Part shown: positions 1-64,000 of the stretch, in pieces
Layout of the letters: each line of letters opens with the position of its first letter
Position numbering within the stretch: the first letter of the stretch is position 1
Assembly (NCBI GenBank): GCA_041725955.1
Contig: JBGRQE010000011.1
Span: forward strand, 348-64,347
Source of the DNA: Bacteroidales bacterium
GTDB taxonomy: Bacteria > Bacteroidota > Bacteroidia > Bacteroidales > JBGRPZ01
DNA length: 64,000 nt
Reading direction: 5' to 3'
Notes under the pieces: model-generated
What the model was told of the DNA's origin: nothing
What the model saw: the letters and a program-made list of their open reading frames with translations, nothing else
The model's database searches: none
Program-made: the position numbers and the translations under genes

Positions 1-175
1 TTTTCATAGAAACATTCCATTTTCGGAAATATTTACGACTATAACAATCAAAACAATAATCCATAAGCCAATAGACATAGGTAAACCAGGATATGTTATA
101 TTTTATTTACGCTATCGGATAAATTTTATAAAATCATCCGCTTTTAAATAAAAATAAAAGATAACAAGGGTATAT

Positions 176-1735
176 TTACTCTTTTTTGATGACGGCGTTA
201 TTAAAAGATGAAGTCTTTTTCTTTTTAAAACAGAGAATTAATCCTGAAATAAATATAAAAACACAACTCAATCCTAATAATGGAACTATAAGAATATAGA
301 ACTTACCTAAAATAAATTGAAAGATACGCCCTGTATGAATTTCTAAAGCAAGGTTCCATAGAGACATTTTAGATTCATCAGATATTTTAGATGGCATTAT
401 TAATTCATTTGCTTCACCTCTCTTTATGCAGATTGCACCTTTATTATAATCAATATAAAACAATCCGGTTTTATTATCTCCAATTAATCCAACTGCCATA
501 TTTTTTCCTACAGGAGGACCTTTTTTCTGTACCTTGGGAGGTATACCAGAAAAATAATCTAAGACATAATCTTCTTCATTTGGTTCCCAAATATATAAAC
601 CTTGAAAAGAGCCAACCACAAGTCTATTTTCGAAATCCTTAGCGAGAACATTTATACCCATAACACTTATTGGAGGTTGTTCTTTTACCAAAATTGGCTT
701 ATCACTGAAATCTGATTTAAACTTATAAATCCCATTTGTTGTGCCCAACAAAATCAAATCAGACTCTTTGTCATAAAATATCTTTCGAATATTATCATAA
801 TAAGGGCTAGTATTATCTAAAACACTTCCTGGAATTTTATTTATCTTCTTTTCGGCAATAGGAATCAAAAGAGGAGGTCGAAGAAACATTCCTGTAACGG
901 ATACAATCAAAAGGAAAACAGCTAAATAAAGACCAATCTTTTTATGATATTTAAAATTCCACTTAAATCTCTTTATACATGCATCTTTCTTCTCTGCTTT
1001 CTTTTTTATTCGCTTTGGCAACCACCAAATTAAAATTCCACTAAAACAGAAGAAAAGTAAACTTAATCCAATTAAATCTACAAAGATCCGTCCCCAAAAG
1101 CCAAATAATGCACCACTATGAATCAACCAGATAGTTTTAAATAAAGAAACTTTTTTTAAATCTTGGTCATTTACTAATAAGGTGATCTTTTTTGAGGCTA
1201 ATAACCTATCATTCAAATCTATTTGAAATATATTTGAGCGGGAAGCAACAAATAAAAAATTATCTTTAATAGCTAAGTCAACAATCCTTAATTCATCATT
1301 TGCCCCTAAACAGAATAATTCCCACGGAGCACCCAATGACGTTTTATGAAATAAGCCAAAATTTGTCGCAGCAAAAAGAGATTCTTTATATTTTTTAATG
1401 GAATAGATTTTTCTACTATCACTTCCTTTGGGTAAACCATCATTAAAAGAATGAAATTCTGAAAAGGAGTTGTTTGTTAGAAAACATCCTTCTTCTCCAT
1501 AAAGAATTAATTGCTCTGAATTTATTCGTAAACCATCGCGCAGGCCAGCTTGATTCCACGAATTCATCTTATAATTGGAAGGCAAGTAACTACGAGGTAT
1601 ATCAACACCTCGAATTATATGACGATGATTTAATAATATGCCTGAAAGAACCCAAACAATAATAACACAAAATAAAGTTAAGGAAAACCATTTATGTATC
1701 CATTTGGCTTTCCTTTTTCTAATTTTCTTCTTCAA
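176..1735 (-). CDS. PepSY-associated TM-helix membrane protein (PiuB-like) with a large extracytoplasmic central region
   Basis: 519-aa ORF. Basic N-terminus plus TM helix (KWIHKWFSLTLFCVIIVWVLSGILLNHRH). Two further H-x-G + TM motifs (WLIHSGALFGFWGRIFVDLIGLSLL; LEIHTGRIFQFILGKFYILIV) are typical of the PepSY_TM family. The only possible start is TTG (caa on + strand at 1733-1735). It is the last co-directional gene of the hcp cluster, 26 nt after the upstream stop. Family assigned by recall only. Confidence 0.6.
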   Translation of the reverse strand: MKKKIRKRKAKWIHKWFSLTLFCVIIVWVLSGILLNHRHIIRGVDIPRSYLPSNYKMNSWNQAGLRDGLRINSEQLILYGEEGCFLTNNSFSEFHSFNDGLPKGSDSRKIYSIKKYKESLFAATNFGLFHKTSLGAPWELFCLGANDELRIVDLAIKDNFLFVASRSNIFQIDLNDRLLASKKITLLVNDQDLKKVSLFKTIWLIHSGALFGFWGRIFVDLIGLSLLFFCFSGILIWWLPKRIKKKAEKKDACIKRFKWNFKYHKKIGLYLAVFLLIVSVTGMFLRPPLLIPIAEKKINKIPGSVLDNTSPYYDNIRKIFYDKESDLILLGTTNGIYKFKSDFSDKPILVKEQPPISVMGINVLAKDFENRLVVGSFQGLYIWEPNEEDYVLDYFSGIPPKVQKKGPPVGKNMAVGLIGDNKTGLFYIDYNKGAICIKRGEANELIMPSKISDESKMSLWNLALEIHTGRIFQFILGKFYILIVPLLGLSCVFIFISGLILCFKKKKTSSFNNAVIKKE

Positions 1736-1761
1736 AACAAAAAATAATTGCCCAAAATAAA

Positions 1762-2010
1762 TTAATAAGCTTTCCCAGCTGCCATAACATTTGCAGGATC
1801 AAAGGCATGACATGGTGTTACTCCATAAACCATATCACAATTTGGACAGTGCTTTTCAAAAGTATCCATCAGAAAGTTAATTCCACAATCTTCACACTCC
1901 AAATCAAATGGCATTGGTAAAAATTGCTCATTAAACCCCATTCTTCTGAGTTTATCTACTATTTCCTTTCCATTGTCAAATTGGCCTGAACAACCTTCAT
2001 GTGAAACCAT
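1762..2010 (-). CDS. Small Cys-rich zinc-ribbon protein, function unknown (hcp-cluster member)
   Basis: 82-aa ORF with an ATG start. Two CxxC pairs (CEDCG ... HCPNCD) form a classical 4-Cys zinc ribbon, and there are two extra Cys. An AGGAGG-like sequence lies just upstream of the ATG. Co-directional with its neighbours, with 64-nt and 26-nt gaps. Confidence 0.6.
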   Translation of the reverse strand: MVSHEGCSGQFDNGKEIVDKLRRMGFNEQFLPMPFDLECEDCGINFLMDTFEKHCPNCDMVYGVTPCHAFDPANVMAAGKAY

Positions 2011-2074
2011 TTTCTTTCCTCCTATTTTTGATTACTATTATATAAATATTAACCGTTATTTTTAAGTAAACCCA

Positions 2075-3094
2075 TTATAGGTTTGATTCATTTAAACGCT
2101 CACCAGTCCTTAATAGTGTACGTAATCTTTGAATATATTCATCTGTTTTTTCAAGCTCCTTCAAAAGCTTTTTCTCTTCAGCGGTTGTTTTTATTACTTT
2201 ATGAATTCCTCCATTTTTTATAACAATACGCTTATCTCCCATCAAAGCAAGTATTGGATCGTGAGTTGCCATCAACACAATTTTTTCCTCACCTGTCAAT
2301 AAATTCAAAGCTTGCTTACGATCAATACCAGCATTTTCAATCTCATCAATTAATACTACTGGTGATTTACTTAAAATAGCAGTATCGGCAATCATCAAAG
2401 CTCTTGATTGTCCTCCTGATAATGAAGTAATGGGTCTTGTTGCATCAAATTTTTCTCCAGCAAGATTATTGGCAGCAATAATTATTTTTTCAATAACTTC
2501 CTCTTTATTGGAGATCATTCTACTTTCGGCATGCAAATCTAAAAATTCCTCAACGGATAAATCCATAACAAAGTTCATATTCTGAGACAGTTGAGCTACC
2601 AATTTCTGTCCGGCTGAAAATCTCCATTTTAAATCAGGAACCACATCATTAATTAGAATACTTCTAGAGGTAGGCGTATCTTTTTGGGCAACCCATTCTA
2701 TATCGCCTAACAGTCTGCTTTTTCCAGAACCTGTAGGCCCTACAATACAAACAATTTCACTTTGTAAAATTTCAAGAGACTCAAAATTCTCTGGATTTCC
2801 AGATTTATCAGTACCAGGCAGAATAGTCAGTGATTTTACATGATTACCATCACTTTCTCCCAAAAATTCTAGCATCTGATTTATATAATCCACCATTGAA
2901 GAAAGAATTCTTTCAGAATCAATAGCTTTATCTTCTCTTTCTTCTTCGTCTATTAATGCAATTGCCTGTTCTATAGTTCGATCTTCGTTGCCCTTAACTT
3001 CTAAAACATGATTATCAAAAAAAGATAATAAGAAAGGGTATTGACCTAATAACTCATTAAAAGTTGCTTCTTTTATATCATTTATTCTTATCAT
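2075..3094 (-). CDS. Soluble ABC-type ATPase with ~100-aa N-terminal extension; no cognate permease encoded nearby
   Basis: 339 aa. Walker A GPTGSGKS, ABC signature LSGGQSR, Walker B VVLIDEIE, H-loop ATHD. The N-terminal ~100 aa (ELLGQYPFLLSFFDNHVLEV...) tentatively resembles a Cys-less DUF1858-type domain. The start overlaps the upstream GTPase gene by 17 nt, suggesting translational coupling. Confidence 0.8.
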   Translation of the reverse strand: MIRINDIKEATFNELLGQYPFLLSFFDNHVLEVKGNEDRTIEQAIALIDEEEREDKAIDSERILSSMVDYINQMLEFLGESDGNHVKSLTILPGTDKSGNPENFESLEILQSEIVCIVGPTGSGKSRLLGDIEWVAQKDTPTSRSILINDVVPDLKWRFSAGQKLVAQLSQNMNFVMDLSVEEFLDLHAESRMISNKEEVIEKIIIAANNLAGEKFDATRPITSLSGGQSRALMIADTAILSKSPVVLIDEIENAGIDRKQALNLLTGEEKIVLMATHDPILALMGDKRIVIKNGGIHKVIKTTAEEKKLLKELEKTDEYIQRLRTLLRTGERLNESNL

Positions 3095-3788
3095 GATCCT
3101 TATCTATTTTCATCTTTCTTACATTACCCATTTGATAAGATTCTCCAATGCGAGTTTCCCCCAAACAATATGAACATAATGCTGAAGGCATTGGATACCG
3201 AAGTTTTTCTCCTTGTAAACTTTTTAATTTTTTATCACCATCATACATAAGAGTCGTTAATTCAAACGCCCCTTGTCCTGTTAAACCATTAACATTTAAT
3301 ATAACAGCTTTGGGATTCACCAAATTTACTCTGGAAGAAAAAACTTCTCTTTCTGCTTGACTTACAATATCACCCTTTGTAATAACACATATATCTGCAG
3401 TCTTGAGCATTGGCCCGATTTTTTTAGGAGTATTTACTCCACTTAAATTATCGATGACACAAACTGCCAATATATTATTTATGTATGGAGAACAACGATT
3501 GCATAAGCCTGCACTTTCGGTAATTAGTAAATCTAAGTTCTCTTTTATTCCCCACTGCACTACTTCTTCAATATTTGAAACAAAATAATGATCGGGACAT
3601 AATGATCCAGATAAACCTTTCTTCACCTTAACTTTAGCCTTTTCATACAGTAAATCATCATCGGTATGAAGACAATCAAACTTAACCACTCCCACTTCTA
3701 ATTTTCTTGCTCTAAAAGACTCTATAGTTTTTAGAATCACAGATGTTTTACCTGAAGAAGGAGGCCCTGAAACAGTTACAAGATTCAT
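3078..3788 (-). CDS. P-loop GTPase of the G3E (UreG/HypB/CobW-like) metallochaperone type
   Basis: 236 aa. Walker A GPPSSGKT, Walker B-like LLITESAG (compare ESGG/ENVG of UreG/HypB), NKxD-like TKGD. Cys/His motifs CPDH (reminiscent of the UreG CPH motif), CNRC and CSYC. The start lies 3 nt after the stop of the upstream gene. Confidence 0.7.
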   Translation of the reverse strand: MNLVTVSGPPSSGKTSVILKTIESFRARKLEVGVVKFDCLHTDDDLLYEKAKVKVKKGLSGSLCPDHYFVSNIEEVVQWGIKENLDLLITESAGLCNRCSPYINNILAVCVIDNLSGVNTPKKIGPMLKTADICVITKGDIVSQAEREVFSSRVNLVNPKAVILNVNGLTGQGAFELTTLMYDGDKKLKSLQGEKLRYPMPSALCSYCLGETRIGESYQMGNVRKMKIDKDHDKNK

Positions 3789-3791
3789 GCT

Positions 3792-5012
3792 CTATTCTTT
3801 TAATCCCTGATTAAAAATATTTTCACACTTATTTACCAATGCTTGAATATTATTCTGATAGATAAAATCCCAGCCTATCCAATTATATTTCTTTGTTGGC
3901 TCAATTTTATTATCTACTTCAGGATGAGTAGAAGGAAACAAACCTTGGTGACTCATTAACTCACCAACAGTTTTTGAACAAAACAAATCAATAATTTCAC
4001 TAAATCCTTTTTTATTTGAAGATTTTGTAAGCATAAATATAGGACTTACAATTGCACCATCTTCGGGCCATATAGCCTTCATTACACCTCCTTCTTTAAC
4101 CATCTTTGTAAAGAAATAAGGCATAATAGTAATTGCAGGGCGAGCACCTTGCTTTTTATGCGATTTAACCATTTGTGATGGGTGCATATCTACCATTAAT
4201 GAACGACCTAATTTTTTTAGAGACTCCTCTCCATATAATTTATATAGGCTTAATAATATGGCGTTAAATAAGTCAAAATCACCGATTGGAAGACTTACAC
4301 TTTTTTCATATTCAGGAGATAAAATATCTTGCCAGGTTTTAGGAATCTTACGTCCATTAAGTTCCTTTTCATTTACAAGAAAGACAGCAGGAACTACACC
4401 TAATACAGAATAATGATTCATAGGATCGCGCAGATCAATATAATCATTCTGAAAATCAGGATTAAGATTTTTATAAGGCATTTGTGCAGAAAAAACATTA
4501 TCGCTTTTAAATCTACCTAATTTAGCCTCATCAAAAAACATATCAAATCCTGCGGAAATATACATATCGGCAATATCTTCTGCTTTTTTTGATGGATTCC
4601 AATCATCTTTCAACCAATCTACTCCCATAGAAGCAGCCTGGAGTTCAAAACGAACTTTATTTCCTTTTGCGATAAACTTTTCTGTAAACTGCTCAACCTG
4701 TTCACTTAAAGGAAGACGTATTGGACATGGAAGTAAGCCCTTAACCAGAATTTCGTCTTTATCCTTATGCCCTGTTTTTAATAACTCTGCATGATCATCA
4801 ATAGCACTCTCTAATAATGAAACAAAAGAAGATAAGTCGATCTGACGAAATCCTGCAGCAACCTCCAAGGTAATTTTTGCACCAAAAAGTTTTCGCTTTT
4901 CAGGATCTTCCATCTGAGGAAAACCATTAGCTTTAAAAACAGTTATTGTTTCAGGAAACTTCTCTGTAATTTCCAATAAAGTATCTGTAGTTTGAAATCG
5001 TTTATCTGTCAT
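3792..5012 (-). CDS. DUF1858 (hybrid-cluster-protein-associated domain) fused to a periplasmic-binding-protein-like fold; apparently cytoplasmic
   Basis: 406 aa. The N-terminal ~70 aa (TLLEITEKFPETITVFKANGF...ITLEVAAGFRQIDLSSFVSLLESA) matches my recollection of DUF1858. The remainder (LLPCPIRLPL...) resembles iron-type ABC substrate-binding proteins. No signal peptide or lipobox. Sits directly downstream of hcp (70-nt gap). Confidence 0.65.
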   Translation of the reverse strand: MTDKRFQTTDTLLEITEKFPETITVFKANGFPQMEDPEKRKLFGAKITLEVAAGFRQIDLSSFVSLLESAIDDHAELLKTGHKDKDEILVKGLLPCPIRLPLSEQVEQFTEKFIAKGNKVRFELQAASMGVDWLKDDWNPSKKAEDIADMYISAGFDMFFDEAKLGRFKSDNVFSAQMPYKNLNPDFQNDYIDLRDPMNHYSVLGVVPAVFLVNEKELNGRKIPKTWQDILSPEYEKSVSLPIGDFDLFNAILLSLYKLYGEESLKKLGRSLMVDMHPSQMVKSHKKQGARPAITIMPYFFTKMVKEGGVMKAIWPEDGAIVSPIFMLTKSSNKKGFSEIIDLFCSKTVGELMSHQGLFPSTHPEVDNKIEPTKKYNWIGWDFIYQNNIQALVNKCENIFNQGLKE

Positions 5013-5082
5013 ATTTTATCTTAAATAAAAGAGAAATGGAGAAAGAAACAAAAGCTCTACTTCCTCCATTTCTTTATATTAA

Positions 5083-6729
5083 CTAGGCCATAAACATTTT
5101 AATGTCTTCATCTACTTCTCCAATACCAGCAATACCAAAGTTATCTACTAGAACTTTAGCTACATTTGGTGATAAGAAAGCAGGTAAAGTTGGACCTAAA
5201 TGAATATTTTTCACACCTAGATACAAAAGAGCCAGCAATACAATCACAGCCTTTTGCTCATACCATGCAATATTATAAGCAATTGGTAACTCATTTATAT
5301 CATTCAATTCAAATACTTCTTTTAGCTTTAAAGCAATAACAGCTAATGAATAAGAATCATTGCATTGCCCTGCATCAAGAACTCTAGGAATACCGCCTAT
5401 ATCACCTAGTGGTAACTTATTATATCGGTATTTTGCACATCCAGCAGTTAATATTACAGTATCTTTAGGTAATTTTGAAGCAAACTCTTCGTAATAATCA
5501 CGATCTTTCATACGACCATCACATCCTGCCATTACAAAAAACTTCTTAATAGCACCAGTTTTAACTGCATCAACAACCTTATCAGCCAATTCAATTACCT
5601 GATTATGAGCAAAACCTCCAACAATTTCACCAGTTTCTATCTCCTTTGGAGATTGGCATTTTTTAGCCAATTCAATAATAGCTGAAAAATCTTTCATCTC
5701 GCCATCCTTACGTTCCGGAATATGAGGATAGTTTGGAAATCCTGCAGCTCCTGTAGTAAAAACTTTATCAGCATAAGAAGCACTCTTTTTAGGCGGCACT
5801 ATACAGTTAGTAGTAAACAAAATAGGTCCGTTAAAGCTTTCAAACTCTTCCTTTTGTTTCCACCATGCATTACCATAGTTTCCTACTAAATGCTTATATT
5901 TTTTTAACTGTGGGTAGTAATGTGCTGGTAACATCTCACTATGAGTATATACATCTACTCCAGTCCCATCAGTTTGCTTTAGTAAATCCTCAATGTCTCT
6001 TAAATCATGACCACTTACAAGAATACCAGGATTATTTTTTACTCCTAAATTAACTTTGGTAATTTCAGGATTGCCATATCTAGCAGTATGAGCAGCATCT
6101 AAAAGAGCCATAACCTCAACACCAAACTTACCTGCTTCTAATACTAAAGCAACTAACTCGTCTGCACCTAAATCATCATTGGTTGTAGAAACAAGAGCTT
6201 TTTGCATAAAAGCATAAATGTCATCTTTATTTGATCCTAGATTTGAGGCATGCTCAGCATAAGCAGCCAATCCTTTTACTCCATAAATCAACAATTCTCT
6301 TAAAGAGCGAATATCTTCATTTTCAGTAAGGAGAATCCCTACTTCAACTGCTTTAGTAGCAAAATCTTTTTCTGAGCCTACCCATGTAGCGCATTCTGGT
6401 ATATTTTGCAAATCGCAATTATTTTCTTTGGCTTGATTTGCAAGGTTTTCTTTTAAAGCAAGTGCTTTATTTATTTTTTCTACAAATGCTTTATCATCAA
6501 AATTGGCATTGGTAATTGTAGCAAAAAGAGATTCCATAACAAAATGGTCAGTCTCAGGAGAAGAAACTCCCTTTTCACGTAACTTGGAAGAATAAACAGA
6601 AATTCCTCTTAGGGTATACAACAATAAATCTTGAAGATTACTAACATCTTCATTTTTTCCACAAACACCTTTAATGGTACATCCAATTCCTTTAGAGGCT
6701 TCTTGACATTGATAGCAAAACATACTCAT
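5083..6729 (-). CDS. hcp: Hybrid cluster protein (hydroxylamine/NO reductase)
   Basis: 548 aa. Diagnostic N-terminal Cys motif [23 protein letters not shown], and length and overall sequence typical of class I/III Hcp. ATG start confirmed at 6727-6729 (cat on + strand). Confidence 0.95.
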
Positions 6730-6804
6730 TATAAAAACCTTTTTAAATGTGAACTATTCTTCTTTTAACTTGAGCAATACAGTTTATGTTTTAAGAATTT
6801 AGGT

Positions 6805-6820
6805 ATTGCATTGCGCAAAT
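6805..6820. promoter_or_regulatory. Candidate operator: imperfect dyad TTGCA-ttg-CGCAA upstream of hcp
   Basis: Sequence attgcattgcgcaaat lies ~75-90 nt upstream of the hcp ATG. It shares the TATTGCA / TGCAA half-site with the dyad upstream of the Rrf2 gene (7407-7430). No canonical TAnnTTTG box was found upstream of hcp. Confidence 0.2.
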
Positions 6821-6943
6821 TAAATATCTTTTATCGTAAGAAACAAGAATTAAGGTAATAAATTACCTAAATATAATTGTTTAAATACAGTTTAAATAAC
6901 AAGACTTACGCTAATTTGTTTGATTTACAACACTTTTACCCAA

Positions 6944-7342
6944 TCACAAGAAAGATTCTAAGGTCTGACTAGCAAGATATTCTTTGTACTGTAGTGTCAT
7001 CTTGCTCGTAATATTATTCATTATACACTTCTCAAAAGGACAAATTTGCTTATCTAATGGACAGGCATTAATCTCTATTTTTCCCTCAATAGCTTCATAT
7101 ATTTCTAGAAGAGTAACTTCACTAGCATTTTTTTTTAAGAAAAAACCACCTGAAGGCCCCCGCAAAGAGTTCACAATATTTTCTTTAACCAATCTTTGAA
7201 AAACTTTTGCTACGTGGTGTCTTGAACTTCCTGTTTTTTCGGCAATATGAGTTACATTCATCATTTCTTTGGATCTTGCAACCAAGATCATTCCGTGTAA
7301 AGCAATTGAAGCCGCCTCTGACAAGGTAAATATTTTTGCCAT
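6944..7342 (-). CDS. Rrf2-family transcriptional regulator (NsrR/IscR-like, probable Fe-S sensor)
   Basis: 132 aa. The N-terminal wHTH is typical of Rrf2 (ALHGMILVARS...THIAEKTGSSRHHVAKVFQRLVKENIV). A C-terminal three-Cys cluster (CPLDKQICPFEKC) sits where IscR/NsrR ligate their cluster. Same strand as hcp and immediately upstream of it. Confidence 0.85.
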   Translation of the reverse strand: MAKIFTLSEAASIALHGMILVARSKEMMNVTHIAEKTGSSRHHVAKVFQRLVKENIVNSLRGPSGGFFLKKNASEVTLLEIYEAIEGKIEINACPLDKQICPFEKCIMNNITSKMTLQYKEYLASQTLESFL

Positions 7343-7406
7343 TTTGTATATAAAGTATTTAAATGCCTAATTTGTAATAAAAAAAATAAATCTGCCAACA
7401 AAACGA

Positions 7407-7430
7407 TACTGCAATTAAGATATTGCAATA
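7407..7430. promoter_or_regulatory. Candidate Rrf2 operator: inverted repeat TACTGCAAT-N6-ATTGCAATA
   Basis: 9-bp arms with 8/9 complementary (7407-7415 vs 7422-7430). Located in the divergent spacer between the Rrf2 gene (start 7342) and the His-rich transporter gene (start 7637). Confidence 0.3.
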
Positions 7431-7612
7431 CTTAAATGTATGAATTATGAGGTACCTACTATTTTTTATAGAAAATACTCAAATCAAAAAGTAAAAACTT
7501 CGACAAATTAGAGAATTAATTCTAACTTCCATTATATGTTTAAAGAAAAATATACAATCACTTAAATTTACCAACATTTAGGTATATATTTCAAAAAGCA
7601 AAAGATAAAAAT

Positions 7613-7620
7613 TATTTTTG
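7613..7620 (+). promoter_or_regulatory. Bacteroidetes-type -7 promoter box TATTTTTG
   Basis: Exact match to TAnnTTTG, 17 nt upstream of the ATG at 7637. No clear -33 TTTG. Confidence 0.35.
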
Positions 7621-7636
7621 CAGAAAATCACTCTCT

Positions 7637-8842
7637 ATGTTACCGGAAATTATACAACAAACAATAATCATTACAGCCTTTGTCCTGGTTATGATGCTTC
7701 TAATTGAGTTTCTCAATGTGCAATCAAAAGGAAAATGGTTTACCAGTTTAAGTAAAAAACCATTTTTACAAAACATTACAGGCATTATTTTAGGTGGTTT
7801 GCCTGGATGTCTGGGATCTTATACTGCAGTATCACTTTATTCACACAAAAGCATAAATTTTGCTGCTCTGTTAACAACAATGATTGTAACAACAGGAGAT
7901 GAAGCATTTCTTATGTTATCCTTAATTCCAAATAGTTATTTAAAGCTAACCGTAATCTTAATTCTCATAGCTATAATTGTAAGTTTTATTTTTGTAAAAC
8001 TCAATATTTCGTTTAAACGAAAAGTTTCAAATCAACATTCGTTTGAAATTCATCATGAACATCATGACCCTATAAACTGGAAAAAAATAAAAACCTTTAA
8101 ACAAATTAAAAACATTAGCTTTCCCAGAGCTATACTTTTAATTGCCCTAGCTTTATTTTTATGGGGAATAATTAGTGGTGGAATTCAACATACACATAAT
8201 TTCTTCTCTGCAAATGATTCAGCAACAAATCAACAGAAGGAAATAATTAATACTCACCAAGAGCACAATCATGCTGTAGAACATAATCACTCTACAGAGC
8301 ACAATCATTCATTAAATGATAAGAACTTAGCAATTGAAAATAATACTCTCGAAACTCATAATATTCCTCACGAACATCAGCATTCTAAATGGAATTGGTT
8401 TTCTATAACTCTACTTTGTATCTCTGTATTTGCTTTTGTTTTAATATTTATTGTTCCAGATCATTTCCTTGAAGAACATTTATGGAATCATATAATTAAA
8501 AAGCATGCCTTGAAAATTTTTCTATGGACATTAATTATTCTTATAGCTATTCATTATTTAGAACAACACTTAGAGCTAAGTTCATGGATTAGTAATAATT
8601 ACTATAAAGTACTTATTCTAGCCCTATTGATTGGAATCATACCCGAATCTGGCCCCCACTACTTCTTTATATTATTATTTTCTCAAGGCAGTATTCCTTT
8701 TTCCATATTACTTGCTAATTCCATAGTTCAAGATGGACATGGTTCTTTACCCCTTCTGGCTGAATCTAAGATAGGATTTATTCAGGTTAAAGGAATTAAA
8801 TTTTGTATTGGACTAATTTTAGGAATAATCGGTGGATTATAA
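7637..8842 (+). CDS. Polytopic membrane protein, putative 10-TM heavy-metal/Mn exporter (ArsP_2-like) with His-rich cytoplasmic loop
   Basis: 401 aa in two hydrophobic halves, separated by a hydrophilic His-rich loop (HEHHDPINW ... HQEHNHAVEHNHSTEHNHS ... HNIPHEHQHSKW). Motifs GGLPGCLGSY, TTGDEAF, IPESGPHYFF and QDGHGSLPLLAES recall the ArsP_2 / putative manganese transporter family. Assignment is from memory. Confidence 0.5.
   Translation: MLPEIIQQTIIITAFVLVMMLLIEFLNVQSKGKWFTSLSKKPFLQNITGIILGGLPGCLGSYTAVSLYSHKSINFAALLTTMIVTTGDEAFLMLSLIPNSYLKLTVILILIAIIVSFIFVKLNISFKRKVSNQHSFEIHHEHHDPINWKKIKTFKQIKNISFPRAILLIALALFLWGIISGGIQHTHNFFSANDSATNQQKEIINTHQEHNHAVEHNHSTEHNHSLNDKNLAIENNTLETHNIPHEHQHSKWNWFSITLLCISVFAFVLIFIVPDHFLEEHLWNHIIKKHALKIFLWTLIILIAIHYLEQHLELSSWISNNYYKVLILALLIGIIPESGPHYFFILLFSQGSIPFSILLANSIVQDGHGSLPLLAESKIGFIQVKGIKFCIGLILGIIGGL
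8261..8314 (+). repeat. In-frame 3 x 18-bp tandem repeat encoding (E-H-N-H-x-x)3
   Basis: The units are gagcacaatcatgctgta / gaacataatcactctaca / gagcacaatcattcatta, read directly. They are in frame with the 7637 ORF (offset 624 nt). Confidence 0.85.
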
Positions 8843-8992
8843 AATCCATAATTAAAAGGAGAGAAAAAATTACTGAAAAATATACAAGACAATAGAATAT
8901 CAAGTTATTTAGATAAGCTACTGAGCTACAGCCATATTATCCAAAAAAATAATATCTTTAGAAAAGAAAACTAAAGATCTAAAATTGTAAAT

Positions 8993-9880
8993 ATGAAAAG
9001 CATTTTCATTCCTGTAGATTTTTCAGAACAATCTCTCCTTTCCTGCAAATTTGCCTTTCATGCATTTGGAAATGAAGAAATAAAAATTACATTCTTTCAC
9101 TCCTACTTCGATCAGTTAGCTTTAGCTGAAAGTCATCTAACTACCGACCTTGAGCCTAATATGATTGGTTTGATGGATGAAAGAATTTTCACAGATTTGA
9201 AGGAAAATAGTGAAAAAGAGCTTCAAAATTTAAAAGATGAAACTCTACTCATGGCAAAAGCCATGAATCTGAAAAACATAAGCATAGAAACAAAAACAGA
9301 AGGTGGTCTTCCTTTTAATGAAGTTTTACACAATTTAAAAAAAGGAAATTACGACTTAATCATTGTAGGAAGTAAAAAAGATCATCAAAATCGAGTTGGT
9401 GGAAATAATTTCCAAGCTCGGTTAATCAATAAAAGTATGATTCCTGTTGTTGTTGTTCCTCCTGAATATACTGGTGAATCGGTGAGCAATATAATTTACC
9501 TTACCGAATTCAATATTGTGGATATTGAAAATATTTACCTACTTGATAAATTCTTTCCTAATCAAGAACAAAATATTCATATAATACACTTTGTAGAAGT
9601 GAAAACAGAGAATTCTGATGAAAAAATGAATAGTCTAAAACATGCCTTTATCGAAAATAAAATCAATACGAGATTAAAATTTTCAATTCAGAATGAATCT
9701 AATGTAATTGGATGTCTAGAACAATTTATCGCAGAAGAAAAGGTCTCTTTTATTGCTTTTATGCCTCATAAAAATAGCTTTGGCCATTTGTTTGAACATA
9801 AATTAGTTAATAAAAAGAAACTACTACACTTAAGTGTACCAATCATATCCATTCCTATGGATAAAAAAGCATCCAATTAA
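8993..9880 (+). CDS. Universal stress protein, tandem UspA domains
   Basis: 295 aa. Both halves start with the USP-like strand (IFIPVDFSEQS ; IIYLTEFNIVD), with DLIIVGSKK and PVVVVP motifs. Confidence 0.7.
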   Translation: MKSIFIPVDFSEQSLLSCKFAFHAFGNEEIKITFFHSYFDQLALAESHLTTDLEPNMIGLMDERIFTDLKENSEKELQNLKDETLLMAKAMNLKNISIETKTEGGLPFNEVLHNLKKGNYDLIIVGSKKDHQNRVGGNNFQARLINKSMIPVVVVPPEYTGESVSNIIYLTEFNIVDIENIYLLDKFFPNQEQNIHIIHFVEVKTENSDEKMNSLKHAFIENKINTRLKFSIQNESNVIGCLEQFIAEEKVSFIAFMPHKNSFGHLFEHKLVNKKKLLHLSVPIISIPMDKKASN

Positions 9881-9928
9881 TATTATTTAAAAAAGCTCAA
9901 AATCCTTAATTTAAGCCAATATCTATTC

Positions 9929-9959
9929 TTTGGTTAGTGCCCGTAATATAGTATATTTG
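9929..9959 (+). promoter_or_regulatory. Full Bacteroidetes sigma-A-type promoter TTTG-N19-TATATTTG
   Basis: TTTG at 9929-9932 and TATATTTG at 9952-9959 with a 19-bp spacer. It lies 37 nt upstream of the ATG at 9996. Matches the established -33 TTTG / -7 TAnnTTTG consensus. Confidence 0.55.
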
Positions 9960-9995
9960 TAACCTGAATTTTCAATCAATTAGGGGCCAAACCAA

Positions 9996-11948
9996 ATGAA
10001 GTTATCTATAATTATAGTAAATTACAATGTAAAATTCTTTCTTGAACAATGCCTTCATTCTGTAAGAAGAGCCATTGAAGACATTGATGCAGAAGTTTTT
10101 GTTGTCGACAATAACTCTGTGGATGATTCTGTAGAAATGGTGCAGCAAAAATTCCCTGAAGTAATTACTATAGCAAATAAAGACAATCCTGGTTTTTCAA
10201 AAGCGAATAATCAAGCTATTAGAATTGCAAAAGGAGAATATGTTCTTTTGCTCAATCCTGATACGGTTGTTGAAGATGACACCTTTACTTCTTGTGTAGA
10301 ATTTATGGATGCTCATCCAGATGCTGGAGGATTGGGAGTAAAAATGATTGATGGAAAAGGAAAGTTTTTACCTGAATCTAAAAGAGGACTACCTACCCCT
10401 GAAGTTGCCTTTTATAAAATATTTGGTCTGTCTAAACTATTTCCTAAATCCAAAAAATTTGGAAAATACCATTTAAGTTACCTAAATGATGATGAAATCC
10501 ATGAGATAGAAGTTCTTGCCGGAGCTTTTATGCTAATGCGCAAAGAGACTTTAGATAAAGTTGGATTACTTGATGAGGATTTCTTTATGTATGGTGAAGA
10601 TATTGATCTTTCATACAGAATTACCAAGGGAGGATATAAAAATTATTACTACCCAAAAACAAGAATTATTCATTATAAAGGAGAAAGCACTAAGAAAAGT
10701 AGTGTAAACTATGTCTTTGTATTTTATAATGCAATGATCATTTTTGCAAAGAAACACTTTTCGCAAAAAAATGCTAAACTTTTCTCCTTCTTTATAAATA
10801 TGGCTGTCTATTTTAGAGCCACCTTAGCAATATTTAGTCGCTTCTTAAAAAAAGCTATTCTTCCTATATTAGACTTTATAATCATTTTTGCAGGAATGTT
10901 CCTATTAAAGGAATATTGGGAAATCAACTTCTTCAATAGATTTGGCGATTATTACCCTAAGGAATATATGCAAAAGGAAGTTCCTGCATTTATATTGATC
11001 TGGCTATCTTCGGCATGGCTATCTGGAGGATACGACAAACAAGCTCAGATAAGAAACATATTCCAGGGTATTTCTATAGGAACTATAATCATACTGGTAA
11101 TATATGCCCTACTTCCAGAAAGCTTAAGGTTTTCAAGAGCCTTGACCATATTGGGTGCCGCATGGGCAATGACTACTTTATTATCTACAAGAATATTAGG
11201 TAGAATTTGTGGATTTAAGTCTTTCTCTTTTGGCAATGTTAGAAGTCCAAGATTTGCAATCATTGGCGATTTGGAAGAAAGTAATAGAGTAAAAACATTA
11301 CTTCAAAATACATATCTTAACCCTAGCTTTGTTGGTCTAATCAGTCCCAGTGAAAACAAGCCAAGTAGCGACTTTGTTGGCACACTAAGACAAACTCGAG
11401 AGGTTATTGAAATCTTTAATATTGATGAAATCATATTCTGCTCGAAAAGCATTTCTCATCACCAAATTATGGATTTAATGGCAAGCTTAGAGGATATGAA
11501 TGTCGACTATAAAATTGCTCCGGAAGACAGTTTATCGATTATCGGCAGCAATTCGATTCATACTTCAGGCGATTTTTATACAATCAATTTAAACTCAATT
11601 GACAAAAGCAATAACAAAAGAAATAAACGAATTCTAGACTTTTTTGGTAGCTTACTATTACTTGGATTTTTCCCTCTTTTAATACCATTTGTAAAAAGAC
11701 CTTTAAAGTTTTTCGGCAATTTAATACAAGTGTTTGTAGGTCAAAAAACATGGATTGGTTATGAACCTTGTGAGGATAAAATGAAGTTGCCGAAAATAAA
11801 GAAAGGTGTTATTTCTCCTACAACTATTGTTTCAAAAAAAACATCTTCCGAAACAATTGCTAAATTAAATTTGTTATATGCGCGAGATTACAAAGTAAGT
11901 ACAGACTTTTTTATTCTGATTAAAGGCATCCGCCACCTAGGCGATTAG
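9996..11948 (+). CDS. Family-2 glycosyltransferase fused to a multi-TM region and a truncated sugar-transferase-like C-terminus
   Basis: 650 aa. The N-terminal GT2 has LSIIIVNYN, VVDNNSVDDS, NPGFSKANN, LLNPD and FMYGEDIDLSYR. TM helices span roughly aa 250-400. The C-terminus (KRILDFFGSLLLLGFFPLLIPF ... VGQKTWIGYEP ... LLYARDYKVSTDFFILIKGI) resembles the first helix and the last third of Bac_transf proteins, but the central catalytic part seems absent. Confidence 0.75.
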   Translation: MKLSIIIVNYNVKFFLEQCLHSVRRAIEDIDAEVFVVDNNSVDDSVEMVQQKFPEVITIANKDNPGFSKANNQAIRIAKGEYVLLLNPDTVVEDDTFTSCVEFMDAHPDAGGLGVKMIDGKGKFLPESKRGLPTPEVAFYKIFGLSKLFPKSKKFGKYHLSYLNDDEIHEIEVLAGAFMLMRKETLDKVGLLDEDFFMYGEDIDLSYRITKGGYKNYYYPKTRIIHYKGESTKKSSVNYVFVFYNAMIIFAKKHFSQKNAKLFSFFINMAVYFRATLAIFSRFLKKAILPILDFIIIFAGMFLLKEYWEINFFNRFGDYYPKEYMQKEVPAFILIWLSSAWLSGGYDKQAQIRNIFQGISIGTIIILVIYALLPESLRFSRALTILGAAWAMTTLLSTRILGRICGFKSFSFGNVRSPRFAIIGDLEESNRVKTLLQNTYLNPSFVGLISPSENKPSSDFVGTLRQTREVIEIFNIDEIIFCSKSISHHQIMDLMASLEDMNVDYKIAPEDSLSIIGSNSIHTSGDFYTINLNSIDKSNNKRNKRILDFFGSLLLLGFFPLLIPFVKRPLKFFGNLIQVFVGQKTWIGYEPCEDKMKLPKIKKGVISPTTIVSKKTSSETIAKLNLLYARDYKVSTDFFILIKGIRHLGD

Positions 11949-12051
11949 AAGGGTACTATTCTCTGTTAGAGAAGGTGTTCTCTTTGCCATGCTTTGTAAT
12001 AGAACCTTATTCCAACTTATTGGATATCGATTCATTTAAACTCGCAATTAC

Positions 12052-13365
12052 ATGGCAAAATTTGAAATAATAATGCCTAAGATGGGCGAAAGCATCATTG
12101 AGGCAACCATTACAAAATGGCTTATTGAAGAAGGTGAAAAAGTAGAAGAAGATGATTCTATTGTTGAAATTGCCACTGATAAAGTAGATTCTGAAATTCC
12201 CTCCCCTGTTGATGGAACTCTTGTAAAAAGACTTTTTTCTGAAGGAGATGTTGTTCCTGTTGGAGAAATAATTGCAATCATCAATATCGATTCAGACGGT
12301 GACGAAGAAGATAACGAACCTGAAGATGAAACAGCTAAAGAAGTCGATAAATCAGACCCAAAGGAAGATAAAAAAGAAGTTTCTGAAGTAAGTTCAGATT
12401 TTAAAAGTAGTGACAGATTTTATTCTCCGCTTGTTCGAAACATTGCAAAAGAAGAGAATATTAAACTCGAAGAACTCGAAAAAATAGAAGGAAGTGGCTC
12501 TAATAACAGACTAACCAAAGACGATTTACTCAAATATATAGAAGAGAAAAAAGGCAGCCCTGCCGCAACTTCTAAGAAAACAACCCAAGCTCCTACCCCT
12601 CCAACTCAGCACAAAGAAGCCAGTAGTCCACCAGCTCCAAAGATTGAATCGGCATCAGGCGACACAGTGGTTCCTATGGATCGAATACGTAAAATCATTG
12701 CCGAACATATGGTTATGTCAAAACGTACTTCTCCGCATGTTACCATGTTTATAGATATTGATGTTACCAATATCGTAATGTGGAGAAATAAAGTAAAAGA
12801 TGCATTCTTGAAAAGAGAAAAGGAAAAAATTACTTTCACTCCTATTTTTGTTGAAGCTGCAGCAAAGGTTCTTAAAGAGTTTCCGGGTGTAAACTCCTCT
12901 ACCGATGGAGAAAACATTATTTACCGGAAGAACATAAATATAGGTATGGCAACAGCTTTACCTAATGACAACCTAATTGTTCCTGTAATAAAAAATGCAG
13001 ATCAGAAGAATTTGCTCGGACTTACAAAAGATGTAAATGACCTTGCAACTCGCGCCAGAGATAATAAACTTTCTCCTGACGAAATTCAAGGAGGAACTTT
13101 TACCATAACCAACTTCGGATCGTTTAACAACCTGACAGGTGCTCCAATTATCAATCAGCCAGAATCGGCAATCCTTGGAGTTGGTGCAATTCGAAAAACT
13201 CCTGTGGTTATTGATAGTCCGAATGGCGATATGATTGGAATCAGAAGTATGATGATTATGTCGCTGGCCTTCGATCATAGAATTGTTGACGGTGCTATGG
13301 GAGGCAGATATCTTCAAAGGTTAAAAGTTGTTCTTGAAAACTTCGATGTAAGTCAAGAAATTTAG
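12052..13365 (+). CDS. 2-oxoacid dehydrogenase E2 component (dihydrolipoyllysine-residue acyltransferase)
   Basis: 437 aa. Lipoyl domain with EIATDKV. Acidic and Pro/Thr-rich linkers. Peripheral-subunit-binding segment (SPLVRNIAKEENI). Catalytic DHRIVDGA motif. Confidence 0.9.
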   Translation: MAKFEIIMPKMGESIIEATITKWLIEEGEKVEEDDSIVEIATDKVDSEIPSPVDGTLVKRLFSEGDVVPVGEIIAIINIDSDGDEEDNEPEDETAKEVDKSDPKEDKKEVSEVSSDFKSSDRFYSPLVRNIAKEENIKLEELEKIEGSGSNNRLTKDDLLKYIEEKKGSPAATSKKTTQAPTPPTQHKEASSPPAPKIESASGDTVVPMDRIRKIIAEHMVMSKRTSPHVTMFIDIDVTNIVMWRNKVKDAFLKREKEKITFTPIFVEAAAKVLKEFPGVNSSTDGENIIYRKNINIGMATALPNDNLIVPVIKNADQKNLLGLTKDVNDLATRARDNKLSPDEIQGGTFTITNFGSFNNLTGAPIINQPESAILGVGAIRKTPVVIDSPNGDMIGIRSMMIMSLAFDHRIVDGAMGGRYLQRLKVVLENFDVSQEI

Positions 13366-13393
13366 AATGTATTAAAATATAATCATTGGTATT

Positions 13394-13437
13394 AAGGTTG
13401 GGAAATTTTATTTTTGTCAAAAATTCCCAACCTTTTA
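13394..13437 (+). terminator. Intrinsic terminator after the E2 gene
   Basis: The aaggttgggaaattt ... aaattcccaacctt hairpin (11-14 bp stem) is followed by TTTT. It lies 29 nt after the stop. Confidence 0.65.
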
Positions 13438-13453
13438 AATTTAATACAAGAAA

Positions 13454-14266
13454 ATGGAGTTAAAACTAAATAAACCTCTTGCTTTTATCGATTTAGAAAC
13501 TACTGGATTGAAGATAGCTGTCGACAGAATTGTAGAAATTAGCATTGTTAAAGTAATGCCTAATGAGGAAGTAAAAAAGAAAACTCTTCGTATAAATCCA
13601 GTTATTCCTATATCAGAAGAATCAACCAATATTCATGGTATAAAGAATGAAGACGTTGAGAATGAACCTACATTTTGCGATGTAGCTAAAGAGCTTAACC
13701 AATTTCTTACGGGTTGTGATTTGGCTGGTTATAACTCCAACAAATTCGATATACCTCTTCTTGTTGAAGAATTCCTTAGAGCAGATGTTGATTTCGACAT
13801 AAAATCGAGGAAACTTGTTGATGTTCAGAATATATTCCACAAAATGGAACCTAGAACTCTGGTTGCCGCTTATAAATTTTATTGCGATAAAGATCTTACA
13901 AATGCGCATTCTGCAGAGGCCGATACTATTGCAACTTACGAAGTACTTAAAGCTCAAATCGAAAGATACGAGAATATTGAGTATACAGATAGAGATGGAA
14001 ACAAAAGCACTCCAATCGAGAACGATGTAAATGCACTGTCGAGCTTCTCTTTAATGAATAAGAATGTCGATTTGGTAGGTCATGTAATCTTTAACAAAGC
14101 AGGAAAGGAAGTATTCAATTTCGGAAAATATAAAAACGTTGAAGTTGAAGAAGTTTTCAGAAAAGAACCACCGTATTACGATTGGATGATGAAGAGCGAC
14201 TTTCCTTTATCGACAAAGAAAGTAATTACAGCAATAAAACTAAGAGGTTTCAACAAAGGTCGTTAA
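13454..14266 (+). CDS. DEDDh 3'-5' exonuclease (DnaQ/epsilon-like domain protein)
   Basis: 270 aa. Exo I FIDLETTGL, Exo II AGYNSNKFDIPLL, Exo III HSAEADT. Confidence 0.85.
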   Translation: MELKLNKPLAFIDLETTGLKIAVDRIVEISIVKVMPNEEVKKKTLRINPVIPISEESTNIHGIKNEDVENEPTFCDVAKELNQFLTGCDLAGYNSNKFDIPLLVEEFLRADVDFDIKSRKLVDVQNIFHKMEPRTLVAAYKFYCDKDLTNAHSAEADTIATYEVLKAQIERYENIEYTDRDGNKSTPIENDVNALSSFSLMNKNVDLVGHVIFNKAGKEVFNFGKYKNVEVEEVFRKEPPYYDWMMKSDFPLSTKKVITAIKLRGFNKGR

Positions 14267-14283
14267 TCCATAAAAACAGCATA

Positions 14284-14895
14284 ATGAAAATTATATGTAT
14301 CGGCAGAAACTACATTCAACACGCCGAGGAACTAAATAATCCGGTTCCAGAAAAACCTATATTTTTCTTAAAGCCTGATTCTGCTTTATTAAAGAATGAC
14401 AAACCATTCTTTCTACCTGAATTTAGCAATGATGTGCATTACGAAACAGAAGTAGTAGTTAGAATCAAAAAGCTGGGAAAATACATAGAAGAACAATTTG
14501 CTCCAAAATATTACGATGCCATTGCGTTGGGAGTCGACTTTACGGCCAGAGATCTTCAGGCCGAATGTAAGAAAAAAGGATTGCCTTGGGAAATGGCAAA
14601 AGCCTTCGACCAGTCGGCAGTATTAAGTGAGTTTATTGAATTAGATTCAGAAGATAACATTCAAGACATAAACTTTTCGTGTAAAATAAACGGAGAGCAA
14701 AGACAAAAAGGAAACACTTCGGAAATGCTTTTCTCTGTAAACAGAATTATAGCCTATGTTTCGCAGTTTATGACTTTAAAAATCGGCGATTTAATCTATA
14801 CAGGAACTCCTGCCGGAGTTGGTAAAGTAAATATTGGCGATCATCTGGAAGGTTTTATTGAAGATAAAAAGATGTTCGACTTTAAAATTAAATAG
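14284..14895 (+). CDS. Fumarylacetoacetate hydrolase (FAH) family protein
   Basis: The ORF track starts at 14182, but that start would overlap the exonuclease gene by 85 nt. The ATG at 14284 (MKIICIGRNYIQHAEEL) gives the usual FAH-family N-terminus. C-terminal GDLIYTGTPAGVG motif. Confidence 0.8.
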   Translation: MKIICIGRNYIQHAEELNNPVPEKPIFFLKPDSALLKNDKPFFLPEFSNDVHYETEVVVRIKKLGKYIEEQFAPKYYDAIALGVDFTARDLQAECKKKGLPWEMAKAFDQSAVLSEFIELDSEDNIQDINFSCKINGEQRQKGNTSEMLFSVNRIIAYVSQFMTLKIGDLIYTGTPAGVGKVNIGDHLEGFIEDKKMFDFKIK

Positions 14896-14952
14896 AAACG
14901 ACTTTATTAAATTCTAAAGCAAGTATTTTTTTACTTCACTACTAAGAAAAAC

Positions 14953-14996
14953 AAAAAGCACCAAGGTGAATTTTAAAAACTACCTTGGTGCTTTTT
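14953..14996. terminator. Bidirectional intrinsic terminator formed by two inverted units of the 22-bp repeat family
   Basis: Perfect 15-bp inverted repeat, aaaaagcaccaaggt (14953-14967) and accttggtgcttttt (14982-14996), with a 14-nt loop. The A-run and T-run flanks allow use in both directions. It lies 58 nt after the FAH stop. Confidence 0.7.
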
Positions 14997-15180
14997 ATAT
15001 TTCATTATAATGTTTTTCATAATTCACCACAATGCTTTTTATAATTCACCATAATAAAAGGGTATCCTCCACCATAATGAAAGGGTCATTTTCTTTACTA
15101 CAAAAGGTATAATCCTCCAGAAGAGATGAACCATTTGAAGTCGAAGGTTGCTCACCTTCACCTTGGTACTTTATTATTTT
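14953..15180. repeat. 22-bp-period degenerate tandem array, locus 1 (CACCWWGGTG-core family)
   Basis: Core starts read at 14959 (CACCAAGGTG), 14981 (TACCTTGGTG), 15003 (CATTATAATG), 15025 (CACCACAATG), 15047 (CACCATAATA), 15070 (CACCATAATG) and, after decayed units, 15159 (CACCTTGGTA). The last is still in phase (4 x 22 after 15070). The array fills the convergent spacer between the FAH gene and the DUF721 gene. Confidence 0.75.
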
Positions 15181-15209
15181 ATCGAAATTATACTCTACAG
15201 AGGTGAAAT

Positions 15210-15500
15210 TTAAAGGAAGACAATTTTATTTACAACATCCTCGCCCAATTCAGAATTTACATTCTTTAGAATCTTATCCTTGGCATAATTCAATTCATTC
15301 TTTATTATAGAAGATTCTAGCCGAATAAAAAGCACACCATTGCGCACGTAAACATCTTTTGTATTTCGAGCAATCATTTTACCCATTACCTTTTCCCAGA
15401 TATCAGTTACTTGGTGTTCTTTTAATCGAACATCGAGTTTATACGACTTTAAAAGATCTTTGATTACTTCACCTAAAGTTGATTCATTACTTTTTTTCAT
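15210..15500 (-). CDS. DUF721 (DciA-like) small protein downstream of recF
   Basis: 96 aa. The start lies 2 nt after the recF stop. Size, position and sequence (LKEHQVTDIWEKVMGKMIARNT...GVLFIRLESS) fit the DUF721 protein that follows recF in Bacteroidetes. Confidence 0.7.
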   Translation of the reverse strand: MKKSNESTLGEVIKDLLKSYKLDVRLKEHQVTDIWEKVMGKMIARNTKDVYVRNGVLFIRLESSIIKNELNYAKDKILKNVNSELGEDVVNKIVFL

Positions 15501-15502
15501 TG

Positions 15503-16612
15503 TTAGATTTTTGAAATTTCTGCATTATCTACATGGAATAAAAGATGATCGAAAGAAGTTTGTTCAAACAATCTTTTAACTCTATCAATATTTGTATCGG
15601 TAAGGAAAACCTGACCAAAAGTTTCTTTTCCAACCAGGTTAATAAGCTGTTCAACCCTCAAATCGTCGAGTTTATCAAAGATATCATCAAGAAGCAGAAT
15701 AGGCTTTACGCCTTTAATTCTTTTCAGCAATTCATACTGAGCCAACTTGATGGCAACAACAAAAGACTTTTGCTGCCCCTGAGATCCAAACTTCTTTACA
15801 GGATAGTCTGAAATATAGAATTCCAAATCATCGCGATGAATCCCCTTGCTTGTATATTTCAATAAACGATCTTTTGATATGCTATCAGACAATGCTTCTC
15901 TTAAAGACGAATCGTTCAGATCTGATTTATACGAAATGGCAACACTTTCTTTATTTGAACTGATTTTCGAAAAGTAATACTGAAATATTTCTTGAAACTC
16001 GTCTAAAAACAATTTCCGACATTCGTGAATAGCTTCTCCAAGCTGAACCAATTGTTCATCCCAAATCTGAAGAGAATCGAGATCGAAATAAGAATGTTCG
16101 GCAAATCTCTTCAACAATATATTTCTCTGAAAAAGCACCTTCTGATAATCAAGAATCAAGTTAAGATAAACCCGATTATACTGACTGATTACACCATCCA
16201 TAAACCGACGGCGGGTATCACTCCCACCATAAATCAATTCATGATCAAAAGGACTAATCATAACAAGAGGAATCTTCCCTATATGATCGGCCAAACGGTC
16301 ATATTCCTTTCCGTTGAATTTAAAACTCTTCTTTTTATTTTTTTTGAAAACACATGATACTTGAGAAAAATGTTCAACATCTTTATGCGAATACTTTCCA
16401 TGAATAGCAAAACAATCTTTAGAATGATTTACATTTTGAGAATCTGAGGAATTAATAAAGCTTTTGCAAAAAGCCAGATAATAAATAGAATCGAGCAAAT
16501 TTGTTTTACCTGCACCATTAGATCCAATAAAACAATTAATTCCTTCACACAAATCCAGTTGGATATCATGAAAATTCTTGAAATCGAATAATGTTATACG
16601 TTGAACAAACAT
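15503..16612 (-). CDS. recF: DNA replication/repair protein RecF
   Basis: 369 aa. Walker A GSNGAGKTNLLDSIYY, signature GSQGQQKS, Walker B LLLDDIFDKLD. Confidence 0.95.
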   Translation of the reverse strand: MFVQRITLFDFKNFHDIQLDLCEGINCFIGSNGAGKTNLLDSIYYLAFCKSFINSSDSQNVNHSKDCFAIHGKYSHKDVEHFSQVSCVFKKNKKKSFKFNGKEYDRLADHIGKIPLVMISPFDHELIYGGSDTRRRFMDGVISQYNRVYLNLILDYQKVLFQRNILLKRFAEHSYFDLDSLQIWDEQLVQLGEAIHECRKLFLDEFQEIFQYYFSKISSNKESVAISYKSDLNDSSLREALSDSISKDRLLKYTSKGIHRDDLEFYISDYPVKKFGSQGQQKSFVVAIKLAQYELLKRIKGVKPILLLDDIFDKLDDLRVEQLINLVGKETFGQVFLTDTNIDRVKRLFEQTSFDHLLFHVDNAEISKI

Positions 16613-16626
16613 GTATTTTCAAATAA

Positions 16627-17493
16627 TTATTGAAATTTTAAACGAATTGCCTCAATAACCTCTTCCATCAACCATTTTGGCGTTGAAGTAGCCCCTGAAA
16701 TTCCAACAGTATTAATATCTTTAAACCAGTCGAAATTCAATTCATCAGGTATACTAATCAAATAGCTTTTAGGATTTTCGGTTTTACATACATTAAACAA
16801 AGCTTTGCCGTTAGAGCTATTCTTTCCTGCAACAAATATCAATACATCGCAGTTTTTACTGAACTTTTGTAGCTTAGGTACTCTATTGGAAACACTTCCA
16901 CAAATCGTATTTTTTACTATAAAATCTGAATTCTTACGTTTATCTTCAATTAATTTAGACAGACGAAGATATTCATTTTTGCTTTTTGTAGTTTGAGAAA
17001 AAACTCTTAATGGCTTGTTTACCGGAATTTTATCTACATCTTCCTCGCTCTCTAGGATGAGTGCTTTATTTTGAGTTTGTCCTCTTAAGCCTATTACTTC
17101 TGCATGATCGGGTTTACCATAAATAACAATATTCCCCTCTTTTTTCTGCATCTCATTCCAAGCTTTCTTAATCTTCTCTTGCAATTTCAAAACTATCGGA
17201 CAAGTTGCGTCAATAATAGAGATATTTCTTTCTTTGGCCAATTCATAAGTTGCAGGAGGTTCGCCATGAGCTCTAATCAAAACCGTACAGTCTGAAAGCT
17301 TTTTTAAGTCTTCATGATCTATAACTTTCATTCCTAAATGCTCCAGACGTGCCACTTCAGCTTGGTTATGAACAATTTCTCCTAAGCAATAAAGTGTTTT
17401 ATTATTATTTTCTTCTAAATAATCTTCAACAGATTTGATGGCATTATTAACGCCAAAGCAAAACCCGGCACCCTCATCAAACAAAATTTCCAT
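16627..17493 (-). CDS. ispH: 4-hydroxy-3-methylbut-2-enyl diphosphate reductase
   Basis: AGFCFGV, ATCPIV and NTICGSV Cys motifs for the 4Fe-4S cluster. The track start at 17511 is TTG, so I prefer the ATG at 17493 (MEILFDEGAGFCFGV). Confidence 0.92.
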   Translation of the reverse strand: MEILFDEGAGFCFGVNNAIKSVEDYLEENNNKTLYCLGEIVHNQAEVARLEHLGMKVIDHEDLKKLSDCTVLIRAHGEPPATYELAKERNISIIDATCPIVLKLQEKIKKAWNEMQKKEGNIVIYGKPDHAEVIGLRGQTQNKALILESEEDVDKIPVNKPLRVFSQTTKSKNEYLRLSKLIEDKRKNSDFIVKNTICGSVSNRVPKLQKFSKNCDVLIFVAGKNSSNGKALFNVCKTENPKSYLISIPDELNFDWFKDINTVGISGATSTPKWLMEEVIEAIRLKFQ

Positions 17494-17564
17494 AACTACA
17501 ATTTTATGCAAAATTAGTCAAAAGCTTCAAAGGACAATATTCTATATAGGCAAAACAAAACCTA

Positions 17565-17602
17565 AATAAAAAAGAAAAGTCATCCTTTACAAAGACGACT
17601 TT
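17565..17602 (-). terminator. Probable intrinsic terminator after porQ
   Basis: Hairpin aaagtcatc (17576-17584) / gacgacttt (17594-17602), 8/9 paired with a 9-nt loop. On the minus strand it is followed by a T-rich run. Confidence 0.45.
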
Positions 17603-17633
17603 CCGATAATCAAAATTATATATATATTTTAAT

Positions 17634-18695
17634 CTACTTAAACTTAGACAAATTGGTTGAAATACTAAACCAATTAGGAGAACCTTCAAGATGATAGGCC
17701 GAACGAGAATAAGATATTTTAAATCGATTTAAATTTAGACCAACACCCCACGACAAACCTACAGTTCCAGGTTTATTGGCAATTCTCAGATCTGTTCGTG
17801 TTCTGAAGTTATATCCCAAACGAACATTTAATCGTTTAGCAATAGTTAATTCACCTCCTATACGTAAATGCTTTAAGGCATTCTTCAATTCTCTTTCAAA
17901 ACCTGATTCTTTTTTCACCTCTCCACTAAAGGCATCAAAATCTGCTGAAGATTTATCAGGATCATCATAATAAATATTCCAATTATCGATTTCATCCACA
18001 ACAGCAAAAATCCGTAAAGGTAAATGCAATAATTTCTTCGAAACAGCAAGTTGCAAATCAAATGGCATACTTTCATTATTTCCCTCATGAAACGGTTTTA
18101 GCTGAGCACCAATATTACGACCTGCCAATGAAATGGCCCATTGATGTTCATCGTCATGATAGGTAAAAACAACATCCGTTCCTAAACCAAAAGAAGTGTA
18201 TGTTTCATATGAAGAATAAACTCCTTTTATGTTGGCACCTACCGATAGTCGTGAGCTCAAAGCCCTACCCCATCCAATTGTAAAAGCAAGGTCGGAAGCC
18301 GAGAATGTTCCAAGACGTTCTCCTGATTCATCGGCAGCATCAAACTGACCATAGTTAAAGTACTGCACGCCTGCAGCAAAAGAACCGATTTTATCAAATG
18401 TTCTCGAATATTGAGCAACACCATAGTTTATTCCATTAAAATAATTCACATAATTCAATCCTATAGAATTATGCATATCAGAATTAATCAATGAAGGATT
18501 TGCAAGTGCCAGAGAGAGATCTCCGTCATAAACAGAAAGAAAATCACTGCCTAAAGCAGCACCACGAGCACTTGTAGTAGTATTTAAAAACTGAAATGCT
18601 CCTCTTCCCCCATTTTGACTCTGCCCCAACTGGCTATAGAAAACTCCTGCAAATAGTATTAGCGATTTAATTAGCAATCCGTACTTTTTCTTCAC
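17634..18695 (-). CDS. porQ: Type IX secretion system outer-membrane protein PorQ
   Basis: 353 aa. Signal peptide, then GGRGAFQFLNTTTSARGAALGSDFLSVYDGDLSLALANPSLIN, which matches my recollection of the PorQ family N-terminus. Beta-barrel-like alternating pattern ending in an aromatic residue. Neighbouring ispH fits known Bacteroidetes synteny. The start codon is GTG (cac on + strand at 18693-18695). Confidence 0.75.
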   Translation of the reverse strand: MKKKYGLLIKSLILFAGVFYSQLGQSQNGGRGAFQFLNTTTSARGAALGSDFLSVYDGDLSLALANPSLINSDMHNSIGLNYVNYFNGINYGVAQYSRTFDKIGSFAAGVQYFNYGQFDAADESGERLGTFSASDLAFTIGWGRALSSRLSVGANIKGVYSSYETYTSFGLGTDVVFTYHDDEHQWAISLAGRNIGAQLKPFHEGNNESMPFDLQLAVSKKLLHLPLRIFAVVDEIDNWNIYYDDPDKSSADFDAFSGEVKKESGFERELKNALKHLRIGGELTIAKRLNVRLGYNFRTRTDLRIANKPGTVGLSWGVGLNLNRFKISYSRSAYHLEGSPNWFSISTNLSKFK

Positions 18696-18747
18696 AAGAA
18701 ATGTTTTTTATTAGTAGATTGATTTTCAAGAAACGATTTGCAATATG

Positions 18748-18778
18748 CAAAATTATATTTAATTAATACTTATTCAAA
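18748..18778 (-). promoter_or_regulatory. Full Bacteroidetes-type promoter TTTG-N19-TAATTTTG (minus strand) for porQ
   Basis: The + strand shows CAAAATTA at 18748-18755 and CAAA at 18775-18778, with a 19-bp spacer. It lies 53 nt upstream of the GTG start. Confidence 0.55.
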
Positions 18779-18804
18779 AAGAATTAGTATTCACTGTTTT
18801 ATTC

Positions 18805-19485
18805 TCATTTTGTAACAACAGGCCTTCCTTTAAAATATATATTCCCTTGGCCTGGCCGATATAAGTGAGTAACTTCATCGTAATATTCATAACAACCCAT
18901 AGAACAACCATGTTGTATCTCAATGTTCTTGGCTTTCAAATTAGATGCAACAACTTTTGCTAAGCCAGAAGAAGTTATTTCAAAGAAGTTTGTCTTTCCT
19001 TTAAGTATCAGAACTCCACAGTCTTGATTTACAACTTCTACTTTATCTGACTGTAATTCAAGATCAACCAAAGCTTCATCTTTCACAATAATCCTAACTT
19101 CCTGAGATGAATTCACATAGTTAACAGACTCTACAACTGCCCCATTTTGAGCAGTAACAGATTCCAGTTCACTAGAATATACCGAGATATCAATATCTGA
19201 ATCACAAATATATCTATCCGAATATATCTCAAAAATACCTTTATCTAAGCGGAAAATTAAATGAGATAGTAGTTTTGGCGGTGCAGAAATTTCAAAAAAG
19301 CAAGTATCCGATTGATAGAGTTTTATTTGTGCAGGAACACACACCTTTAATCCTTTTAAGTTAGGAAGAGATCTGATTTCTTTTCTGCATTCTCCATCAC
19401 TTTGCACACAATTGCATGAAGCAAAAATATATTGCAGCGCAAAGAAAGAAACAATTATTACTAGAATTTTTTTTATTATCCTCAT
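18805..19485 (-). CDS. Lipoprotein with DUF2807 / head-GIN (putative auto-transporter adhesin head) domain
   Basis: I prefer the ATG at 19485 (MRIIKKILVIIVSFFALQYIFASC, a lipobox-like signal) over the longer track ORF (19563). The repetitive beta-strand pattern (VRIIVKDEALVDLELQSDKVEVVNQDCGVLILKGKTNFFEITSSGLAKVVASNLKAKNIEIQ) resembles DUF2807. Confidence 0.5.
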   Translation of the reverse strand: MRIIKKILVIIVSFFALQYIFASCNCVQSDGECRKEIRSLPNLKGLKVCVPAQIKLYQSDTCFFEISAPPKLLSHLIFRLDKGIFEIYSDRYICDSDIDISVYSSELESVTAQNGAVVESVNYVNSSQEVRIIVKDEALVDLELQSDKVEVVNQDCGVLILKGKTNFFEITSSGLAKVVASNLKAKNIEIQHGCSMGCYEYYDEVTHLYRPGQGNIYFKGRPVVTK

Positions 19486-19624
19486 AAATATATGTATACA
19501 GCTTTCAAAACAAAACATTGTTCTGAATAAAAAATTTGAGGACCAAAAAACAAGAAAACCCAATATTAATCTGAAGACTCAGCGTACATAAACTGTACGC
19601 TGATCACAAAAGTAAAAAAAATTT

Positions 19625-20638
19625 TTAAAGGTTTTTATTGTACTTAATAATTTCTGTAATATTTTCTGGATTTGTTTGAAATTGATTAAAAAGAAATATG
19701 TTGCCATTTTTCTTTATTTGAGTATCCAAATTAATAAACCAATTTTTAAACATAGCATTAGGACTATCCTTTTGAGTGCACATTTCGTAAATACTCTGAG
19801 GGCTTCCAGATACTGAAGATAATAAAGTTAAAGCTGAAGGATGTTGAACTATCCCCAAAATTGCCATTCTTACAGAATCTTTAGTTTTCAAACTAGTTGT
19901 TAAAGCATTAAAAATAGAGTCTGTCGTCTGATAAGTAGGTATGACTTCTGTAAACCAGTTATCTCTATTAAATATCATTTTCTCTTGCCTAAGAGTTTGA
20001 GGAGGATAAGAAGACAAAAGGACAACACTTACCCCTTTATTCCAAAGATTCTTTACTGTCGAATCAGGGTTAATATCACTTACTTGTACAATATGACGAC
20101 CAAGTCTATCAATAATCAGTTGCAATAACTCTCCGTATAATGGAGGTTCTACATTTACTTTCTTTAAATCAATGAATACAATTTCTTTTGGATGATTTGC
20201 AGCAAAATGCGAAAATTCATCAAGTACAGGTTCTATCTCAGAAGACAAAAAGTTATGAAAACTAAATATTGTACTCTCATACGATTCTAGTCTAAAATCA
20301 AAATAACGAATTCCCTGTCTCAGTTGTTCTTTAACATCGAGATTCTGATTCATTGAAAAAGCAGCTAATACTTCTCGTCCAACTTCTTTTTGCACACTTA
20401 AAGTCCATTCAGAAATTGAATCCGTAGCATATGGACTATCCGGAGTTATTTGATATGTTAAGGAATAATATGTTCCAGGAATAGCAATATCATTTAGCTT
20501 TAAGTTTTGGTTCTCACCAAACACATCGGCCATCCAATCTTTGGTGTCAATATTATGTTCTTTATCCAGCTTCGAAGGATTTTCGCATGAGAAAAATAAA
20601 CATAAAGAGAAAAGGGCGAAAAAAACGGATCGATTCAT
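19625..20638 (-). CDS. Secreted/lipoprotein PI-PLC X-domain-like (PLC-like phosphodiesterase fold) protein with a non-canonical active site
   Basis: 337 aa. Signal peptide ending FFSC. IPGTYYSLT stands where bacterial PI-PLCs have IPGTHDSGT. GIRYFDFRL matches the RxFDxR strand. Confidence 0.55.
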   Translation of the reverse strand: MNRSVFFALFSLCLFFSCENPSKLDKEHNIDTKDWMADVFGENQNLKLNDIAIPGTYYSLTYQITPDSPYATDSISEWTLSVQKEVGREVLAAFSMNQNLDVKEQLRQGIRYFDFRLESYESTIFSFHNFLSSEIEPVLDEFSHFAANHPKEIVFIDLKKVNVEPPLYGELLQLIIDRLGRHIVQVSDINPDSTVKNLWNKGVSVVLLSSYPPQTLRQEKMIFNRDNWFTEVIPTYQTTDSIFNALTTSLKTKDSVRMAILGIVQHPSALTLLSSVSGSPQSIYEMCTQKDSPNAMFKNWFINLDTQIKKNGNIFLFNQFQTNPENITEIIKYNKNL

Positions 20639-20789
20639 AGGAGATAATCTTAGGTTAATTAAAAAGTAGCTAAAAACTGAATTAATTATAACGACAAAAG
20701 TTTACAGAGTTTTATATAAGTTGTTCTTATTTCGATTGAATAATAAAACTAAACATCATTTAACTCTCACTACCATAGGCTTAAGGTAC

Positions 20790-20830
20790 AAAAAAACAGA
20801 GAGATAAACAGTTATTTCATTTATCTCTCT
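20790..20830 (-). terminator. Intrinsic terminator after the UPF0158 gene
   Basis: Perfect 11-bp stem agagagataaa (20798-20808) / tttatctctct (20820-20830) with an 11-nt loop. A T-run follows on the minus strand. Confidence 0.6.
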
Positions 20831-20844
20831 ATATAAATTTTATT

Positions 20845-21288
20845 TTATAATAAATCTTCTTCAGGCTCAAAAATATTATCTATTTGACTTTTGACCCAAA
20901 AAACCTCTTTTCCTTTTTTAAAATCTGTCCATTTAACCATTAAGCCATCCATTTTTTTTAAAATCCCTTTAAACTCCCTAAAAGCATATCTACCTTTAAG
21001 ACTATCCTCTAATTTATCCTTTTCAATACAATCGGGAAGTTGTTCTACAAAATCTTCCATAATTTCAAATTCTGATTCTGTATCCATAGGCAAAATTCGT
21101 TCAAACATCTCATTTTTATCTTCAAAATCACGACGAATTTCTTCTAAATCTAGAGTATCATCAAAAGCCAAAAGTTCCTCTGAAGGAACTTCTACTATCG
21201 ACTGATTACTTTTATGAATATAGTACTCATAACCACCAAGATGAACATTTTCTGCAAGTTCTTTCCATTCTCTATTGGTAAGATTCAT
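20845..21288 (-). CDS. UPF0158-family protein (function unknown)
   Basis: 147 aa, acidic. The C-terminal GRYAFREFKGILKK...W motif resembles UPF0158. Confidence 0.5.
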   Translation of the reverse strand: MNLTNREWKELAENVHLGGYEYYIHKSNQSIVEVPSEELLAFDDTLDLEEIRRDFEDKNEMFERILPMDTESEFEIMEDFVEQLPDCIEKDKLEDSLKGRYAFREFKGILKKMDGLMVKWTDFKKGKEVFWVKSQIDNIFEPEEDLL

Positions 21289-21460
21289 ATTAAAGAATTT
21301 TATGGTTAAAAAATCGGAGGTAATAACAAAGTTAATGATAAGTAATCGATTTTACAGAATAAAAATCAAGACATTACCATATCCACTTCCTTTAAAAGAA
21401 TAACGAAAACAAAACCGCAATTATATATGTAATGAAAATATAAAACTTCGCAATTCAAAG

Positions 21461-21487
21461 CAAAAAAGCTGCCCTTTAAGGACAGCT
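21461..21487 (-). terminator. Intrinsic terminator after the aconitase gene
   Basis: Hairpin agctgccc (21467-21474) / ggacagct (21480-21487), 7/8 paired. A T-run follows on the minus strand (A-run 21462-21466 on +). Confidence 0.55.
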
Positions 21488-21513
21488 TTATTATTGAGAA
21501 AGATGGTGTACAT

Positions 21514-23778
21514 CTATTTATTTTGTGCAGCAATCATATTTAAAGCACTACCTGCCTTAAACCATGATATTTGATTTTTGTTGTAAGTATGATTTACAGG
21601 AAACTCATCAGTTGTTCCATCTGCATGATTTAGAACTATGGTAAGTTGTTTTCCTGGAACAAAATTAGTCAACCCTTTTACATCAATCAAATCATCTTCA
21701 CGAATTTTATCGTAGTCTGATTTATTATCAAATGTAAGAGCTAACATGCCTTGCTTCTTTAAATTTGTTTCATGAATACGAGCAAAAGATTTAACCAAAA
21801 CAACTTTTACTCCCATATGACGCGGTTCCATAGCGGCATGCTCACGACTTGAACCTTCTCCATAGTTTTCATCTCCAACTACGATAGAACCATATCCTGC
21901 AGCTTTATAAGCCCTAGCTGTTGCAGGAACTTCTTCCATCTGACCATTTTCAAAGTTTTTCACCATATTGGTTTTGCCATTATAAGCATTAACAGCACCA
22001 ATAAGCATATTATTTGAAATATTGTCAAGATGCCCACGATATCTCAACCATGGTCCAGCCATTGAAATATGGTCGGTAGTACATTTACCTTGTGCTTTAA
22101 TAAGCAAACGCATTCCTTTAATATCATTACCATCCCAAGCATTGAAAGGGGAAAGCAATTGTAATCTTTCAGATTCTTTATTTACAACTACATCAACATT
22201 ACTTCCATCTTTAGCAGGAGCCTGATAACCATTATCATCACAATCAAACCCATTTTTAGGAAGTTCGATTCCTACAGGTTCTTCCAATTTAACCTGCTCA
22301 CCTTTTTCATTAGTAAGGGTATCCTTCATAGGATTAAACTTCAAGGATCCTGCAATAGCAAATGCAGTTACCATTTCTGGTGAAGCAACAAATGCATGTG
22401 TATTAGGATTTCCATCATTACGCTTGCTAAAGTTCCTATTGAAAGAAGTCATAATTGAATTAGGACCTAAATCTTTGGCATGGTGTCTAGCCCATTGTCC
22501 AATACAAGGACCACAAGCATTTGCCATAATCACACCTCCAATATGCTCAAAATCAGACAATATTTCATCTCGCCTAGCGGTAAAATAAACCATCTCTGAA
22601 CCTGGAGTAACTGTATATTCAGCTTTTACTTTAAGATCTTTTTCTACAGCTTGACGTGCTAAAGAAGCAGCTCTAGTCAAATCCTCATAAGATGAATTGG
22701 TACAAGAACCAATAAGACCTACTTCTAATTTTTCTGGCCATCCATGCTCTTCAACAGCCTTAGCCATTTCAGAAACAGGAGTTGCTAAATCAGGAGTAAA
22801 AGGACCATTGATATATGGCTCAAGTTCATCTAAATTAATTTCAATAAGCTGATCATAATATTTTTCTGGATTTGCATAAACCTCGTCATCAGCACGAAGA
22901 TAATCAGCAACCTCATCAGCCATTTCAACAATTTCCTTACGACCAGTAACATTAAGATAGTCCTTCATTTTCTGATCATAAGCAAACATAGAAGTTGTAG
23001 CTCCTATTTCAGCACCCATATTACAAATGGTACCTTTACCTGTACAAGAAATGGATTCAGCACCTTCACCAAAATATTCTACAATTGCTCCTGTTCCTCC
23101 TTTTACAGTAAGAATTCCAGCAACTTTCAGTATAACATCTTTTGGTGCAGTCCAACCACTTAACTTACCAGTTAACTTAACTCCAATAAGTTTTGGAAAC
23201 TTCAATTCCCAAGGCATTTCTGCCATTACATCAACTGCATCAGCTCCGCCAACACCTATGGCAATCATACCTAGACCACCTGCATTGGGAGTATGAGAAT
23301 CTGTTCCAATCATCATACCACCTGGGAAAGCATAATTTTCTAAAACTACTTGGTGAATAATTCCACTGCCCGGCTTCCAAAATCCAATTCCATATTTATT
23401 TGAAACACTTGCAAGAAAATCATAAACTTCTTTGTTTACATCTTTTGCAACTTCCAAATCTTTCTCTGCTCCAACTTTTGCTTGGATTAGGTGATCGGTG
23501 TGAACAGTTGATGGAACAGCAACTTTACTCTTCCCTGCTTGCATAAATTGAAGTAAAGCCATCTGAGCGGTTGCATCTTGCATAGCAACACGATCGGGTC
23601 TGAAATCAACATATGATTCACCTCTCTTAAATTCTTCTGATGCCAATTGTTGATCAAGATGTGCATACAAGACCTTTTCAGCATAAGTCATAGGTCTTCC
23701 TAGTACTTTTTTAGCAGAATCTACTCTTTCTGCCATACGGGTATATACCCCCTTGATCATTTCTAAATCGAAAGCCAT
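21514..23778 (-). CDS. acn: Aconitate hydratase (monomeric ~750-aa, mitochondrial-like type common in Bacteroidetes)
   Basis: [34 protein letters not shown] (Fe-S ligands) and [10 protein letters not shown] motifs. I prefer the ATG at 23778 ([12 protein letters not shown]) over the 11-codon-longer track start. Confidence 0.93.
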
Positions 23779-24161
23779 AGTTAGTGATTTTTTATTACAG
23801 CTAATATTCAATATTTTTCCTCATACTAATGTATGATGGATTGTGATGTTATTTTGTCCGGCCAAAAATCGAACAAAAAAATAAATTTACCAAAGCCTTA
23901 GCAGGAAATGAATTCAGAATAATTTTAAAGTATTATCCTTCTGGAAATTACATGATTAAATTTAAATGAATTCGGATAAAGAAAATAAATTTCTTCTCTC
24001 GAATTCAATGCATAAACACATCGAACAGGTTTAAGGTTCATATAAAAGGAGTTTCATTATAAAGTTCTAAGTATAAAGTATGTAAAAACGCTATCATTCC
24101 TAAAACCAGGAGAACTTATAAAGTAATAAAACTACAGAATCAAGTATAACCCTCATTACAT

Positions 24162-24199
24162 AAAACAAAAAAGCCATTCTCAAAGTATTGAGGATGGCT
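24162..24199 (-). terminator. Intrinsic terminator after abgT
   Basis: Hairpin agccattctcaa / ttgaggatggct (24172-24199) with 11/12 paired including one G-U. A T-run follows on the minus strand. Confidence 0.6.
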
Positions 24200-24226
24200 T
24201 CAAACAGTATAGTCAATCTATTTAAA

Positions 24227-25780
24227 TTAAGGCAAATGGATCCCTATTCCAGGACCTAAAGGAATATCGAAAACAATCCATATAATCAATAATCCGATCC
24301 AAGCAAAAAAGAATGCAAAAGAATAAGGAATCATTGTTGACATAATTGTTCCAATACCCGAATTCTTATCATATTTCTGAAAATAAGTAATTATTAAAGC
24401 GAAAAAACTCATCATTGGAGAAATGATATTGGTAACACTATCTCCTATTCTATATACAACCTGACTTAACTCGGGAGAGTAGCCCATAAGCATAAACATT
24501 GGAATAAACACAGGACCTAGAACAGCCCATTTTGCTGATGCACTTCCCATAAACATATTCATTACAGCAGCAAACAAAATAAATAATATCATCAAAGGAA
24601 TAACTTTCCAATCAAAGCCCTGAGCCATTAGTCCAGATTCTGAAGCTCCAAACAAATCATTTAAAAATCCGGCACCCTTAATAGCAAAAATCAATCCCAA
24701 ATTACTCCATTTAAAGAATGCAACAAATTGAGCAGCAAAAAACACAAGAACAATATAACCTGACAATGACTTTATGCTTGCAGTCATTCCTTTTACAACA
24801 TCATCTTGTTTTTTGAAATTTCCAGATACAAATCCATATGCAAGCCCCATACCTACCATAATAAAGACCAACCAAGAAATAACGCCTTTAATTAAAGGTC
24901 CTTTTAATATACTACCCTCTTCAGTTCTTAAAAAACCATTTTCAGGAATAAGTCCAATCAGGATAATTGCAACAAATAATAAAAATACAGCTCCTGCAGC
25001 TTTAAGTCCTTTTTTTTCCAATGGAGAAAGATGATCCATTGATACAGTTTCATTTCCCTTATATTCGCCAAAACGAGGAGCAATAATTTTTTCTGTAACC
25101 CAAGTCCCAGCAAAAGCAATTATAAATGTAGAAATAAACATAAAATAATAATTAGCTGTAGGATTAACCTCATAATTTACATCTACAATTTGAGCTGCTT
25201 CTGTTGACAAACCTGCTAGAAGAGGATCGATAGTTCCAAGGATTAAATTTGCGCTAAATCCTCCTGATACACCAGCAAAAGCTGCTGCCATACCAACTAT
25301 AGGATGTCTGTTTACAGCAATAAAAATTGTACCTGCTAAAGGAATAAGTAAAACATATCCAACATCACTTGCCATGTTTGAAAGTATACCCGCAAATACC
25401 ATTACAAAAGATAAAGAATATTTGGGTGCAGAAAGAACAAGCTTACGGATTGCTACACCAATCAATCCACTACTTTCCGCAATGCCTATACCAAGCATTG
25501 CAACCAAAACAATTCCAAGAGGAGCAAAACCTGTAAAGTTTTCCACCATATTTAATACAATCTTATGAAAACCACTCTTAGATAAGAGATTTACAGTTTC
25601 AATTACTTCCCCATTTGCAGGATGTGTAGCAGACCATCCTAGCCAACTACAAATTCCAGAAAGAAAAAGAATCATCAAAGCAAAAATACCAAACAATAAA
25701 GCAGGATGCGGCAAGGCATTCCCTACTCTCTCTAGAGTATTTAAAAATTTCCCCTTTTGAACTTGAGCTACTCCCTCCAT
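24227..25780 (-). CDS. abgT: AbgT-family transporter (p-aminobenzoyl-glutamate / antimetabolite efflux family)
   Basis: 517 aa, polytopic. The N-terminus (FLNTLERVGNALPHPALLFGIFALMI) is characteristic of AbgT/MtrF. Confidence 0.85.
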   Translation of the reverse strand: MEGVAQVQKGKFLNTLERVGNALPHPALLFGIFALMILFLSGICSWLGWSATHPANGEVIETVNLLSKSGFHKIVLNMVENFTGFAPLGIVLVAMLGIGIAESSGLIGVAIRKLVLSAPKYSLSFVMVFAGILSNMASDVGYVLLIPLAGTIFIAVNRHPIVGMAAAFAGVSGGFSANLILGTIDPLLAGLSTEAAQIVDVNYEVNPTANYYFMFISTFIIAFAGTWVTEKIIAPRFGEYKGNETVSMDHLSPLEKKGLKAAGAVFLLFVAIILIGLIPENGFLRTEEGSILKGPLIKGVISWLVFIMVGMGLAYGFVSGNFKKQDDVVKGMTASIKSLSGYIVLVFFAAQFVAFFKWSNLGLIFAIKGAGFLNDLFGASESGLMAQGFDWKVIPLMILFILFAAVMNMFMGSASAKWAVLGPVFIPMFMLMGYSPELSQVVYRIGDSVTNIISPMMSFFALIITYFQKYDKNSGIGTIMSTMIPYSFAFFFAWIGLLIIWIVFDIPLGPGIGIHLP

Positions 25781-25980
25781 AGAATATTTTTTTCTTTTAT
25801 TTTGACCACATTTTTCGTGAGCAAAAATGCCTAAATAATTCTATACTCACAAAAAAACTTGAAGGGAGTTATATATTTTTTCTTTTAACTATATACTTTA
25901 CTTCTTTTCAAAAAACATAACTGACTTAACAATCCTTCACCCAGGATATTTAATATCTTATTTTTGATTTACTATAAACA

Positions 25981-26021
25981 AAAAAAGGCTGACCCAAATT
26001 TCTCTGGGACAGCCTTTTTTT
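25981..26021 (-). terminator. Intrinsic terminator after nusB (A-run/T-run flanked, potentially bidirectional)
   Basis: ggctgaccca (25987-25996) / tgggacagcc (26005-26014), 9/10 paired, flanked by AAAAAA and TTTTTTT. Confidence 0.65.
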
Positions 26022-26040
26022 GATAATGCAAAATTTCTTC

Positions 26041-27000
26041 TTAACTCTGAAGACCTCTTCCAATCTTGTTAATCTTTTCAGCTTCGTTAAACTCATTAAT
26101 AAGCTTATCTAGAACTCCATTGATAAATATCTTACTTTTTGGAGTACTGAAAAATTTAGAGATCTCGATATACTCATTCATAGTAACCTTTACCGGTACA
26201 GTAGGCATATTTAAGAACTCCGCAATAGCCATCTGAATAATTATTACATCCATGATAGCAACACGCTCTAATTCCCAATTTTTAGTTCTCTCCTGAATTA
26301 TCTTTTCATATTCTTTATTCTTTGCAACAGAAATTCGAAATAATTTTTTCAAGAAATCAAAATCTTCACTGCCTTGTTCAGAATCGTTGCGGAAAATTAC
26401 TGGAAGCCTCCAAAATTCATCATAATGATTCTTCCATGATCGAACTGTCTTTACAATCATTTGAGTAACCAAATGATAATCATCAGCCCAATAAATACTT
26501 TTATCTTCATAAAAATCTTCAAGCAACTCAAACTCCGAAAGATAGTTAGTGAAAATGGTAACAACAAGTTCCTTATCATCATTATAAGTACATTCTTCTT
26601 TTGCCATATACTCCTTAAACTCAGGAGTTTCTTTAAGAAGGACATAGAACTTTCTTACCATTTCCTCATCCTCTTTCCAGGAGATTTTGTAATTATCCTC
26701 TTTTCTTCTAAAATCTTTGTTAGAGGATATTTGCTTTACAAAATGATTATTGATAAACCTGACGTTAGGATTTAAATCCTGCTCTGAAGGCAAGAGTTTA
26801 TTTTTTGCGTCTTCGATTCTCTGTTCTGCAAACCGAACCAATTCAACCAGAAAAGAAAGCTGGTGTATGTAAAGTTCATAAAGTTTGTCAATACTGGTAA
26901 TCAATTGCTTTTCTCCCTGTGTGAGATTATCATTATTTGACTGCTTGAATGCATACAAGGCTTGCAAAACCTTAATTCTCAAATGCCTTCTACTTAACAT
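26041..27000 (-). CDS. nusB: Transcription antitermination factor NusB (long Bacteroidetes form)
   Basis: 319 aa. N-terminus MLSRRHLRIKVLQALYAF. The C-terminal NusB fold has ELERVAIMDVIIIQMAIAEF and FINGVLDK. Confidence 0.88.
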   Translation of the reverse strand: MLSRRHLRIKVLQALYAFKQSNNDNLTQGEKQLITSIDKLYELYIHQLSFLVELVRFAEQRIEDAKNKLLPSEQDLNPNVRFINNHFVKQISSNKDFRRKEDNYKISWKEDEEMVRKFYVLLKETPEFKEYMAKEECTYNDDKELVVTIFTNYLSEFELLEDFYEDKSIYWADDYHLVTQMIVKTVRSWKNHYDEFWRLPVIFRNDSEQGSEDFDFLKKLFRISVAKNKEYEKIIQERTKNWELERVAIMDVIIIQMAIAEFLNMPTVPVKVTMNEYIEISKFFSTPKSKIFINGVLDKLINEFNEAEKINKIGRGLQS

Positions 27001-27055
27001 AAACTGTTGATGAGCGTTAAAATTAGTTAATAAACCAGCTTCTAATATTTTTTTG

Positions 27056-27084
27056 CAAAAGTAAAATATTTATTGAGTAACAAA
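27056..27084 (-). promoter_or_regulatory. Candidate promoter TTTG-N17-TACTTTTG (minus strand) for nusB
   Basis: The + strand shows CAAAAGTA at 27056-27063 and CAAA at 27081-27084. The 17-bp spacer is slightly short. It lies 56 nt upstream of the ATG. Confidence 0.4.
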
Positions 27085-27380
27085 AGAAAAAAATATAGGA
27101 ACTTTTGCAAATATGAAACTCATAGTACTACTAGATTATTGTAAATAACTAGCTTCCGTAGAAAAAACAGAATTTACATAGATTATATTATCAATTTTTA
27201 AAACATTAAAACACAAAAACAATAACTCGACAAAATCAATAATAATATTTGAGAAATTAAATATTTTCTTTAAACATTTTTAAACAAAAAACATCTAATA
27301 ACCTCAATTAAAATACTTTACTAAAATAGCATGAAAAATTAAAATAATCCAGATTAGTAAAGACTTTTAAACATTTTTTT

Positions 27381-27388
27381 TATTTTTG
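27381..27388 (+). promoter_or_regulatory. -7 promoter box TATTTTTG
   Basis: Exact TAnnTTTG match 34 nt upstream of the ATG at 27422. No clear -33 element. Confidence 0.35.
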
Positions 27389-27421
27389 CGGGGAACGGAA
27401 TAAACATAACCAGCATATTAT

Positions 27422-27781
27422 ATGGAAGAGCAAGAAAAATTAGATAAAAGAGCTGATATTTTTTCTCAGGTTGTAAGGGCAGGTAAAAGAACTTATTTTT
27501 TTGATGTTAAAGCAACTAGAGCAGGTGATAACTTTTTAACCATCACCGAAAGCAAAAAAAAGTTTGCCCCCAACGGAACTGTTACCTACAAAAAGCATAA
27601 GATTTACTTATACAAAGAAGATTTTGAAAAATTCGGCACTGCTCTGAAAGAAACTTTAGCATTTATCGAAAATCAAAATCATGAATTAGGAGAAGCTACT
27701 GAGTTTAGCGATACTTTAATCGGCGCTGTACCTTCTATAGATTTTGAATTTGAAGATTTAGAAAGTGATTCTAACGAATAA
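27422..27781 (+). CDS. DUF3276 / PUR-alpha-like nucleic-acid-binding protein
   Basis: 119 aa. ADIFSQVVRAGKRTYFFDVKATRAGDNFLTITESKK and HKIYLYKEDFEKF are typical of the Bacteroidetes DUF3276 family. Confidence 0.75.
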   Translation: MEEQEKLDKRADIFSQVVRAGKRTYFFDVKATRAGDNFLTITESKKKFAPNGTVTYKKHKIYLYKEDFEKFGTALKETLAFIENQNHELGEATEFSDTLIGAVPSIDFEFEDLESDSNE

Positions 27782-27815
27782 AGCCTTTAAGCCTATTTCT
27801 CTAGATTTTACCTAA

Positions 27816-27912
27816 GGGGCTAAAAAAAATTAATTTTTCTTACTATTTCTAAAGCTTAAAAAAAGACGTTAAGAAAGCTTATGCCTTTTAGAAAATTAAT
27901 CGTTTTAGCCCC
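27816..27912 (+). other. Long-range imperfect inverted repeat enclosing a second small dyad (possible 3'-UTR structure or terminator)
   Basis: The left arm ggggctaaaaaaaattaatttttct (27816-27840) pairs with the right arm agaaaattaatcgttttagcccc (27890-27912) as 10 bp + bulge + ~9 bp. Inner AAGCTT...AAGCTT dyad at 27852-27880. Starts 35 nt after the DUF3276 stop. Confidence 0.4.
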
Positions 27913-28057
27913 CTATTCTTTGTAAAATATTTCTTTTCCTTTGATTTGAACTAAAAGACCTTTGCATCCGTTAAAGAACAAAGCATTTGATCTTATTGTC
28001 TGTTTTTAATTAATTTAATACTGCCAACCATTTTGTCTCAATTTACTACTAGATTTT

Positions 28058-28870
28058 ATGGGAAAAGTAATAGCTATAGCTAATCAAAAAGGTGGAGTAG
28101 GAAAGACAACTACCTCAATTAATCTGAGTGCAGGTTTTGCTGTATTAGAATACAAAACCCTTATCATTGATGCCGATCCTCAAGCAAATGCCACTTCTGG
28201 TGTTGGGTTTGATCCTAAAAACATCAATGCAAGTATATATGAATGTATTCTTGATCAAATTTCACCTCATAAAGTAATTTCACCTACGAAAACTCCTTTT
28301 CTAGATATTCTGCCTGCCCATATAGATTTGGTTGGTGCAGAAATAGAAATGATTAATATGAAGAATCGTGAAAAGGTTATGTATGAAGTTATATGCAAAA
28401 TAAAAGATGCATACGACTTTATCATCATAGACTGTTCCCCTTCACTTGGTCTTATCACTGTCAATGCTCTTACGGCTGCGGATTCTGTAATTATCCCTGT
28501 TCAATGTGAGTATTTTGCATTAGAAGGTCTTGGAAAATTACTAAACACAATAAAAATTGTACAAACACGTCTTAACAAGCATCTAGATATCGAAGGCATT
28601 CTATTAACTATGTTTGATCGTAGACTACGCCTCTCAAAACAAGTAGTTGAGGAAGTAAGAACTCATTTTCAAAACATGGTTTTTAAAACCTTAATAAATC
28701 GTAATACACGATTAAGTGAAGCCCCAAGCTTTGGTGAAACAATTATTATGCATGATGCCTCGAGTACTGGTGCTATTAACTATTTGAATCTAGCACGAGA
28801 GATTATTTGTAATAATGGACTTTCGAAAAGAAAGAAAAGAAATAAAAAGCTGACTGAAGATGAAATCTAA
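28058..28870 (+). CDS. parA: Chromosome partitioning ATPase ParA/Soj
   Basis: 270 aa. Deviant Walker A KGGVGKTTT, plus IIDADPQANAT and IIDCSPSLG. Confidence 0.93.
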   Translation: MGKVIAIANQKGGVGKTTTSINLSAGFAVLEYKTLIIDADPQANATSGVGFDPKNINASIYECILDQISPHKVISPTKTPFLDILPAHIDLVGAEIEMINMKNREKVMYEVICKIKDAYDFIIIDCSPSLGLITVNALTAADSVIIPVQCEYFALEGLGKLLNTIKIVQTRLNKHLDIEGILLTMFDRRLRLSKQVVEEVRTHFQNMVFKTLINRNTRLSEAPSFGETIIMHDASSTGAINYLNLAREIICNNGLSKRKKRNKKLTEDEI

Positions 28871-29738
28871 AAAACACGCTCTGGGCAGAGGTTTGCAAGC
28901 TATACTAGAAAGCCCTCAAACAGATATTACCTCACGAGATATCTCAGGAGAGTTTGTTGTTGGTGCAATAGCAGAAATTTCAATACAAAAAATTGAACCC
29001 AACCCTTTTCAGCCACGAACAGAATTTGATCAGAAAATGATAGAAGAGCTCGCTGAATCTATAAAAGAGCAAGGAATTATTCAACCTATTACTGTGCGAA
29101 AATTAGGTTTTGATCAATATCAACTTATCTCTGGCGAAAGAAGACTTAGAGCAAGTAATCATGCACAACTAACAACTATCCCAGCTTATATAAGAGTTGC
29201 AAATGACGAGCAAATGCTCGAAATGGCCTTAATAGAAAACATTCATCGTCAAAACCTCAATCCAATAGAAATAGCAATAAGCTATCAAAGGTTACTTGAG
29301 GAATGTAACTTAACACAAGAAGAATTAAGCCTTAAAGTAGGTAAAAACAGAAGTACAGTATCAAACTTTATTCGACTTCTAAAACTCCCTCCTAACATAC
29401 AAATTGCCTTAAAAAACAATGATATAAGCATGGGACATGCCAGAGCTTTAATTAATATTGAAGACAAGAATTTACAAAATAAAATATTTAGACTAATTAT
29501 TCTAAAGAAACTTAGTGTTAGACAAACTGAAGAAATTATAAAGAATAATAATCAACAAAAAGTTAAAAAAAACAACATAGAACAAAACTCACAAGACATT
29601 GTCTACCAAAAAGATTTAACCAACCTATTTAATACTAAAGTCGAACTAAAGCGAAGTGTAAAAGGAAACGGTAAACTTGTAATTAATTTTAAATCGGAAA
29701 ATGATTTAGAAAGAATTTTAACTTTGCTCGAAAAATAA
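28860..29738 (+). CDS. parB: Chromosome partitioning protein ParB/Spo0J
   Basis: 292 aa. PNPFQPR and LISGERRLRAS ParB boxes, and an HTH (QEELSLKVGKNRSTVSNFIRLL). Overlaps parA by 11 nt. Confidence 0.93.
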   Translation: MKSKKHALGRGLQAILESPQTDITSRDISGEFVVGAIAEISIQKIEPNPFQPRTEFDQKMIEELAESIKEQGIIQPITVRKLGFDQYQLISGERRLRASNHAQLTTIPAYIRVANDEQMLEMALIENIHRQNLNPIEIAISYQRLLEECNLTQEELSLKVGKNRSTVSNFIRLLKLPPNIQIALKNNDISMGHARALINIEDKNLQNKIFRLIILKKLSVRQTEEIIKNNNQQKVKKNNIEQNSQDIVYQKDLTNLFNTKVELKRSVKGNGKLVINFKSENDLERILTLLEK

Positions 29739-29755
29739 TTCAAAACTATTTTAAC

Positions 29756-30367
29756 GTGCTAAAGGGTCTCAAAATCTATTTTAAAAAAAGAGCAATATGG
29801 ACTGTTATTTTCTTAACTATTATCAGTTCGTCTTTTGCTCAGAAAAAAGCAATTGTCACCGACTCCACAAGGATTGAAGATAAGAAAGACATAATTATAA
29901 TGCCCAAACCTCACAATCCAAGGAAGGCTACATTGTATTCTGCTGTTTTACCAGGATTGGGACAAGCTTACAATAAAAAATACTGGAAAATTCCTATTAT
30001 TTATGCTGGCTTTGCTACTTTCGGATATTTTATTGTTAGTAATAATACCGAATACCAAAACTTTAGAGAAGCTTATAATTACTTAAGTAATGGCAAAATA
30101 GGATCCCCACCCAACGATCTTAGTGAGAAATATTCCCTGGAACAGCTTCAGCAAGGAAGAGACTATTACAGAAGAAATTTTGAATTCACAATTATTCTTA
30201 CAAGTCTGTGGTATATATTAAATATTGTCGATGCCTCTGTAGATGCACATTTATTCAATTATAATGTGAGTAATGACTTATCTTTGCGCATTGATCCAAT
30301 GTTTGAACAAACACCAATAATTCAAAAAAGACCTCAAACAGGACTCAAACTCACTTTAAAATTTTAA
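29756..30367 (+). CDS. DUF5683 domain membrane protein
   Basis: 203 aa. SAVLPGLGQAYNKKYWKIPIIY motif. Conserved position between parB and dapB in Bacteroidetes. The start is GTG at 29756, and there is no in-frame ATG that keeps the signal sequence. Confidence 0.65.
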   Translation: MLKGLKIYFKKRAIWTVIFLTIISSSFAQKKAIVTDSTRIEDKKDIIIMPKPHNPRKATLYSAVLPGLGQAYNKKYWKIPIIYAGFATFGYFIVSNNTEYQNFREAYNYLSNGKIGSPPNDLSEKYSLEQLQQGRDYYRRNFEFTIILTSLWYILNIVDASVDAHLFNYNVSNDLSLRIDPMFEQTPIIQKRPQTGLKLTLKF

Positions 30368-30370
30368 ATT

Positions 30371-31096
30371 ATGAAAATTGCTCTTCTCGGCTACGGCAAG
30401 ATGGGAAAAGAAATACAAAAATTAGCAGAAACAAGAAATCATCAAATTTCATGTATCATTGACAATGATGACGATTGGAGTAATAAATACGAAGATTTTT
30501 GCGATTGTGATGTTGCTATAGAATTCAGTACTCCTGAAAGTGCAATTAAAAATATAAGAAGATGTTTTAAAGATAAAGTTCCTATTGCGATAGGCACTAC
30601 CGGCTGGCATAAAGAATATGATAGTATAAAAGGTGAATGTGAAAAGGAAAAAGCTTGTATGCTATTTGCTTCAAACTTTTCAATTGGTATGAATATTTTC
30701 TTCGAAATTAATAAAAAGCTAAGTAAACTCCTTAGTAATTATAATGAATATAATGCCAGCATTGAAGAAACACACCATATTCAAAAATTAGATGCCCCCA
30801 GTGGAACTGCCATAACAATTGCGGAACAAATTATATCCAATAGCAGTACCTATAACCAATGGAAACTCAAAGAAGATTATAAATCAGATGAAAAGGATAA
30901 TACCTTAGAAATTGAGTCAAAACGAATAGGGCAGGTACCCGGAACACATACTGTTAATTGGGATTCTTCTATTGATTCTATTCAAATTAAACATGAAGCA
31001 AAAAACAGAAAAGGCCTTGCTTTAGGAGCAATTCTAGCAGCAGAATTTATAAAAGATAAAACTGGTGTATTTAGTATACAAGATTTATTATTTTAA
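30371..31096 (+). CDS. dapB: 4-hydroxy-tetrahydrodipicolinate reductase
   Basis: 241 aa. N-terminal GYGKMGKEI nucleotide-binding motif and the signature EETHHIQKLDAPSGTA. Confidence 0.9.
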   Translation: MKIALLGYGKMGKEIQKLAETRNHQISCIIDNDDDWSNKYEDFCDCDVAIEFSTPESAIKNIRRCFKDKVPIAIGTTGWHKEYDSIKGECEKEKACMLFASNFSIGMNIFFEINKKLSKLLSNYNEYNASIEETHHIQKLDAPSGTAITIAEQIISNSSTYNQWKLKEDYKSDEKDNTLEIESKRIGQVPGTHTVNWDSSIDSIQIKHEAKNRKGLALGAILAAEFIKDKTGVFSIQDLLF

Positions 31097-31127
31097 TTTT
31101 AGAAAAATTACTAATTTCATACTTCAA

Positions 31128-31170
31128 CATTGAGTGTGATTTCACACTAAAATATTCTAATCACACTCAA
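31128..31170 (+). promoter_or_regulatory. Perfect 12-bp inverted repeat with an internal competing copy (alternative hairpins or triple protein-binding motif)
   Basis: ATTGAGTGTGAT (31128-31139) pairs perfectly with ATCACACTCAAT (31159-31170). TCACACT also occurs at 31140-31146, so AGTGTGA can pair with either copy. Located between the dapB stop (31096) and the lepB ATG (31238). Confidence 0.4.
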
Positions 31171-31237
31171 TCTTCTTCCTTTAAACTCAACTCGTATCTT
31201 TCTTCTAATAAGTTTTTTATAATCTTATTTCCTCCAT

Positions 31238-32722
31238 ATGCTCGTATACATACTAATTTCCCCAATTTTATTTTGTTATATTGCATTTTTCTCTAAAATA
31301 GTCTTTGAAACCAATAAACTTCCAAAATGGTGGGCTTTAATTCCATATTGGAATATATTTCAGTGGACCAGATTAATCAATTTACCTCCAATAATTAGTT
31401 TACTAGCTTTTGTTCCATTCATCAATTTACTTTTCTTTATTTTTCTTGTCTACAAAATCTTAGAAAAAAACAACTTTAATAATCTTTGGGAAAACATTAT
31501 CGCATTACTACTCCCTTTTATCTTCTTCCCTCTTTACTTTAAAAATAAACTTAAAATAAAACCTGACTCTTCTGTTTCTGCATACTCAAAACCAATTTGG
31601 AGATCATGGCTACATACTTTTATTTTTGCAATTTTATCTGCAATTGTAATCCGACAATTTATTGTTAGCCCTTATATAATTTCATCTTCTTCTATGGAAG
31701 GCACCTTGCTCACAGGAGATTATACAATAGTATCAAAATTAAATTATGGGCCTAGAATTCCTCTACCATATTTAAAAAATGATAAAACCAAAGCAGGGAA
31801 CAATAGAAATAGATATTTTAGTTTTATACGCCCTAGTGGCCTCTCAAAAATAAGAAGAGGAGATATTTTAGTTTTCAACTTTCCAGAAGGAGATACATTA
31901 ATAAAAAATCAAAAAGGATATTACTCATATTATGATCTAATTCGAAACATTGGCAGGAAAACAGTACTGTCAGATCCTCAGGCTTTTGGATATCCTGAAT
32001 ATATACCTATTAACAAACGTCAAAATTTTGTAAAGAGATGTGTAGGTTTACCTGGAGATACATTTTCAATTAAAGAAAAACAAACATATGTTAATTCTCT
32101 AAAATTTCCACTCCCATCCAAAGCTCAATTTTTATATTTTGTAACCACAAATGGAGACAAAATTTCACCAGCGTTCTTTCAAAATAATAATGCAAATAAA
32201 TACCCTAATGAAGTAGGTGTTAATCAACAAGCTATTTGGATGTCGCCTAAAGCCAAAGAAAAATTGGAAAATCTTTCCATAATTACAAAAATAAAAGAAA
32301 GACAAGAGCATAAGAATTGGTGGAATAAAGAGATATTTCCGCATACGGAAAATTATCCCTGGAATTCTGATAATTATGGACCTATAGTAATTCCATACAA
32401 AGGAATGAAAATAAAAATCACAAAGTCAAATCTACATTTATACAAAAGAATAATTATTCATTATGAACACAATGATTTAGATTATATAAACAATGAATTT
32501 TACATAAATCAAATAAAAACATCAACCTATAAAATAAAACAAAATTACTTCTGGGTAATGGGTGATAATAGAGATAATAGCATAGATAGCCGATTCTGGG
32601 GATTTGTACCTGAAGATCATATTATAGGAAAAGCCATTTATGTTACACTATCAGTAAATACTGAAAATAAAATATTATCGTCAAAATTTAGATGGAAGAA
32701 TTCTTTTCAATTTTTAAAATAA
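31238..32722 (+). CDS. lepB: Signal peptidase I, paralogue 1, with extended N-terminal membrane domain
   Basis: 494 aa. Catalytic Ser box SSSMEGTL, Lys box KRCVGLPGD, box E GDNRDNSIDSRFWGFVP. N-terminal multi-TM region with a WWALIPYWNIFQW motif. Confidence 0.9.
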   Translation: MLVYILISPILFCYIAFFSKIVFETNKLPKWWALIPYWNIFQWTRLINLPPIISLLAFVPFINLLFFIFLVYKILEKNNFNNLWENIIALLLPFIFFPLYFKNKLKIKPDSSVSAYSKPIWRSWLHTFIFAILSAIVIRQFIVSPYIISSSSMEGTLLTGDYTIVSKLNYGPRIPLPYLKNDKTKAGNNRNRYFSFIRPSGLSKIRRGDILVFNFPEGDTLIKNQKGYYSYYDLIRNIGRKTVLSDPQAFGYPEYIPINKRQNFVKRCVGLPGDTFSIKEKQTYVNSLKFPLPSKAQFLYFVTTNGDKISPAFFQNNNANKYPNEVGVNQQAIWMSPKAKEKLENLSIITKIKERQEHKNWWNKEIFPHTENYPWNSDNYGPIVIPYKGMKIKITKSNLHLYKRIIIHYEHNDLDYINNEFYINQIKTSTYKIKQNYFWVMGDNRDNSIDSRFWGFVPEDHIIGKAIYVTLSVNTENKILSSKFRWKNSFQFLK

Positions 32723-32946
32723 AGGTATGATGACTTTTTTAGTACACGAAAATTATATTTCATCGACTCCTTAATTCTAAATTTATTAAATAATGACTCT
32801 ATCAAAAGTATATAAGCCCGAACAAAGGCTATATCGATTAAGCATTTCACTCTGTCTGCATACTATAAATAAGCATACTACATATAGGAGGTAGCCTTAC
32901 CTTACTTTTGGATCAAGGCAGGTGATGATTGCTCTTTACTCCAAAA

Positions 32947-33084
32947 GGTTTTCATCAAATACCTAGGAGGTTTTCATCAAACACCTAGGAGGTTTTCACC
33001 AAATATCTAGGAGGTTTTTATCAAATATCTAGGAGGTTTCCACCAAATATCTAGGAGGTTTTTACCAAATATCTAGGAGGTTTA
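32947..33084. repeat. Six near-identical 22-bp tandem units (plus partial seventh), locus 2 of the repeat family
   Basis: Units start at 32947, 32969, 32991, 33013, 33035 and 33057 (ggttttcatcaaatacctagga and variants with 1-4 substitutions). Decayed, roughly 22-bp-phased copies flank the core (TAGGAGG at 32885; AAGG motifs at 33095, 33116, 33139). Confidence 0.9.
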
Positions 33085-33319
33085 GGTCTAATTCAAGGTA
33101 AGTGCCGAGGAATTTAAGGGTAGGAATGGTAATGATTTAAGGTAAAAGTAATGACGATTGTTAGTAGGGCTTAAAGGCGTTTAAAGTATAGTAAAAATTA
33201 TTGACGTGTACTTAGTAACTTTTTATTGACTCAATTCATACAATAAACTAGCTATTTTAACAACTTTATCAATATTGATTTGTATTTTCGCAATTCAAAA
33301 CCATAATGACAGAAGTTTT

Positions 33320-34834
33320 ATGCTAGAATTTGTTATATTATTACCAGCTTTATTCACTTTTCCAGCAATTTTCGCATGGAATTTATTTGTAAAAGCGGGC
33401 ATACCAGGATGGAAAACTATAATCCCTTTTTACAATCTTTTTGTTTGGTTAAGACTTATTGAAAAACCTCTTTGGTGGTATATCATACTGATAATTCCTT
33501 TTATCAATATTTTTGTCTTGATGCTAATGGTAATTGAATTATTAAAATGTTACAAAAAACATTCTTTATTAGACCAAGCATTGGCTGTTATTTTTCCTTT
33601 TTTCTATTTACCATGGTTAGGTTTTCAAGAAGAAACTTTTACTGCTCCAAAGGACCAGGAAAAAATTAAAAAAGGTTTTGTTCGTGACTGGGTCGATACA
33701 ATTTTATTTGCAGCAATTGCAGCAATGATAATTAGAACATTTTTGGCAGAGGCGTATACAATACCAACCTCATCGATGGAAAGTTCTTTACTTGTAGGAG
33801 ATTACCTATTTGTAAGTAAATTAGCTTATGGTCCAAAAGTACCTAATACTCCTTTATCATTTCCATTTGTTCACCATACACTACCTCTGTCAACAGAAAA
33901 AAAATCATATTTAGATTGGATTGAATTGCCAGACTATAGATTCCCTGGTTTTGGTAATGTAAAAAAAGGAGATGCTGTTGTTTTTAATTATCCTGCCGGA
34001 GATACAGTTTCCACCAAATTTCAATCAAACATATCTTATTATGACCTTATTGAAAAATACGGTAGAAAAAAAGTATTGAGTAACCCTGCTACTTTCGGAG
34101 AAATCGTTTATCGTCCTATCGACAAACGTGAAAATTATATAAAAAGATGCATTGGAGGCCCTGGCGATTCTCTATACTTAAAAGATAAAATTGTTTATAT
34201 AAACGGGAAAAAAGCTCCAATACCAGAAAACTCTCAAGCACTTTATTGGATTAAAACTAATGGAACACCTATTTCCAATTACTATTTCGATCAATTAAAT
34301 GTTTCTGAATACCAAGAGTTTCTTGGTAAAGACAATGTTATGTGGGCTCAATTAACAAGGGCAGCGAAAGATAAAATTGAAAAACTGCCAAATGTGTTAG
34401 AAGTTCAAGTGAATTTAAGACAAGCAGGAACTCCTAATACAGATGTATTTCCAAACGATATAAATTATTCTTGGAGTATGGATAATTTTGGTCCTATATA
34501 CATCCCTAAAAAGGGAGCAACGATAAAATTATCTCAAAAAAACATAGCACTGTATAGAAGAGTTATTCATGCATATGAAGGAAATTCTTTAGAAGAAAAG
34601 GATGGTAAATTCTTTATTAATGGTAAGGAAACAGATTCTTATACTTTTAAAATGAATTATTACTGGATGATGGGCGATAATCGTGATAATAGTGCAGATT
34701 CACGAGTATGGGGTTATGTACCAGAAAATCATATTGTAGGAAAAGCCTTCTTTGTATGGTTATCATTAGACAAGAACAAAACACTATTCGATGGTAAAAT
34801 ACGTTGGAATAAATTGTTCCGTGTAATTAGATAA
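33320..34834 (+). CDS. lepB: Signal peptidase I, paralogue 2
   Basis: SSMESSLLVGD, KRCIGGPGD and GDNRDNSADSRVWGYVP motifs. N-terminal GWKTIIPFYNLFVW membrane domain. I prefer the ATG at 33320 (MLEFVILL) over the track start at 33275. Confidence 0.9.
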   Translation: MLEFVILLPALFTFPAIFAWNLFVKAGIPGWKTIIPFYNLFVWLRLIEKPLWWYIILIIPFINIFVLMLMVIELLKCYKKHSLLDQALAVIFPFFYLPWLGFQEETFTAPKDQEKIKKGFVRDWVDTILFAAIAAMIIRTFLAEAYTIPTSSMESSLLVGDYLFVSKLAYGPKVPNTPLSFPFVHHTLPLSTEKKSYLDWIELPDYRFPGFGNVKKGDAVVFNYPAGDTVSTKFQSNISYYDLIEKYGRKKVLSNPATFGEIVYRPIDKRENYIKRCIGGPGDSLYLKDKIVYINGKKAPIPENSQALYWIKTNGTPISNYYFDQLNVSEYQEFLGKDNVMWAQLTRAAKDKIEKLPNVLEVQVNLRQAGTPNTDVFPNDINYSWSMDNFGPIYIPKKGATIKLSQKNIALYRRVIHAYEGNSLEEKDGKFFINGKETDSYTFKMNYYWMMGDNRDNSADSRVWGYVPENHIVGKAFFVWLSLDKNKTLFDGKIRWNKLFRVIR

Positions 34835-34857
34835 ATAAGAATTTCTCTTCTCAAAAA

Positions 34858-34901
34858 ATGAAGAATTCTCAATATTTTAAAAAATATTGAGAATTCTTCA
34901 T
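34858..34901 (+). terminator. 44-bp near-perfect palindrome / strong hairpin after lepB paralogue 2
   Basis: atgaagaattctcaatatttt (34858-34878) and aaaatattgagaattcttcat (34881-34901) are exact reverse complements, 21 bp each and 2 nt apart. Located 24 nt after the stop. There is no strong T-run, so terminator function is uncertain. Confidence 0.5.
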
Positions 34902-35011
34902 TAACTTTAAGTTAAGTTTGATCATCTATCACTATCTCACTCAACCAATTAACATACTGAAAGGATCATACTTTATAAGTTCTATTTTTTAAAATTCAAA
35001 TTTCTAAGATT

Positions 35012-35686
35012 ATGAATAGAAAAACTTCAACTCTTCTGTTTTTTATTTTTCTCTTCTCAACAATCTGTTTCGCAGCTAAAGACAAAAAACCTTTTACAGG
35101 TAAAATAGTGTATGAAATTAGTTATCCGGATTCTGATTTCACTCAAGAGGAAATTTCGATGCTACCAAATCGTATGACATTATATTTAGGTAAAAACCAC
35201 CTAAAAACTAGTATCCCTAATAAACTTGGAGTTACCGAAATAATTTTCAACATAGAAGATCATTCATCAACTGCACTAATCAATTCTACTGGTAATAAAT
35301 ATGCAATTACCAGACATCAAAAGGAAAAGAAAGATCAAAAAAAACCTACAATTACTATAACCAATGAAACAAAAGAAATAAGTGGTTATCAATGTAAAAA
35401 AGCATTTATTACACCTTATGATGAAAATGGTGTTCCCAGACCCAAAATAGAGGTCTATTTTACTGAAGAAATACAGCATCCTGGTATTTTTGAATTAAAT
35501 CCTGAATTTGAAGGAATTCCTGGATTTCCAATGGAATATGAACTTAATAATGATAATATTCCACAAAAATTAAAAGTTATTGAGGTAAATAAAAGATCTG
35601 TTTCAAAAAAACAGTTTGAAATACCTAAAGACTATGAACAACATCAGAAACTAGAAATTGAAGAGAATTATAGAAGAAAAAATTAA
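35012..35686 (+). CDS. Secreted protein of unknown function (tentatively GLPGLI/DUF4412-like)
   Basis: 224 aa. Signal peptide MNRKTSTLLFFIFLFSTICFA. ISGYQCKKA and FEGIPGFPMEYEL weakly recall the GLPGLI family. Confidence 0.4.
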   Translation: MNRKTSTLLFFIFLFSTICFAAKDKKPFTGKIVYEISYPDSDFTQEEISMLPNRMTLYLGKNHLKTSIPNKLGVTEIIFNIEDHSSTALINSTGNKYAITRHQKEKKDQKKPTITITNETKEISGYQCKKAFITPYDENGVPRPKIEVYFTEEIQHPGIFELNPEFEGIPGFPMEYELNNDNIPQKLKVIEVNKRSVSKKQFEIPKDYEQHQKLEIEENYRRKN

Positions 35687-35705
35687 ATGATATTCTACTT
35701 CAATT

Positions 35706-35761
35706 AGAAATTCTTGAGATAATTGCTGTTGACATAATCTTTCTCAGGAATTTCTTTCTTT
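35706..35761 (+). terminator. Probable intrinsic terminator
   Basis: agaaattcttgaga (35706-35719) pairs with tctcaggaatttct (35742-35755) over 14 bp including one G-U. T-rich sequence follows. Confidence 0.45.
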
Positions 35762-35803
35762 ATAAAAAAATAAAAACACTTTTTTTTACTTCTTAAGGTT
35801 TTT

Positions 35804-35811
35804 TACCTTTG
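35804..35811 (+). promoter_or_regulatory. -7 promoter box TACCTTTG for ftsK
   Basis: Exact TAnnTTTG match. It overlaps the TTG used as the track start (35809), which argues for the ATG at 35836 as the true start. Confidence 0.35.
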
Positions 35812-35835
35812 CCACAATCTACAACTAACCAAAAA

Positions 35836-38574
35836 ATGAGTAAGACTAAAGTTCGTAACAAAAATTCTACTAAGACCAAATTTATTACAAATTTTAGAAG
35901 CTTTTATGCCCAACATGGCGACAACATTAAAAAGATATATGGTTTCTTTTTAATCATTTTCGGGTTATACCTGACTGTGGCATTCTCTTCTTTTCTCTTT
36001 AATTATTTTCAATCCTATAGTGATGAATCAATTAGAGACATCTCGCTATACCGTATTTTCTTTGATTCAGAAATCGTAACTCACAACATAGCAGGAAAGC
36101 TAGGTGCCTTTTTATCCTATCTTATAATCAATGAAAGTTTTGGTATTTCGAGTTTCTTAATCGTTTTCTTCCTAATTGCATGGGGGATAAACTTCATATC
36201 AGGAAAACAAATCTTTTTACTATTGAGAGTCTTCTCTCAATTGCTAATTTCTGCAATCTGGATTTCCTTATTTTTGGGATTCTTTTTTCAAAATGAGCCT
36301 TTAAATATATTAGGTGGATATTTTGGTTTTAAACTTAATACTTGGATGACTCAAGTTCTTGGTCGACCAGGTACATTTCTAATTATTCTTTTCTATTTTT
36401 TTAGCTTCACTCAAATTAAATACAAATTCCCTCTGAGAACTATAATTTGGTTAGCAACTAAATGGAAAGAATACAACAAACAACAAAAAGAAAAAAGACG
36501 AATTCGCGCAGAAGAAAAAAGGCTTCAAAAAGAAAGAGAAACCGAAGAAGAAAATGAGCTTGAAGAAACAGAAATTAATGAAGAGCACAAATTTTCCTAC
36601 CCTAATAAATCTAATGAAGATCTTACTTTACAATATGAGAAAGAAGATAGTTTCATAGTCAATGAACATGAACCTTCCAATACAAGTACACATTCTGAAG
36701 CAATTCCAGAAGATCCTCAAGTATCATTTAATATAGATGAAAACCCATACGAAGACTCTAAAATACAAGATGATCCTATTACAGAAAAAATAATTCATAA
36801 TTTAGAAGAGGATAATTCTCAAGAAACAGAATCTACTAAAGAATCTGACTTATATTCAACAAGTAATATTTTCAAAAATAATTTAGATTTTTCTAATCCA
36901 GAACAAAACACCGAAAACACAGAACTTTTTCCTTCTGACGACTCCTTAGCTGAAATTGAGGTGAATAACACAGAATCCAATCCTGAAGAAGAACTTCAAT
37001 TGGAAACTCAAGAAATCATTCAAGAGCAAATTATTGAAACTAAAGATCAAGAAAGAGGTACTATTGATACACTCTTTGATCCAAAATTAGATTTAGCAAG
37101 ATATGAGCTCCCTCCTATCGATCTTTTGGTAGATTATGGAGATGGCAATATAAATGTTGAAAGAGAAGAGTTGCAAGCCAACAAAGATAGAATTGTTGAT
37201 ACACTTAATAACTATGGAATTAAGATTGACAAAATAAGGGCAACTATTGGGCCAACTATTACTCTCTATGAAATAATTCCTGCACCAGGTGTGCGGATAT
37301 CAAAAATCAAAAATCTTGAAGATGATATTGCTTTATCTTTATCTGCTCTAGGAATTAGAATTATTGCACCAATCCCAGGTAAAGGTACCATTGGAATTGA
37401 AGTTCCAAATCAAAACCCAGAAATGGTGGCAATGAAAACAGTTATTTCATCGAAAAAGTTCCAAGAATCAAAGATGGCACTGCCTCTAGCTTTAGGAAAA
37501 ACAATTTCGAATGAAACATTTGTTACAGATCTGGCAAAAATGCCCCATCTTTTAATGGCAGGAGCTACAGGACAAGGAAAATCAGTAGGAATTAATGCAA
37601 TCCTAGCCTCATTACTGTATAAAAAACATCCTGCTGAATTAAAATTTGTTTTAGTAGATCCCAAAAAAGTTGAATTAAGTATCTTCTCAAAAATAGAAAG
37701 ACATTATCTTGCCAAATTACCAGATGCTGAAGAAGCTATAATCACTGATACTACTAAGGTGGTAAATACATTGAATTCATTATGTATAGAAATGGACAAC
37801 AGATATGATTTACTAAAAAATGCTTTCTGTAGAAATTTAAAAGAATACAATGAAAAGTTTATCAACCGTAAATTAAATCCTAAAGACGGTCATAGATATC
37901 TGCCATATATAGTATTAATAATTGATGAATTTGCTGACTTAATTATGAATGCAGGAAAGGAAATTGAAACACCCATCGCAAGACTTGCTCAACTTGCCAG
38001 AGCAATTGGGATTCATCTTATCATTGCCACACAGCGTCCATCAACAAATATTATTACAGGTACTATAAAAGCAAATTTTCCTGCAAGGATTTCTTTTAGA
38101 GTAATATCAAGTATCGACTCACGTACAATTCTTGATAGTCCAGGAGCAAACAATCTTATTGGAAAAGGTGATATGCTACTAAATACAGGTAGTGAATTAA
38201 CTCGTATTCAATGTGCTTTTATTGATACCCCAGAAGTAGAAGCTATTACCGACTATATTGGCTCACAGCAAGGATATACGGATGCATTTCTACTTCCTGA
38301 ATACTCAGGAGAAAGTGAAAACACAGGTAATGAAATTAATATTTCAGATAGGGATGCCTTATTCGAAGATGCAGCAAGAATAATTGTGCAATCACAACAA
38401 GGCTCAACTTCTATGCTTCAAAGAAAATTAAAATTAGGATATAATAGAGCGGGCAGAATTGTTGATCAACTTGAAGCAGTTGGTGTACTTGGTCCATTTG
38501 AAGGTTCAAAAGCCAGAGAAGTTAGAATCTCTACAGAAGAGGAGTTGGAACGACTTTTGAACAGCTTAAATTAA
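35836..38574 (+). CDS. ftsK: DNA translocase FtsK
   Basis: N-terminal TM helices and a long acidic linker. Motor domain with Walker A GATGQGKS and Walker B LIIDEFADL. C-terminal gamma wHTH (STSMLQRKLKLGYNRAGRIVDQLE). Confidence 0.93.
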   Translation: MSKTKVRNKNSTKTKFITNFRSFYAQHGDNIKKIYGFFLIIFGLYLTVAFSSFLFNYFQSYSDESIRDISLYRIFFDSEIVTHNIAGKLGAFLSYLIINESFGISSFLIVFFLIAWGINFISGKQIFLLLRVFSQLLISAIWISLFLGFFFQNEPLNILGGYFGFKLNTWMTQVLGRPGTFLIILFYFFSFTQIKYKFPLRTIIWLATKWKEYNKQQKEKRRIRAEEKRLQKERETEEENELEETEINEEHKFSYPNKSNEDLTLQYEKEDSFIVNEHEPSNTSTHSEAIPEDPQVSFNIDENPYEDSKIQDDPITEKIIHNLEEDNSQETESTKESDLYSTSNIFKNNLDFSNPEQNTENTELFPSDDSLAEIEVNNTESNPEEELQLETQEIIQEQIIETKDQERGTIDTLFDPKLDLARYELPPIDLLVDYGDGNINVEREELQANKDRIVDTLNNYGIKIDKIRATIGPTITLYEIIPAPGVRISKIKNLEDDIALSLSALGIRIIAPIPGKGTIGIEVPNQNPEMVAMKTVISSKKFQESKMALPLALGKTISNETFVTDLAKMPHLLMAGATGQGKSVGINAILASLLYKKHPAELKFVLVDPKKVELSIFSKIERHYLAKLPDAEEAIITDTTKVVNTLNSLCIEMDNRYDLLKNAFCRNLKEYNEKFINRKLNPKDGHRYLPYIVLIIDEFADLIMNAGKEIETPIARLAQLARAIGIHLIIATQRPSTNIITGTIKANFPARISFRVISSIDSRTILDSPGANNLIGKGDMLLNTGSELTRIQCAFIDTPEVEAITDYIGSQQGYTDAFLLPEYSGESENTGNEINISDRDALFEDAARIIVQSQQGSTSMLQRKLKLGYNRAGRIVDQLEAVGVLGPFEGSKAREVRISTEEELERLLNSLN

Positions 38575-38587
38575 AACAGAATATTAA

Positions 38588-39223
38588 ATGAAAAAATCAA
38601 TTTTTATCACACTTGCAATCTTTATTTCAGTAACATGTTTTGGGCAAAACAAAAAAGCTGAAATATTATTAAAAAATTTAATAAAAGAAACCACTTCATA
38701 TAAAGCTGTTGAAACAGAGATTTCCATTAAAATGGAAAATAGTGAAGCTGGAATTAATGAAACAAAAAGTGGCAAGATATTTTTTTCTGGAAATAAATAT
38801 AGAATTGAACTTCCAGGACAATACATTATTTCAGATGGAAAAACAGTATGGACATACATTGAGGATGATGAAGAAGTAATGATAAACAATGTTGAAAAAG
38901 AAGAAAACTCTTTTTCTATAACCAATATACTAACCTCCTATAATGATAATTACAATATCAAATACGGAGGACAAGAGACCATAAAGAATGAAAAATATGA
39001 AATTATCGATTTAGCCCCTAAAACAGATAATAATTTAAAACTAATTCAACTTTATGTAAGCTCTTCTCCACTCAGGGTTAAAGAAGTGAAATCTCATGAT
39101 AAAAATGGCAGCATTTATATCTATCAAATAAAAAAATTCATTCCTCTTTCATCATTTAAAGATTCTCTATTTACATTTTCTGAAAAAGAATTTCCTAATG
39201 TAGAAGTCAATGACATGAGATAA
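38588..39223 (+). CDS. lolA: Outer-membrane lipoprotein carrier protein LolA-like
   Basis: 211 aa with a signal peptide. Its position directly after ftsK (13-nt gap) is conserved in Bacteroidetes. GKIFFSGNKYRIEL...DGKTVWTY pattern. Confidence 0.7.
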   Translation: MKKSIFITLAIFISVTCFGQNKKAEILLKNLIKETTSYKAVETEISIKMENSEAGINETKSGKIFFSGNKYRIELPGQYIISDGKTVWTYIEDDEEVMINNVEKEENSFSITNILTSYNDNYNIKYGGQETIKNEKYEIIDLAPKTDNNLKLIQLYVSSSPLRVKEVKSHDKNGSIYIYQIKKFIPLSSFKDSLFTFSEKEFPNVEVNDMR

Positions 39224-39231
39224 AGAACAAT

Positions 39232-39272
39232 AAAGGAGCTATCGTCTCGGACAGCTCCTTTATCTTTTATTT
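39232..39272 (+). terminator. Intrinsic terminator after ftsK-lolA
   Basis: aaaggagct (39232-39240) / agctccttt (39253-39261), perfect 9-bp stem with a 12-nt loop. Followed by atcttttatttt. Confidence 0.65.
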
Positions 39273-39369
39273 TACCCAAATTATAATTTCAACTTTTACT
39301 CTGGCATTTAATTTCGCAATAAACGTTTTTTCGCTTCGTTCTTTAACGGACTCTAAAAACTAAATTGTT

Positions 39370-40197
39370 ATGTGTAAATTCTACAGTAAACCCCAAGACT
39401 TTAGACTTGCTATTGCCCTACTTTTTTTATCATTATTTGGTTTTAATTCTACAAAAGCACAGATCAATACAGAAATGTATAGAAATCGTATTCATAAATA
39501 CGGTATAAATTTCCAAAACAAAACAGAATTATCATTTAAATCGGGAAATTCAGATTATATATGTGTTTATGAAGATGTGTGTGTAGGGCTTCAAAATAAA
39601 ATTAATCAATTGTATCTAATTGGTCATTACAAATTTAAAGAATCTGACAAAGTAAAAAGTACCAACGAAGGCTATATTCATTTAAGATGGGTTAGAAATC
39701 TGAATTCTATATTTGCTCTAGAAAGTTTCACGCAAAAAGGATTTGATCAATTTATTAGCCTTAAAGACAGAAATTTAATCGGAGTTGGAGCAAAAATCAA
39801 AATCATAGAATGGCTATCTGACAAACAAGAAGAAAAGATTTTTGACTGCGATCATAGATTCCAATTATTTGGAGGTGTGGGTGTAATGTTCGAAAATGAA
39901 AATTATAATTTACCCAACAATAAAGTGCAAATAATCAACTTGGCAAGAAGTACCAATTATATAAATTTCCTTTGGAAAATAACAAAACACCTTGACCTTT
40001 CTTGCGCTAGTTATTACCAACCAGCATTTAAAGATTTTAAAAATTTCAGAATGATCGGTAACCTATCACTAGAAATACAAGTTGCTAAACATTTGGCAAT
40101 GACAACAACGTATTGGTATAGGTATGATAGTAAGCCCACAGTTGCTCCACACAAACTTGATCAGGAATTAATTTATGGTTTAAATTTTTCCATCTAA
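39370..40197 (+). CDS. DUF481-like outer-membrane beta-barrel protein
   Basis: 275 aa with a signal peptide. Alternating beta-strand pattern; RWVRNL...FTQKGFDQFISLKDRNLIGVGAK; C-terminal aromatic-rich strand. Confidence 0.55.
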   Translation: MCKFYSKPQDFRLAIALLFLSLFGFNSTKAQINTEMYRNRIHKYGINFQNKTELSFKSGNSDYICVYEDVCVGLQNKINQLYLIGHYKFKESDKVKSTNEGYIHLRWVRNLNSIFALESFTQKGFDQFISLKDRNLIGVGAKIKIIEWLSDKQEEKIFDCDHRFQLFGGVGVMFENENYNLPNNKVQIINLARSTNYINFLWKITKHLDLSCASYYQPAFKDFKNFRMIGNLSLEIQVAKHLAMTTTYWYRYDSKPTVAPHKLDQELIYGLNFSI

Positions 40198-40237
40198 TTT
40201 TTCCCGTATAGGGTAACTTATATAAAAAGAACTTTCA

Positions 40238-40271
40238 AAAGGCTGTCCAAAATCTAAATTGGATGGCCTTT
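40238..40271. terminator. Bidirectional terminator between convergent DUF481 and GT4 genes
   Basis: aaaggctgtccaa (40238-40250) / ttggatggccttt (40259-40271), a 13-bp stem including two G-U pairs. Its right arm touches the GT4 stop codon. Confidence 0.55.
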
Positions 40272-41467
40272 TACTTTTTACCCAGATCATAAAACATCTC
40301 TAAAAAATTAGCTACTTCGTTTTTTGCGAAAATTGATTGTGCATCCTTAGAAATGCTTAATCTGTCATATTTATCGCATTTATCTAGAAACAAGTTTATC
40401 TTTTCTAATAATTGATCTTCATCTTTTGGATCACAAAGAACCCCATTGTCTTCTGTAATATATTCAGGAATACCTCCTACCCTGCTAGAAAGAACAGGTA
40501 CACCACAGCAAAGACTCTCACTAATCACAACTGGAAAATTCTCATAATTACTAAATTGAAGAGTAAAGTCAGCCTTTTGCAACTCTTTTGCCAATACAAT
40601 TCCTTCCATTATTCCCATAAAATGAATAAAACGACCTGTAAGATTTAACTCATCACTTAACAGACGTATTTCTCCCATATCTTCGCCATCACCAATAAGG
40701 ATCAATTTAAAATCATCACGAATCTGCGACAATCTCCCTATAACACGAACTATACCTTTTATATTTTTTGATCGATCTTCAAAACAACTAATATGAACAA
40801 TATTCTTGATTTTTGACGATTCTTTTTGTTGATAGTAAAACAGCTTAGAATCAACTACATTAGGAAGAATAACAAATTTTTCGTGATTTATACCATATGA
40901 CTGAATAGCTTTACGTAAATCCTTAGTAACTGCAGTAATTCCTGAAGAATGTTTTACTGCAATTCGAGTTAATTTTCTTCGTAAAAAACCATTAAAACCA
41001 CTATTTACAGGAAGATAACGCGACCAATGTTCTGTTATATAATAAGGGATATTATAAACTAATTTTAGAATAGATGCAATTACTCCAAATCTGCTTAATA
41101 CGTGTACATGAATAAAATCGGGCTTCCCATTTGTCCTTATAAGAAAAAACCAAGCTTTTAGAAAACTAATTAAAAAAAAACTCATTCTTAAAAGCCCACG
41201 AAAAATTGAAATCGAAGTGTTTGTTGTTTTATAATATACAAGAATATTATTTATTCCATTTTTAGTAAAATTATTTAATACAAATCGCTTCTTTTGTTTA
41301 TTTACAGGAACTATAGAAATAACACTCAAATCATAAAGAGAAGAAATTGATTCGGCATGCCTCTCAACAAATAAACCAAACATAGGATCATTTTTATGTG
41401 GATACCATCTTGCAAGAAACAATGCTTTTAACTTCTCCTTCTCCATCTCAAAAATCTTTGTTTTCAT
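40271..41467 (-). CDS. Family-4 (GT-B, GT1-clan) glycosyltransferase
   Basis: C-terminal EGIVLAKE...SNYENFPVVISESLCCGVPVLSSRVGGIPE motif (E-x7-E type). The track ORF extends to 41596 through an implausible hydrophobic leader. I prefer the ATG at 41467 (MKTKIF), with the ATG at 41446 as an alternative. Confidence 0.8.
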   Translation of the reverse strand: MKTKIFEMEKEKLKALFLARWYPHKNDPMFGLFVERHAESISSLYDLSVISIVPVNKQKKRFVLNNFTKNGINNILVYYKTTNTSISIFRGLLRMSFFLISFLKAWFFLIRTNGKPDFIHVHVLSRFGVIASILKLVYNIPYYITEHWSRYLPVNSGFNGFLRRKLTRIAVKHSSGITAVTKDLRKAIQSYGINHEKFVILPNVVDSKLFYYQQKESSKIKNIVHISCFEDRSKNIKGIVRVIGRLSQIRDDFKLILIGDGEDMGEIRLLSDELNLTGRFIHFMGIMEGIVLAKELQKADFTLQFSNYENFPVVISESLCCGVPVLSSRVGGIPEYITEDNGVLCDPKDEDQLLEKINLFLDKCDKYDRLSISKDAQSIFAKNEVANFLEMFYDLGKK

Positions 41468-41473
41468 TTTATG

Positions 41474-41481
41474 CAAAAATA
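41474..41481 (-). promoter_or_regulatory. -7 promoter box TATTTTTG (minus strand) for the GT4 gene
   Basis: The + strand shows CAAAAATA. It lies only 7 nt upstream of the ATG at 41467, implying a leaderless or very short-leader mRNA, or use of the ATG at 41446. Confidence 0.3.
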
Positions 41482-41665
41482 TAAAATACCCCATATAAAT
41501 ACATATTTTAATTATTTTCAGCCCTACACATGGATATTTAAAGAAAAAGTTTACCCTTTCAATAACGAAAAAGAAAAAAAAACACATTAAAAACACTGTA
41601 CACCAAACCTATAGAAGTACTAATTTTTAACTTTTAAAAGACAAAAAACTTTACTAACTTGTGAC

Positions 41666-42031
41666 ATGTCAAATTTAATGGATTATTATTCCGTTAATCC
41701 AAAGCAAATAATTTCTACTATGCTAGAATTCCACTATAAGTTTGAAGATATTAATCATTATCCTAATTTCGGAAGCGTTTTATTTCCTAATCCAGAACAT
41801 ATATCGCCAAAGGATGCAGAAAATCTCGTTATTAAAAAATTAATGGACGGAATGTTTTTTCTTCCAGAAAAATGGGAAATTCCAAAAGTAATTATAGATT
41901 CATGGCAAAATAAAAACAAAGTAAGATGGTATCAATTTGATAAAATAACAGAAGCTGATATTTTAGATAGGCATATTATGGATTACACTTTTAAAGAGTG
42001 GGTAAAAAAAATAAAATCCTTTAATACATAA
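41666..42031 (+). CDS. Hypothetical protein
   Basis: 121-aa ORF with an ATG start in a coding-looking region. No motif recognised. Confidence 0.4.
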   Translation: MSNLMDYYSVNPKQIISTMLEFHYKFEDINHYPNFGSVLFPNPEHISPKDAENLVIKKLMDGMFFLPEKWEIPKVIIDSWQNKNKVRWYQFDKITEADILDRHIMDYTFKEWVKKIKSFNT

Positions 42032-42110
42032 AATATACATATTCTAAGCGAATCGGTTAATCGCTTTTCGTTAACATTAATTTTTATCTTCATAAACATA
42101 AGCTTTTTCA

Positions 42111-42118
42111 TATTTTTG
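42111..42118 (+). promoter_or_regulatory. -7 promoter box TATTTTTG
   Basis: Exact TAnnTTTG match 14 nt upstream of the ATG at 42132. Confidence 0.3.
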
Positions 42119-42131
42119 CGAAAACAAAAAA

Positions 42132-43433
42132 ATGATCAAGAAGATATTTAATACTGCTGGGACTAAAATTACTTATGTTTTATTAAATTTTTTGATTACG
42201 ATTATCGCTGCAAAATTTCTATTAGAAGATAATCTGGCAATCATCTATTTATTCTCATTTAGTGTTACAATAACTCAATTGATTTCAGACACTGTAAGCG
42301 GCAGTCCCACAACTTATTTTACACCAAAAATAAAGCCCTGGCAAATATATATACCAGGCATTACATGGACATTTTGTTCTATAATTATTAACTTTAGTTT
42401 ATTTAGAATTCTCAGCTTATTTCCAAGAGCATACAATGCCTGTGTACCAGGTAATTTAGAAAAAGAAATTTTAATTTGTGCAACACTTCTTTCTCTTTGT
42501 AATTTAAATTACAACTTCCTATTGGGGCAAAAAAAAATAAAGAAATACAACCTAAGTTTTCTAATACAAATAATATCATTAATAAGTCTATTTGCATTTT
42601 TTATTTTCGTTTTAAAAATAAAAAACTATTATGCTTATGTATTTGCATTTTTCTTATCATACACTATAACTTTGTTATTAACAAGTGCTTGGTGCTTACC
42701 TCAATTATTTAAAAATAAAATCAAAAAACCATACAAATACATGCAAGAGATGCTAATGTATGGATGGAAAACTCAATTAACAAATCTAATTTTCTTAGGA
42801 AATAAAAAAATTAGCTTACCTATAATTAATGATAAATTAGGAAAAGGTCCTGTTGCATTTTTAGGAGCAGGAAACCAAATCATTGAAGGTCTTCGAATCA
42901 TAAGTCAAAGTATTGCACTTATTCAGTATTCAGAAATCATAAATTGCAATGACTCAGAAAAAAACAAAAGAATAACACTTAGTTTTATAAAAATAGCAAC
43001 AGTTATTACGCTATTTGGAATATTTGTTTTAATGCTTATTCCTACATCAATTTATGTTTGGCTTTTAAATGATAACTTTATCGAAATTAAAAGCGTCATT
43101 CTCAGTTTATCTCCTGGAATGTTATTTTTTCCAACAAAAGTTTTACTTGATCACTATTTTTCGGGAATTAACAAACTGAAATACAATATAATTGGAACTT
43201 CCATAGGCTTTGTAATAGTCATACCTATGATTTATTTCCTAATTCCAATTTTCGGGTTTATTGGAGCAAACTTAGCTGTTTCATTTGCTAGTTTAGCCAA
43301 TGCTATATTCTTATTTGCAATCTTTTACAGAATGCACAAACCCAAATTAATAGATATATTCCCCAATAAAAATGATATTAGCCTGATAAAAAAGAAAATA
43401 GCTGATTTCAAAGTCAAAATGAAAAGAAAATAA
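42132..43433 (+). CDS. Polysaccharide biosynthesis / oligosaccharide flippase (Wzx-like, MOP superfamily) membrane protein
   Basis: 433 aa with ~12 hydrophobic segments and a lysine-rich tail. Lies in a glycosyltransferase context. Family assigned from topology and context only. Confidence 0.55.
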   Translation: MIKKIFNTAGTKITYVLLNFLITIIAAKFLLEDNLAIIYLFSFSVTITQLISDTVSGSPTTYFTPKIKPWQIYIPGITWTFCSIIINFSLFRILSLFPRAYNACVPGNLEKEILICATLLSLCNLNYNFLLGQKKIKKYNLSFLIQIISLISLFAFFIFVLKIKNYYAYVFAFFLSYTITLLLTSAWCLPQLFKNKIKKPYKYMQEMLMYGWKTQLTNLIFLGNKKISLPIINDKLGKGPVAFLGAGNQIIEGLRIISQSIALIQYSEIINCNDSEKNKRITLSFIKIATVITLFGIFVLMLIPTSIYVWLLNDNFIEIKSVILSLSPGMLFFPTKVLLDHYFSGINKLKYNIIGTSIGFVIVIPMIYFLIPIFGFIGANLAVSFASLANAIFLFAIFYRMHKPKLIDIFPNKNDISLIKKKIADFKVKMKRK

Positions 43434-43623
43434 AAATACTGCAACCATAATTAAAATAGCAAAATAAAATGATTCACTTATATTTCTATGCTATTGGGGT
43501 TGGATGTTGTTATGTGTAAAAAAACACGGTTCGTTAATATTGGTTAGTTAAGTTTTTTTTATAATTTGCTACTCTTGTTTTCTGGGGAAACATACAGAGC
43601 ATTTATAAAAGAAAAATGAATAC

Positions 43624-46600
43624 ATGAAAAATTTACTTTCCATAATAACTTTTATCCTTTTATCATTCAACCTCTTTGGACAAATTACAATTAATGAAGT
43701 ATGTAAAAATAATTCAACCACAATTAAGGATGAAGACAAAGAAGCATCTTCTTGGATAGAAATATATAATTATGGAAAAGAAAAAGTAAAGCTTGAAAAT
43801 TACTACTTAAGCGATGACCAATACAACCCTTTAAAATGGCAATTGCCGAAAATCGAAATAAATCCAGAATCATTTGAAGTTATCTTTTGTAGCAAAAAAA
43901 ATCGCCGAGCATCAGTAAATCATTGGATTAACCCTGTAACGTCTCAAAGCAGTTGGCTTTACTTTACGACTAAAAAGGAAATCGATTCCGACTGGATGAC
44001 ACCAAGCTATAAACCTGATCATAAGTGGAAGACAGGCAAAATGCCAATTGGATATGGTGATAATAATGATATAACAATTGTAGAAGATGACAAAAATGTT
44101 TTTGCCAGATTTGAATTTCAAGTAAGTGATACAGCAAATATTCAATGCGCTCTTTTGCATATGGATTATGACGATGCTACCGTAGTATACATAAACGGTA
44201 TTGATGTATATAGAAAAGACCTTAAACACTCAGGAAAACCAATTGTACCTGCTCAACAGGCAAGAGCAGAAAAAGAACCCAGACTTATAAATAATCTGCC
44301 TCCTTTAACTCAAATGCTTAATCAAGAAAAAGCTAAGTCGGTATTAAAGAAAGGAAAGAATTTAATAGCAATTCAAGTTCATGACAATGATTTGAATAAT
44401 AAAGAAAATGATCTATCTGCTGCATTTTGGCTAAGTATTGGGTATTCTGAAAAAAACACTGAAGAAAATACAATTATAAAGAACTTCCCATATTTCCAAC
44501 CCGAATTCCATACAAATTTCAAGCTTGGAGCTAGTGATAATCAAGTAATATTAAGTTCTAAAGACTTGAGTTTTCAAGAAACATTTAAAGTTGACTCAAC
44601 GGGTTTAGACGAAAGTATTATAAGGTGGACAGATGGGCAAAAACAAATATGGAAAACAAAGGAAGCAACTCCAAAATCATCAAACAACTTAGCTTCAGTA
44701 TTTTTAAACTATTCAAATTCTACAGTTGAACCATCCATTAATTCAGGATTCTATGATTCAGCAATCGACCTATTGTTAAAATCATCAAACGAAAAAGATA
44801 TTATTCATTTTACTCTGGATGGCTCTGAACCGAATATCTCTTCAAAGATCTTTTCAAAACCGCTTAATATTGACAAAACAACTGTTGTTAAAGTAAAATG
44901 CTATGGTAAGAACAATGCTCCCGGAAAAACCTTTTGTTATACATATATAATTGGAGAAAAACACGATCTTCCTACTGTTGTAATAAGTACAAACCCCGAA
45001 TTATTATTTGATCCAATAACAGGAATTTATGTTTTAGGTCCAGAGGGTCAAAATTGGGAAACGGCAAAGTATTTTGCTAATTTTTGGAAAGACATAGAGA
45101 TTCCTGTACATTTCGACTACTTTGATGCTTTGGGAAAACATAAATTCAACACAAAAGTAGGTGCCAAAATTCATGGTAACTGGTCTAGAGCCTTACCTCA
45201 AAAATCTTTCCGACTCGCAAAACGAGCCAAATATGGCAATTCAAACCTCAACTACCCTTTTTTTGAAGATGATAATGATTATAATTTTGAAGATCTAGTC
45301 ATTCGTAATTCAGGAAATGACTTCCGATTGGCACATATACGTGATGTATACACTCAAAACATAATATTAAATCACAGTACACTAGACGCTCAAAAAGCCC
45401 AAGCAGTTGCTTCCTATATCAATGAAGAATATTGGGGTTTGCAATATATCAGAGAGAAAGTAAATGTTGCATTTTTAGAAAAACATCATGCCGTTGACAG
45501 AGAAAAAATATGTCTACTAGAAAAAAATGGAACAGTAATTAAAGGTTCGAATAAAGAATATATCAAACTGATTGAATATGTAAGAAACCACAAGTTGGAG
45601 AATCAAACCGAGTATAAATACATCTCAGATAGAATCGATATTTCCAACTTAATTGATTATAGTATTTTCCAACTTTTCTTCTTAAACTCTGATTGGCCAA
45701 GAAACAACTTAAAACTATGGAAAGCACCTAATACCAAGTGGAAATTTATACCCTATGACCTTGATGTCACTCTTGGATATTTTAAAACTCATACTTATTT
45801 CGACCAATTTGAATTATTAAAAAACAATGAATGTGACTTTTCCCATCTACTCAATAAACTTCTAAAAAACCCTTCTTTTTCAAGGCATTTTATTCTTCGC
45901 TACACCGATCTTTTAAATACAGCCTTATGCTCAGATAGTTTAAAGAATAACTTATTCTCCTTAAAAAAGAAAATAGAAAATGAAATGCTTAAACATAGGG
46001 AAAGGTGGAAAGATCAAGAAATATCTTTTAATTGGAAATATGATATCGAAAGGATTGAATATTTTATAAAGTATGGCCCTTCTTATGTTTTCGCTAATCT
46101 TAAAGATAAATTTATACTAGATGAAGCCAAAGATATAAATATTATAACCAAGGATAATGGGTACATACAAGTTAATTCTCTAATTATAGATAAGAAGAAT
46201 TGGAAAGGAAAATATTTCCGTAGCATTCCATTAACCTTCAACGCCCTACCTAAAAAGGGGTTTATATTCTCTCACTGGACTCTAAATGGCAAAAAGTTTG
46301 ACAAATCAGAACATAAAGAATTAGAAATTCAATTTAAGGAAAATGATACTCTTGAAGTATTTTTCTCTAAGGATTTAAAAAAAGCCCCCCCTATTTACTT
46401 CAGTGAAATATGTTTTAACCAAGTAAAAGATCACAATTGTGGTGATTGGATAGAACTTTTAAACATTTCAAAAGAAGACTATAACATCTCTAATTGGAGA
46501 ATCAAATCTGCTTCAAAAGAGACTTATACTATTCCAGAAAATACAATTTTAAAACCAAATCAAAGACTTATAATTGCATGGAATAAAGATCTATTTAATT

Positions 46601-48054
46601 CATTTTATGACTGTAATCATGTAATTGAAGACAAGAATCTTAAAATTGAGGTCAATAATACTTTATACTTAAATGACCCAAACAATAATATCATCAGAAA
46701 GATAACCTTAAAAGAGGAAAGCCCTTGGTTTATCGACAAAAACACAAAAGGAAGAACTTTAATTGCTGATAAATTTGAAGGTTATCAAGATCAAGCAGAA
46801 AATTGGAAATACGGATGCTTTGGAGGAAATCCTGGAAAAGAAAAAGGTAAATGTCTTAAAAATCCAGATTTAAGAATCTCAGAGATTTGTTTTGATAATA
46901 TTAAAGCATTACAATCAAAAGACTGGGTAGAACTTTATAATAATGAAGAAAAAAATATCAATAACTTTAGTTTCTACTTTTCAGATGATGAAGATAAATT
47001 AAAATGTAAAGTCACTATTGAAGAATTAAAATCAAAACAAAGAATAGTATTATGTCAAGATACAAGTTCATTTCATAAATACTTTCCTGATATTCCAATT
47101 CATCACTCACCATTCCTCTTTGGGCTTAATAAAAACGGAGAAACTTTATATCTAAAAGATAAGTTCAAGCAAACATTTTCCAAAGTACATTACTTAAAAG
47201 ATGATACATGGCCAGTCTTTTCAGAAGAGGATAAAGGAAAAACGTTAGAGGCAATTTCAGATTACACAAATGACAAAGAAGAAACAAATTGGTTTTTCTC
47301 ATGTTATGGCGGCACCCCATCCTCTCCTCCTGAAAATTGTTCTTATTCCAAAGATCTTATAATTACAAACGTTTTTTATAATACAAAAAATGATTTTGGT
47401 CAATGGATTATACTCTATAATATATCTGATAGAGAACTAGATTTATCTAATCACAGAATTGAAATCAATAATGAATTCTTCACTTTTAAGAAAGGCTTAA
47501 AACTCTCCGGGAAAAACTATACAATACTTGCTAATCAGGCAAAAAAATTAAAATCAAAATACCCTTATATATATGATATAATTTCTTTAGACTTTGAACT
47601 CGGAGAAGAAAATGAAATCAAAATTTATTCAAATAAATATTTCAATACATATACACTAAACCACACAAATACATTCCCATGGCCAGATAGCTTAAGCTTT
47701 TATAATTCAAGTATGGAATTAAAAAAGCCATATAAGAATATGGAAGATCCTGCAAACTGGAAAAGAGGAAAAAGCGAAATATTTTATGTTAACATAGATC
47801 CTATTAAACAAAACTCTGAAAGTAGAATTAACTTCAAGATATTACCGAATCCCAACTCTGGTTCCTTTACCATAAACTTGAGTCAGATAAAAGAGCAAGA
47901 ATATAATTATACAATTTATTCCTTAGATGGACGAATTCAGCAAAGAGGAAATCTTCGGTCGCAAAACATTTACTTCTCAAAGAAAGGAATATATATTTTA
48001 GAGGTAAATGACGATAATTATTGCTACGGACGTACAAAATTAGTCGTATATTAA
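43624..48054 (+). CDS. Secreted CotH-kinase-family protein with four lamin-tail domains and a T9SS C-terminal sorting domain
   Basis: 1476 aa with a signal peptide. LTD-like segments at about aa 20-95, 925-990, 1080-1145 and 1230-1290 (ITINEV...WIEIYN ; IYFSEICF...WIELLN ; LRISEICF...WVELYN ; LIITNVFY...WIILYN). CotH core around aa 480-760 (GNWSRALPQKSFRL, VIRNSGNDF, INEEYWGLQYIREK). FHFTLDGSEP marks a chitobiase/Fn3-associated-like domain. The C-terminus LPNPNSGSFTINL...GIYILEVNDDN...KLVVY is a type A T9SS CTD. Confidence 0.8.
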   Translation: MKNLLSIITFILLSFNLFGQITINEVCKNNSTTIKDEDKEASSWIEIYNYGKEKVKLENYYLSDDQYNPLKWQLPKIEINPESFEVIFCSKKNRRASVNHWINPVTSQSSWLYFTTKKEIDSDWMTPSYKPDHKWKTGKMPIGYGDNNDITIVEDDKNVFARFEFQVSDTANIQCALLHMDYDDATVVYINGIDVYRKDLKHSGKPIVPAQQARAEKEPRLINNLPPLTQMLNQEKAKSVLKKGKNLIAIQVHDNDLNNKENDLSAAFWLSIGYSEKNTEENTIIKNFPYFQPEFHTNFKLGASDNQVILSSKDLSFQETFKVDSTGLDESIIRWTDGQKQIWKTKEATPKSSNNLASVFLNYSNSTVEPSINSGFYDSAIDLLLKSSNEKDIIHFTLDGSEPNISSKIFSKPLNIDKTTVVKVKCYGKNNAPGKTFCYTYIIGEKHDLPTVVISTNPELLFDPITGIYVLGPEGQNWETAKYFANFWKDIEIPVHFDYFDALGKHKFNTKVGAKIHGNWSRALPQKSFRLAKRAKYGNSNLNYPFFEDDNDYNFEDLVIRNSGNDFRLAHIRDVYTQNIILNHSTLDAQKAQAVASYINEEYWGLQYIREKVNVAFLEKHHAVDREKICLLEKNGTVIKGSNKEYIKLIEYVRNHKLENQTEYKYISDRIDISNLIDYSIFQLFFLNSDWPRNNLKLWKAPNTKWKFIPYDLDVTLGYFKTHTYFDQFELLKNNECDFSHLLNKLLKNPSFSRHFILRYTDLLNTALCSDSLKNNLFSLKKKIENEMLKHRERWKDQEISFNWKYDIERIEYFIKYGPSYVFANLKDKFILDEAKDINIITKDNGYIQVNSLIIDKKNWKGKYFRSIPLTFNALPKKGFIFSHWTLNGKKFDKSEHKELEIQFKENDTLEVFFSKDLKKAPPIYFSEICFNQVKDHNCGDWIELLNISKEDYNISNWRIKSASKETYTIPENTILKPNQRLIIAWNKDLFNSFYDCNHVIEDKNLKIEVNNTLYLNDPNNNIIRKITLKEESPWFIDKNTKGRTLIADKFEGYQDQAENWKYGCFGGNPGKEKGKCLKNPDLRISEICFDNIKALQSKDWVELYNNEEKNINNFSFYFSDDEDKLKCKVTIEELKSKQRIVLCQDTSSFHKYFPDIPIHHSPFLFGLNKNGETLYLKDKFKQTFSKVHYLKDDTWPVFSEEDKGKTLEAISDYTNDKEETNWFFSCYGGTPSSPPENCSYSKDLIITNVFYNTKNDFGQWIILYNISDRELDLSNHRIEINNEFFTFKKGLKLSGKNYTILANQAKKLKSKYPYIYDIISLDFELGEENEIKIYSNKYFNTYTLNHTNTFPWPDSLSFYNSSMELKKPYKNMEDPANWKRGKSEIFYVNIDPIKQNSESRINFKILPNPNSGSFTINLSQIKEQEYNYTIYSLDGRIQQRGNLRSQNIYFSKKGIYILEVNDDNYCYGRTKLVVY

Positions 48055-48216
48055 AGAATGGAATTTTGGCTGGATTTTAATTTTAAATTACATTTGTGAA
48101 CTTTTTTTAACCCAAATAAATTATTCATACCCAAAATTTAATAATTATAACGTGAAATAAATAACTGATAACAAGGTTATCTATCTAGTTTTTTTTTGAG
48201 ATGTAAGTTTTGAGGA

Positions 48217-49437
48217 ATGAAGGAAAAAATTACTAAACAAGCTTGGTTAACATTTGCAATAACCAGTATTTATTCGCTAATGCAGTTCTTTTTGCAAGTA
48301 TCTACGGATATGATGGCAGGAGACCTTATGAAATCATTTTCTATTCAAGAAGGAGGTGTAGGAATGATTACTTCGGCTTTCTTTTGGGCATATTTACTTG
48401 TACAAGTGCCTGCAGGGCTATTAATTGATAGATTTAGATTACGGAAAGTTTTAATCTTTTCGGCAGGTCTACTTACCATAGGTTGCGTATTATTCGCGCT
48501 TTCACAGAACTTAAATATGGCGATTGCATCAAGATTTATTATGGGTCTGGGTGCAGGATTTGGCTTTGTCGGAATGCTATTTTCTATTGGAGAATGGTTT
48601 CCGAAGAAGTATTTCCCTGTAATAGTTGGTGCAGGAGAATTGGTGGGTATGGCAGGAACTTCTGCTGGCCAGGTATTTGCTCCACATTTTGTTATAAATC
48701 ACAGTTGGAGATCATTAATGGAACTTATGGCTATCTTAACTGCTGTTATTTGTATTCTGATGATTTTCTTCTTGAGAAACAAAGGTAATCACAGTGGAAA
48801 TAAAGAAATTACTTTCAAAACATTAGGCCATACAATCAAAGATATAGCTAAACAGAGAATAATCTGGGCTTGCGGAATTTTCACTTGCGGCACATTTTCA
48901 TTCTTAACTGTCTTTGTTGATGTTTGGGGAGTTCCATTTTTCGAGAAGGTTTATGGATTAAACTTCATACAGTCAAATCATATTATGGCATTTGTTTTGG
49001 CTGGTATTGCTATAGGGGGACCTTTCCTGGGATGGATTGGAGGTAGAACTCAAAAGATAAAAACCACAATGACCATATCGGGAATTATTTGCCTACTTCT
49101 TACCATTCTAATTATACTTAGAGTAAGCGATTCTGTGATTGTAATAAATGCTATAATGTTTATAACCGGAGTAAGTTGTAGTGCCTACTTATTACCTTTT
49201 ACCTTAGTCGGACAACATGCTCCGGGAAAAGAGCAAGGAAGCTGTGTTGCATTTGCAAATACTCTGGCGTTGTTTGGCGCAGTCTTTTTACAACCCATCA
49301 TAGGGCATACAATAAGCTATCTGAATCAGAGCTATGAAATCAGTAAATCATACTCCATAGCCATTTGGATTTTACCATTATTTATAGGTCTAGCTCTTCT
49401 AAGTTTATTTTGGATTAAAGAGAAGAAAGTTGCTTAA
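48217..49437 (+). CDS. MFS transporter
   Basis: 406 aa with 12 predicted TM segments. An MFS-like motif (GLLIDRFRLRKV) lies between TM2 and TM3. Confidence 0.8.
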   Translation: MKEKITKQAWLTFAITSIYSLMQFFLQVSTDMMAGDLMKSFSIQEGGVGMITSAFFWAYLLVQVPAGLLIDRFRLRKVLIFSAGLLTIGCVLFALSQNLNMAIASRFIMGLGAGFGFVGMLFSIGEWFPKKYFPVIVGAGELVGMAGTSAGQVFAPHFVINHSWRSLMELMAILTAVICILMIFFLRNKGNHSGNKEITFKTLGHTIKDIAKQRIIWACGIFTCGTFSFLTVFVDVWGVPFFEKVYGLNFIQSNHIMAFVLAGIAIGGPFLGWIGGRTQKIKTTMTISGIICLLLTILIILRVSDSVIVINAIMFITGVSCSAYLLPFTLVGQHAPGKEQGSCVAFANTLALFGAVFLQPIIGHTISYLNQSYEISKSYSIAIWILPLFIGLALLSLFWIKEKKVA

Positions 49438-49549
49438 GCGCAAACCCTACTGCAGGGATAAAACACATCAAATAGTGTTTAACCTATAGTATTTCATCGC
49501 AGACATTGAGTTTAGCATTAAATATAAAGTATAAAAAAAGGGATTAGCC

Positions 49550-49583
49550 TCGAATGAAGCTAATCCCTTTTTTCATCCTAAAA
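49550..49583. terminator. Bidirectional intrinsic terminator between convergent MFS and hydrolase genes
   Basis: gggattagc (49550-49558) / gctaatccc (49569-49577), perfect 9-bp stem, flanked by an A-run and a T-run. Confidence 0.7.
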
Positions 49584-49586
49584 ATC

Positions 49587-50888
49587 TTACATATTCCGAA
49601 TAATCCAATACGAAATATCGTCGATAGGTGTTACAAAAACATTTCCAGAACTGCAATATTCTGCAGGAGAAGAAGGCATTCGTCCTCTAACAAAGAGATG
49701 ATTTAGATATGGGTATTTCTTAAGTGTTGCCCCTGCTTTATAATCTTTCAGGTTGAAATCCCAGATATTAAAATCAACATCAGTTGTTTTGTAGTCTCTA
49801 TCGCCCCAAGCAACCATAATAGGTACGTTCAACTTTTTTGCTTCACCAACCGCATCATAGTTTTGCATATTTAACCAGTATGAGTTGGGGAATAAAAGAA
49901 CTCTTTCTTTTGGATTACTTTCTTCATTTAGATTGGCCACAATTTTCATGCTTTTCTTCATTTGAAGCAATCGAGCTTGCTCTGCATCACTCATCTTACC
50001 ATCTAAGTTGGCAATATATCTAATCTGAGAATAAGCAACATCGTATAAAGGACGAACAGCCGGAGCCAATAATACCAAACCCTTCAACTTTCCATAATTC
50101 TGACCAATGCGAGCAGCAAACATTCCGCCTACTCCATGCGCAGCAACAAAGATTTTATTCTTATCTATTTCTGATACAGATTCCATTTGTTGCAATGCAG
50201 CCACTGCATCGTCTACAATTTCTTCATCGAAGTTATTAATTTGTCCCTGACCATATATAAAGTTACGCTTGTCGTAGCGAAAACATGCTATACCATATTC
50301 AGCCATTCGATGTGCAAAATCCTTAAAGAAGTCGCATCTTCCTATTGTACTATTTCTATTTAATGGTCCTAAATCATGAACAAACACAACCAATGGAAAC
50401 TTACCTGTTTTCTTGGGAAGGGTTAAGGTTCCCGATAAATCAGTACCTTTGCTATTGAAGGTAATTTCTTTCTCGAAAATTGATTTTGAGTCTATAAACT
50501 CATACTCTGGCTTTCGTTCGCCTGCCTGGTCAAGCTGAAAGCCCACAACCTCTTCCTCCTGATTCAAGGTTATTCTCATACTTGCCAAGCCTTCTTTAAA
50601 TTTCAAGATTGTTAAATAATCGAAATACTTACCATTTGGTTTCTTATACGATTTTCCAATACTCTCGAAGTCTCCATACATTTGTATAAAGGTCGACCAT
50701 AATTCTTTTACAGATTCTTCCTTTACCCTTTTTTTAAAGTTCTTGGAAAAAAGGGAATGAACCTTCGAAAAGTTATTCTTCTCTAACTCATAAACAACTT
50801 TTTCAACCTTCGGATGTACTGCTTTTGCACTTAAAAAAACAGGTGATAAAGAAAAAACAAGAATCAAATAAAATACTACTCTCTTCAT
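49587..50888 (-). CDS. Secreted alpha/beta-hydrolase-fold protein with an N-terminal DUF3887-like domain; nucleophile Ser apparently replaced by Gly
   Basis: I prefer the ATG at 50888 (MKRVVFYLILVFSLSPVFLSAKA signal); the track start at 50930 is TTG. The nucleophile elbow reads VAAHGVGGMF instead of G-H-S-x-G-G. Asp (WGDRDY) and His (YLNHLF) positions are retained. Confidence 0.7.
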   Translation of the reverse strand: MKRVVFYLILVFSLSPVFLSAKAVHPKVEKVVYELEKNNFSKVHSLFSKNFKKRVKEESVKELWSTFIQMYGDFESIGKSYKKPNGKYFDYLTILKFKEGLASMRITLNQEEEVVGFQLDQAGERKPEYEFIDSKSIFEKEITFNSKGTDLSGTLTLPKKTGKFPLVVFVHDLGPLNRNSTIGRCDFFKDFAHRMAEYGIACFRYDKRNFIYGQGQINNFDEEIVDDAVAALQQMESVSEIDKNKIFVAAHGVGGMFAARIGQNYGKLKGLVLLAPAVRPLYDVAYSQIRYIANLDGKMSDAEQARLLQMKKSMKIVANLNEESNPKERVLLFPNSYWLNMQNYDAVGEAKKLNVPIMVAWGDRDYKTTDVDFNIWDFNLKDYKAGATLKKYPYLNHLFVRGRMPSSPAEYCSSGNVFVTPIDDISYWIIRNM

Positions 50889-51043
50889 AATATAACGTTT
50901 TGTCATCAATTTTTTTGCTTGAGCTTTCAAATTTCAAACATTGTTTCTAATTTTCCAAGTAACCATTTCCGTTTCTATAAAAAAGATTGTAATTGATATA
51001 GAAAGATGATAATTCTCATTCAGCACAGAAATAATATATTTCT

Positions 51044-51051
51044 TAGTTTTG
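51044..51051 (+). promoter_or_regulatory. -7 promoter box TAGTTTTG
   Basis: Exact TAnnTTTG match 24 nt upstream of the ATG at 51075. Confidence 0.35.
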
Positions 51052-51074
51052 TAGAAAAGTAAATTTATATCTCA

Positions 51075-52922
51075 ATGTCAGAAGCTCAATATACTGAAGA
51101 AAGTATCCGATCGCTTGATTGGAAAGAACATATACGACTACGTCCCGGTATGTATATCGGAAAACTAGGAGATGGCTCCTCTCCCGACGATGGGGTTTAT
51201 GTACTGCTGAAGGAAATCATCGATAACTCAATCGATGAATATGTTATGGGATATGGGAAAAAAATTGAGATTACCATTTCAGACGATATAATTCAAGTTA
51301 GAGACTTTGGACGAGGAATGCCTCTTGGAAAGGTTATTGATTGTGTTTCGAAAATTAACACCGGAGCAAAGTACGATTCGAAGGTTTTTAAGAAAGCCGT
51401 CGGACTAAATGGTGTTGGAACAAAGGCTGTAAATGCATTATCAGAATTCTTTCAGGTAGATGCTTTTCGCGATGGGCAATCAAAGAAAGTTACGTTTCAA
51501 CGTGGTGTTATTACTTCCGAAGAGCTTATTCAGAATTGTGAGGAAGACAATGGAACCAAAATCTCTTTTATTCCAGACAAGCAAATATTTGGAAGCTATC
51601 ATTACATCTCAGACTTTATTGAAGAAATGTTATGGAATTATGCCTTCCTCAATTCTGGACTAAAGATTTATTTGAATGGAAAGAAATTTCAGGCTAAAAA
51701 CGGACTGTTAGACCTTCTTAACCATAATATTGATAAGCAAGAGAACATAATTTACCCATATATTCATATTCAGGAAGACGACTTTGAATGTGCCATAACT
51801 CACTGCGAAAAGCAGTATAGCGAAATCTACTACTCTTTTGTAAACGGACAACACACAACCCAAGGTGGAACTCACGAAGCGGCATTTAAAGAAGGTATTG
51901 TAAAAACCATTCGTGAGTTTTACAATAAAAACTACGACACTTCCGATATTCGCACTGGTTTTGTTGCTGCCTTAAGCCTGAAGGTTCAGGAACCCGTGTT
52001 CGAATCTCAAACCAAAACTAAACTAGGATCTCAACACATGGAGCCCGAAGGGGTTACCATACGTACTTACATTGGTGATATTCTGAAACGTAAGCTCGAC
52101 AATTTCCTTCATATTAATTCTGATACTGCCGAAGAACTTCAAAAGAAAATTGTTAAATCGGAAAAAGAACGTAAGGAACTTGCTGGCATAAAGAAATTGG
52201 CGAAAGACAGTATAAAGAAAGCCAGTTTGCACAACAAAAAGCTTAGAGATTGCCGTGTTCACAGAAACAGCAAGAATGAATTGCGATTAAATTCAACCTT
52301 ATTTATTACCGAGGGCGACTCTGCAAGTGGTTCAATAACAAAATCGAGAGACGTAAACACTCAGGCCGTATTTAGTTTAAAGGGAAAACCGCTAAACTGC
52401 TACGGGCTAAGCAAGAAGATTGTTTATCAGAATGAAGAATTTAATCTGCTTCAATCTGCGTTAAACATCGAAAATGGTATTGAGAATCTTAGATACGACA
52501 AAATTGTAATTGCAACTGATGCCGATGTCGATGGCATGCACATACGTTTGTTGCTCCTCACCTTTTTCTTGCAATTTTATCCCGATATTGTAAAAGCCGG
52601 GCATGTTTACATTTTGCAAACTCCTTTGTTTAGGGTAAGAAATAAGCAAAAAACAATTTATTGCTACACCGAAGAAGAACGAATTAAGGCCTTAGACACT
52701 TTGGGAAGCAATCCGGAAATTACTCGATTTAAGGGTTTAGGAGAAATCTCGCCCAACGAGTTCAAGAATTTTATCGGAGCAAATATTCGTCTCGATCCAG
52801 TTATACTGAAAAAAGGACATGCTTTAGAAGACATTCTAAAATTCTTTATGGGGAAAAATAGTCCGGAAAGACAAAAGTTCATTATCGACAATCTTAGAAT
52901 CGAAGAAGACATTTCTGCCTAA
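51075..52922 (+). CDS. parE: Type IIA topoisomerase subunit B (topoisomerase IV ParE, short Bacteroidetes form)
   Basis: 615 aa. [38 protein letters not shown] (GHKL ATPase), [14 protein letters not shown], and [10 protein letters not shown]. At ~615 aa the length fits ParE better than GyrB in this phylum. Confidence 0.85.
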
Positions 52923-52948
52923 CACTTCAACAAAGCACTGTTTTCAAT

Positions 52949-53258
52949 GCACCTTGGTGAAGGGATACCAACCACCAAGGTGCAAGGGTAGCTTGCACCA
53001 TAATGCAATGGTTCATCCCTAGTCGAGAGTTACACCCTTGCACCTTGGTGCACGACACCATTCCTAGTCGTTGGTTGCACCCCTTCACCTAGGTGATTTT
53101 TAATTTTCATTAGGGTGCATTTCAATTTTCACCATGGTGCTTTTTAATTTTCATTACGGTGCTTTTTAAAATTCACCTTGGTACTTTTTAATTTTCACCT
53201 TGGTGCTTTTTGATTTTCATTAGGGTGCATTTCGATTTTCACCATGGTGCTTTTAATT
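52949..53258. repeat. ~14-unit 22-bp-period tandem array, locus 3 (CACCWWGGTG-core family) with nested inverted repeats in its 5' part
   Basis: Core starts at 53086, 53108, 53130, 53152, 53174, 53196, 53218 and 53240 are exactly 22 bp apart (CACCTAGGTG, CATTAGGGTG, CACCATGGTG, CATTACGGTG, CACCTTGGTA, CACCTTGGTG, CATTAGGGTG, CACCATGGTG). More diverged cores sit at 52950, 52973, 52996 and 53041. The perfect 17-bp inverted pair 52973-52989 / 53034-53050 is nested inside a 14/16 pair 52949-52964 / 53081-53096. Confidence 0.9.
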
Positions 53259-53262
53259 TATC

Positions 53263-54771
53263 TCAATATAGTTCGCAAAAAGCCTTGGGTAAATAATCGA
53301 TAATATCTGACGCAATCAACGATTCAAAACCTTTATCGGCGGCAGCCAAATCGCCTGAACTTCCATGCAAATAAACCCCTAAAACACAAGCCTCGAAAGG
53401 CGTATACGATTGCGACAACAAGCCCAATAAAATACCAGTAAGCACATCGCCACTTCCTCCTGTAGCCATTCCTGGGTTGCCAGTAGTGTTTAAATAACAT
53501 TCGCCATCAGGAGTAAAAATCATAGTATGAGCCCCTTTTAATATAAGATATACAGAATGTTTTACGGCTAACGCCCTGGCCTTCTCCATTTTGTCGAAAT
53601 CGCTATCCCATTTCCCCACCAATCGTTGAAACTCTCCGGGATGAGGAGTTAAAATACTTCCCGAAGGAAGAAAAGAAATCCATGTTTTGTTTTCAGAAAG
53701 AATATTCAATGCATCGGCATCCAAAATCAATGGATTATCATACTGCTGAATCAATAGCTTTAGCATTCGCATGGTTTTCTCGTCTTTTCCTATTCCCGGA
53801 CCAATTGCTATTGAACTATAATCTAAATCTTTGGGAATTGATGTTAAAACAGAATCATTTTCGTCTAAAGACAACATTGCTTCGGGCACACTCATCTGTA
53901 AAATGTCAATTGCATGATTGGGTATATGAACGCTTAACAGCCCCAAGCCGCTTCTTATGGCTGCCCTGCTACTTAAAACACAAGCCCCCATTTTGCACTT
54001 GCTTCCTGCAAACAACAGTGCATGCCCAAAGGTTCCTTTATGACTAAATTTTGATCTGTGCTTTAATAAAGAAGCAACATTCAATTTTGTCAACACAAAG
54101 TTTTTGCATTCAACCCTATCCAAAAACTCGGGCAAAATGCCAATAGGAATAATTTCCCAATTGCCCACATAAACATCGTTTTCGGGCATAAAGAAAGCCA
54201 ATTTAGGAACCTCAAAGCTAAGAGTATAATCGGCATGAATAATATTGCTGCCCCTTTTTATAGATGTCCGATCAGCAAATAAACCAGAAGGAATATCTAT
54301 AGAAATCACTACAGCCTTCATTGCGTTTATCCTTTTAATCAAATCGCCTAATAATCCTACAATAGGCTTAGACAAACCACTTCCAAACAAAGCATCGACA
54401 ATTAAATCGTCCGAAGAAATATTAGGCACATCATCGCTTGCAGATATTTTAACACAAGATAAATCTACCTCCTGCAGCCTATGTTTGTTATGCAAAAAAT
54501 CATTTGAATAGGAAGAAACGCCATCAAGAATATAAACACAAACCTTATATCCCACAAACTTTAATAAACGGGCAATTACCAAACCATCGCCACCATTATT
54601 GCCCGGTCCACAAAAAACATGAACCGTTTGCTCTTTCTTCAATCTTTTCAAAATCCAATTAAAAGCATTTGTGGCAGCACGCTCCATCAAGTCGACCGAC
54701 GAAATTGGTTCATTCTCTATGGTATAAGCATCGGCTTGACGAATGTTTTCTACAGGAAGTATTTTAATCAT
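53263..54771 (-). CDS. nnr: Bifunctional NAD(P)H-hydrate repair enzyme (epimerase + ADP-dependent dehydratase)
   Basis: 502 aa. The N-terminal YjeF_N part has CGPGNNGGDGLV. The C-terminal carbohydrate-kinase part has KGTFGHALLFAGS, LILDADALN and GNPGMATGGSGDVLTG. Confidence 0.9.
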   Translation of the reverse strand: MIKILPVENIRQADAYTIENEPISSVDLMERAATNAFNWILKRLKKEQTVHVFCGPGNNGGDGLVIARLLKFVGYKVCVYILDGVSSYSNDFLHNKHRLQEVDLSCVKISASDDVPNISSDDLIVDALFGSGLSKPIVGLLGDLIKRINAMKAVVISIDIPSGLFADRTSIKRGSNIIHADYTLSFEVPKLAFFMPENDVYVGNWEIIPIGILPEFLDRVECKNFVLTKLNVASLLKHRSKFSHKGTFGHALLFAGSKCKMGACVLSSRAAIRSGLGLLSVHIPNHAIDILQMSVPEAMLSLDENDSVLTSIPKDLDYSSIAIGPGIGKDEKTMRMLKLLIQQYDNPLILDADALNILSENKTWISFLPSGSILTPHPGEFQRLVGKWDSDFDKMEKARALAVKHSVYLILKGAHTMIFTPDGECYLNTTGNPGMATGGSGDVLTGILLGLLSQSYTPFEACVLGVYLHGSSGDLAAADKGFESLIASDIIDYLPKAFCELY

Positions 54772-54793
54772 AATTATTGAGATGTTTTATTGT

Positions 54794-54801
54794 CAAAATT
54801 A
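54794..54801 (-). promoter_or_regulatory. -7 promoter box TAATTTTG (minus strand) for nnr
   Basis: The + strand shows CAAAATTA, 23 nt upstream of the ATG at 54771. Confidence 0.35.
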
Positions 54802-54913
54802 ATCTTTTGAAGATAACTTAATTTCAGAAAAGGATAAATAGGAAAATAGATACGCAGAATTAAATTTAAACTGCATATTAATTTACTAAGGGTAACGTTT
54901 GAGATAATAATTG

Positions 54914-54921
54914 TAGTTTTG
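54914..54921 (+). promoter_or_regulatory. -7 promoter box TAGTTTTG for rlmD
   Basis: Exact TAnnTTTG match 22 nt upstream of the ATG at 54943. Confidence 0.35.
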
Positions 54922-54942
54922 CCCGAATAATTCTGATTAAGA

Positions 54943-56370
54943 ATGGCTAGAAAAAGAAACCCATTACCCTTATTTGAAAAGGTTGAGATAATTGATGCAG
55001 GCTCAGAAGGAAAAGCTGTGGCCCGAATTGATGAAAAAGTAATTTTCATCCCATACGTTATGCCCGGAGATGTTGTTGACATCCAAGTAGTAAAAAGAAA
55101 GAAATCTTTCTTTGAAGGCAAAGCTGTAAAATTCCACAAATACTCTGATGACAGAGTTGATGCGGCATGTAAACACTTCGGACTTTGCGGAGGTTGTAAA
55201 TGGCAACATATGCCATATGAAAAACAACTCTTTTATAAGCAAAAGCAAGTGGTTGACAATGTTGAAAGAATTGGAAAGTTTGAACATCCAGGAATATCTG
55301 ATATCATTGGTTCAGAGAAGAAATTCTACTATAGAAATAAGTTAGAATTTACATTCTCCGACAGAAAGTGGTTTATTGAACCACCCAAAGATCCGGATAA
55401 TATACAAAACCCAAATGGACTTGGATTTCATCTTCCAGGAATGTTTGACCGAATTTTGGATATCGAACATTGCGTATTACAGAAAGATCCATCCAACGCT
55501 ATTCGCCTAGCACTAAAAGACTATGCAATAGCAAATAATCTGAGCTTTTATAATCCCAGAAAGAACGAAGGATTCTTGCGTAACCTTGTAATTCGAACTT
55601 CCTCTACTGGTGATTTAATGGTTATTGTGATTTTTGGATACAAAGATGAAAGAGAGAAAGATGGTGCTCTTGCTTTCTTGAAAGAAAAGTTTCCAGAAAT
55701 TACATCCCTTATGTATGTAATCAACAAAAAGCTAAACGATAGCTTCTCTGATTTAAAAATCCATTTATATAATGGAAACGACTACATAATGGAAGAAATG
55801 CAGGCTCCAATTGAAAATATGGAACCGCTAAAGTTCAAAGTTGGCCCTGTATCTTTCTACCAAACCAATTCAGCTCAGGCATACACTTTATACCAAAAGG
55901 CATTCGATTTAGCACAAATCAGTAGCGAAGATCTTGTGTACGATTTATACACAGGAACTGGTACTATAGCCAACTTTGTGGCTCGATCAGCAAAAAAAGT
56001 TATTGGAATCGAATATGTGCCTCAAGCTATTAATGATGCAAAAGAAAATTCTTCAATCAACAAGATTGACAATACGGATTTCTTTGCCGGAGATATGGTT
56101 AAGGTTTTAAATGACGACTTTATAAAGACTCATGGCCAACCTGATATAATTATCACCGACCCTCCAAGAGCAGGAATGCACGACAAAGTGGTAAAACAAA
56201 TCATAAAGGTAAAACCTCAAAAAGTGGTTTATATAAGTTGTAACCCTGCCACTCAGGCAAGAGATGTTGCTCTTATGACCGAGCACTATAAGGTGTCTAA
56301 GATTCAACCTGTTGATATGTTTCCACAAACTCATCATGTCGAAAACATAATTCTATTGGAAAGAAAATAA
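54943..56370 (+). CDS. rlmD: 23S rRNA (uracil-C5)-methyltransferase RlmD/RumA family
   Basis: 475 aa. N-terminal TRAM domain, Fe-S Cys motif CKHFGLCGGCKWQH, SAM-binding DLYTGTGT, and catalytic ITDPPRAG and YISCNPAT. Confidence 0.88.
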   Translation: MARKRNPLPLFEKVEIIDAGSEGKAVARIDEKVIFIPYVMPGDVVDIQVVKRKKSFFEGKAVKFHKYSDDRVDAACKHFGLCGGCKWQHMPYEKQLFYKQKQVVDNVERIGKFEHPGISDIIGSEKKFYYRNKLEFTFSDRKWFIEPPKDPDNIQNPNGLGFHLPGMFDRILDIEHCVLQKDPSNAIRLALKDYAIANNLSFYNPRKNEGFLRNLVIRTSSTGDLMVIVIFGYKDEREKDGALAFLKEKFPEITSLMYVINKKLNDSFSDLKIHLYNGNDYIMEEMQAPIENMEPLKFKVGPVSFYQTNSAQAYTLYQKAFDLAQISSEDLVYDLYTGTGTIANFVARSAKKVIGIEYVPQAINDAKENSSINKIDNTDFFAGDMVKVLNDDFIKTHGQPDIIITDPPRAGMHDKVVKQIIKVKPQKVVYISCNPATQARDVALMTEHYKVSKIQPVDMFPQTHHVENIILLERK

Positions 56371-56401
56371 AAAAAGGAGCCAGCATTGCTGGCTCCTTTT
56401 C
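56369..56401. terminator. Bidirectional intrinsic terminator between convergent rlmD and the giant T9SS gene
   Basis: ggagccagc (56376-56384) / gctggctcc (56388-56396), perfect 9-bp stem with a 3-nt loop, flanked by an A-run and a T-run. Confidence 0.75.
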
Positions 56402-56421
56402 ATCAGATATTTTTGTCAGAA

Positions 56422-59400
56422 CTACTTAACAGTGATCTTCTTAATCACTACCTTTTCATTCATTTCAATCTTTATTAAATATAGACCAGCTGGCTGACTT
56501 GACATATCAAGATCATGCTTGTCACTATTTACATCTTCAACATGAATCAACTGTCCTAATGCACTTACAACTTGTACACGATCAATTACTTCATTTGAAA
56601 CAATATGCAACTTATCTTCTGTTGGATTTGGATATACCATTAGGTTATCACTAACCATTAGGTCATTCATTCCTACATATCCATAAGGTGTTGCCAAGCT
56701 ATCTTTATGAGGATAAGCTGATCCTTCACACTTATCATTATGAGAAGAAATCTTAGCTACAACTCTATAATAGTACTGTGATCCAGGACCCCATAGTAGA
56801 GGCGACTTATCATCATCCTGCTCATCAAAATACATATAAGGAGCTTTTAAAGGCAAATCAAGCTCAATTTTCTTTTCTTCCTGCATAACTCCATCTATAT
56901 AATCTGTACGATAGATATCAAACTTATAACCTGAAGAAATTCCTGCAGACTCACCAGTAATATGAGCACCAATCATCCAGTTATAATTGAATCCTGAAAT
57001 AGCAGCAGTTGCATCAATTAAAGTAGAAGGTTTATCTCCTATAGTAATCATAGATCCAATACCATACTTATCATTTACCATCGGACCGGCATCAATACCT
57101 ATAGCAGGCTGATTCTCATTAATATTCAAGAAATACACAAGATAATAATAGGTGTTTTCTTTAATCTCTACAGCATCATCAAGATCCCAAACAGTATATT
57201 CTCCGTTTAAGTTAACTTCACTCATACTAATAGTTTTAGATGAAAGAGGAGCTCCACCAGGAACTTGTGCATTACCTTCGTAAATTCTTACTTCAGCAGT
57301 TGAAACACCAGCACCCAATACAGCACGAACCTTATCAAACTTAGCTCCAGCTAAATCCTTAAGTTTCTTTGGAGTATATCTTGCTCCAATAAGAACTTCT
57401 CCACTTGTTGTTGGGAAGCTATAAAAATCAGTCATAGTTTCCTGTGTAGGATGCTTAATCCACTTATTCGCTTGTCCTGATAGTGTTGCCAATGACCAAG
57501 TTAACTCAACACCATTCTTGTCATTATTTACATCCTGACTTTCATGGAATACTTTCCAGCTCAACTTATAAGGCTTTGGACACTCACGATAAATATGTAC
57601 GTTATCTATATACCATGAACGAATATTTGTGGTATTCTCTCCTTCGGCCAAGAAACGAATCTGTAGAACTTTTCCTGCAAGCATATTGGTGATCTTCATC
57701 TTCTTGCGATCTCCCCAATCAAAGCTAGCATCATTCTTATAGGTTTCTAAATCTACCCAATCTTTACCCTGGCCAATCTGTACTCTTAACTTCTCGGTTC
57801 CTGTTGGATTAGCTACGTCTAATTTAATATCATACTCTAAATAAATATCTCCAAAAACAGTACCCACACCATTAATTGGCTTAGTGGTTAGTCCTTTTGA
57901 ATAATTCATTTGCTTTGGCATAAAATCAAACTGAGAACATGGAAGGTCTTTTCCTGAATATGGATCTATTTTCCAGTTTTCACCATCACCAGTCCACAAG
58001 TGTAAATCAAAGGCACCTGTTCCCCAATCTTCAAAGAATGGCAATTCAAATCCCCATGCAAGTTCCAATACTATTGGACCTACCATTTGAGATTCACCTG
58101 TTTTTGTTGATAATCCATAAGGAGTTAAATCATAAACAGCAGTTATATAATATTCATATTCTCCTGGCTCAACTCCATCAGCAAATGCATATGGTAATCC
58201 TTCATCATCTCTTTCAATAAATACAGGATCATCATCATTGCGATATAAGTTAAATCCAATCAAATTATCTGGAATAGCTCCACTTGGATCAATAGCTCCA
58301 GTTGCATGATCAACTTTATCACCTTTAACCCAGAAACGTGGGCTGTGCCATGTCAATACATTTTCCTGATCATGTACTTTTCCATCAAATACATAAGGAG
58401 GAATTAAATAAGTACTCTTCCATGTATACTTATCAGCTTCTGATAAACCACTTGCATACTTACCTTTAACTCCGGCAGTATAAATCTGACCATAAATAAG
58501 GTTAGGGAACCACCAATGGAATTTACCAGTATCATACTCGCCTTCAAAAGGATCTTTATCTACTTCACCTTGCCAGCTATCATTTAAGCTTACTTCATAA
58601 GATTCAAAGTTTGGAGCACCATTTACAATACTTACATTATCAATAGCCCAACCTGTTGAATACTGATGATCATCCCAGTAATGGAATGCAAAGCGAACCT
58701 TGCGCTGACCATCTTTTCCATCTAATTTAATACTCTTGCCTTCATTAGGATCTTCGCTTCCATAGTTATTGAAATTAATAGGACCATTAAGAACCATATC
58801 ATCAATATCAAAACGAACACTATGCCATTCACTCTTTGAATCTACTTCACCTAACACATACCAGTTTTCTCCATTATCTATAGAGAATTCAACATATCCT
58901 CTTGAAGATTCAGCACCAGTAAAGTATTGATCAAATTCAACTCCATAATCTTCACTCTCACGAAGATCAATTTCAGGAGTAATCAAATAATCCAATGATG
59001 CATTACTATTTGATCCGTTATAATCCTCATTTACTTCTGCCCAGAAACCATCTCTCTCAGGTACTATAAATCGAGGACTTGGGAAATTATTCCAATAAGT
59101 TGCATTATCATTAGAAGCAAGGAACCATCCGCGGGTAGCTGCTGGAGACACATCAGCTATAGTATATTCATACCATCCTGCAGGAGGGAAACTAAGACCC
59201 TCAAAGTCTTCGTATAATTCAGTAATACGCGCCTTTGGCCATGTTGCTACTGAAGTTAGTGGGTCTACCACCAAACCACGTACACGATACTTCTTCTGTT
59301 GTAATGCTACATCTATCTTAAAGTTTGGCTGATAAATCTCAAATGGCATTGTTGGCTTATACTTATCAAAACCAATCTTAAAGACATTCAACATATAATC

Positions 59401-62400
59401 GCCATACTCAAACCACTTATGAGATGCTTCCTTAGGGAATTTTAATAACTCACTCTCTTTTGGGAAATAAGCTATTGATTTCTCAGGAGTATCTGTGATT
59501 TCAAAGATCTCACGGTAATGTGTTACATATGGGAAATTCAATCCGGTAAGAGTGATTTCTGTTGAATCAGCTATCATTGATCCTGGATATTCTTCCTCAT
59601 CTGAACCAAACTTAAGTTCAACATCAACAACTACATTGGATACAAGCTTATGAGGACGCATATTGTATAACTTAGTGTAAGTCCAGTCTGACTCGTCACC
59701 ATTGGTAAAGTGTGACTTTACACGATATGCATAATATCCCTGAGGAAGTGACTTCCATTGGGCATCCTTAAAATTAAGTACATTCTTCTTATTAACAAGA
59801 ACAGTCTTAGGATCTTCTTTCCAATTGGTCTTATTAGGATTTATCTTAGCTTGTACATGAATACGCTCCATGGTATAATTAACTACATCACGGCTATTTG
59901 CACGAGCAACAACTTCTGTAGGAAGTCTGTAACCTGAAGTTGACTTCATATCTCCATCAGACTTAAAGAATTTTCCTTCAGGAAGCTCTATAGTAGAAAT
60001 CTTACTAGATTTTGCTGGTGGAGTTTGTCCATCATCAGCACCTTCTACCAATGCACGAATCATCAAATCCTGTATAGAAGCAAATGTCCAGCCATTATCA
60101 TCATTACGTACATAAGACTGATAAGCGATTGGTTCGCTACGGTCTACTGCGATTGGAGCAGCATTTCCTGCTTTCTCTACCTGAGTTACTACGATAAAGA
60201 AATTCTCTGGATAACCATCCTTATCTTTTTCTAATTTAACATTAAAGATGCCATTATATTCAACCCATCCAAGATTTTTAACTTCAACAACTTTCTCTGC
60301 TTCTGGCTTAGCCTTTGGCATTCCGGTATCTTTATCAGGGAAATAAACACCTACTTTAACTTTAGTATTCAAGAAATTTGATCCCTTAGGGAAAGTTCCA
60401 TCACCTACATTAAATTTAGCTCCTGTAATTACAGTTGGATATCCCATTGGAGTAAAACGTACTGCTCCTGCTGAATTTGATCCTAAACCTATAACATGTT
60501 TCTCGGCTGTACCATCATCATAAAGCAATTCGTAAGCGCCCCATGGTAATGACCATTCTATATCACAATGGTTACCTTCCAAAAACTTATGTCCATTCTC
60601 TACCTGATCGATAGTTGCATGAATATATCCTGGAGCATAAGGCATTTCGAACATTAATACATCTACTACAGTATCATCATCATCACCTGCTGCAAATGGT
60701 CCTGCCTCATAAACTGGCTGATAACCTGGCTTAGCAAAGAATAATTCGTAATCTCCTTCATCTGCTTTTAATACATATCTGCCGTCATCGTCAGTTTCTG
60801 TAATAAATTCAATGTTTACATCTGTAACATCTACCGCTTTCACACGTACTCCGCTAAGACGTTCATTGGTATTACCATCGCGTACCTGACCAATAATTTG
60901 TTTAGGTTTATAAACAATCATTTTATGATTGATCTTAAACTCTTTATCCTCGTCATTTACACTATTGGTAATTACTGTTGTTTTTGTAGTATAAGTTCCT
61001 ACAGGCCATGCTTCTTCTCCAATATATGAAGGAGGAAGAGCGTCATACTTAAAGCGTACATATTTGGTTTCTCCTGGATAAACTTCTCCTTTTTGAGGAA
61101 CAACTTCAGAAATAAAATTCACCTCATTTTCATTTGCAAACTCAGGGAATTCGAATTTCAATAATCCTGAACCACAGTTCTTAATTGGATAATATACAAA
61201 CTCGAAAGTATTCTCCCATACGCCTTCTTCCATATCTTTTACAAAGTCGCATGCTTCAGGTGCATACCAAAATATCTCTGCTGGTCCTGCAGGAGAACTA
61301 GATTTTCCATCAGCAGTTACACAAGTAACCCAGTAATAGTATACACCATACTTATAGTTTGGAAGATCGTGCATAATAAAGTTTTCAGTAGTAGTACCTA
61401 CAACTTCACCATTACATACAACCTTATAGTGCATACTTGGATCTGATGATTTTACCCACTCAACTTTTACTACACCTTCTTTGGCATCCTTTAGAGTGGC
61501 CTTCATATCCTCTACATCAATAATGTACATAGGATCTCCGGTAATTTCCATGGTTACAGGAATAATAGATATTTTACCATTATCCCCTGTAAATTCAATC
61601 TCTGCAGTAAGCATTTCACCTGGAGTACGATTTAAAGCATCAAAGTTTACTCCAAGACTATAAAAAGAATTAGGTTCAACATTGCCACTATATTCATCTA
61701 AAGTTAGCCAGAAACGCTTAATGGGCTGAGCAAAACCTGAATATAAGGTTTCTCCCATTTTACACAATTCATTATTTCCGCCACCATCAACAAATACTTC
61801 TCTTAAATATCCCATCTTATAAGTATCATTATAATTGAAACCTATAAAGCGATCCTTTACTGGATCCCAATGGAAAGAAGTAAAATATTTAGAAGTAAAA
61901 CCAGCTTTTCCGATATATTCAGCTTCTGCTGTATAAACATCAACTTTAAATAATCTTCCGTTATGACAGAATACATAAGCAGTACCGGTTCTATCAATGG
62001 CAATACCTAATGCAATATCCGAGTTACCAATACCCAATTTACCTACAGGCTCTAATTTCATCTCTGGAATATTCCATTCATACAAAGAATCTCTGGTAAT
62101 TACATATTGCTTACGGTTCACTGGGTTTGGCGCCATATCTGTAATTTCATAGCGACCAAAATCTTCATCTGAAACCAATTGGCCCATGTATTTTTGGGTA
62201 ACAATATCATCAGAAATATCCACTTTATGACAAACACCATATCTGCTCATTGCATAATAGAAATGATCTACCCCTACAGGGAAAGATATAGCTGTAATGG
62301 TATTGGTATCAGGAAGTGAAGGAAAATCCATATACTTCTTCAATTGAGGAGCATAGGCTTCAGAAACAGTTCCGAAACTACTATATGCAAAATACTCTGA

Positions 62401-63534
62401 AGCATGAATTCCATATTCCTCTGCGCGGTTCATTGATGGAGAAGCCTGAGAAGAATTAGCTTTCTTTACATTAGGAGCAGGAGATAAGCCATTTTTAAGG
62501 ATAGCTTCATAAGACTCAACTTCTTCAGGATTATACTCTGGAGAAATCTGAGCTTTTACACCACGTCCATCATTATTTATAAATCTAATTTTTGCTTTCC
62601 ATCCAAAAGGACCTACACCTGTATTATTAATAGTCAATTCTGAGGTTCTATACTCATTAGGAAACATTGTTTCATAAAGTTTCCCCGGAGTAATAGATGC
62701 TGCAGGCAGATCAATTTTAAAATCTACAACTACTTCCTCATCGTAATCAACAAAAAACTTTTTTACTTCTTTACTGTAACCATTTTTATTACATGAAAGA
62801 GTGTGCATTTTATTAGAAGGAACGTCTGTTATTTCATAAGTACCATCAGATGCAGTCAGTGCTAAATCAAAATTACTTTCAGAAATAATTGCATTTTCAA
62901 TTGGTACACCACTATAGTCAGTTACCGTTCCAGTAATTTTACCATAATGCATATCCAATCCATGGAATTTTAATGCCATTCTCTTCTTAGGAGTATCACC
63001 CCAAGCGCTATAGATGGGATCATAAGGTCCATATTTGGAAATTGCAGTGTTTTCAGGAGAAACCGCAGTAGTCCCCCATTGAATATAATAAGTCCCATTT
63101 TGAATGGTTCCCGCTCTATTTACGCATATCACTACATTCTTAGTTCCACTAACATTAAAATTAGCTTTATTGAAAGGGATATCAACCCATCCACTCTGAT
63201 CAGACAAGACTGAAAAAGGTCCTTCATAGGTTAAAGTACCATCAGCGATTAGATCTGTAGGAATTTCATTTCCATCAATTTCCTTAACATAAACTCGTAT
63301 GTTATCAAAAGTAGAGGTATAACCTCCTTTATAATACAAAGAAATACCAGTAAGTTCTCCTGAACCAATTTCTTCTACAGTATACAATGCTTGCTTGAAT
63401 GAAGAATTGTAATAGGAAGTGCTACGGAGAGGATAATAATCATATCCACCTCCAAAACTAATTTCCGTGTCTGAATAAGAAAAATGGGTCAAAAGCATTA
63501 ACACTCCAAATAAGAGTAATTTCAACTTTTTCAT
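56422..63534 (-). CDS. Giant (2370-aa) secreted multidomain cell-surface protein with a T9SS C-terminal sorting domain; no catalytic domain recognised
   Basis: Signal peptide MKKLKLLLFGVLMLLTHFSYS. Two carboxypeptidase-regulatory-like domains (GKITGTVTDYSGVPIENAII... at about aa 198-275; IIGQVRDGNTNERLSGVRVKAV...). At least two choice-of-anchor-J / MAM-like modules (EDFEGLSFPPAGWYEY...WAIDNVSI ; FFEDWGTGAFDLHLW...WYIDNVHIY). Ig/Fn3-like segments. The C-terminus VYPNPTEDKLHIV...AGLYLIKIEMNEKVVIKKITVK is a type A T9SS CTD. Confidence 0.85.
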   Translation of the reverse strand: MKKLKLLLFGVLMLLTHFSYSDTEISFGGGYDYYPLRSTSYYNSSFKQALYTVEEIGSGELTGISLYYKGGYTSTFDNIRVYVKEIDGNEIPTDLIADGTLTYEGPFSVLSDQSGWVDIPFNKANFNVSGTKNVVICVNRAGTIQNGTYYIQWGTTAVSPENTAISKYGPYDPIYSAWGDTPKKRMALKFHGLDMHYGKITGTVTDYSGVPIENAIISESNFDLALTASDGTYEITDVPSNKMHTLSCNKNGYSKEVKKFFVDYDEEVVVDFKIDLPAASITPGKLYETMFPNEYRTSELTINNTGVGPFGWKAKIRFINNDGRGVKAQISPEYNPEEVESYEAILKNGLSPAPNVKKANSSQASPSMNRAEEYGIHASEYFAYSSFGTVSEAYAPQLKKYMDFPSLPDTNTITAISFPVGVDHFYYAMSRYGVCHKVDISDDIVTQKYMGQLVSDEDFGRYEITDMAPNPVNRKQYVITRDSLYEWNIPEMKLEPVGKLGIGNSDIALGIAIDRTGTAYVFCHNGRLFKVDVYTAEAEYIGKAGFTSKYFTSFHWDPVKDRFIGFNYNDTYKMGYLREVFVDGGGNNELCKMGETLYSGFAQPIKRFWLTLDEYSGNVEPNSFYSLGVNFDALNRTPGEMLTAEIEFTGDNGKISIIPVTMEITGDPMYIIDVEDMKATLKDAKEGVVKVEWVKSSDPSMHYKVVCNGEVVGTTTENFIMHDLPNYKYGVYYYWVTCVTADGKSSSPAGPAEIFWYAPEACDFVKDMEEGVWENTFEFVYYPIKNCGSGLLKFEFPEFANENEVNFISEVVPQKGEVYPGETKYVRFKYDALPPSYIGEEAWPVGTYTTKTTVITNSVNDEDKEFKINHKMIVYKPKQIIGQVRDGNTNERLSGVRVKAVDVTDVNIEFITETDDDGRYVLKADEGDYELFFAKPGYQPVYEAGPFAAGDDDDTVVDVLMFEMPYAPGYIHATIDQVENGHKFLEGNHCDIEWSLPWGAYELLYDDGTAEKHVIGLGSNSAGAVRFTPMGYPTVITGAKFNVGDGTFPKGSNFLNTKVKVGVYFPDKDTGMPKAKPEAEKVVEVKNLGWVEYNGIFNVKLEKDKDGYPENFFIVVTQVEKAGNAAPIAVDRSEPIAYQSYVRNDDNGWTFASIQDLMIRALVEGADDGQTPPAKSSKISTIELPEGKFFKSDGDMKSTSGYRLPTEVVARANSRDVVNYTMERIHVQAKINPNKTNWKEDPKTVLVNKKNVLNFKDAQWKSLPQGYYAYRVKSHFTNGDESDWTYTKLYNMRPHKLVSNVVVDVELKFGSDEEEYPGSMIADSTEITLTGLNFPYVTHYREIFEITDTPEKSIAYFPKESELLKFPKEASHKWFEYGDYMLNVFKIGFDKYKPTMPFEIYQPNFKIDVALQQKKYRVRGLVVDPLTSVATWPKARITELYEDFEGLSFPPAGWYEYTIADVSPAATRGWFLASNDNATYWNNFPSPRFIVPERDGFWAEVNEDYNGSNSNASLDYLITPEIDLRESEDYGVEFDQYFTGAESSRGYVEFSIDNGENWYVLGEVDSKSEWHSVRFDIDDMVLNGPINFNNYGSEDPNEGKSIKLDGKDGQRKVRFAFHYWDDHQYSTGWAIDNVSIVNGAPNFESYEVSLNDSWQGEVDKDPFEGEYDTGKFHWWFPNLIYGQIYTAGVKGKYASGLSEADKYTWKSTYLIPPYVFDGKVHDQENVLTWHSPRFWVKGDKVDHATGAIDPSGAIPDNLIGFNLYRNDDDPVFIERDDEGLPYAFADGVEPGEYEYYITAVYDLTPYGLSTKTGESQMVGPIVLELAWGFELPFFEDWGTGAFDLHLWTGDGENWKIDPYSGKDLPCSQFDFMPKQMNYSKGLTTKPINGVGTVFGDIYLEYDIKLDVANPTGTEKLRVQIGQGKDWVDLETYKNDASFDWGDRKKMKITNMLAGKVLQIRFLAEGENTTNIRSWYIDNVHIYRECPKPYKLSWKVFHESQDVNNDKNGVELTWSLATLSGQANKWIKHPTQETMTDFYSFPTTSGEVLIGARYTPKKLKDLAGAKFDKVRAVLGAGVSTAEVRIYEGNAQVPGGAPLSSKTISMSEVNLNGEYTVWDLDDAVEIKENTYYYLVYFLNINENQPAIGIDAGPMVNDKYGIGSMITIGDKPSTLIDATAAISGFNYNWMIGAHITGESAGISSGYKFDIYRTDYIDGVMQEEKKIELDLPLKAPYMYFDEQDDDKSPLLWGPGSQYYYRVVAKISSHNDKCEGSAYPHKDSLATPYGYVGMNDLMVSDNLMVYPNPTEDKLHIVSNEVIDRVQVVSALGQLIHVEDVNSDKHDLDMSSQPAGLYLIKIEMNEKVVIKKITVK

Positions 63535-63778
63535 CTTAACATTTTTGATTAATTATAATAGCATATAATACTTCAAAGAATCTTAGACAACATAGCATCT
63601 AAGAAATTAAAAGTACAAATCAACGATTGTAAGATTTTAATCTTAAAAACTTTCTGAATAATAAAGGCTGTTTTTTAGCTCTAATAAAATCTTAATAATC
63701 AATAGCTTTAGTAATGTGAAAATCCCAATCTCACATTATATTTAGGTTTGCTTAAAAACTATACTTTAAACTTCTGAC

Positions 63779-63809
63779 CAAATATAGAAAATAAATCCAG
63801 TAATCCAAA
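63779..63809 (-). promoter_or_regulatory. Full Bacteroidetes-type promoter TTTG-N19-TATATTTG (minus strand), ~245 nt upstream of the giant ORF
   Basis: The + strand shows CAAATATA at 63779-63786 and CAAA at 63806-63809, with a 19-bp spacer. No other TAnnTTTG match lies between it and the ATG at 63534. Confidence 0.5.
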
Positions 63810-64000
63810 ATATATATCTCTTCTCATTTCTAATATATTTCACTAGACTCACCGGTTTTATTTCCACTTTTTTATACATTTCCATAAAGGCACTAGATAT
63901 CTTTTTTACCCATTTGCAAAAAATACAAGAAAATTAACTGTTATTACGTTTTCATTTCACTGAAATAAAAGCCTAAAAACAAAACTATTAAAGAAAGATG

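Follow-up and report, generated by a model that had tools for sequence, protein, structure and literature searches.

The locus and its conserved unit

Downstream of hcp in the window, the whole 64-kb stretch of Bacteroidales DNA analysed here, lie genes that databases label as transporter parts yet that come without a membrane component. What such a gene set does, and whether it does so on behalf of the hybrid-cluster protein, Hcp, which detoxifies nitric oxide, was examined by computational means. ORF analysis reproduced the six minus-strand genes of a preliminary description of the locus, which proved accurate throughout as to coordinates, gaps and motifs: from hcp to the PepSY_TM gene the intergenic gaps are 70, 3, -17, 64 and 26 nt, with a gene for an Rrf2-family regulator upstream. 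Pfam and TIGRFAM profile searches likewise upheld the domain calls made there (Prismane, DUF1858 plus SBP_bac_6, cobW/G3E, ABC_tran, PepSY_TM and Rrf2). The hcp gene (5083..6729, minus strand) encodes a protein with the class I N-terminal CxxC-x8-C-x5-C motif, which exceeds the cut-offs of both NF003658 (hydroxylamine reductase equivalog, 866 bits) and TIGR01703 (769 bits). The 70-nt spacer that follows contains a stable 18-bp hairpin and then a U-tract (5032..5073, minus strand; MFE -21.8 kcal/mol, z = -2.4), which a simple terminator scan did not call because the loop is longer than 8 nt; an analogous GC hairpin with UUU separates hcp from the SBP gene at another locus, L001. This element is probably an attenuator or terminator that sets hcp expression above that of the downstream genes, such that the 'one operon' may be hcp plus a read-through unit.

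Comparison with other genomes revealed that the conserved unit is a four-gene module (DUF1858-SBP, GTPase, ABC and ZnR) as opposed to a six-gene hcp operon. The PepSY_TM gene (176..1735, minus strand; TTG start; PF03929, 79.8 bits), which had been counted as a member, is a lineage-specific addition downstream of the module in Bacteroidales, being adjacent only in the window, at loci L061, L068, L069 and L071, more distantly at L001, and, in metagenomes, at several loci of this type. A divergently oriented gene encoding a His-rich ArsP_2 metal permease is conserved beside the module in Bacteroidales.

Properties of the module proteins

The first module protein (3792..5012, minus strand) consists of a DUF1858 domain (aa 10-64; 38 bits) and a cluster-D SBP fold (aa ~88-406; SBP_bac_6, 253 bits), a fusion kept in 120 of 120 top homologues. 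Source annotations label it an 'ABC-type Fe3+ transport substrate-binding protein'. Neither a signal peptide nor a lipobox, as claimed previously, nor a TM segment was found in the window protein or in 31 aligned homologues, and a cytoplasmic location is supported at the sequence level. The AF2 model (pLDDT 83.9) gave Foldseek matches to P5PA, AfuA, FbpA and FutA (E about 1e-11, TM 0.61-0.67, identity 12-17%). The two-lobe fold and strong SBP_bac_6 match are thus shared with FbpA, AfuA and FutA; however, those proteins are periplasmic, whereas the SBP-like protein is apparently cytoplasmic, begins with DUF1858 and has no permease partner. Nor could the Tyr-Tyr-His-Glu iron ligands of FbpA be mapped onto it, there being no invariant Tyr pair; it has instead invariant Cys, His and Asp, and the invariant residues include GLLPC96P, H277, H355 and C396. 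Two earlier proposals regarding the DUF1858 domain were not sustained. It had been assigned to the redox-disulfide type, but lacks cysteine, and only 4 of 31 homologues gave weak matches to TIGR03980, the profile for that subtype. It had also been likened to the N-terminal domain of RIC/ScdA/YtfE, but no ScdA_N/RIC similarity, and no hemerythrin domain, was detected at E<=1.

The GTPase (3078..3788, minus strand; cobW, 45.6 bits) carries a signature comprising Walker A, C64-P-D-H67, E91xxGLC96xRC99xP, TKGD and C205xxC208. The motifs listed for it originally (GPPSSGKT, ITESAG, TKGD, CPDH, CNRC and CSYC) are all present and invariant in homologues, and the Cys/His signature is still invariant at 31-56% identity. 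Its best solved relatives are HypB and UreG. In common with the GTPases of HypA/HypB and UreE/UreG, which mediate GTP-dependent nickel insertion, this G3E P-loop enzyme has a Cys/His metal site in the stretch separating Walker A from Walker B, and its CPDH aligns with the CPH motif of UreG; however, it adds the invariant CxRC and the C-terminal CxxC, and scores far under the HypB and UreG equivalog cut-offs. It is a new Cys/His-rich member of the G3E family, and the presence of a UreG/HypB-type metal site, as predicted, is supported. Identity among the GTPases of about 10 phyla is 72-88%, sufficiently high that horizontal transfer may contribute in part.

The soluble ABC ATPase (2075..3094, minus strand; ABC_tran, 53.7 bits) has an N-terminal DUF1858-like domain (aa 1-~100, nt 2795-3094), an NBD and a C-terminal helix. 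Walker A (GPTGSGKS), LSGGQ, LIDEIE and THD are conserved, and the NBD, the closest solved structures to which are of the MacB/MJ0796/Ecf type (E about 1e-10), is predicted to be catalytically intact. Assignment of the N-terminal domain to DUF1858 is only probable: hhalign aligned the two in register (P = 3.7e-4) and 7 of 29 homologues match DUF1858. Natural GTPase-ABC fusions occur in two clusters on many contigs, and a physical coupling between GTPase and ABC protein is proposed, as in the lineages where they are fused.

The last protein, the 82-aa Cys/His zinc-ribbon protein ZnR (1762..2010, minus strand; ATG start, AGGAGG RBS), belongs to no Pfam family and was delineated by homologue alignment. 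The consensus of 40 homologues comprises an N-terminal MH[ED]GC, a CxxC-x12-CxxC zinc ribbon and a TPCH motif; in the window protein the His is at residue 4 as opposed to 2. The pairing of a G3E GTPase with a small protein that has an N-terminal Met-His-Glu/Asp and a CxxC...CxxC zinc site recalls HypA/HypB, and a few ZnR members reach Pfam HypA. ZnR proteins, however, are of the order of 80 aa, and the AF2 model (pLDDT 86) matched neither HypA nor any other PDB fold.

Distribution and association with hcp

Colinear copies of the module are present in at least 500 species from about 10 phyla. Among genome records the order SBP-GTPase-ABC(-ZnR) was recovered at 81 loci, again from about 10 phyla, and is far from chance; Treponema retains only GTPase and ABC, and some Firmicutes lack ZnR. 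In a ZnR-anchored census of metagenomes ZnR follows the module at 39 of 40 well-flanked loci. No published description of the module was found. Additionally, no ABC permease is present in the operon, the 64-kb window or the 81 related loci, in agreement with the initial reading of the operon.

The gene hcp lies nearby at 23 of the 81 loci, in at least three gene orders, and is by far the commonest non-regulatory neighbour. The suggested enrichment beside hcp was borne out by the neighbourhood census: of 46 well-flanked loci, 17 have hcp adjacent where about 0.3 would be expected (about a third of loci against <1%), and in metagenomes 11 of the 40 well-flanked loci do. Conversely, about two thirds of module loci have no adjacent hcp, and chromosome-sized records of E. 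coli, Acetoanaerobium and Prevotella contain hcp but not the GTPase, so the module cannot be a universal Hcp maturase. These observations, and the module's own operator described below, tell against the idea that it is dedicated to Hcp. Flavodiiron protein and cupin genes neighbour the module in some phyla.

In the wider family, one more distant relative forms a run encoding ABC, GTPase, an FeS protein, SufBCD and ferritin, and in others GTPase, ABC and SBP_bac_6 lie beside NifH-like, NifDK-like and FecCD genes. The Suf, ferritin and nitrogenase-like neighbours of this wider family fit metallocentre assembly or repair over transport.

Regulation

The HcpR2 operator GTAACnnnnGTTAC was defined in a regulon reconstruction in which hcp only was listed for Fusobacterium and Treponema (Rodionov et al. 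2005; PMC1274295). Here, a scan of 1.22 Mb gave 46 perfect copies where 0.98 would be expected; at 31 loci the site precedes the module by 47-184 nt, and at 13 it precedes hcp. The module thus usually has its own predicted nitrosative-stress operator, the same as that of hcp, and would constitute a new and widespread member of the HcpR2 regulon. In F. vincentii, where the module and hcp are 1.1 Mb apart, the identical operator GTAACATTTGTTAC precedes SBP-GTPase-ABC and also separates hcp from a divergent ZnR gene; ZnR adjoins hcp at locus L151 as well.

HcpR2 probably controls the module in most phyla; in the window it appears to be replaced by the Rrf2 regulator (6944..7342, minus strand, as hcp; Pfam Rrf2 95.8 bits, TIGR00738 94.9 bits). 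Three clustered cysteines (C-x6-C-x4-C) accompany its predicted role as an Fe-S-based sensor controlling the locus. The palindrome AGGTAATTTATTACCT (AGGTA-N6-TACCT; 6853..6868, minus strand) within the hcp promoter is a candidate Rrf2 operator. It recurs ahead of genes for Rrf2, cupin, Hcp or SBP proteins at loci L001, L018, L046, L053, L055, L069 and L077, and the six perfect copies (1.24 expected) are all in those promoters. An Rrf2 gene precedes the module at 11 of the 81 genome loci and at several metagenome loci, and variant Crp/Fnr palindromes occur at others. The regulon evidence, like the DUF1858-like domain of the ABC protein and the HypA-like N-terminal motif of ZnR, did not feature in the preliminary description.

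Possible function of the module

The reading preferred here, to which a probability of roughly 0.55 is attached, is that the module is a permease-less, cytoplasmic, NO-stress-induced and NTP-driven machine for delivery or repair of iron or Fe-S centres, with Hcp as prime client. The original proposal of a maturation, repair or iron-delivery machine as opposed to a transporter is therefore retained in respect of its cytoplasmic, permease-less and hcp-linked character and its metal-type motifs, but without exclusivity to Hcp. The SBP-like protein, derived from Fe3+/phosphosugar-type binding proteins, would act as a clamp that captures cargo, presumably iron, in the cytoplasm and docks on an ABC ATPase dimer via paired DUF1858 domains, which would take the place of a permease. 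Driven by ATP turnover, the cargo might then move onto the GTPase at its Cys/His site, whereupon GTP hydrolysis, together with the small HypA-like Cys/His protein, could release it into the client, primarily the hybrid and cubane clusters of Hcp and possibly other NO-damaged Fe-S proteins. Soluble ABC NBDs that act on a cytoplasmic complex and not on a permease are found in SufC/SufBCD and in PhnK/PhnL of C-P lyase, and it is sufBCD, with ferritin, that a module relative adjoins; however, the module has no SufB/SufD-like scaffold, and its NBD has a DUF1858-like N-terminal domain and G3E GTPase and SBP-fold partners.

Less probable, but the most credible of the alternatives, is that the module performs general iron or Fe-S salvage in nitrosative stress, in which iron is extracted or re-inserted across many proteins (dinitrosyl-iron and damaged clusters being possible sources) and the part of Hcp is simply to remove the NO set free. 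The module would then be a functional analogue of YtfE/RIC/ScdA of the NsrR regulon: like these proteins, it is regulated together with hcp through a regulator that responds to NO, and the repair of iron centres is a plausible role for it. Possession of an HcpR2 operator by a module usually unlinked to hcp, the SufBCD and ferritin genes beside relatives, the flavodiiron and cupin neighbours and the maturation of Hcp in genomes of the E. coli type, which have no module, are all compatible with this; the predominance of hcp among non-regulatory neighbours and the adjacency of ZnR to hcp once ZnR is outside the module weigh against it. The protein families are entirely different, the module being NTP-driven and without a detectable hemerythrin, ScdA_N or RIC domain.

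It seems improbable that the module is a HypAB/UreG-like Ni/Zn metallochaperone set for another enzyme, or a buffer of NO-released thiolate zinc, linked to hcp by regulation only. The alignment of CPDH with the Ni-binding CPH of UreG, HypB and UreG as best solved relatives, the resemblance of the ZnR MH[ED] and two CxxC motifs to HypA and its Ni site, and the ArsP_2 permease would suit such a role. However, unlike the HypAB and UreEG systems, the module is NO-regulated, includes an ABC ATPase and an SBP-like protein, and has no Ni enzyme nearby (no hydrogenase, urease or CODH recurs across 161 loci); the low equivalog scores of the GTPase, the lack of a HypA fold in ZnR, the displaced His of the window protein and the Fe-S-related contexts of the wider family argue similarly.

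SBP folds often serve as sensor domains in the cytoplasm, and regulators tightly adjoin the module, so a signalling device might be envisaged in which the SBP-like domain detects a small molecule and the NTPases, instead of moving a metal, adjust the activity of HcpR/Rrf2 or Hcp; this is very unlikely given the invariant multi-Cys/His signature of GTPase and ZnR, typical of metal handling, the lack of a DNA-binding or signalling output domain, and the module loci without an adjacent regulator. Least likely of all, and already largely refuted, is a true ABC importer with its permease encoded elsewhere, which the SBP_bac_6 and ABC_tran domains, the source annotations and the downstream PepSY_TM gene in Bacteroidales might suggest, since no conserved permease occurs across the 161 loci or in the window, the 31 SBP homologues have no signal peptide or lipobox and begin with a cytoplasmic DUF1858, the ABC protein is fused to a soluble GTPase in some lineages, and the nitrogenase-like loci hold, beside the GTPase/ABC/SBP trio, a FecCD importer that is complete, SBP and ATPase included, and so is not energised by the trio.

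Organisation of the hcp locus

The six minus-strand ORFs assigned to this region in the preliminary description were reproduced exactly, with gaps of 70, 3, -17, 64 and 26 nt between them, and a gene encoding an Rrf2-type regulator was confirmed 214 nt upstream of hcp. Searches against Pfam and NCBIfam identified the hcp product as a hydroxylamine reductase (equivalog match, 866 bits), and revealed that the next gene encodes a DUF1858 domain (aa 10-64) followed by a substrate-binding protein (SBP)-like SBP_bac_6 domain (aa 146-387; 253 bits). The ABC protein comprises an ABC_tran domain (aa 106-251) preceded by ~100 unannotated residues, and the PepSY_TM and Rrf2 products belong to the families under which they were named previously, while the 82-aa protein, hereafter ZnR, matched no family in either database. 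The motifs quoted previously were all found, and are invariant among homologues. The SBP-like, GTPase, ABC and ZnR genes are referred to collectively as the module.

Folding of the hcp-SBP spacer revealed an 18-bp hairpin with a U-tract, so that transcription from hcp into the module genes may be attenuated. A GC hairpin is present in the corresponding spacer of the closest relative (locus L001), and a simple scan of the window for minus-strand terminators returned none. An Rfam search for leader RNAs in positions 1-9000 yielded nothing besides a REN-SRE match at 204-233 (-), inside the PepSY_TM gene, which at 25.4 bits against a threshold of 41 is almost certainly due to chance. GC skew in the window merely tracks gene strand.

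Two genes are divergent from Rrf2, encoding a His-rich, 10-TM metal permease of the ArsP_2 type (7637-8842, +; HEHHDP..., HNHAVEHNHSTEHNHS) and a tandem-Usp protein (8993-9880, +). The pair is retained in L001, in L068 and in metagenome loci L093, L119 and L128. Since the intergenic region shared by the Rrf2 and ArsP_2 genes contains TACCTAAAT/ATTTAGGTA half-sites, the regulator may, on the strength of these sites, control both divergent units. The L001 contig (JBGRPZ010000007.1), which is binned as 'Hyphomicrobiales bacterium', has the order Usp, ArsP_2, Rrf2, hcp, module, PepSY_TM, as in the window, and encodes proteins with 65-88% identity to those of the window; it is probably a mis-binned Bacteroidales contig.

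Properties of the module proteins

No specific NCBIfam model exists for any of the four module proteins, which are labelled in databases as 'ABC transporter substrate-binding protein', 'GTP-binding protein' or 'hypothetical', and full-text literature searches returned no description of the module. The transporter function implied by the first of these labels is the reading that fares worst. The SBP-like protein is cytoplasmic: neither a signal peptide nor a lipobox was present in any of 31 aligned sequences (the window protein and 30 homologues), which start directly with the DUF1858 helices; the maximum hydropathy of the first 40 residues is 0.14, in keeping with what had been claimed for the window protein. 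Likewise, no ABC permease is encoded in the operon or in the whole 64-kb window, where the multi-TM ORFs encode AbgT, flippase, MFS and signal peptidase proteins, and no permease recurs in 81 genome loci or 80 metagenome loci.

The SBP-like protein was modelled with a pLDDT of 83.9, and Foldseek matched the model to 1y4t, 2o69, 8c4y and 4r73 (E-values of 1e-11 to 1e-10, TM-scores of 0.61-0.67), indicating that the predicted structure has the cluster-D fold in common with the P5PA/AfuA/FbpA/FutA class, at 12-17% identity. Its invariant residues include C96, H277, H355, C396 and several Asp, with a single Tyr (Y201); the iron ligands of FbpA-type proteins are His/Glu/Tyr/Tyr. DUF1858 (PF08984) was detected at 38.1 bits (gathering cut-off 32.2) and in all 31 homologues, and its profile matches PDB 2fi0 (E = 3.9e-4). 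Two attributes ascribed previously to this domain were not borne out. The TIGR03980 redox-disulfide assignment is at odds with the absence of Cys from aa 1-80, and only four of the 31 homologues gave weak matches to that model (best E = 0.013). The proposed resemblance to RIC/ScdA/YtfE proteins was not detectable as ScdA_N similarity: Pfam searches at E<=1 matched neither ScdA_N nor hemerythrin domains in the 31 homologues, nor did Pfam find either in the other module proteins.

The GTPase matches PF02492 (CobW/HypB/UreG) at 45.6 bits (gathering cut-off 20.7), and the structurally solved proteins closest to it are UreG and HypB. It is neither of these proper, scoring 45 bits against an equivalog cut-off of 121.2 for HypB (TIGR00073) and 28.3 bits against 204.2 for UreG (TIGR00101). 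Walker A (GPPSSGKT) and the Walker B-like ExxG motif (ITESAG) are invariant among homologues, as is, throughout the family, a C64-P-D-H67 motif located between Walker A and B; this aligns with the Ni-binding CPH of UreG structures 4hi0 and 5xkt. The position predicted to confer guanine specificity (NKxD) carries a nearly invariant TKGD variant (T137, K138, G139, D140). Exhaustive HMMER searching delineated a compact family of 522 representatives, 81 of them at E<=1e-30, in which Walker A, C64-P-D-H67, ExxGLC96xRC99xP and C205xxC208 are kept down to 31% identity. This signature is different from those of HypB, UreG and CobW. At cluster level there are 6,490 homologues, of which the top 120, from many phyla, are at least 76% identical; with ~78% identity across phyla, the GTPase counts as one of the best-conserved accessory proteins. 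Four distinct sequences (P0038, P0044, P0055 and P0067) are filed under Vallitalea guaymasensis, which suggests either several paralogous module copies per genome or strain diversity.

The ABC protein (PF00005, 53.7 bits) has conserved catalytic motifs, namely Walker A (GPTGSGKS), LSGGQS, Walker B (LIDEIE) and an H-loop (THD). Its N-terminal 100 residues aligned in register with DUF1858 by hhalign (P = 3.7e-4), although comparison with the full-length profile was weak (E = 0.13); DUF1858 matched seven of 29 ABC homologues (best E = 3.8e-4), and was the sole recurrent Pfam family. In-frame GTPase-ABC fusions form two clusters, of 509 and 613 aa, from many independent contigs, and their existence argues that the two NTPases work as a single unit.

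ZnR belongs to a uniform 80-aa family with the consensus MH[ED]GC...CxxC-x12-CxxC...TPCH; the window protein begins MVSHEGC, placing the His at residue 4. HypA carries an N-terminal Met-His-Glu Ni motif and a zinc site, both of which the ZnR consensus appears to recall. The Pfam HypA score (PF01155) was 16.1 bits against a gathering cut-off of 28.9, a few members of the ZnR family do reach that family, and a model with a pLDDT of 86 had no Foldseek match in the PDB below E = 1.8, so the HypA idea remains at the level of motifs.

Distribution and association with hcp

When one genome from each GTDB species was scanned with the GTPase, at least 503 matches were confirmed; the module is present in at least 500 species of about ten phyla. 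The best 80 of these matches are 72-88% identical and derive from Bacteroidota, Bacillota, Spirochaetota, Fusobacteriota, Cloacimonadota, Fermentibacterota, Acidobacteriota/Aminicenantes, Kapabacteria and others; culturable carriers of the module include Fusobacterium, Treponema, Marinifilum and Vallitalea. SBP, GTPase, ABC and ZnR genes are colinear in 56 of the loci comprising the best 80 and the window, and the remainder are mostly truncated contigs. True variants are found in Treponema, including the cultured T. putidum, which has GTPase and ABC only, and in some Firmicutes that have no ZnR. In a second census, of metagenome contigs anchored on the ZnR gene, ZnR lies directly 3' of the module in 39 of 40 adequately flanked loci. 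The exception (L151) is an operon of order Rrf2-cupin-ZnR-hcp with no SBP, GTPase or ABC gene within 8 kb. PepSY_TM, listed previously with the operon, follows the module in Bacteroidales relatives only and is not regarded as a member.

The initial proposal of a machine dedicated to the Hcp metallocentre is overstated. The hcp gene is present in 23 of the 81 genome loci. Of the 46 loci flanked by 3 kb or more on each side, 17 have it, compared with ~0.3 expected by chance (our estimate, assuming one copy of the gene per 3-Mb genome), and in 14 of these 17 it shares the strand of the module and lies no more than 1 kb away; the metagenome census has hcp in 11 of 40 loci. Three gene orders were observed: Rrf2-hcp-module (window, L001 and L068), module-hcp (Firmicutes) and Rrf2-cupin-module-hcp (Cloacimonadota). 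Adjacency and the co-regulation described below thus speak for a link with Hcp. However, chromosome-sized records of E. coli, Acetoanaerobium noterae and Prevotella oral taxon 299 have hcp with no GTPase homologue at E<=1e-20, and Hcp is therefore not generally dependent on the module.

The cupin gene of the Cloacimonadota-type loci encodes 112 aa and lies between Rrf2 and the module (L022, L046, L055, L077, L092, L131, L135 and L148). In Marinifilaceae (L004-L012), genes for a flavodiiron-type protein (ODP/metallo-beta-lactamase plus flavodoxin) and a Crp/Fnr regulator are found ~5 kb upstream of an HcpR2-controlled module, with no hcp within 10 kb.

Regulation of the module

The HcpR2 operator, GTAACnnnnGTTAC, was defined upstream of hcp by Rodionov et al. 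(2005; PMC1274295), from which the operator alone was taken. Perfect copies number 46 in the 1.22 Mb of locus sequence, against 0.98 expected (maximum of three in 50 shuffles). In 31 loci a perfect site precedes the first module gene by 47-184 nt, and 35 of 74 testable loci have a site with no more than one mismatch; in Treponema it precedes the GTPase gene, and in 13 loci hcp has a site separately. In Fusobacterium vincentii, a 2.1-Mb replicon carries the module and hcp at a distance of 1.1 Mb from each other. Operator GTAACATTTGTTAC is found there ~95 nt upstream of SBP-GTPase-ABC and, in identical form, in the region that separates hcp from a divergent ZnR homologue. The module thus belongs to the nitrosative (NO)-stress regulon as a transcription unit of its own, and a single module gene can relocate to the side of hcp. 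This replicon (NZ_CP084075.1, strain SB055; L090 and L091) is listed in PLSDB as 'plasmid pSB055A', behaves as a chromosome and is essentially unannotated in that collection, which lists as plasmids several further E. coli, Vibrio and Burkholderia records of chromosome size. As it was the sole 'plasmid' match, mobility of the module on plasmids was rejected.

The module/hcp promoter region of the window has no GTAACnnnnGTTAC site; the Rrf2 gene is accompanied there by an AGGTA-N6-TACCT palindrome (AGGTAATTTATTACCT, 6853-6868, in the hcp promoter). This palindrome occurs in Rrf2-linked loci of several phyla, with six perfect copies against 1.2 expected, all within the promoters of such loci. 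Other elements upstream of the module are GGTATC-N4-GATACC in Proteiniclasticum, with a Crp/Fnr gene adjacent (L032, L039, L042, L064 and L057), an HcpR1-type element (TTGACnnnnGTCAA/TTGACCCAGGTCAA) in L075, and TTCGGAC-N6/7-GTCTGA in Kapabacteria (L037 and L043). These alternative palindromes suggest co-variation of regulator and operator.

Proposed function and wider family

The module belongs to none of the HypB, UreG, HypA, RIC or ABC importer families. It differs also from SufBCD-type ATPases in having no SufB/SufD partners: SUFBD genes are absent from the module loci, and only a divergent relative stands upstream of sufBCD. It may be likened to the HypAB and UreG metallochaperones joined by a soluble ABC ATPase that resembles SufC, and we rate it in kind as an NTP-driven metallocentre assembly/repair system. 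Hcp and the module would be co-produced in response to NO or nitrite, through inactivation of the Rrf2 regulator or activation of HcpR. The cytoplasmic SBP-like clamp, whose fold class and invariant Cys, His and Asp residues make iron, or an iron-sulfur or iron-nitrosyl fragment, the most plausible cargo, would then bind that cargo and dock on the ABC dimer via paired DUF1858 domains acting as the permease's stand-in. Driven by ATP turnover, the cargo would move on to the GTPase and its Cys/His site, from which GTP hydrolysis and ZnR, in a HypA-like role, would release it into Hcp and, perhaps, into other NO-damaged Fe-S proteins. What the analysis shows is the make-up of the module, its cytoplasmic location, its synteny, its co-regulation with hcp and the GTPase-ABC fusion; the nature of the cargo, the sequence of hand-over and the identity of the client are inferred.

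Divergent GTPase/ABC relatives lacking both DUF1858 domains were found in two further gene contexts. In the first (L081, 2724-11530; L086, 1510-10226; and L087), GTPase, ABC and SBP_bac_6 genes lie beside a NifH-like gene, two NifDK-like (Oxidored_nitro) genes and a complete Peripla_BP_2/FecCD/ABC importer, sometimes with GTPase and ABC fused and, in L086, with an adjacent Crp/Fnr gene; no literature pairing 'nitrogenase-like' with FecCD or CobW was found. The second has the order ABC-GTPase-PF04060 'FeS' protein (~196 aa), and is followed in L083 (1001-7725) by sufB-sufC-sufD and ferritin genes, while in L088 (7222-9303) and L089 it is within a glycosyltransferase/methyltransferase region with phage-like CHAP and SU10_adaptor genes. 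The DUF1858 pair therefore looks like an adaptor particular to the NO-regulon branch.

There is a realistic chance that the module represents a broader, unrecognised class. More specifically, GTPase and ABC may form the core of an ancient and hitherto unrecognised family of cytoplasmic systems in which two NTPases insert metalloclusters and an importer-derived SBP and nucleotide-binding domain were re-purposed for intracellular delivery, with at least three branches: NO-stress/Hcp (with paired DUF1858 adaptors and a mini-HypA-like protein), nitrogenase-like and Suf/ferritin-linked. This reading is tentative, and we would place its probability at about 0.35. In anaerobes, oral and gut pathogens among them, Hcp is a key determinant under nitrosative stress. 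Were the module recognised as a cytoplasmic metal machine controlled by NO, HcpR/NsrR-type regulons would gain a new member, the G3E GTPases a new subfamily and the ABC/SBP architecture a new use, and the maintenance of Hcp and Fe-S proteins under NO could be tested directly in oral bacteria that are amenable to genetics.

Other features of the window

Elsewhere in the window, a ParA/ParB pair is encoded at 28058-29738 (+), and two tandem paralogous genes combining DUF5684 with signal peptidase S26 at 31238-34834 (+). Additionally, there are two long ORFs, of 1,476 aa (43624-48054, +) and 2,370 aa (56422-63534, -).

What the first reader, a model, noticed from the sequence alone, without database searches (positions are those of the whole stretch)
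32880..33190. 22-bp repeat array, locus 2: six near-identical head-to-tail units, each carrying AGGAGG, with decayed copies on both sides
Seen: units start at 32947, 32969, 32991, 33013, 33035 and 33057 and differ by only 1-4 substitutions (GGTTTTCAYCAAAYAYCTAGGA). A partial seventh follows. Roughly 22-bp-phased degenerate copies continue to about 33190 (AAGG motifs at 33095, 33116, 33139), and TAGGAGG recurs at 32885. When rotated, the unit reads ACCTAGGAGGTTTT-CATCAAAT. Its first 14 nt align with ACCTTGGTGCTTTT of the arrays at 52949-53258 and 14953-15180. The 22-bp period excludes coding, and there are no unique spacers, so it is not CRISPR. Inference: this is a young, recently expanded member of a dispersed minisatellite family. 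Unit homogeneity implies ongoing slippage or recombination, so copy number may be strain-variable. The 22-bp spacing (two helical turns) would place any bound protein on one face of the DNA. I know of no described Bacteroidota element with this structure.
Basis: partly seen in the sequence, partly recalled or inferred. Interest (0 to 1): 0.6.

Follow-up and report, generated by a model that had tools for sequence, protein, structure and literature searches.

The report
Repeat array inside an old transposon relic
The six 22-base repeats are the core of a 476-base non-coding relic of a jumping gene that sits between two signal-peptidase genes. It is one of about 70 such relics in this uncultured Bacteroidales genome, a known kind of element, but 12 of its 22 repeat positions are unexpectedly frozen.

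Summary
The array is not a lone slippage product. It is the centre of a complete miniature transposon (MITE) at 32740-33215, which has 17-19 bp terminal inverted repeats and a 9-bp target duplication matching at 8 of 9 bases. Its ends and part of its leader derive from an IS4-family insertion sequence that is still present in at least four copies in this genome.

The genome holds 78 arrays of this unit, all intergenic, and most share one leader and one tail. The closest described thing is BrickBuilt of Porphyromonas gingivalis. The architecture is the same, but there is no sequence homology and the parent IS family differs.

The claimed kinship with the arrays at 52949 and 14953 is not supported (11/22 identity, p=0.5). 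The element is old, not young: the nearest copies have flanks 79-81% identical.

Two points remain unexplained:
- Twelve of the 22 unit positions (AA.A.CT.GGAGGT.T) are invariant across 77 arrays, while the other ten diverge as fast as the flanks.
- Periods of 21-23 bp dominate among about 26 other, largely unrelated repeat families here and in the sister species, which lacks this family.

Verdict: a new member of a known kind, of moderate interest.

The parts
31238..32722 (+). lepB1, signal peptidase I paralogue upstream of the element
   Evidence: Pfam Peptidase_S26 1.1e-39 plus DUF5684.
32731..32739 (.). Left copy of the 9-bp target-site duplication, TGACTTTTT
   Evidence: Matches TAACTTTTT at 33216-33224 in 8 of 9 bases, directly outside both TIRs. 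The parent IS makes 9-bp duplications (ATCCACACC at contig C6).
32740..32756 (+). Left terminal inverted repeat, TAGTACACGAAAATTAT
   Evidence: Matches the IS4-family end CTAAGTACACGACAATAAT.
32740..32883 (+). Leader part L1, derived from the IS end and including a decayed antisense remnant of the transposase 3' end
   Evidence: An iterated nhmmer model of the leader retrieves the IS copies at E 1e-8 to 1e-19. Local alignment to the IS end scores 45, against 25.4 +/- 4.1 for shuffles.
32884..32946 (+). Leader part L2, with 22-bp-phased AGGT motifs and one decayed unit (32925-32946)
   Evidence: The L2 HMM hits 41 sites, 31 of them beside A arrays. Across copies, AGGT peaks at 26, 48, 70 and 92 nt upstream of the first core.
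32947..33078 (+). Six 22-bp units (rotated consensus ACCTAGGAGGTTTTCATCAAAT); a partial seventh follows to 33083
   Evidence: TRF. Units read. Family statistics.
33079..33164 (+). Tail T1: three diverged 21-23-bp units carrying AAGGTA and ending in GATTGTTAG
   Evidence: 46 of 67 tails form one cluster. The iterated tail model is 79 nt long with 45 hits. AGGT peaks at +18, +40 and +62.
33165..33215 (+). Tail R2 with the right terminal inverted repeat ATTATTGACGTGTACTTAG (33197-33215)
   Evidence: The reverse complement aligns to the IS end with score 44, against 18.7 +/- 3.2 for shuffles. An HMM of R2-type ends also hits the IS copies.
33216..33224 (.). Right copy of the target-site duplication, TAACTTTTT
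33266..33294 (+). 29-bp block upstream of lepB2 (27/29, counted by eye, shared with the sister species), probably the lepB2 promoter region, left intact by the insertion
   Evidence: Comparison with locus L011 of G001. The promoter role is inferred.
33320..34834 (+). lepB2, signal peptidase I; the probable start is the ATG at 33320, not the TTG at 33275
   Evidence: Pfam Peptidase_S26 2.2e-42. The G001 orthologue is 67% identical and its N-terminus aligns from this ATG.

Best explanation
The array is the internal minisatellite of a non-autonomous transposon (a MITE) derived from an IS4-family insertion sequence. The copy in the window is complete: TIR, IS-derived leader, 22-bp-phased leader units, six homogeneous 22-bp units, three diverged tail units, IS-derived tail and TIR, flanked by a 9-bp target duplication. 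It inserted long ago into what was then a 112-bp spacer between lepB1 and lepB2, upstream of a conserved block that is probably the lepB2 promoter.

Shown: the anatomy; the TIRs and the duplication; homology of both ends to an IS still present in the genome; 78 intergenic arrays that mostly share one leader and one tail; and absence from the only sister species.

Inferred: the IS transposase moved the element in trans, and most copies are now truncated and immobile. The array gains and loses units by slipped-strand mispairing or unequal exchange, which keeps neighbouring units alike.

In addition, 12 of the 22 unit positions are held constant across all arrays while the rest drift at the rate of the flanks. 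Something therefore reads the core sequence. I think this is most likely a protein on double-stranded DNA, given the strict two-turn spacing, but this last step is the least certain (about 0.3).
For: - Array and units.
- Genome census: 78 arrays, 10.8 kb in total, none inside an ORF of 110 aa or more. Convergent spacers hold 18 of 52 arrays, against 17% of spacers genome-wide.
- Shared modules: 44 of 63 leaders and 46 of 67 tails each form one cluster.
- TIRs and the 8/9 target duplication of the window copy, plus 9/9 and 8/9 duplications at array-less copies of the same MITE (contigs C3 and C21).
- Parent IS: NCBIfam IS4 family NF033591, 245.7 bits against a cut-off of 152. At least four copies, about 1.2 kb each, ends CTAAGTACACGACAAT, and a 9-bp duplication at C6.
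- Leader and tail homologous to the IS end.
- Identity between units falls with distance, and identity within arrays (0.858) exceeds identity between arrays (0.789).
- Core constraint: pairwise difference is 0.015 at 12 positions, against 0.348 at the other 10 positions and 0.35 in leader and tail columns; Fisher p = 4e-8.
- Absent from the sister species and from the other 119 genomes of the order sample, from 185,579 species genomes and from JGI metagenomes.
- The same architecture is described for BrickBuilt.
Against: - Only the window copy has both TIRs within 450 bp of its array. About 12-13 arrays keep a left TIR and 4-7 a right one, so transposition as a unit is shown for very few copies.
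- No near-identical copies exist (nearest-neighbour flank identity has a median of 79-81%). Current mobility and trans-mobilisation are therefore inferences.
- No empty site or strain polymorphism could be examined.
- A purely selfish, neutral minisatellite does not predict 12 invariant positions.
- No binding protein is identified.
Confidence: 0.78

Rival explanations
1. The array is mainly a selected, helically phased docking platform for a DNA-binding protein, and the transposon frame was only the vehicle. The asymmetric 15-bp core AAnAYCTWGGAGGTnT would be one site, repeated every two helical turns so that the proteins line up on one face of the DNA. Diverged AGGT sites in the leader and tail would extend the platform.
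For: - 12 of 22 positions are invariant in 77 arrays, although the flanks differ by 35%.
- 419 of 439 spacings are exactly 22 bp.
- AGGT stays in 22-bp phase through the leader and tail.
- There is no significant orientation bias relative to neighbouring genes (17 against 10).
- Periods of 21-23 bp dominate among the non-A repeat families (about 26) and in the sister species, which has different sequences.
Against: - No candidate protein is identified.
- Arrays are enriched between convergent gene ends rather than at promoters.
- The family is absent from the sister species, and unit number varies from 2.6 to 9.8. No position-specific host role is therefore evident.
- Conservation could instead serve the element itself.
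Confidence: 0.3
2. The units are single-strand hairpins (arms AGGTTTT and AAAACCT with a variable 5-nt loop) that stall replication and so drive their own duplication, as REP-like sequences might. Under this reading the conserved positions are the stem and the variable positions are the loop.
For: The invariant positions coincide with the two arms, and the variable positions 15-19 coincide with the loop. The CCAAA subfamily folds as one hairpin per unit, with a DNA z-score of -4.6.
Against: - Most units carry a T:T mismatch in mid-stem (237 T:T and 52 A:A, against 101 A:T), with no compensatory change.
- The window array folds no better than shuffles (z = -1.2 and -1.4).
- G6 and G7 are conserved although they are unpaired.
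- Dyad symmetry is not enriched across the 27 families.
- The three RAYT-like genes are not flanked by this unit.
Confidence: 0.1
3. The element acts as RNA. A transcript of the plus strand would carry six perfect Shine-Dalgarno cores (GGAGGU) and could titrate the anti-SD tail of 16S rRNA or an RNA-binding protein. A minus-strand transcript would mimic the anti-SD.
For: GGAGGT is invariant in all arrays. BrickBuilt elements are transcribed and carry promoters.
Against: - There is no Rfam match, even at E<=1, beyond a chance snoRNA hit at E=0.94.
- The plus strand folds no better than shuffles (z = +0.74), and the minus strand only weakly better (z = -2.3).
- There is no clear strand bias relative to upstream genes.
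Confidence: 0.05
4. One reading: loci 1, 2 and 3 of the window are members of one dispersed minisatellite family, and locus 2 is its young, recently expanded copy.
For: All three loci have the same 22-bp period. The ACCTWGG cores look similar, and one variant pair reaches 14/22 (p=0.02, uncorrected).
Against: - The consensus units match at 11/22, p=0.51.
- The leaders and tails of the CACCWWGGTG arrays look unrelated to those of this family by eye; no formal search was run.
- The flanks of this family are 19-21% diverged from their nearest copies, so the insertion is not young.
Confidence: 0.05

Closest known systems
BrickBuilt, the minisatellite-bearing MITE of Porphyromonas gingivalis (Klein et al. 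2015, Mob DNA 6:18, PMC4596501)
   Same: - Tandem units of 22-23 nt without spacers, in variable number.
- Distinct, non-homologous leader and tail.
- Short TIRs that match a resident IS.
- Few copies keep both TIRs (4 of 19 there, 1 of 78 here).
- Always intergenic and species-restricted, with no coding capacity.
- Conserved and variable positions within the unit.
   Different: - No sequence homology: the TIR is GAGACCTTTGCA (IS5-like) there and CTAAGTACACGAC (IS4 family) here.
- The unit is 23 nt there and 22 nt here.
- There are 19 copies there, against about 66-78 here.
- Leaderless or tailless TIR-bearing forms are absent there, whereas array-less copies of the frame exist here.
- Promoter activity was shown there and is untested here.
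BOX elements of Streptococcus pneumoniae (boxA-(boxB)n-boxC); this comparison rests on my own knowledge
   Same: A modular, polar, non-coding interspersed repeat with a variable number of internal tandem modules between two different end modules, present in about 100 copies per genome.
   Different: The boxB unit is 45 bp. No cognate IS is established for BOX. It occurs in a different phylum, and no homology is expected or seen.
Plasmid and phage iterons (for example the seven 22-bp iterons of R6K gamma ori); this comparison rests on my own knowledge
   Same: Direct 22-bp repeats with a conserved core and a variable linker, phased on one face of the helix.
   Different: Iterons sit at one origin next to a rep gene. 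Here there are 78 chromosomal intergenic loci with no rep gene, inside a transposon-derived frame.

Membership tests
MITE (non-autonomous derivative of an insertion sequence) | Terminal inverted repeats at both ends | tested here: met
   The TIRs lie at 32740-32756 and 33197-33215 and match at 14 of 17 positions with one gap, counted by eye.
MITE (non-autonomous derivative of an insertion sequence) | Target-site duplication of the length made by the parent IS | tested here: met
   TGACTTTTT and TAACTTTTT match at 8/9, directly outside the TIRs. Array-less copies show 9/9 and 8/9. The IS composite at C6 shows 9/9.
MITE (non-autonomous derivative of an insertion sequence) | Small size and no transposase gene | tested here: met
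   The element is 476 bp. It contains only a 47-aa ORF over the decayed transposase remnant.
MITE (non-autonomous derivative of an insertion sequence) | A cognate autonomous IS with the same ends in the same genome | tested here: met
   An IS4-family IS of about 1.2 kb is present in at least four copies. The leader and tail models retrieve it.
MITE (non-autonomous derivative of an insertion sequence) | Evidence of mobility (insertion polymorphism, empty sites) | tested here: inconclusive
   The element is absent at dapB-lepB in G001, but that locus also lacks lepB1.
BrickBuilt (as a sequence family) | Homology of the unit, leader, tail or TIR to the P. gingivalis element | tested here: not met
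   The published TIR GAGACCTTTGCA is unrelated to CTAAGTACACGAC. The parent is IS5-like there and IS4 family here. The unit sequence is not printed in the paper's text, so it was not compared.
BrickBuilt (as an architecture) | Leader, spacer-less 22-23-nt minisatellite, distinct tail and IS-like TIRs; multi-copy, intergenic, species-limited | tested here: met
   compared.
BrickBuilt (as an architecture) | Bidirectional promoter activity of leader and tail | not testable with these tools
   The sigma-70-type scan is at background (4 sites found, 4.3 expected) and does not model Bacteroidota promoters. No RNA data were available.
CRISPR array | Repeats separated by unique spacers | tested here: not met
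   The units abut head to tail with no spacers.
REP/BIME with RAYT | Hairpin units that also flank a Y1 (RAYT) transposase gene | tested here: not met
   Three Y1_Tnp genes were found. Their flanking hairpins are local (2-3 copies each), and none carries the CCTAGGAGG unit.
Known structured RNA (Rfam 15) | Match to a covariance model | tested here: not met
   No match at gathering score in the window. The only hit is a chance one at E=0.94.
Plasmid-type iterons | A single locus at an origin, next to a rep gene | tested here: not met
   There are 78 dispersed intergenic loci. The flanking genes here are lepB1 and lepB2.

The most novel reading that the evidence does not exclude
Bacteroidales may have a lineage-wide 'two-turn ruler': a protein or a replication/repair process that creates or preserves tandem arrays of 21-23 bp (and 43-44 bp) whatever their sequence. 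Family A would be its most successful client in this species. Its frozen 15-bp core, and the AGGT motif that stays in 22-bp phase through the leader and tail, would be the recognised feature. The transposon frame would be only the means of dispersal.

In support: about 26 other, largely unrelated sequence families share the period in this genome. The sister species shows the same excess of this period, with its own dispersed cassette family that has a 43-bp unit, although no BLAST- or HMM-detectable homology to family A remains.
Probability: 0.2. Interest if true: 0.7.

Novelty: new member of a known kind. Interest (0 to 1): 0.4.

Why it matters
As an element it is ordinary: one more species-specific MITE with a minisatellite, which breaks short-read assemblies (24 of 226 contig ends lie beside one) and pads intergenic spacers. 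It does give an unusually clean example, with both ends, the target duplication and the parent IS all identifiable.

Its value lies in two measurable oddities. First, positions within the unit are under strong constraint in an otherwise decaying family. Second, the unit length is conserved across unrelated sequences and across species. If a protein or a process sets that length, these arrays would give direct access to an unstudied aspect of Bacteroidales chromosome biology. The array loci would also be good strain-typing markers.

Tried and rejected
- Rfam at gathering and at E<=1: nothing usable.
- BLAST against plasmids: no match.
- BLAST against phages: only a convergent-looking 23-bp array in a Vibrio phage.
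- Exact-pattern scans of 185,579 species genomes and of JGI metagenomes: 0 hits.
- Exact-protein look-ups of LepB1 and LepB2 to find other strains: none on record.
- Hairpin covariation at unit positions 12:22 and 2:10: none.
- General dyad symmetry of 22-bp units across 27 families: not enriched (mean arm 3.8 against 3.3; 2 of 27 significant). My first impression that every family carries a hairpin was wrong.
- Link to RAYT/Y1 transposases: rejected.
- The 22-bp core as a subterminal transposase-binding site: the IS copies contain no CTAGGAG or CTTGGAG motif.
- Family A against family B kinship: not significant.
- Array orientation against local GC skew: 44 of 69 arrays have the AGGAGG strand on the C-rich strand (Fisher p=0.03, uncorrected). 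This is too weak to build on.
- A canonical Bacteroidota -33/-7 promoter inside the unit: none found by eye. The sigma-70 scan is at background.

Full report
**Observation.** Every stated detail holds.
- Tandem Repeats Finder reports a 22-bp period, 6.3 copies, 90% matches and score 213 at 32946-33083.
- The six units begin at 32947, 32969, 32991, 33013, 33035 and 33057 and differ by a few substitutions. A partial seventh begins at 33079.
- AAGG lies at 33095, 33116 and 33139, and TAGGAGG at 32885.
- No ORF of 40 aa or more crosses the array.
- The array lies between two signal peptidase I paralogues, 31238-32722 and 33320-34834 (Pfam Peptidase_S26 plus DUF5684).

**A large family.** The window is contig C11 of a 3.80-Mb, 113-contig, 33% G+C assembly.
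- Genome-wide, period 22 is by far the commonest tandem-repeat period.
- After merging, 128 arrays have periods of 21-23 bp. Of these, 78 (10.8 kb) carry the unit ACCTAGGAGGTTTTCATCAAAT or close variants.
- None lies inside an ORF of 110 aa or more. Spacers between convergent genes are over-represented (18 of 52, against 17% of spacers genome-wide).
- 24 of 226 contig ends lie within 300 bp of such an array, against about 1.5% expected. The arrays therefore break the assembly, and the true number of loci is about 66-78.

**Anatomy.** Oriented copies share a polar build.
- With boundaries set on the first and last core, 44 of 63 leaders and 46 of 67 tails each fall into one cluster, and 29 copies have both.
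- The tail ends sharply about 80 nt after the array. The leader is ragged and reaches up to about 230 nt.
The tail is three diverged units carrying AAGGTA.
- Across copies, AGGT peaks at +18, +40 and +62 after the last core and at 26, 48, 70 and 92 nt before the first. The whole cassette is therefore 22-bp periodic, with a 4-nt register shift at each junction.

**Transposon origin.**
- The outer leader starts with TTAGTACACGACAATTATA in about 13 copies.
- That is the end of an insertion sequence of about 1.2 kb, present in at least four copies in this genome (C61, two on C32, C6). Its ends are CTAAGTACACGACAAT.
- Its 363-aa transposase scores 245.7 bits on the NCBIfam IS4-family model (cut-off 152) and has the Y-2-R-3-E-6-K signature (read by eye in the translation).
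- An iterated leader model retrieves the IS copies themselves (E 1e-8 to 1e-19).
- The window leader aligns to the transposase 3' region with score 45, against 25.4 +/- 4.1 for shuffles. The right tail aligns to the IS end with score 44, against 18.7 +/- 3.2.
- The window copy is the only array with both ends within 450 bp: TIRs at 32740-32756 and 33197-33215. They are flanked by TGACTTTTT and TAACTTTTT (8/9), exactly where a 9-bp duplication should be.
- The same frame without an array carries duplications of 9/9 (contig C3) and 8/9 (C21). The IS composite on C6 carries ATCCACACC at 9/9.
- The element at 32740-33215 is therefore a bona fide IS4-derived MITE.
- Removing the 476 bp and one duplication leaves a 112-bp lepB1-lepB2 spacer.
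- A 29-bp block at 33266-33294, shared at 27/29 (counted by eye) with the sister species upstream of its lepB, lies untouched downstream.

**Distribution.**
- The only other species of the genus (G001; LepB 67% identical) has no triple-phased core, and no BLAST match beyond the IS end. At dapB-lepB it has neither lepB1 nor the element.
- None of 119 other genomes sampled across the order (one per family by the tool's f-labels) has the unit.
- Exact-pattern scans of 185,579 species genomes and of JGI metagenomes gave nothing.

**Age and dynamics.**
- Nearest-neighbour identity of the flanks has a median of 79% for leaders and 81.5% for tails. The family is old, and the 'young' reading is wrong for the insertion.
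- Within arrays, unit identity falls from 0.885 for neighbours to 0.808 at five units apart. It exceeds identity between arrays (0.858 against 0.789). This is the signature of local duplication and loss.

**An unexpected constraint.**
- I used the Tandem Repeats Finder consensus of 77 arrays, which is independent of my core pattern. Twelve positions (AA.A.CT.GGAGGT.T) have a mean pairwise difference of 0.015, and nine of them never vary. The other ten positions average 0.348.
- Leader and tail columns average 0.35, and only 7 of 141 of them fall below 0.05 (Fisher p = 4e-8).
- Neutral drift of independent arrays over the time in which the flanks diverged by 20-35% cannot give this pattern. Decayed edge units show that the core can mutate.

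**What might read the core.**
- The invariant positions coincide with two arms, AGGTTTT and AAAACCT. However, the mid-stem pair is mostly T:T (237) or A:A (52), against A:T (101), with no compensation.
- The window array folds no better than shuffles (z = -1.2 and -1.4), whereas a minority subfamily does fold (z = -4.6).
- As RNA, the element's plus strand has z = +0.74 and its minus strand z = -2.3.
- I therefore favour sequence-specific reading of double-stranded DNA over a hairpin or an RNA, with low confidence.

**Relation to the other two loci.**
- The arrays at 52949-53258 and 14953-15180 belong to a separate family built on CACCWWGGTG, whose flanking modules look different by eye.
- Consensus against consensus gives 11/22 (p=0.51). 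Only a chosen variant pair reaches 14/22 (p=0.02, uncorrected).

**Shared period.**
- Excluding family A, arrays with at least 2.5 copies number 10, 24 and 11 at periods 21, 22 and 23, and 8 at period 44. The counts at periods 19, 20 and 24 are 1, 3 and 2.
- The units have no common dyad symmetry.
- In a 400-kb sample of G001 the same excess appears (8, 2 and 1 arrays at periods 21, 22 and 23, and 4 at period 43), with different sequences. The sample includes a dispersed leader-array-tail cassette of G001's own, and none of my leader or tail models hits it.
- Earlier notes of this scan report the same habit in other Bacteroidales. I treat those as leads only.

**Comparison with known elements.**
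- BrickBuilt of P. gingivalis has a 23-nt spacer-less minisatellite, distinct leader and tail, IS-like TIRs kept by 4 of 19 copies, intergenic location, species restriction, and conserved and variable unit positions.
- This element works like BrickBuilt but is not homologous: the TIRs differ, the parent is IS4 rather than IS5, and the copy number is roughly four times higher.
- CRISPR, iterons, REP/RAYT and Rfam families fail their defining tests (see the membership table).

**Verdict.** The array is a real, old, complete MITE with an internal minisatellite, and so a new member of a known kind. The frozen core and the conserved 21-23-bp period are genuine, unexplained observations and deserve a bench test.

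Noticed in passing
genome contig C6:27776-31421 (outside the window): A 3.65-kb stretch is bounded by two inverted IS4-family ends and a perfect 9-bp duplication (ATCCACACC). It holds a partial inverted IS end, about 2.7 kb of other DNA (not annotated here) and a 5'-truncated IS copy. It looks like a composite transposon.
   Followed up: partly
genome contigs C3:505-575 and C70 (outside the window); motif GAGTCTGTTCAAATAAGTGTGTC: A second, roughly 68-bp palindromic MITE-like element is nested inside or abuts several family-A cassettes.
   Followed up: no
L018:1475-1630 (Vibrio phage vB_VpaS_MAR10, JX556418.1:70824-70979): The phage carries a 23-bp x 6.8 perfect tandem array, GTGCCTAGGAGGTTTCAACCTAA, with the same CCTAGGAGGTTT core. 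It lies beside a run of 16-bp iteron-like repeats in an unannotated gap. This is probably convergence, but it is striking.
   Followed up: partly
L024, L026-L028 (genome G031, another family of the order): 24 triple-phased 22-bp arrays have the unit ACCWWGGT...CGATCG..., that is, two palindromes 11 bp apart. The ACCWWGGT core is the same as in the window's arrays at 52949 and 14953, but the linker is unrelated.
   Followed up: partly
L035:2787-2963, L039:13027-13174, L040:154-420 and 13737-13884 (sister species G001): G001 has its own dispersed leader-array-tail cassette, with a 43-bp unit (a 22-mer plus a 21-mer) containing CTAGGAAC and AAAGGTAAAAG. These motifs recall this family's core and tail, although no model detects homology.
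   Followed up: partly
genome contig C53:1-140, and L040 about 250-310: A 21-bp array, AACAAAACTCCTAGTTTTTAA (6.7 copies, 100% identical), at a contig end resembles both the reverse strand of family A with two deletions and a unit type seen in G001.
   Followed up: no
L029, L030, L031 (contigs C17:48013-48357, C41:29884-30228, C27:37583-37927): Three Y1 (IS200/RAYT-like) transposase genes are each flanked by local hairpins present in only 2-3 copies. They are not linked to the 22-bp families.
   Followed up: yes
window 33266-33320; L011:1480-1546: lepB2 most likely starts at the ATG at 33320, and a 29-bp upstream block is conserved with G001. G001 has a single lepB after dapB, so lepB1 is an extra paralogue here. 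The 597-bp spacer is due to the MITE.
   Followed up: partly
whole genome: 258 of the 400 CCTAGG sites in the genome lie in family-A arrays. CTAG is under-represented about 2.2-fold overall.
   Followed up: no

Follow-up and report, generated by a model that had tools for sequence, protein, structure and literature searches.

Architecture of the parE-nnr spacer

The window (the whole 64,000-nucleotide stretch of DNA analysed here, from an uncultured Bacteroidales bacterium) contains a parE-like gene and nnr, two housekeeping genes that converge on a spacer occupied by short repeats, hereafter locus 3. The spacer extends from the TAA stop codon of the parE-like gene (52920-52922) to the nnr stop codon (53263-53265), the limits originally proposed, and is non-coding, with no tRNA. 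A protein 100% identical to the parE-like product is named 'DNA topoisomerase IV subunit B [Bacteroidales bacterium]'. The region is organized as follows:

51075-52922, + strand: parE-like gene (topoisomerase IV subunit B; Pfam DNA_gyraseB, Toprim, HATPase_c)
52935-52950, - strand: small hairpin with a T-run (GCATTGAAAACAGTGC TTTGTTG), from the terminator scan and the minus-strand MFE structure
52946-53096, no strand assigned: G-type module, with inverted repeats I1 (26 nt, 77%), I2 (17 nt, 100%) and I6 (12 nt, 100%)
53084-53259, + strand: T-type array, from TRF, repeat family D1, the register listing and lag-22/44 autocorrelation
53263-54771, - strand: nnr (bifunctional NAD(P)H-hydrate repair enzyme; Pfam YjeF_N, Carb_kinase)

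Two kinds of module of about 22 bp, G-type and T-type, have in common a dyad-symmetric core of 10 bp. The G-type unit consists of CACC-NN-GGTG followed by MAAGGGTA. Its forward copies begin at 52950 and 52973 and its inverted copies at 53041 and 53086; between the two pairs, a degenerate copy begins at 52997. These G-type units make up a nested inverted repeat, after which ATTTTTAATTTT follows on the + strand. The two inverted repeats previously read from this part, 17/17 (52973-52989 versus 53034-53050) and 14/16 (52949-52964 versus 53081-53096), were both verified.

The T-type array, for which TRF gives a period of 22, 8.0 copies and 75% matches, is made of eight head-to-tail 22-bp units in exact register (consensus TTCACCATGGTGCTTTTTAATT; module pattern TTCACC-WW-GGTG-CTTTTTAATT), the last of which ends 3 bp from the nnr stop codon; T-tracts return every 22 bp along it. 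The register listing agrees with the original prediction of eight 10-mer cores exactly 22 bp apart, from 53086 to 53240. The cores alternate between CACC..GGTG and CATT..GGTG, and higher-order copies are found at 44 bp, with lag-44 identity, and at 110 bp; a 41-bp block said to occur at both 53108 and 53218 is indeed repeated there, with identity at 38 of 41 positions. The total of about 14 units was an overestimate: eight are regular, and the 5' part contains four diverged cores at irregular spacings of 23, 24, 44 and 45 bp. CACCWWGGTG occurs 8 times against 0.01 expected, and every CACC-NN-GGTG site in the 64 kb lies within locus 3 or a second locus described below (locus 1). Core variants are nearly all transitions (C-to-T or G-to-A; for example CATT, AATG and GGTA). 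Across the arrays of the window the core is the least conserved and most variable part of the unit, and the T-type array is homogeneous over whole units, its tail being conserved like its core.

Other arrays in the window

Two further repeat loci were mapped in the window:

14947-15180, no strand assigned: locus 1, homologous mosaic, from sequence, alignment and inverted repeats I1 and I4
14947-14975: inverted T-type unit of locus 1
14979-15044: three forward T-type units of locus 1
15045-15091: two G-type units of locus 1, followed by about 65 bp of other sequence
15157-15180: terminal T-type unit of locus 1
32946-33083, + strand: locus 2 array (TRF: period 22, 6.3 copies, 90% matches, unit AGGTTTTCACCAAATATCTAGG)

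Locus 1 lies in the convergent spacer between the FAA-hydrolase gene and dciA-recF. Its predicted relationship to locus 3 is borne out by local alignment (53-67 versus a shuffle maximum of 23); both loci are built of T-type and G-type modules, each with an order and orientation of its own, and they are the two homologous intergenic loci of the 64-kb window. Locus 2, which had been regarded as a variant form of the same repeat, aligns to locus 3 with a score of 20, at shuffle level, and was ruled out as a family member; what the two have in common is a 22-bp period and the octamer TTTTCACC. By TRF locus 2 is also more regular than locus 3, which had been called the most regular copy. The placement of all three loci at gene 3' ends is right for the two convergent spacers; locus 2 lies between two co-directional lepB paralogues.

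As the source is a metagenome-assembled genome, the exact tandem copy number is not guaranteed. Tandem repeats can mis-assemble in such genomes, and the repeats might in principle be an assembly artefact or chance low-complexity sequence. We consider this extremely unlikely: the motif counts are far above those of shuffles, a second, homologous locus is present on the same contig, and similar arrays occur in many independent assemblies. Nor is the array a collapsed identical repeat, because its units differ among themselves.

Folding and termination signals

The whole locus 3 spacer folds far better than shuffled sequences (z = -7.3 on both strands). Within it, the G-type module (52946-53096) reaches -70 kcal/mol on the + strand and -83 kcal/mol on the - strand, forming a nested hairpin that is followed by a U-run, AUUUUUAAUUUU. 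The small hairpin at 52935-52950 appears terminator-like for transcripts coming from nnr. In locus 1, the first pair of units (14953-14997) gives a hairpin of -22.4 / -24.7 kcal/mol with U-runs on both strands. This inverted pair reads as an A-run, a 16-bp stem and a U-run, the same on either strand, and judged by its sequence is a textbook bidirectional terminator. Directly repeated T-type neighbours form hairpins of -4 to -10 kcal/mol with loops of 10-14 nt, and a terminator scan of these direct units found none. The proposed stack of bidirectional terminators is upheld for the inverted copies alone; the hairpins of the direct T-type neighbours are weak. A promoter was also considered as a function and rejected: the Bacteroidetes -7 motif TAnnTTTG is absent from loci 1 and 3, and sigma-70-type matches there are those expected of AT-rich sequence.

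These folds raise the question of whether locus 3 is a selected RNA element, that is, a transcribed 3' UTR in the parE or nnr sense serving as a terminator stack, as stabilizing hairpins, as a small RNA or as a protein sponge. Besides the folding of the whole spacer and the canonical terminator hairpins with U-runs formed by the inverted copies, pairing is possible between T-type neighbours, with U5 after each of them on the + strand, where, and only where, the CACC-to-CATT variants still pair through G-U. Moreover, in the window and in relative L116, the array always lies between one stop codon and a terminator-like hairpin. However, against a control that preserves the repeats, the self-complementarity of the T-type array exceeds that of permuted units by a small margin only (z = -1.9 and -2.5). 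A column-permutation folding test detected no self-complementarity in locus 2 (z = +0.6/-0.45) or in the 22-bp arrays L203, L118, L222 and L236, which rules out hairpin formation as a property common to all 22-bp arrays. Rfam gave no match in the whole window at gathering thresholds; a permissive threshold brought up nothing beyond miRNA-type matches at chance level, with E above 1. A possible footprint of RNA pairing was seen in Phocaeicola family C, where those units that the search pattern did not constrain carry 25 left-half C-to-T changes versus 7 right-half G-to-A changes; the copies share ancestry, so this ratio is not independent evidence. In the window, the wobble-compatible strand is + at locus 3 but - at locus 1. 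Strand-asymmetric substitutions were therefore discarded as proof of RNA structure, and a selected RNA element seems to us quite unlikely.

The same spacers in relatives

The parE-nnr junction differs from one relative to the next. In L242 the two genes overlap; in L240 they are 135 bp apart and the array is absent; in L241 the region contains a Y1-transposase gene, with REP-like palindromes on either side of it, and a prolyl-isomerase gene. In L116 the spacer is filled with an unrelated 22-bp array, and descent of that array from the one that occupies the spacer in the window was rejected, no residual similarity being found. The locus 1 spacer of L243 is 69 bp long and contains a plain terminator, and an array between lolA and DUF481 in L116 has no counterpart in the window. 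Because the parE-nnr spacer of relatives is absent, tiny or differently filled, the window arrays look like lineage-specific insertions into a tolerant spacer.

Arrays with a 22-bp period across Bacteroidales

A scan of metagenomes revealed at least 120 stretches in which the core found in the window recurs, again spaced by 22 bp, on Phocaeicola and Prevotella chromosomes. They represent at least 34 distinct loci, usually of 4 copies; the commonest locus has 4 copies in 25 of its 29 alleles. In these arrays the 12-bp palindrome TCACC-NN-GGTGA is conserved and the 10-bp spacers are not, and A follows GGTG in 90% of units although that position was outside the search pattern. L124 contains fourteen units of three types, with all dyad centres at an identical offset in a 22-bp register, and the arrays of L116, found without the core-based search, have conserved cores and variable spacers. 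HU-family genes lie less than 100 bp from an array in 4 distinct loci. Spacers of all three kinds, convergent, tandem and divergent, hold such arrays. Gain and loss of arrays is seen from one relative to the next, and single contigs carry them dispersed over several loci.

The period itself is widespread. In the window and two relatives (about 150 kb), nearly every intergenic tandem array has a period of 21-23 bp, with unrelated sequences, whereas a control of 837 kb from diverse bacteria contained a single weak 22-bp repeat. Something sets a 21-23-bp period across unrelated arrays.

Searches elsewhere were mostly empty. In the literature, looking for the motif or for 22-bp repeats turned up primers and unrelated papers. 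blastn of the spacer against phage and plasmid collections returned no match, and viral contigs contained no 22-bp-spaced match, the only two matches being spaced by 21 and 24 bp. A genome-collection scan with TTCACCWWGGTGCTTTTT gave at least 115 stretches; among the matches listed, all are single, without neighbouring cores, and many fall in P-loop genes, since K-S-T-L-V-N codons, read as their reverse complement, give this pattern. One array-bearing contig of 2747 bp, the size of a small Bacteroides plasmid, encodes an ECF sigma factor and an adjacent ORF that by eye reads as an anti-sigma factor; a plasmid origin was rejected after megablast against plasmids came back empty.

The wider arrays lend indirect support to a phased array of protein-binding sites, in which each unit would be a dyad site for a dimer and the 22-bp spacing, two helical turns, would keep all dimers on the same side of the helix. 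Candidates for such a protein are nucleoid-associated, ParB-like or HU-family proteins, or one encoded by a mobile element, and the arrays would organize DNA or titrate the protein. The conserved palindrome between unconserved spacers, the A that usually follows GGTG, the copy number tightly centred on 4, the constant register in L124, the conserved cores of L116 and the nearby HU-family genes are all consistent with such sites, and the half-sites TTTCAC / GTGAAA may resemble parS half-sites. The window itself argues the other way: its cores are decaying and are the least conserved part of the unit, and no candidate binding-protein gene adjoins its loci, as judged from flanking genes and Pfam. 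Furthermore, many different binding proteins would be needed, because arrays with unrelated cores share the period; the arrays tolerate every spacer orientation and come and go between relatives; and the phage and plasmid collections searched, in which one would look for iterons, contain none of them. The earlier suggestion of phased sites is thus not borne out in the window, with its variable cores, and is favoured, indirectly, by the palindrome retention and dyad phasing of the wider class. On balance we regard it as possible, at odds clearly below even.

An enzyme could also fix the period. A recombinase or transposase that cuts symmetric targets with a stagger of about 22 bp would add one 22-bp copy per cycle of insertion and excision, or per event of aberrant repair, whatever the sequence. 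This would account for the essentially uniform 21-23-bp period of unrelated units in about 150 kb, set against the 837-kb control, and many units, though not all, have a symmetric core; dimeric transposases prefer symmetric target sites. Yet no transposase adjoins the arrays of the window, and slippage after one founding duplication, or descent from an old 22-bp satellite, would keep the period equally well. No bacterial element known to us duplicates 22 bp of its target, and we consider fixed-length duplication very unlikely.

More broadly, Bacteroidales may hold an undescribed, order-wide class of chromosomal arrays with a 22-bp period and often a dyad core (TCACC-NN-GGTGA), the period being set by a protein 'ruler' or by an enzyme that duplicates a fixed length; the element in the window would then be a young, expanded member of this class and not junk. 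We offer this as a speculation that is unlikely to hold.

A proposed lineage-specific mosaic repeat

The original prediction gave three options without choosing among them. The third, a selfish minisatellite resembling REP/BIME, fits the loci of the window best: they look lineage-specific, loci 1 and 3 have modules in common that are shuffled between them, and locus 3 has higher-order duplications and decay by transitions. We put at about one half the probability that locus 3 is a mosaic repeat, non-coding and specific to its lineage, and that it belongs with the selfish or neutral intergenic minisatellites exemplified by BIME, NIME and BrickBuilt.

According to this interpretation, the element would have settled where insertions are harmless, in the dead zone between converging genes, and the array would have grown in place by replication slippage or unequal recombination. 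Amplification in place appears recent because of the whole-unit homogeneity, the 38/41 block 110 bp apart and the lag-44 identity. Since the core is palindromic, the two arms of a hairpin double as a 22-bp-spaced direct repeat, which could favour slippage. The array would now be eroding under AT-biased mutation; that nearly all core variants are transitions points to such erosion. The inverted copies may also serve the flanking genes as bidirectional intrinsic terminators. The most that the direct array would contribute is weak U-run hairpins on the parE-sense transcript, or a 3' UTR for nnr that is long and structured. No hallmarks of transposition were identified at the locus: no clear terminal inverted repeats beyond the units, no target-site duplication and no pair of empty and filled sites. 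The neutral model does not explain the 21-23-bp period of unrelated arrays in the lineage, nor the conservation of cores while spacers diverge in the older arrays of L116, Phocaeicola and Prevotella.

Taken alone, the window matters little: its arrays mark two convergent spacers as hosts of repeats and suggest where the flanking transcripts end. The same core and 22-bp spacing, however, recur in Phocaeicola dorei, P. vulgatus and Prevotella, which count among the most abundant bacteria of the human gut and mouth, and the 22-base-phased arrays of these common Bacteroidales are barely described in the literature. If period and core are functionally constrained, a new DNA-binding or DNA-rearranging activity in this medically important order would be implied, and strains that can be cultured would allow a direct test of it. 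Even as plain selfish minisatellites, the arrays would be useful markers for strain typing; they are also known to cause trouble in assembly and in the prediction of structured RNAs.

Comparison with known systems

Measured against intrinsic (bidirectional) terminators, it is the inverted copies alone that provide a stable hairpin and U-run at a gene 3' end; the eight direct units differ in their long loops and weak energies. Unlike a CRISPR array, the units abut and have no unique spacers. A type III toxin-antitoxin RNA (ToxI-like) differs as well, since at locus 3 the neighbours parE and nnr converge and no toxN-type gene lies downstream.

The iterons of plasmids and lambdoid phages and the partition sites sopC and parC consist of three to eight direct repeats spaced by about 22 bp, and lambda ori and sopC have dyad symmetry in each unit. 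The array in the window resembles them in its exact 22-bp register, about two helical turns, and the wider Bacteroidales class resembles iterons in its conserved cores and unconserved spacers. Instead of an adjacent rep or par gene, however, the arrays are flanked by parE, nnr, the FAA-hydrolase gene, dciA-recF and lepB. In contrast to iterons, they did not turn up in any of the viral, phage or plasmid collections searched, and they are dispersed over several loci per contig.

REP/BIME elements of Enterobacteria and Pseudomonas and the NIMEs (dRS3/RS) of Neisseria are short palindromic modules arranged as mosaics in both orientations; they are concentrated in extragenic 3' regions or between convergent genes, with proposed effects on termination and mRNA stability. 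A REP is an imperfect palindrome of 20-40 nt that folds on itself, bears a GTAG or CGTC tag and is associated with a RAYT (Y1 transposase). Loci 1 and 3 are likewise mosaics of palindromic modules, and in L241 REP-like palindromes flank a Y1 transposase gene. In contrast to REP, the core in the window is 10-12 bp, has no loop and no stable fold alone, so that pairing takes two units, and the units lack a GTAG or CGTC tag. In the main array the units run head-to-tail at a strict 22 bp, where REPs alternate in orientation at irregular spacing. tblastn with the L241 protein found no Y1 transposase in the 64-kb window (best E = 3.4), and no transposase was seen among the genes flanking the arrays.

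Our literature search returned a sole description of this kind of element, BrickBuilt, a minisatellite-containing MITE of Porphyromonas gingivalis (Klein et al. 2015; PMC4596501). The view that the repeat is not a described element stands as far as Rfam, phage, plasmid and literature matches are concerned; BrickBuilt is a close precedent. BrickBuilt has a 23-nt minisatellite inside an intergenic repeat element, with long predicted stem-loops and terminators often adjacent; it has distinct leader and tail segments and IS5-type terminal inverted repeats (GAGACCTTTGCA / TGCAAAGGTCTC), its repeat number varies between strains and it showed promoter activity (PMC4596501). Tandem repeats of 41, 23 and 22 nt in strain W83, their locations not given, are also mentioned there (PMC4596501). 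In the window, unlike BrickBuilt, the period is exactly 22 in all eight units and not 23, the boundaries of the element are formed by its own unit in inverted orientation, and the Bacteroidetes -7 motif is lacking. Matches to the BrickBuilt end GAGACCTTTGCA with at most 2 mismatches number 4 in the 64 kb against 4.9 expected, none near the three loci. Judged from the description of BrickBuilt, whose 23-nt consensus is published as a logo figure only (PMC4596501), the two elements are nevertheless alike in being intergenic Bacteroidales repeats, with imperfect direct units of about 22-23 nt that abut without spacers, long predicted stem-loops, often beside Rho-independent terminators, and no match in Rfam; the two homologous intergenic loci in 64 kb would suit a dispersed, strictly intergenic element as well.

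A composite repeat between parE and nnr

The spacer at locus 3 (52923-53262), in a window with a G+C content of about 32%, is bounded by two stop codons. The window's ParE and RecF are 100% identical to NCBI proteins assigned to a Bacteroidales MAG. Its neighbours, and the G-type units found within it, are as follows.

51075-52922, + strand: topoisomerase IV subunit B gene (parE), left neighbour of the spacer
52950 and 52973 (starts), forward: G-type units
52997 (start): degenerate G-type unit
53041 and 53086 (starts), inverted: G-type units
53263-54771, - strand: nnr gene (YjeF_N and Carb_kinase), right neighbour of the spacer

TRF reported a repeat at 53084-53259 (period 22, 8.0 copies, 75% matches), and the register of the units bears out the exact 22-bp step that had been predicted between eight core starts. 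The consensus of the T-type unit in this spacer is TTCACCATGGTGCTTTTTAATT. The motif CACCWWGGTG occurs 8 times in the 64 kb against an expectation of 0.01, and CACC-NN-GGTG sites within the window are confined to this spacer and to locus 1. In the T-type unit, tail and core are equally conserved; variation falls on the two C's of CACC (CATT in 3 units) and on the central dinucleotide. Identity at lag 44, together with a block that recurs 110 bp apart, shows higher-order duplication in the T-type array, and the two copies of a 41-bp block described in the original prediction were confirmed (38/41). A single ORF overlaps the spacer; it starts with GTG, has 53 codons and runs along the minus strand of the repeat.

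The 5' part of the spacer had been taken for a more diverged portion of the same array; the stretch 52946-53096 is made instead of a second unit type, the G-type, in which the CACC-NN-GGTG core is followed by MAAGGGTA. The core at 53086 serves both the last inverted G-type unit and the first T-type unit. Two forward, one degenerate and two inverted units together produce a nested inverted repeat at 52946-53096, and the 17/17 and 14/16 inverted repeats noted earlier in locus 3 were found again. As RNA, the nested repeat has predicted folding energies of -70 (+ strand) and -83 kcal/mol (- strand); AUUUUUAAUUUU follows the hairpin on the + strand, and a small hairpin with a U-run follows the fold on the - strand. 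Folding of the entire spacer gave z = -7.3, + and - strands alike. Judging from structure and position, bidirectional termination is a very probable role of the inverted copies.

An Rfam search, which the original prediction had proposed, matched no family in the window, and a tRNA search gave no match either. The Bacteroidetes -7 motif TAnnTTTG is absent from loci 1 and 3, no match to the locus 3 spacer was found in phage and plasmid collections, and no Y1 transposase is encoded within the 64-kb window. Across positions 1-64000 GC skew is negative nearly throughout and cumulative skew declines steadily, so the + strand is probably the lagging-strand template throughout the window.

Two further repeat loci in the window

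Locus 1 (14947-15180), between an FAA-hydrolase gene and dciA-recF converging on it, proved to be homologous to locus 3, as first proposed: local alignment scores were 53-67, where shuffled sequence reached 23 at most. T-type and G-type modules are common to the two loci and differ in order. The edges of locus 1 are inverted T-type units. Its first two units pair as a perfect stem of 16 bp, accompanied by an A-run and a U-run (predicted energies of -22 and -25 kcal/mol, one per strand), and the modelled form is that of a textbook bidirectional terminator. The cores are strongly eroded by transitions (CATTATAATG, CACCACAATG, CACCATAATA).

Locus 2 (32946-33083), between two lepB paralogues, is a 22-bp array more regular than locus 3 (90% matches, TRF). 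It had been regarded as a variant of the locus 3 repeat; its alignment score of 20 is at shuffle level and the similarity is not significant. No self-complementarity was found in it by a folding test in which unit columns were permuted and the repeat structure was retained. The two genes (31238-34834) are tandem paralogous signal peptidase I genes (Peptidase_S26 and DUF5684) lying 552 bp apart with the array inside that spacer, most of which is enclosed by an inverted repeat (32741-32760 and 33193-33212; 20 nt, 80%).

Array gain and loss among relatives

The convergent parE-nnr pair is widely conserved; the spacer between the two genes is not. Its state in four database loci is listed below.

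The parE-nnr interval in relatives (locus, ParE identity, arrangement)
L242, 74%: parE and nnr overlap
L240, 74%: distance of 135 bp, without repeat
L241, 73%: prolyl-isomerase gene followed by a Y1-transposase gene (148 aa) with flanking REP-like palindromes (GAACCCC...GGGGTTC)
L116, 86%: canonical bidirectional terminator followed by an array of 22-bp period that touches the nnr stop

The L116 array (6-7 units, each AAGCAGCTTGTT and a variable spacer) retains no similarity to the array that the window has in the same spacer. In L243, from the same relative, the equivalent of the locus 1 spacer measures just 69 bp and has a plain terminator, and L116 carries an array of period 22 in the interval from lolA to a DUF481 gene, where the window has a terminator only. 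Arrays are thus gained and lost, and the spacers concerned look like tolerant sites colonised by different repeat elements.

The most economical reading of the window's element, to which we give a probability of about 0.5, is a selfish or neutral mosaic minisatellite. It is supported by lineage-specific insertion into tolerant spacers, by two loci with common modules differently arranged, by recent amplification in place and by transition decay in progress. Given the palindromic core, a hairpin like the locus 1 terminator has arms that are at the same time direct repeats with a 22-bp spacing (14959, 14981); direct repeats so placed within a hairpin would be a plausible seed for slippage.

The parE-nnr interval of L241 (6640-7300) holds five or more REP-like palindromes (variants of GAACCCCTTCGGGGTTTAAC among them) upstream of the 148-aa Y1 (HUH) transposase gene and looks, by its sequence, like a RAYT-REP cluster in Bacteroidales. 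The ParE and RecF of GCA_041725915.1 (L117 and L244) carry the NCBI name 'Hyphomicrobiales bacterium', a label that looks wrong given a ParE 80% identical to the window's Bacteroidales protein and a common gene order around parE and recF. Five tandem small genes in L117 (19474-20863), with lanthipeptide leader-domain matches (PF28317), may be a multi-precursor RiPP locus; elsewhere in L117 a 22-bp repeat (13238-13279) lies 128 bp downstream of a DUF4469-type gene.

A wider class in Phocaeicola and Prevotella

Metagenomes were scanned with a pattern of two neighbouring units, TTCACCWWGGTG-N10-TTCAYYWNGGTG, of about 41 bits, for which we estimate about 1 chance match per 2x10^12 positions. At least 120 stretches matched, with core and spacing both fixed by the pattern, so that the scan is by itself no test of 22 bp against other spacings for this core. 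Among the matches listed, at least 108 arrays comprise three units or more and represent at least 34 distinct loci by their flanks, with copy numbers of 3-6 and a strong mode at 4. All of these TCACC-type arrays, again among the matches listed, are intergenic (7 convergent, 11 tandem and 5 divergent spacers) and adjoin ordinary chromosomal genes; exact look-up of neighbouring proteins identified the hosts as Phocaeicola dorei, P. vulgatus and Prevotella species, and four separate loci lie on one assembly contig. Unlike the window's arrays, which are young, those among the matches listed keep the 12-bp palindrome TCACC-NN-GGTGA and not the spacers, often end in an inverted unit or longer inverted repeat, and are often flanked in the same register by 22-bp arrays of unrelated sequence. 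The final A of the palindrome is present in 90% of units among these matches, though not demanded by the search.

In L124 dyad centres keep one offset across 14 units of three types. This Prevotella-type composite (2590-2897) has about 14 consecutive 22-bp units, with TCTCACGTGT on the left, TCACCATGGTGA in the centre and the inverse of the left on the right; composites homologous to it are found at further genomic sites (L226, L236, L209, L218). A phased protein-binding array draws support mainly from the Phocaeicola and Prevotella arrays and from L116, and as an account of the window's element we consider it rather unlikely. At four distinct loci among the matches listed (L134:9203-9950, L152:1945-2485, L145:4565-5052, L192:2875-3422), a TCACC-type array has an HU-family or HU-HIG gene within about 100 bp; by a rough estimate this exceeds chance for so rare a gene class, and we treat it as a lead, not a result.

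The copies of family C, in Phocaeicola, have short flanking modules in common in either orientation, which makes this family again a mosaic. A Phocaeicola-type unit, TTTTCACCTAGGTGATAAGTGC, is dispersed in 4-5 copies at at least 14 distinct loci (L140, L173, L179 and L185 on one 366-kb contig; also L119, L166 and L177), and conserved short modules such as tttagtagtcaactaaaaacgttaacatacaa and ataaacaggatgataacgtgttgtccatgtttttgag stand beside its arrays on either side, in opposite orientation. In the unconstrained units of family C there are 25 C-to-T changes in the left half against 7 G-to-A changes in the right half, as expected for an RNA helix that forms on one strand and tolerates G-U pairs, and hence for a selected RNA element. 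The family C copies, however, have common ancestry, and loci 1 and 3 of the window favour opposite strands. As an account of the window's element we consider a selected RNA element improbable.

The period as the common property

An unbiased scan of lags 8-49 in the window and L116 found only lag 22 or 44, at three loci in the former and two in the latter. Further arrays, at other loci of the two relatives, have periods of 21 (L243), 22-23 (L244, 7.5 copies), 22 (L244, 4.6 copies) and 22 (L117, 1.9 copies), with units mutually unrelated in sequence. Intergenic arrays of period 21-23 in relatives lie at L244:5075-5242 and 18905-19006, L243:19095-19195 and L116:184-300, with the units TTTTAGGTAGCAAGAATTATAT, GGGAAGATGGATGAGTGTCAGT, GGATGAAACCAAAGTTTAAAA, and GATAACTATCTCA plus a variable spacer. 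A comparison set of 837 kb from diverse bacteria, namely the loci matched by a genome-collection motif scan (L001-L115), held a single weak 22-bp repeat. One trap for motif scans is TTCACCWWGGTGCTTTTT: being the reverse complement of the K-S-T-L-V-N codons, it matches P-loop (Walker A) regions of ATPase genes in many phyla.

The column-permutation test gave z = -3 to -6 for TCACC-type arrays, only -1.9 and -2.5 for the window's T-type array, and values around zero for several other 22-bp arrays, ruling out self-complementarity as the common factor. The property common to the arrays is the period itself. Candidate origins are helical phasing at two turns, whether for the binding of a protein or for curvature; a process that duplicates DNA in steps of fixed length; and inheritance from a single old 22-bp satellite that keeps its register by unequal exchange as its sequence turns over.

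Comparison with described elements

The closest described element to the window's repeat is BrickBuilt of Porphyromonas gingivalis, a 23-nt minisatellite within an intergenic MITE-like element (19 copies), with long stem-loops predicted, terminators nearby, no Rfam match and a repeat number that varies among strains (PMC4596501). The window's element works alike, but it has neither the 23-nt units nor the leader and tail segments with IS5-type ends that define BrickBuilt; BrickBuilt or IS5-type ends were not found for the window's repeats. It is like BIME and NIME mosaics in logic and unlike them in unit structure, and like iterons in geometry and unlike them in context. The part that could prove new is the order-wide 22-bp class.
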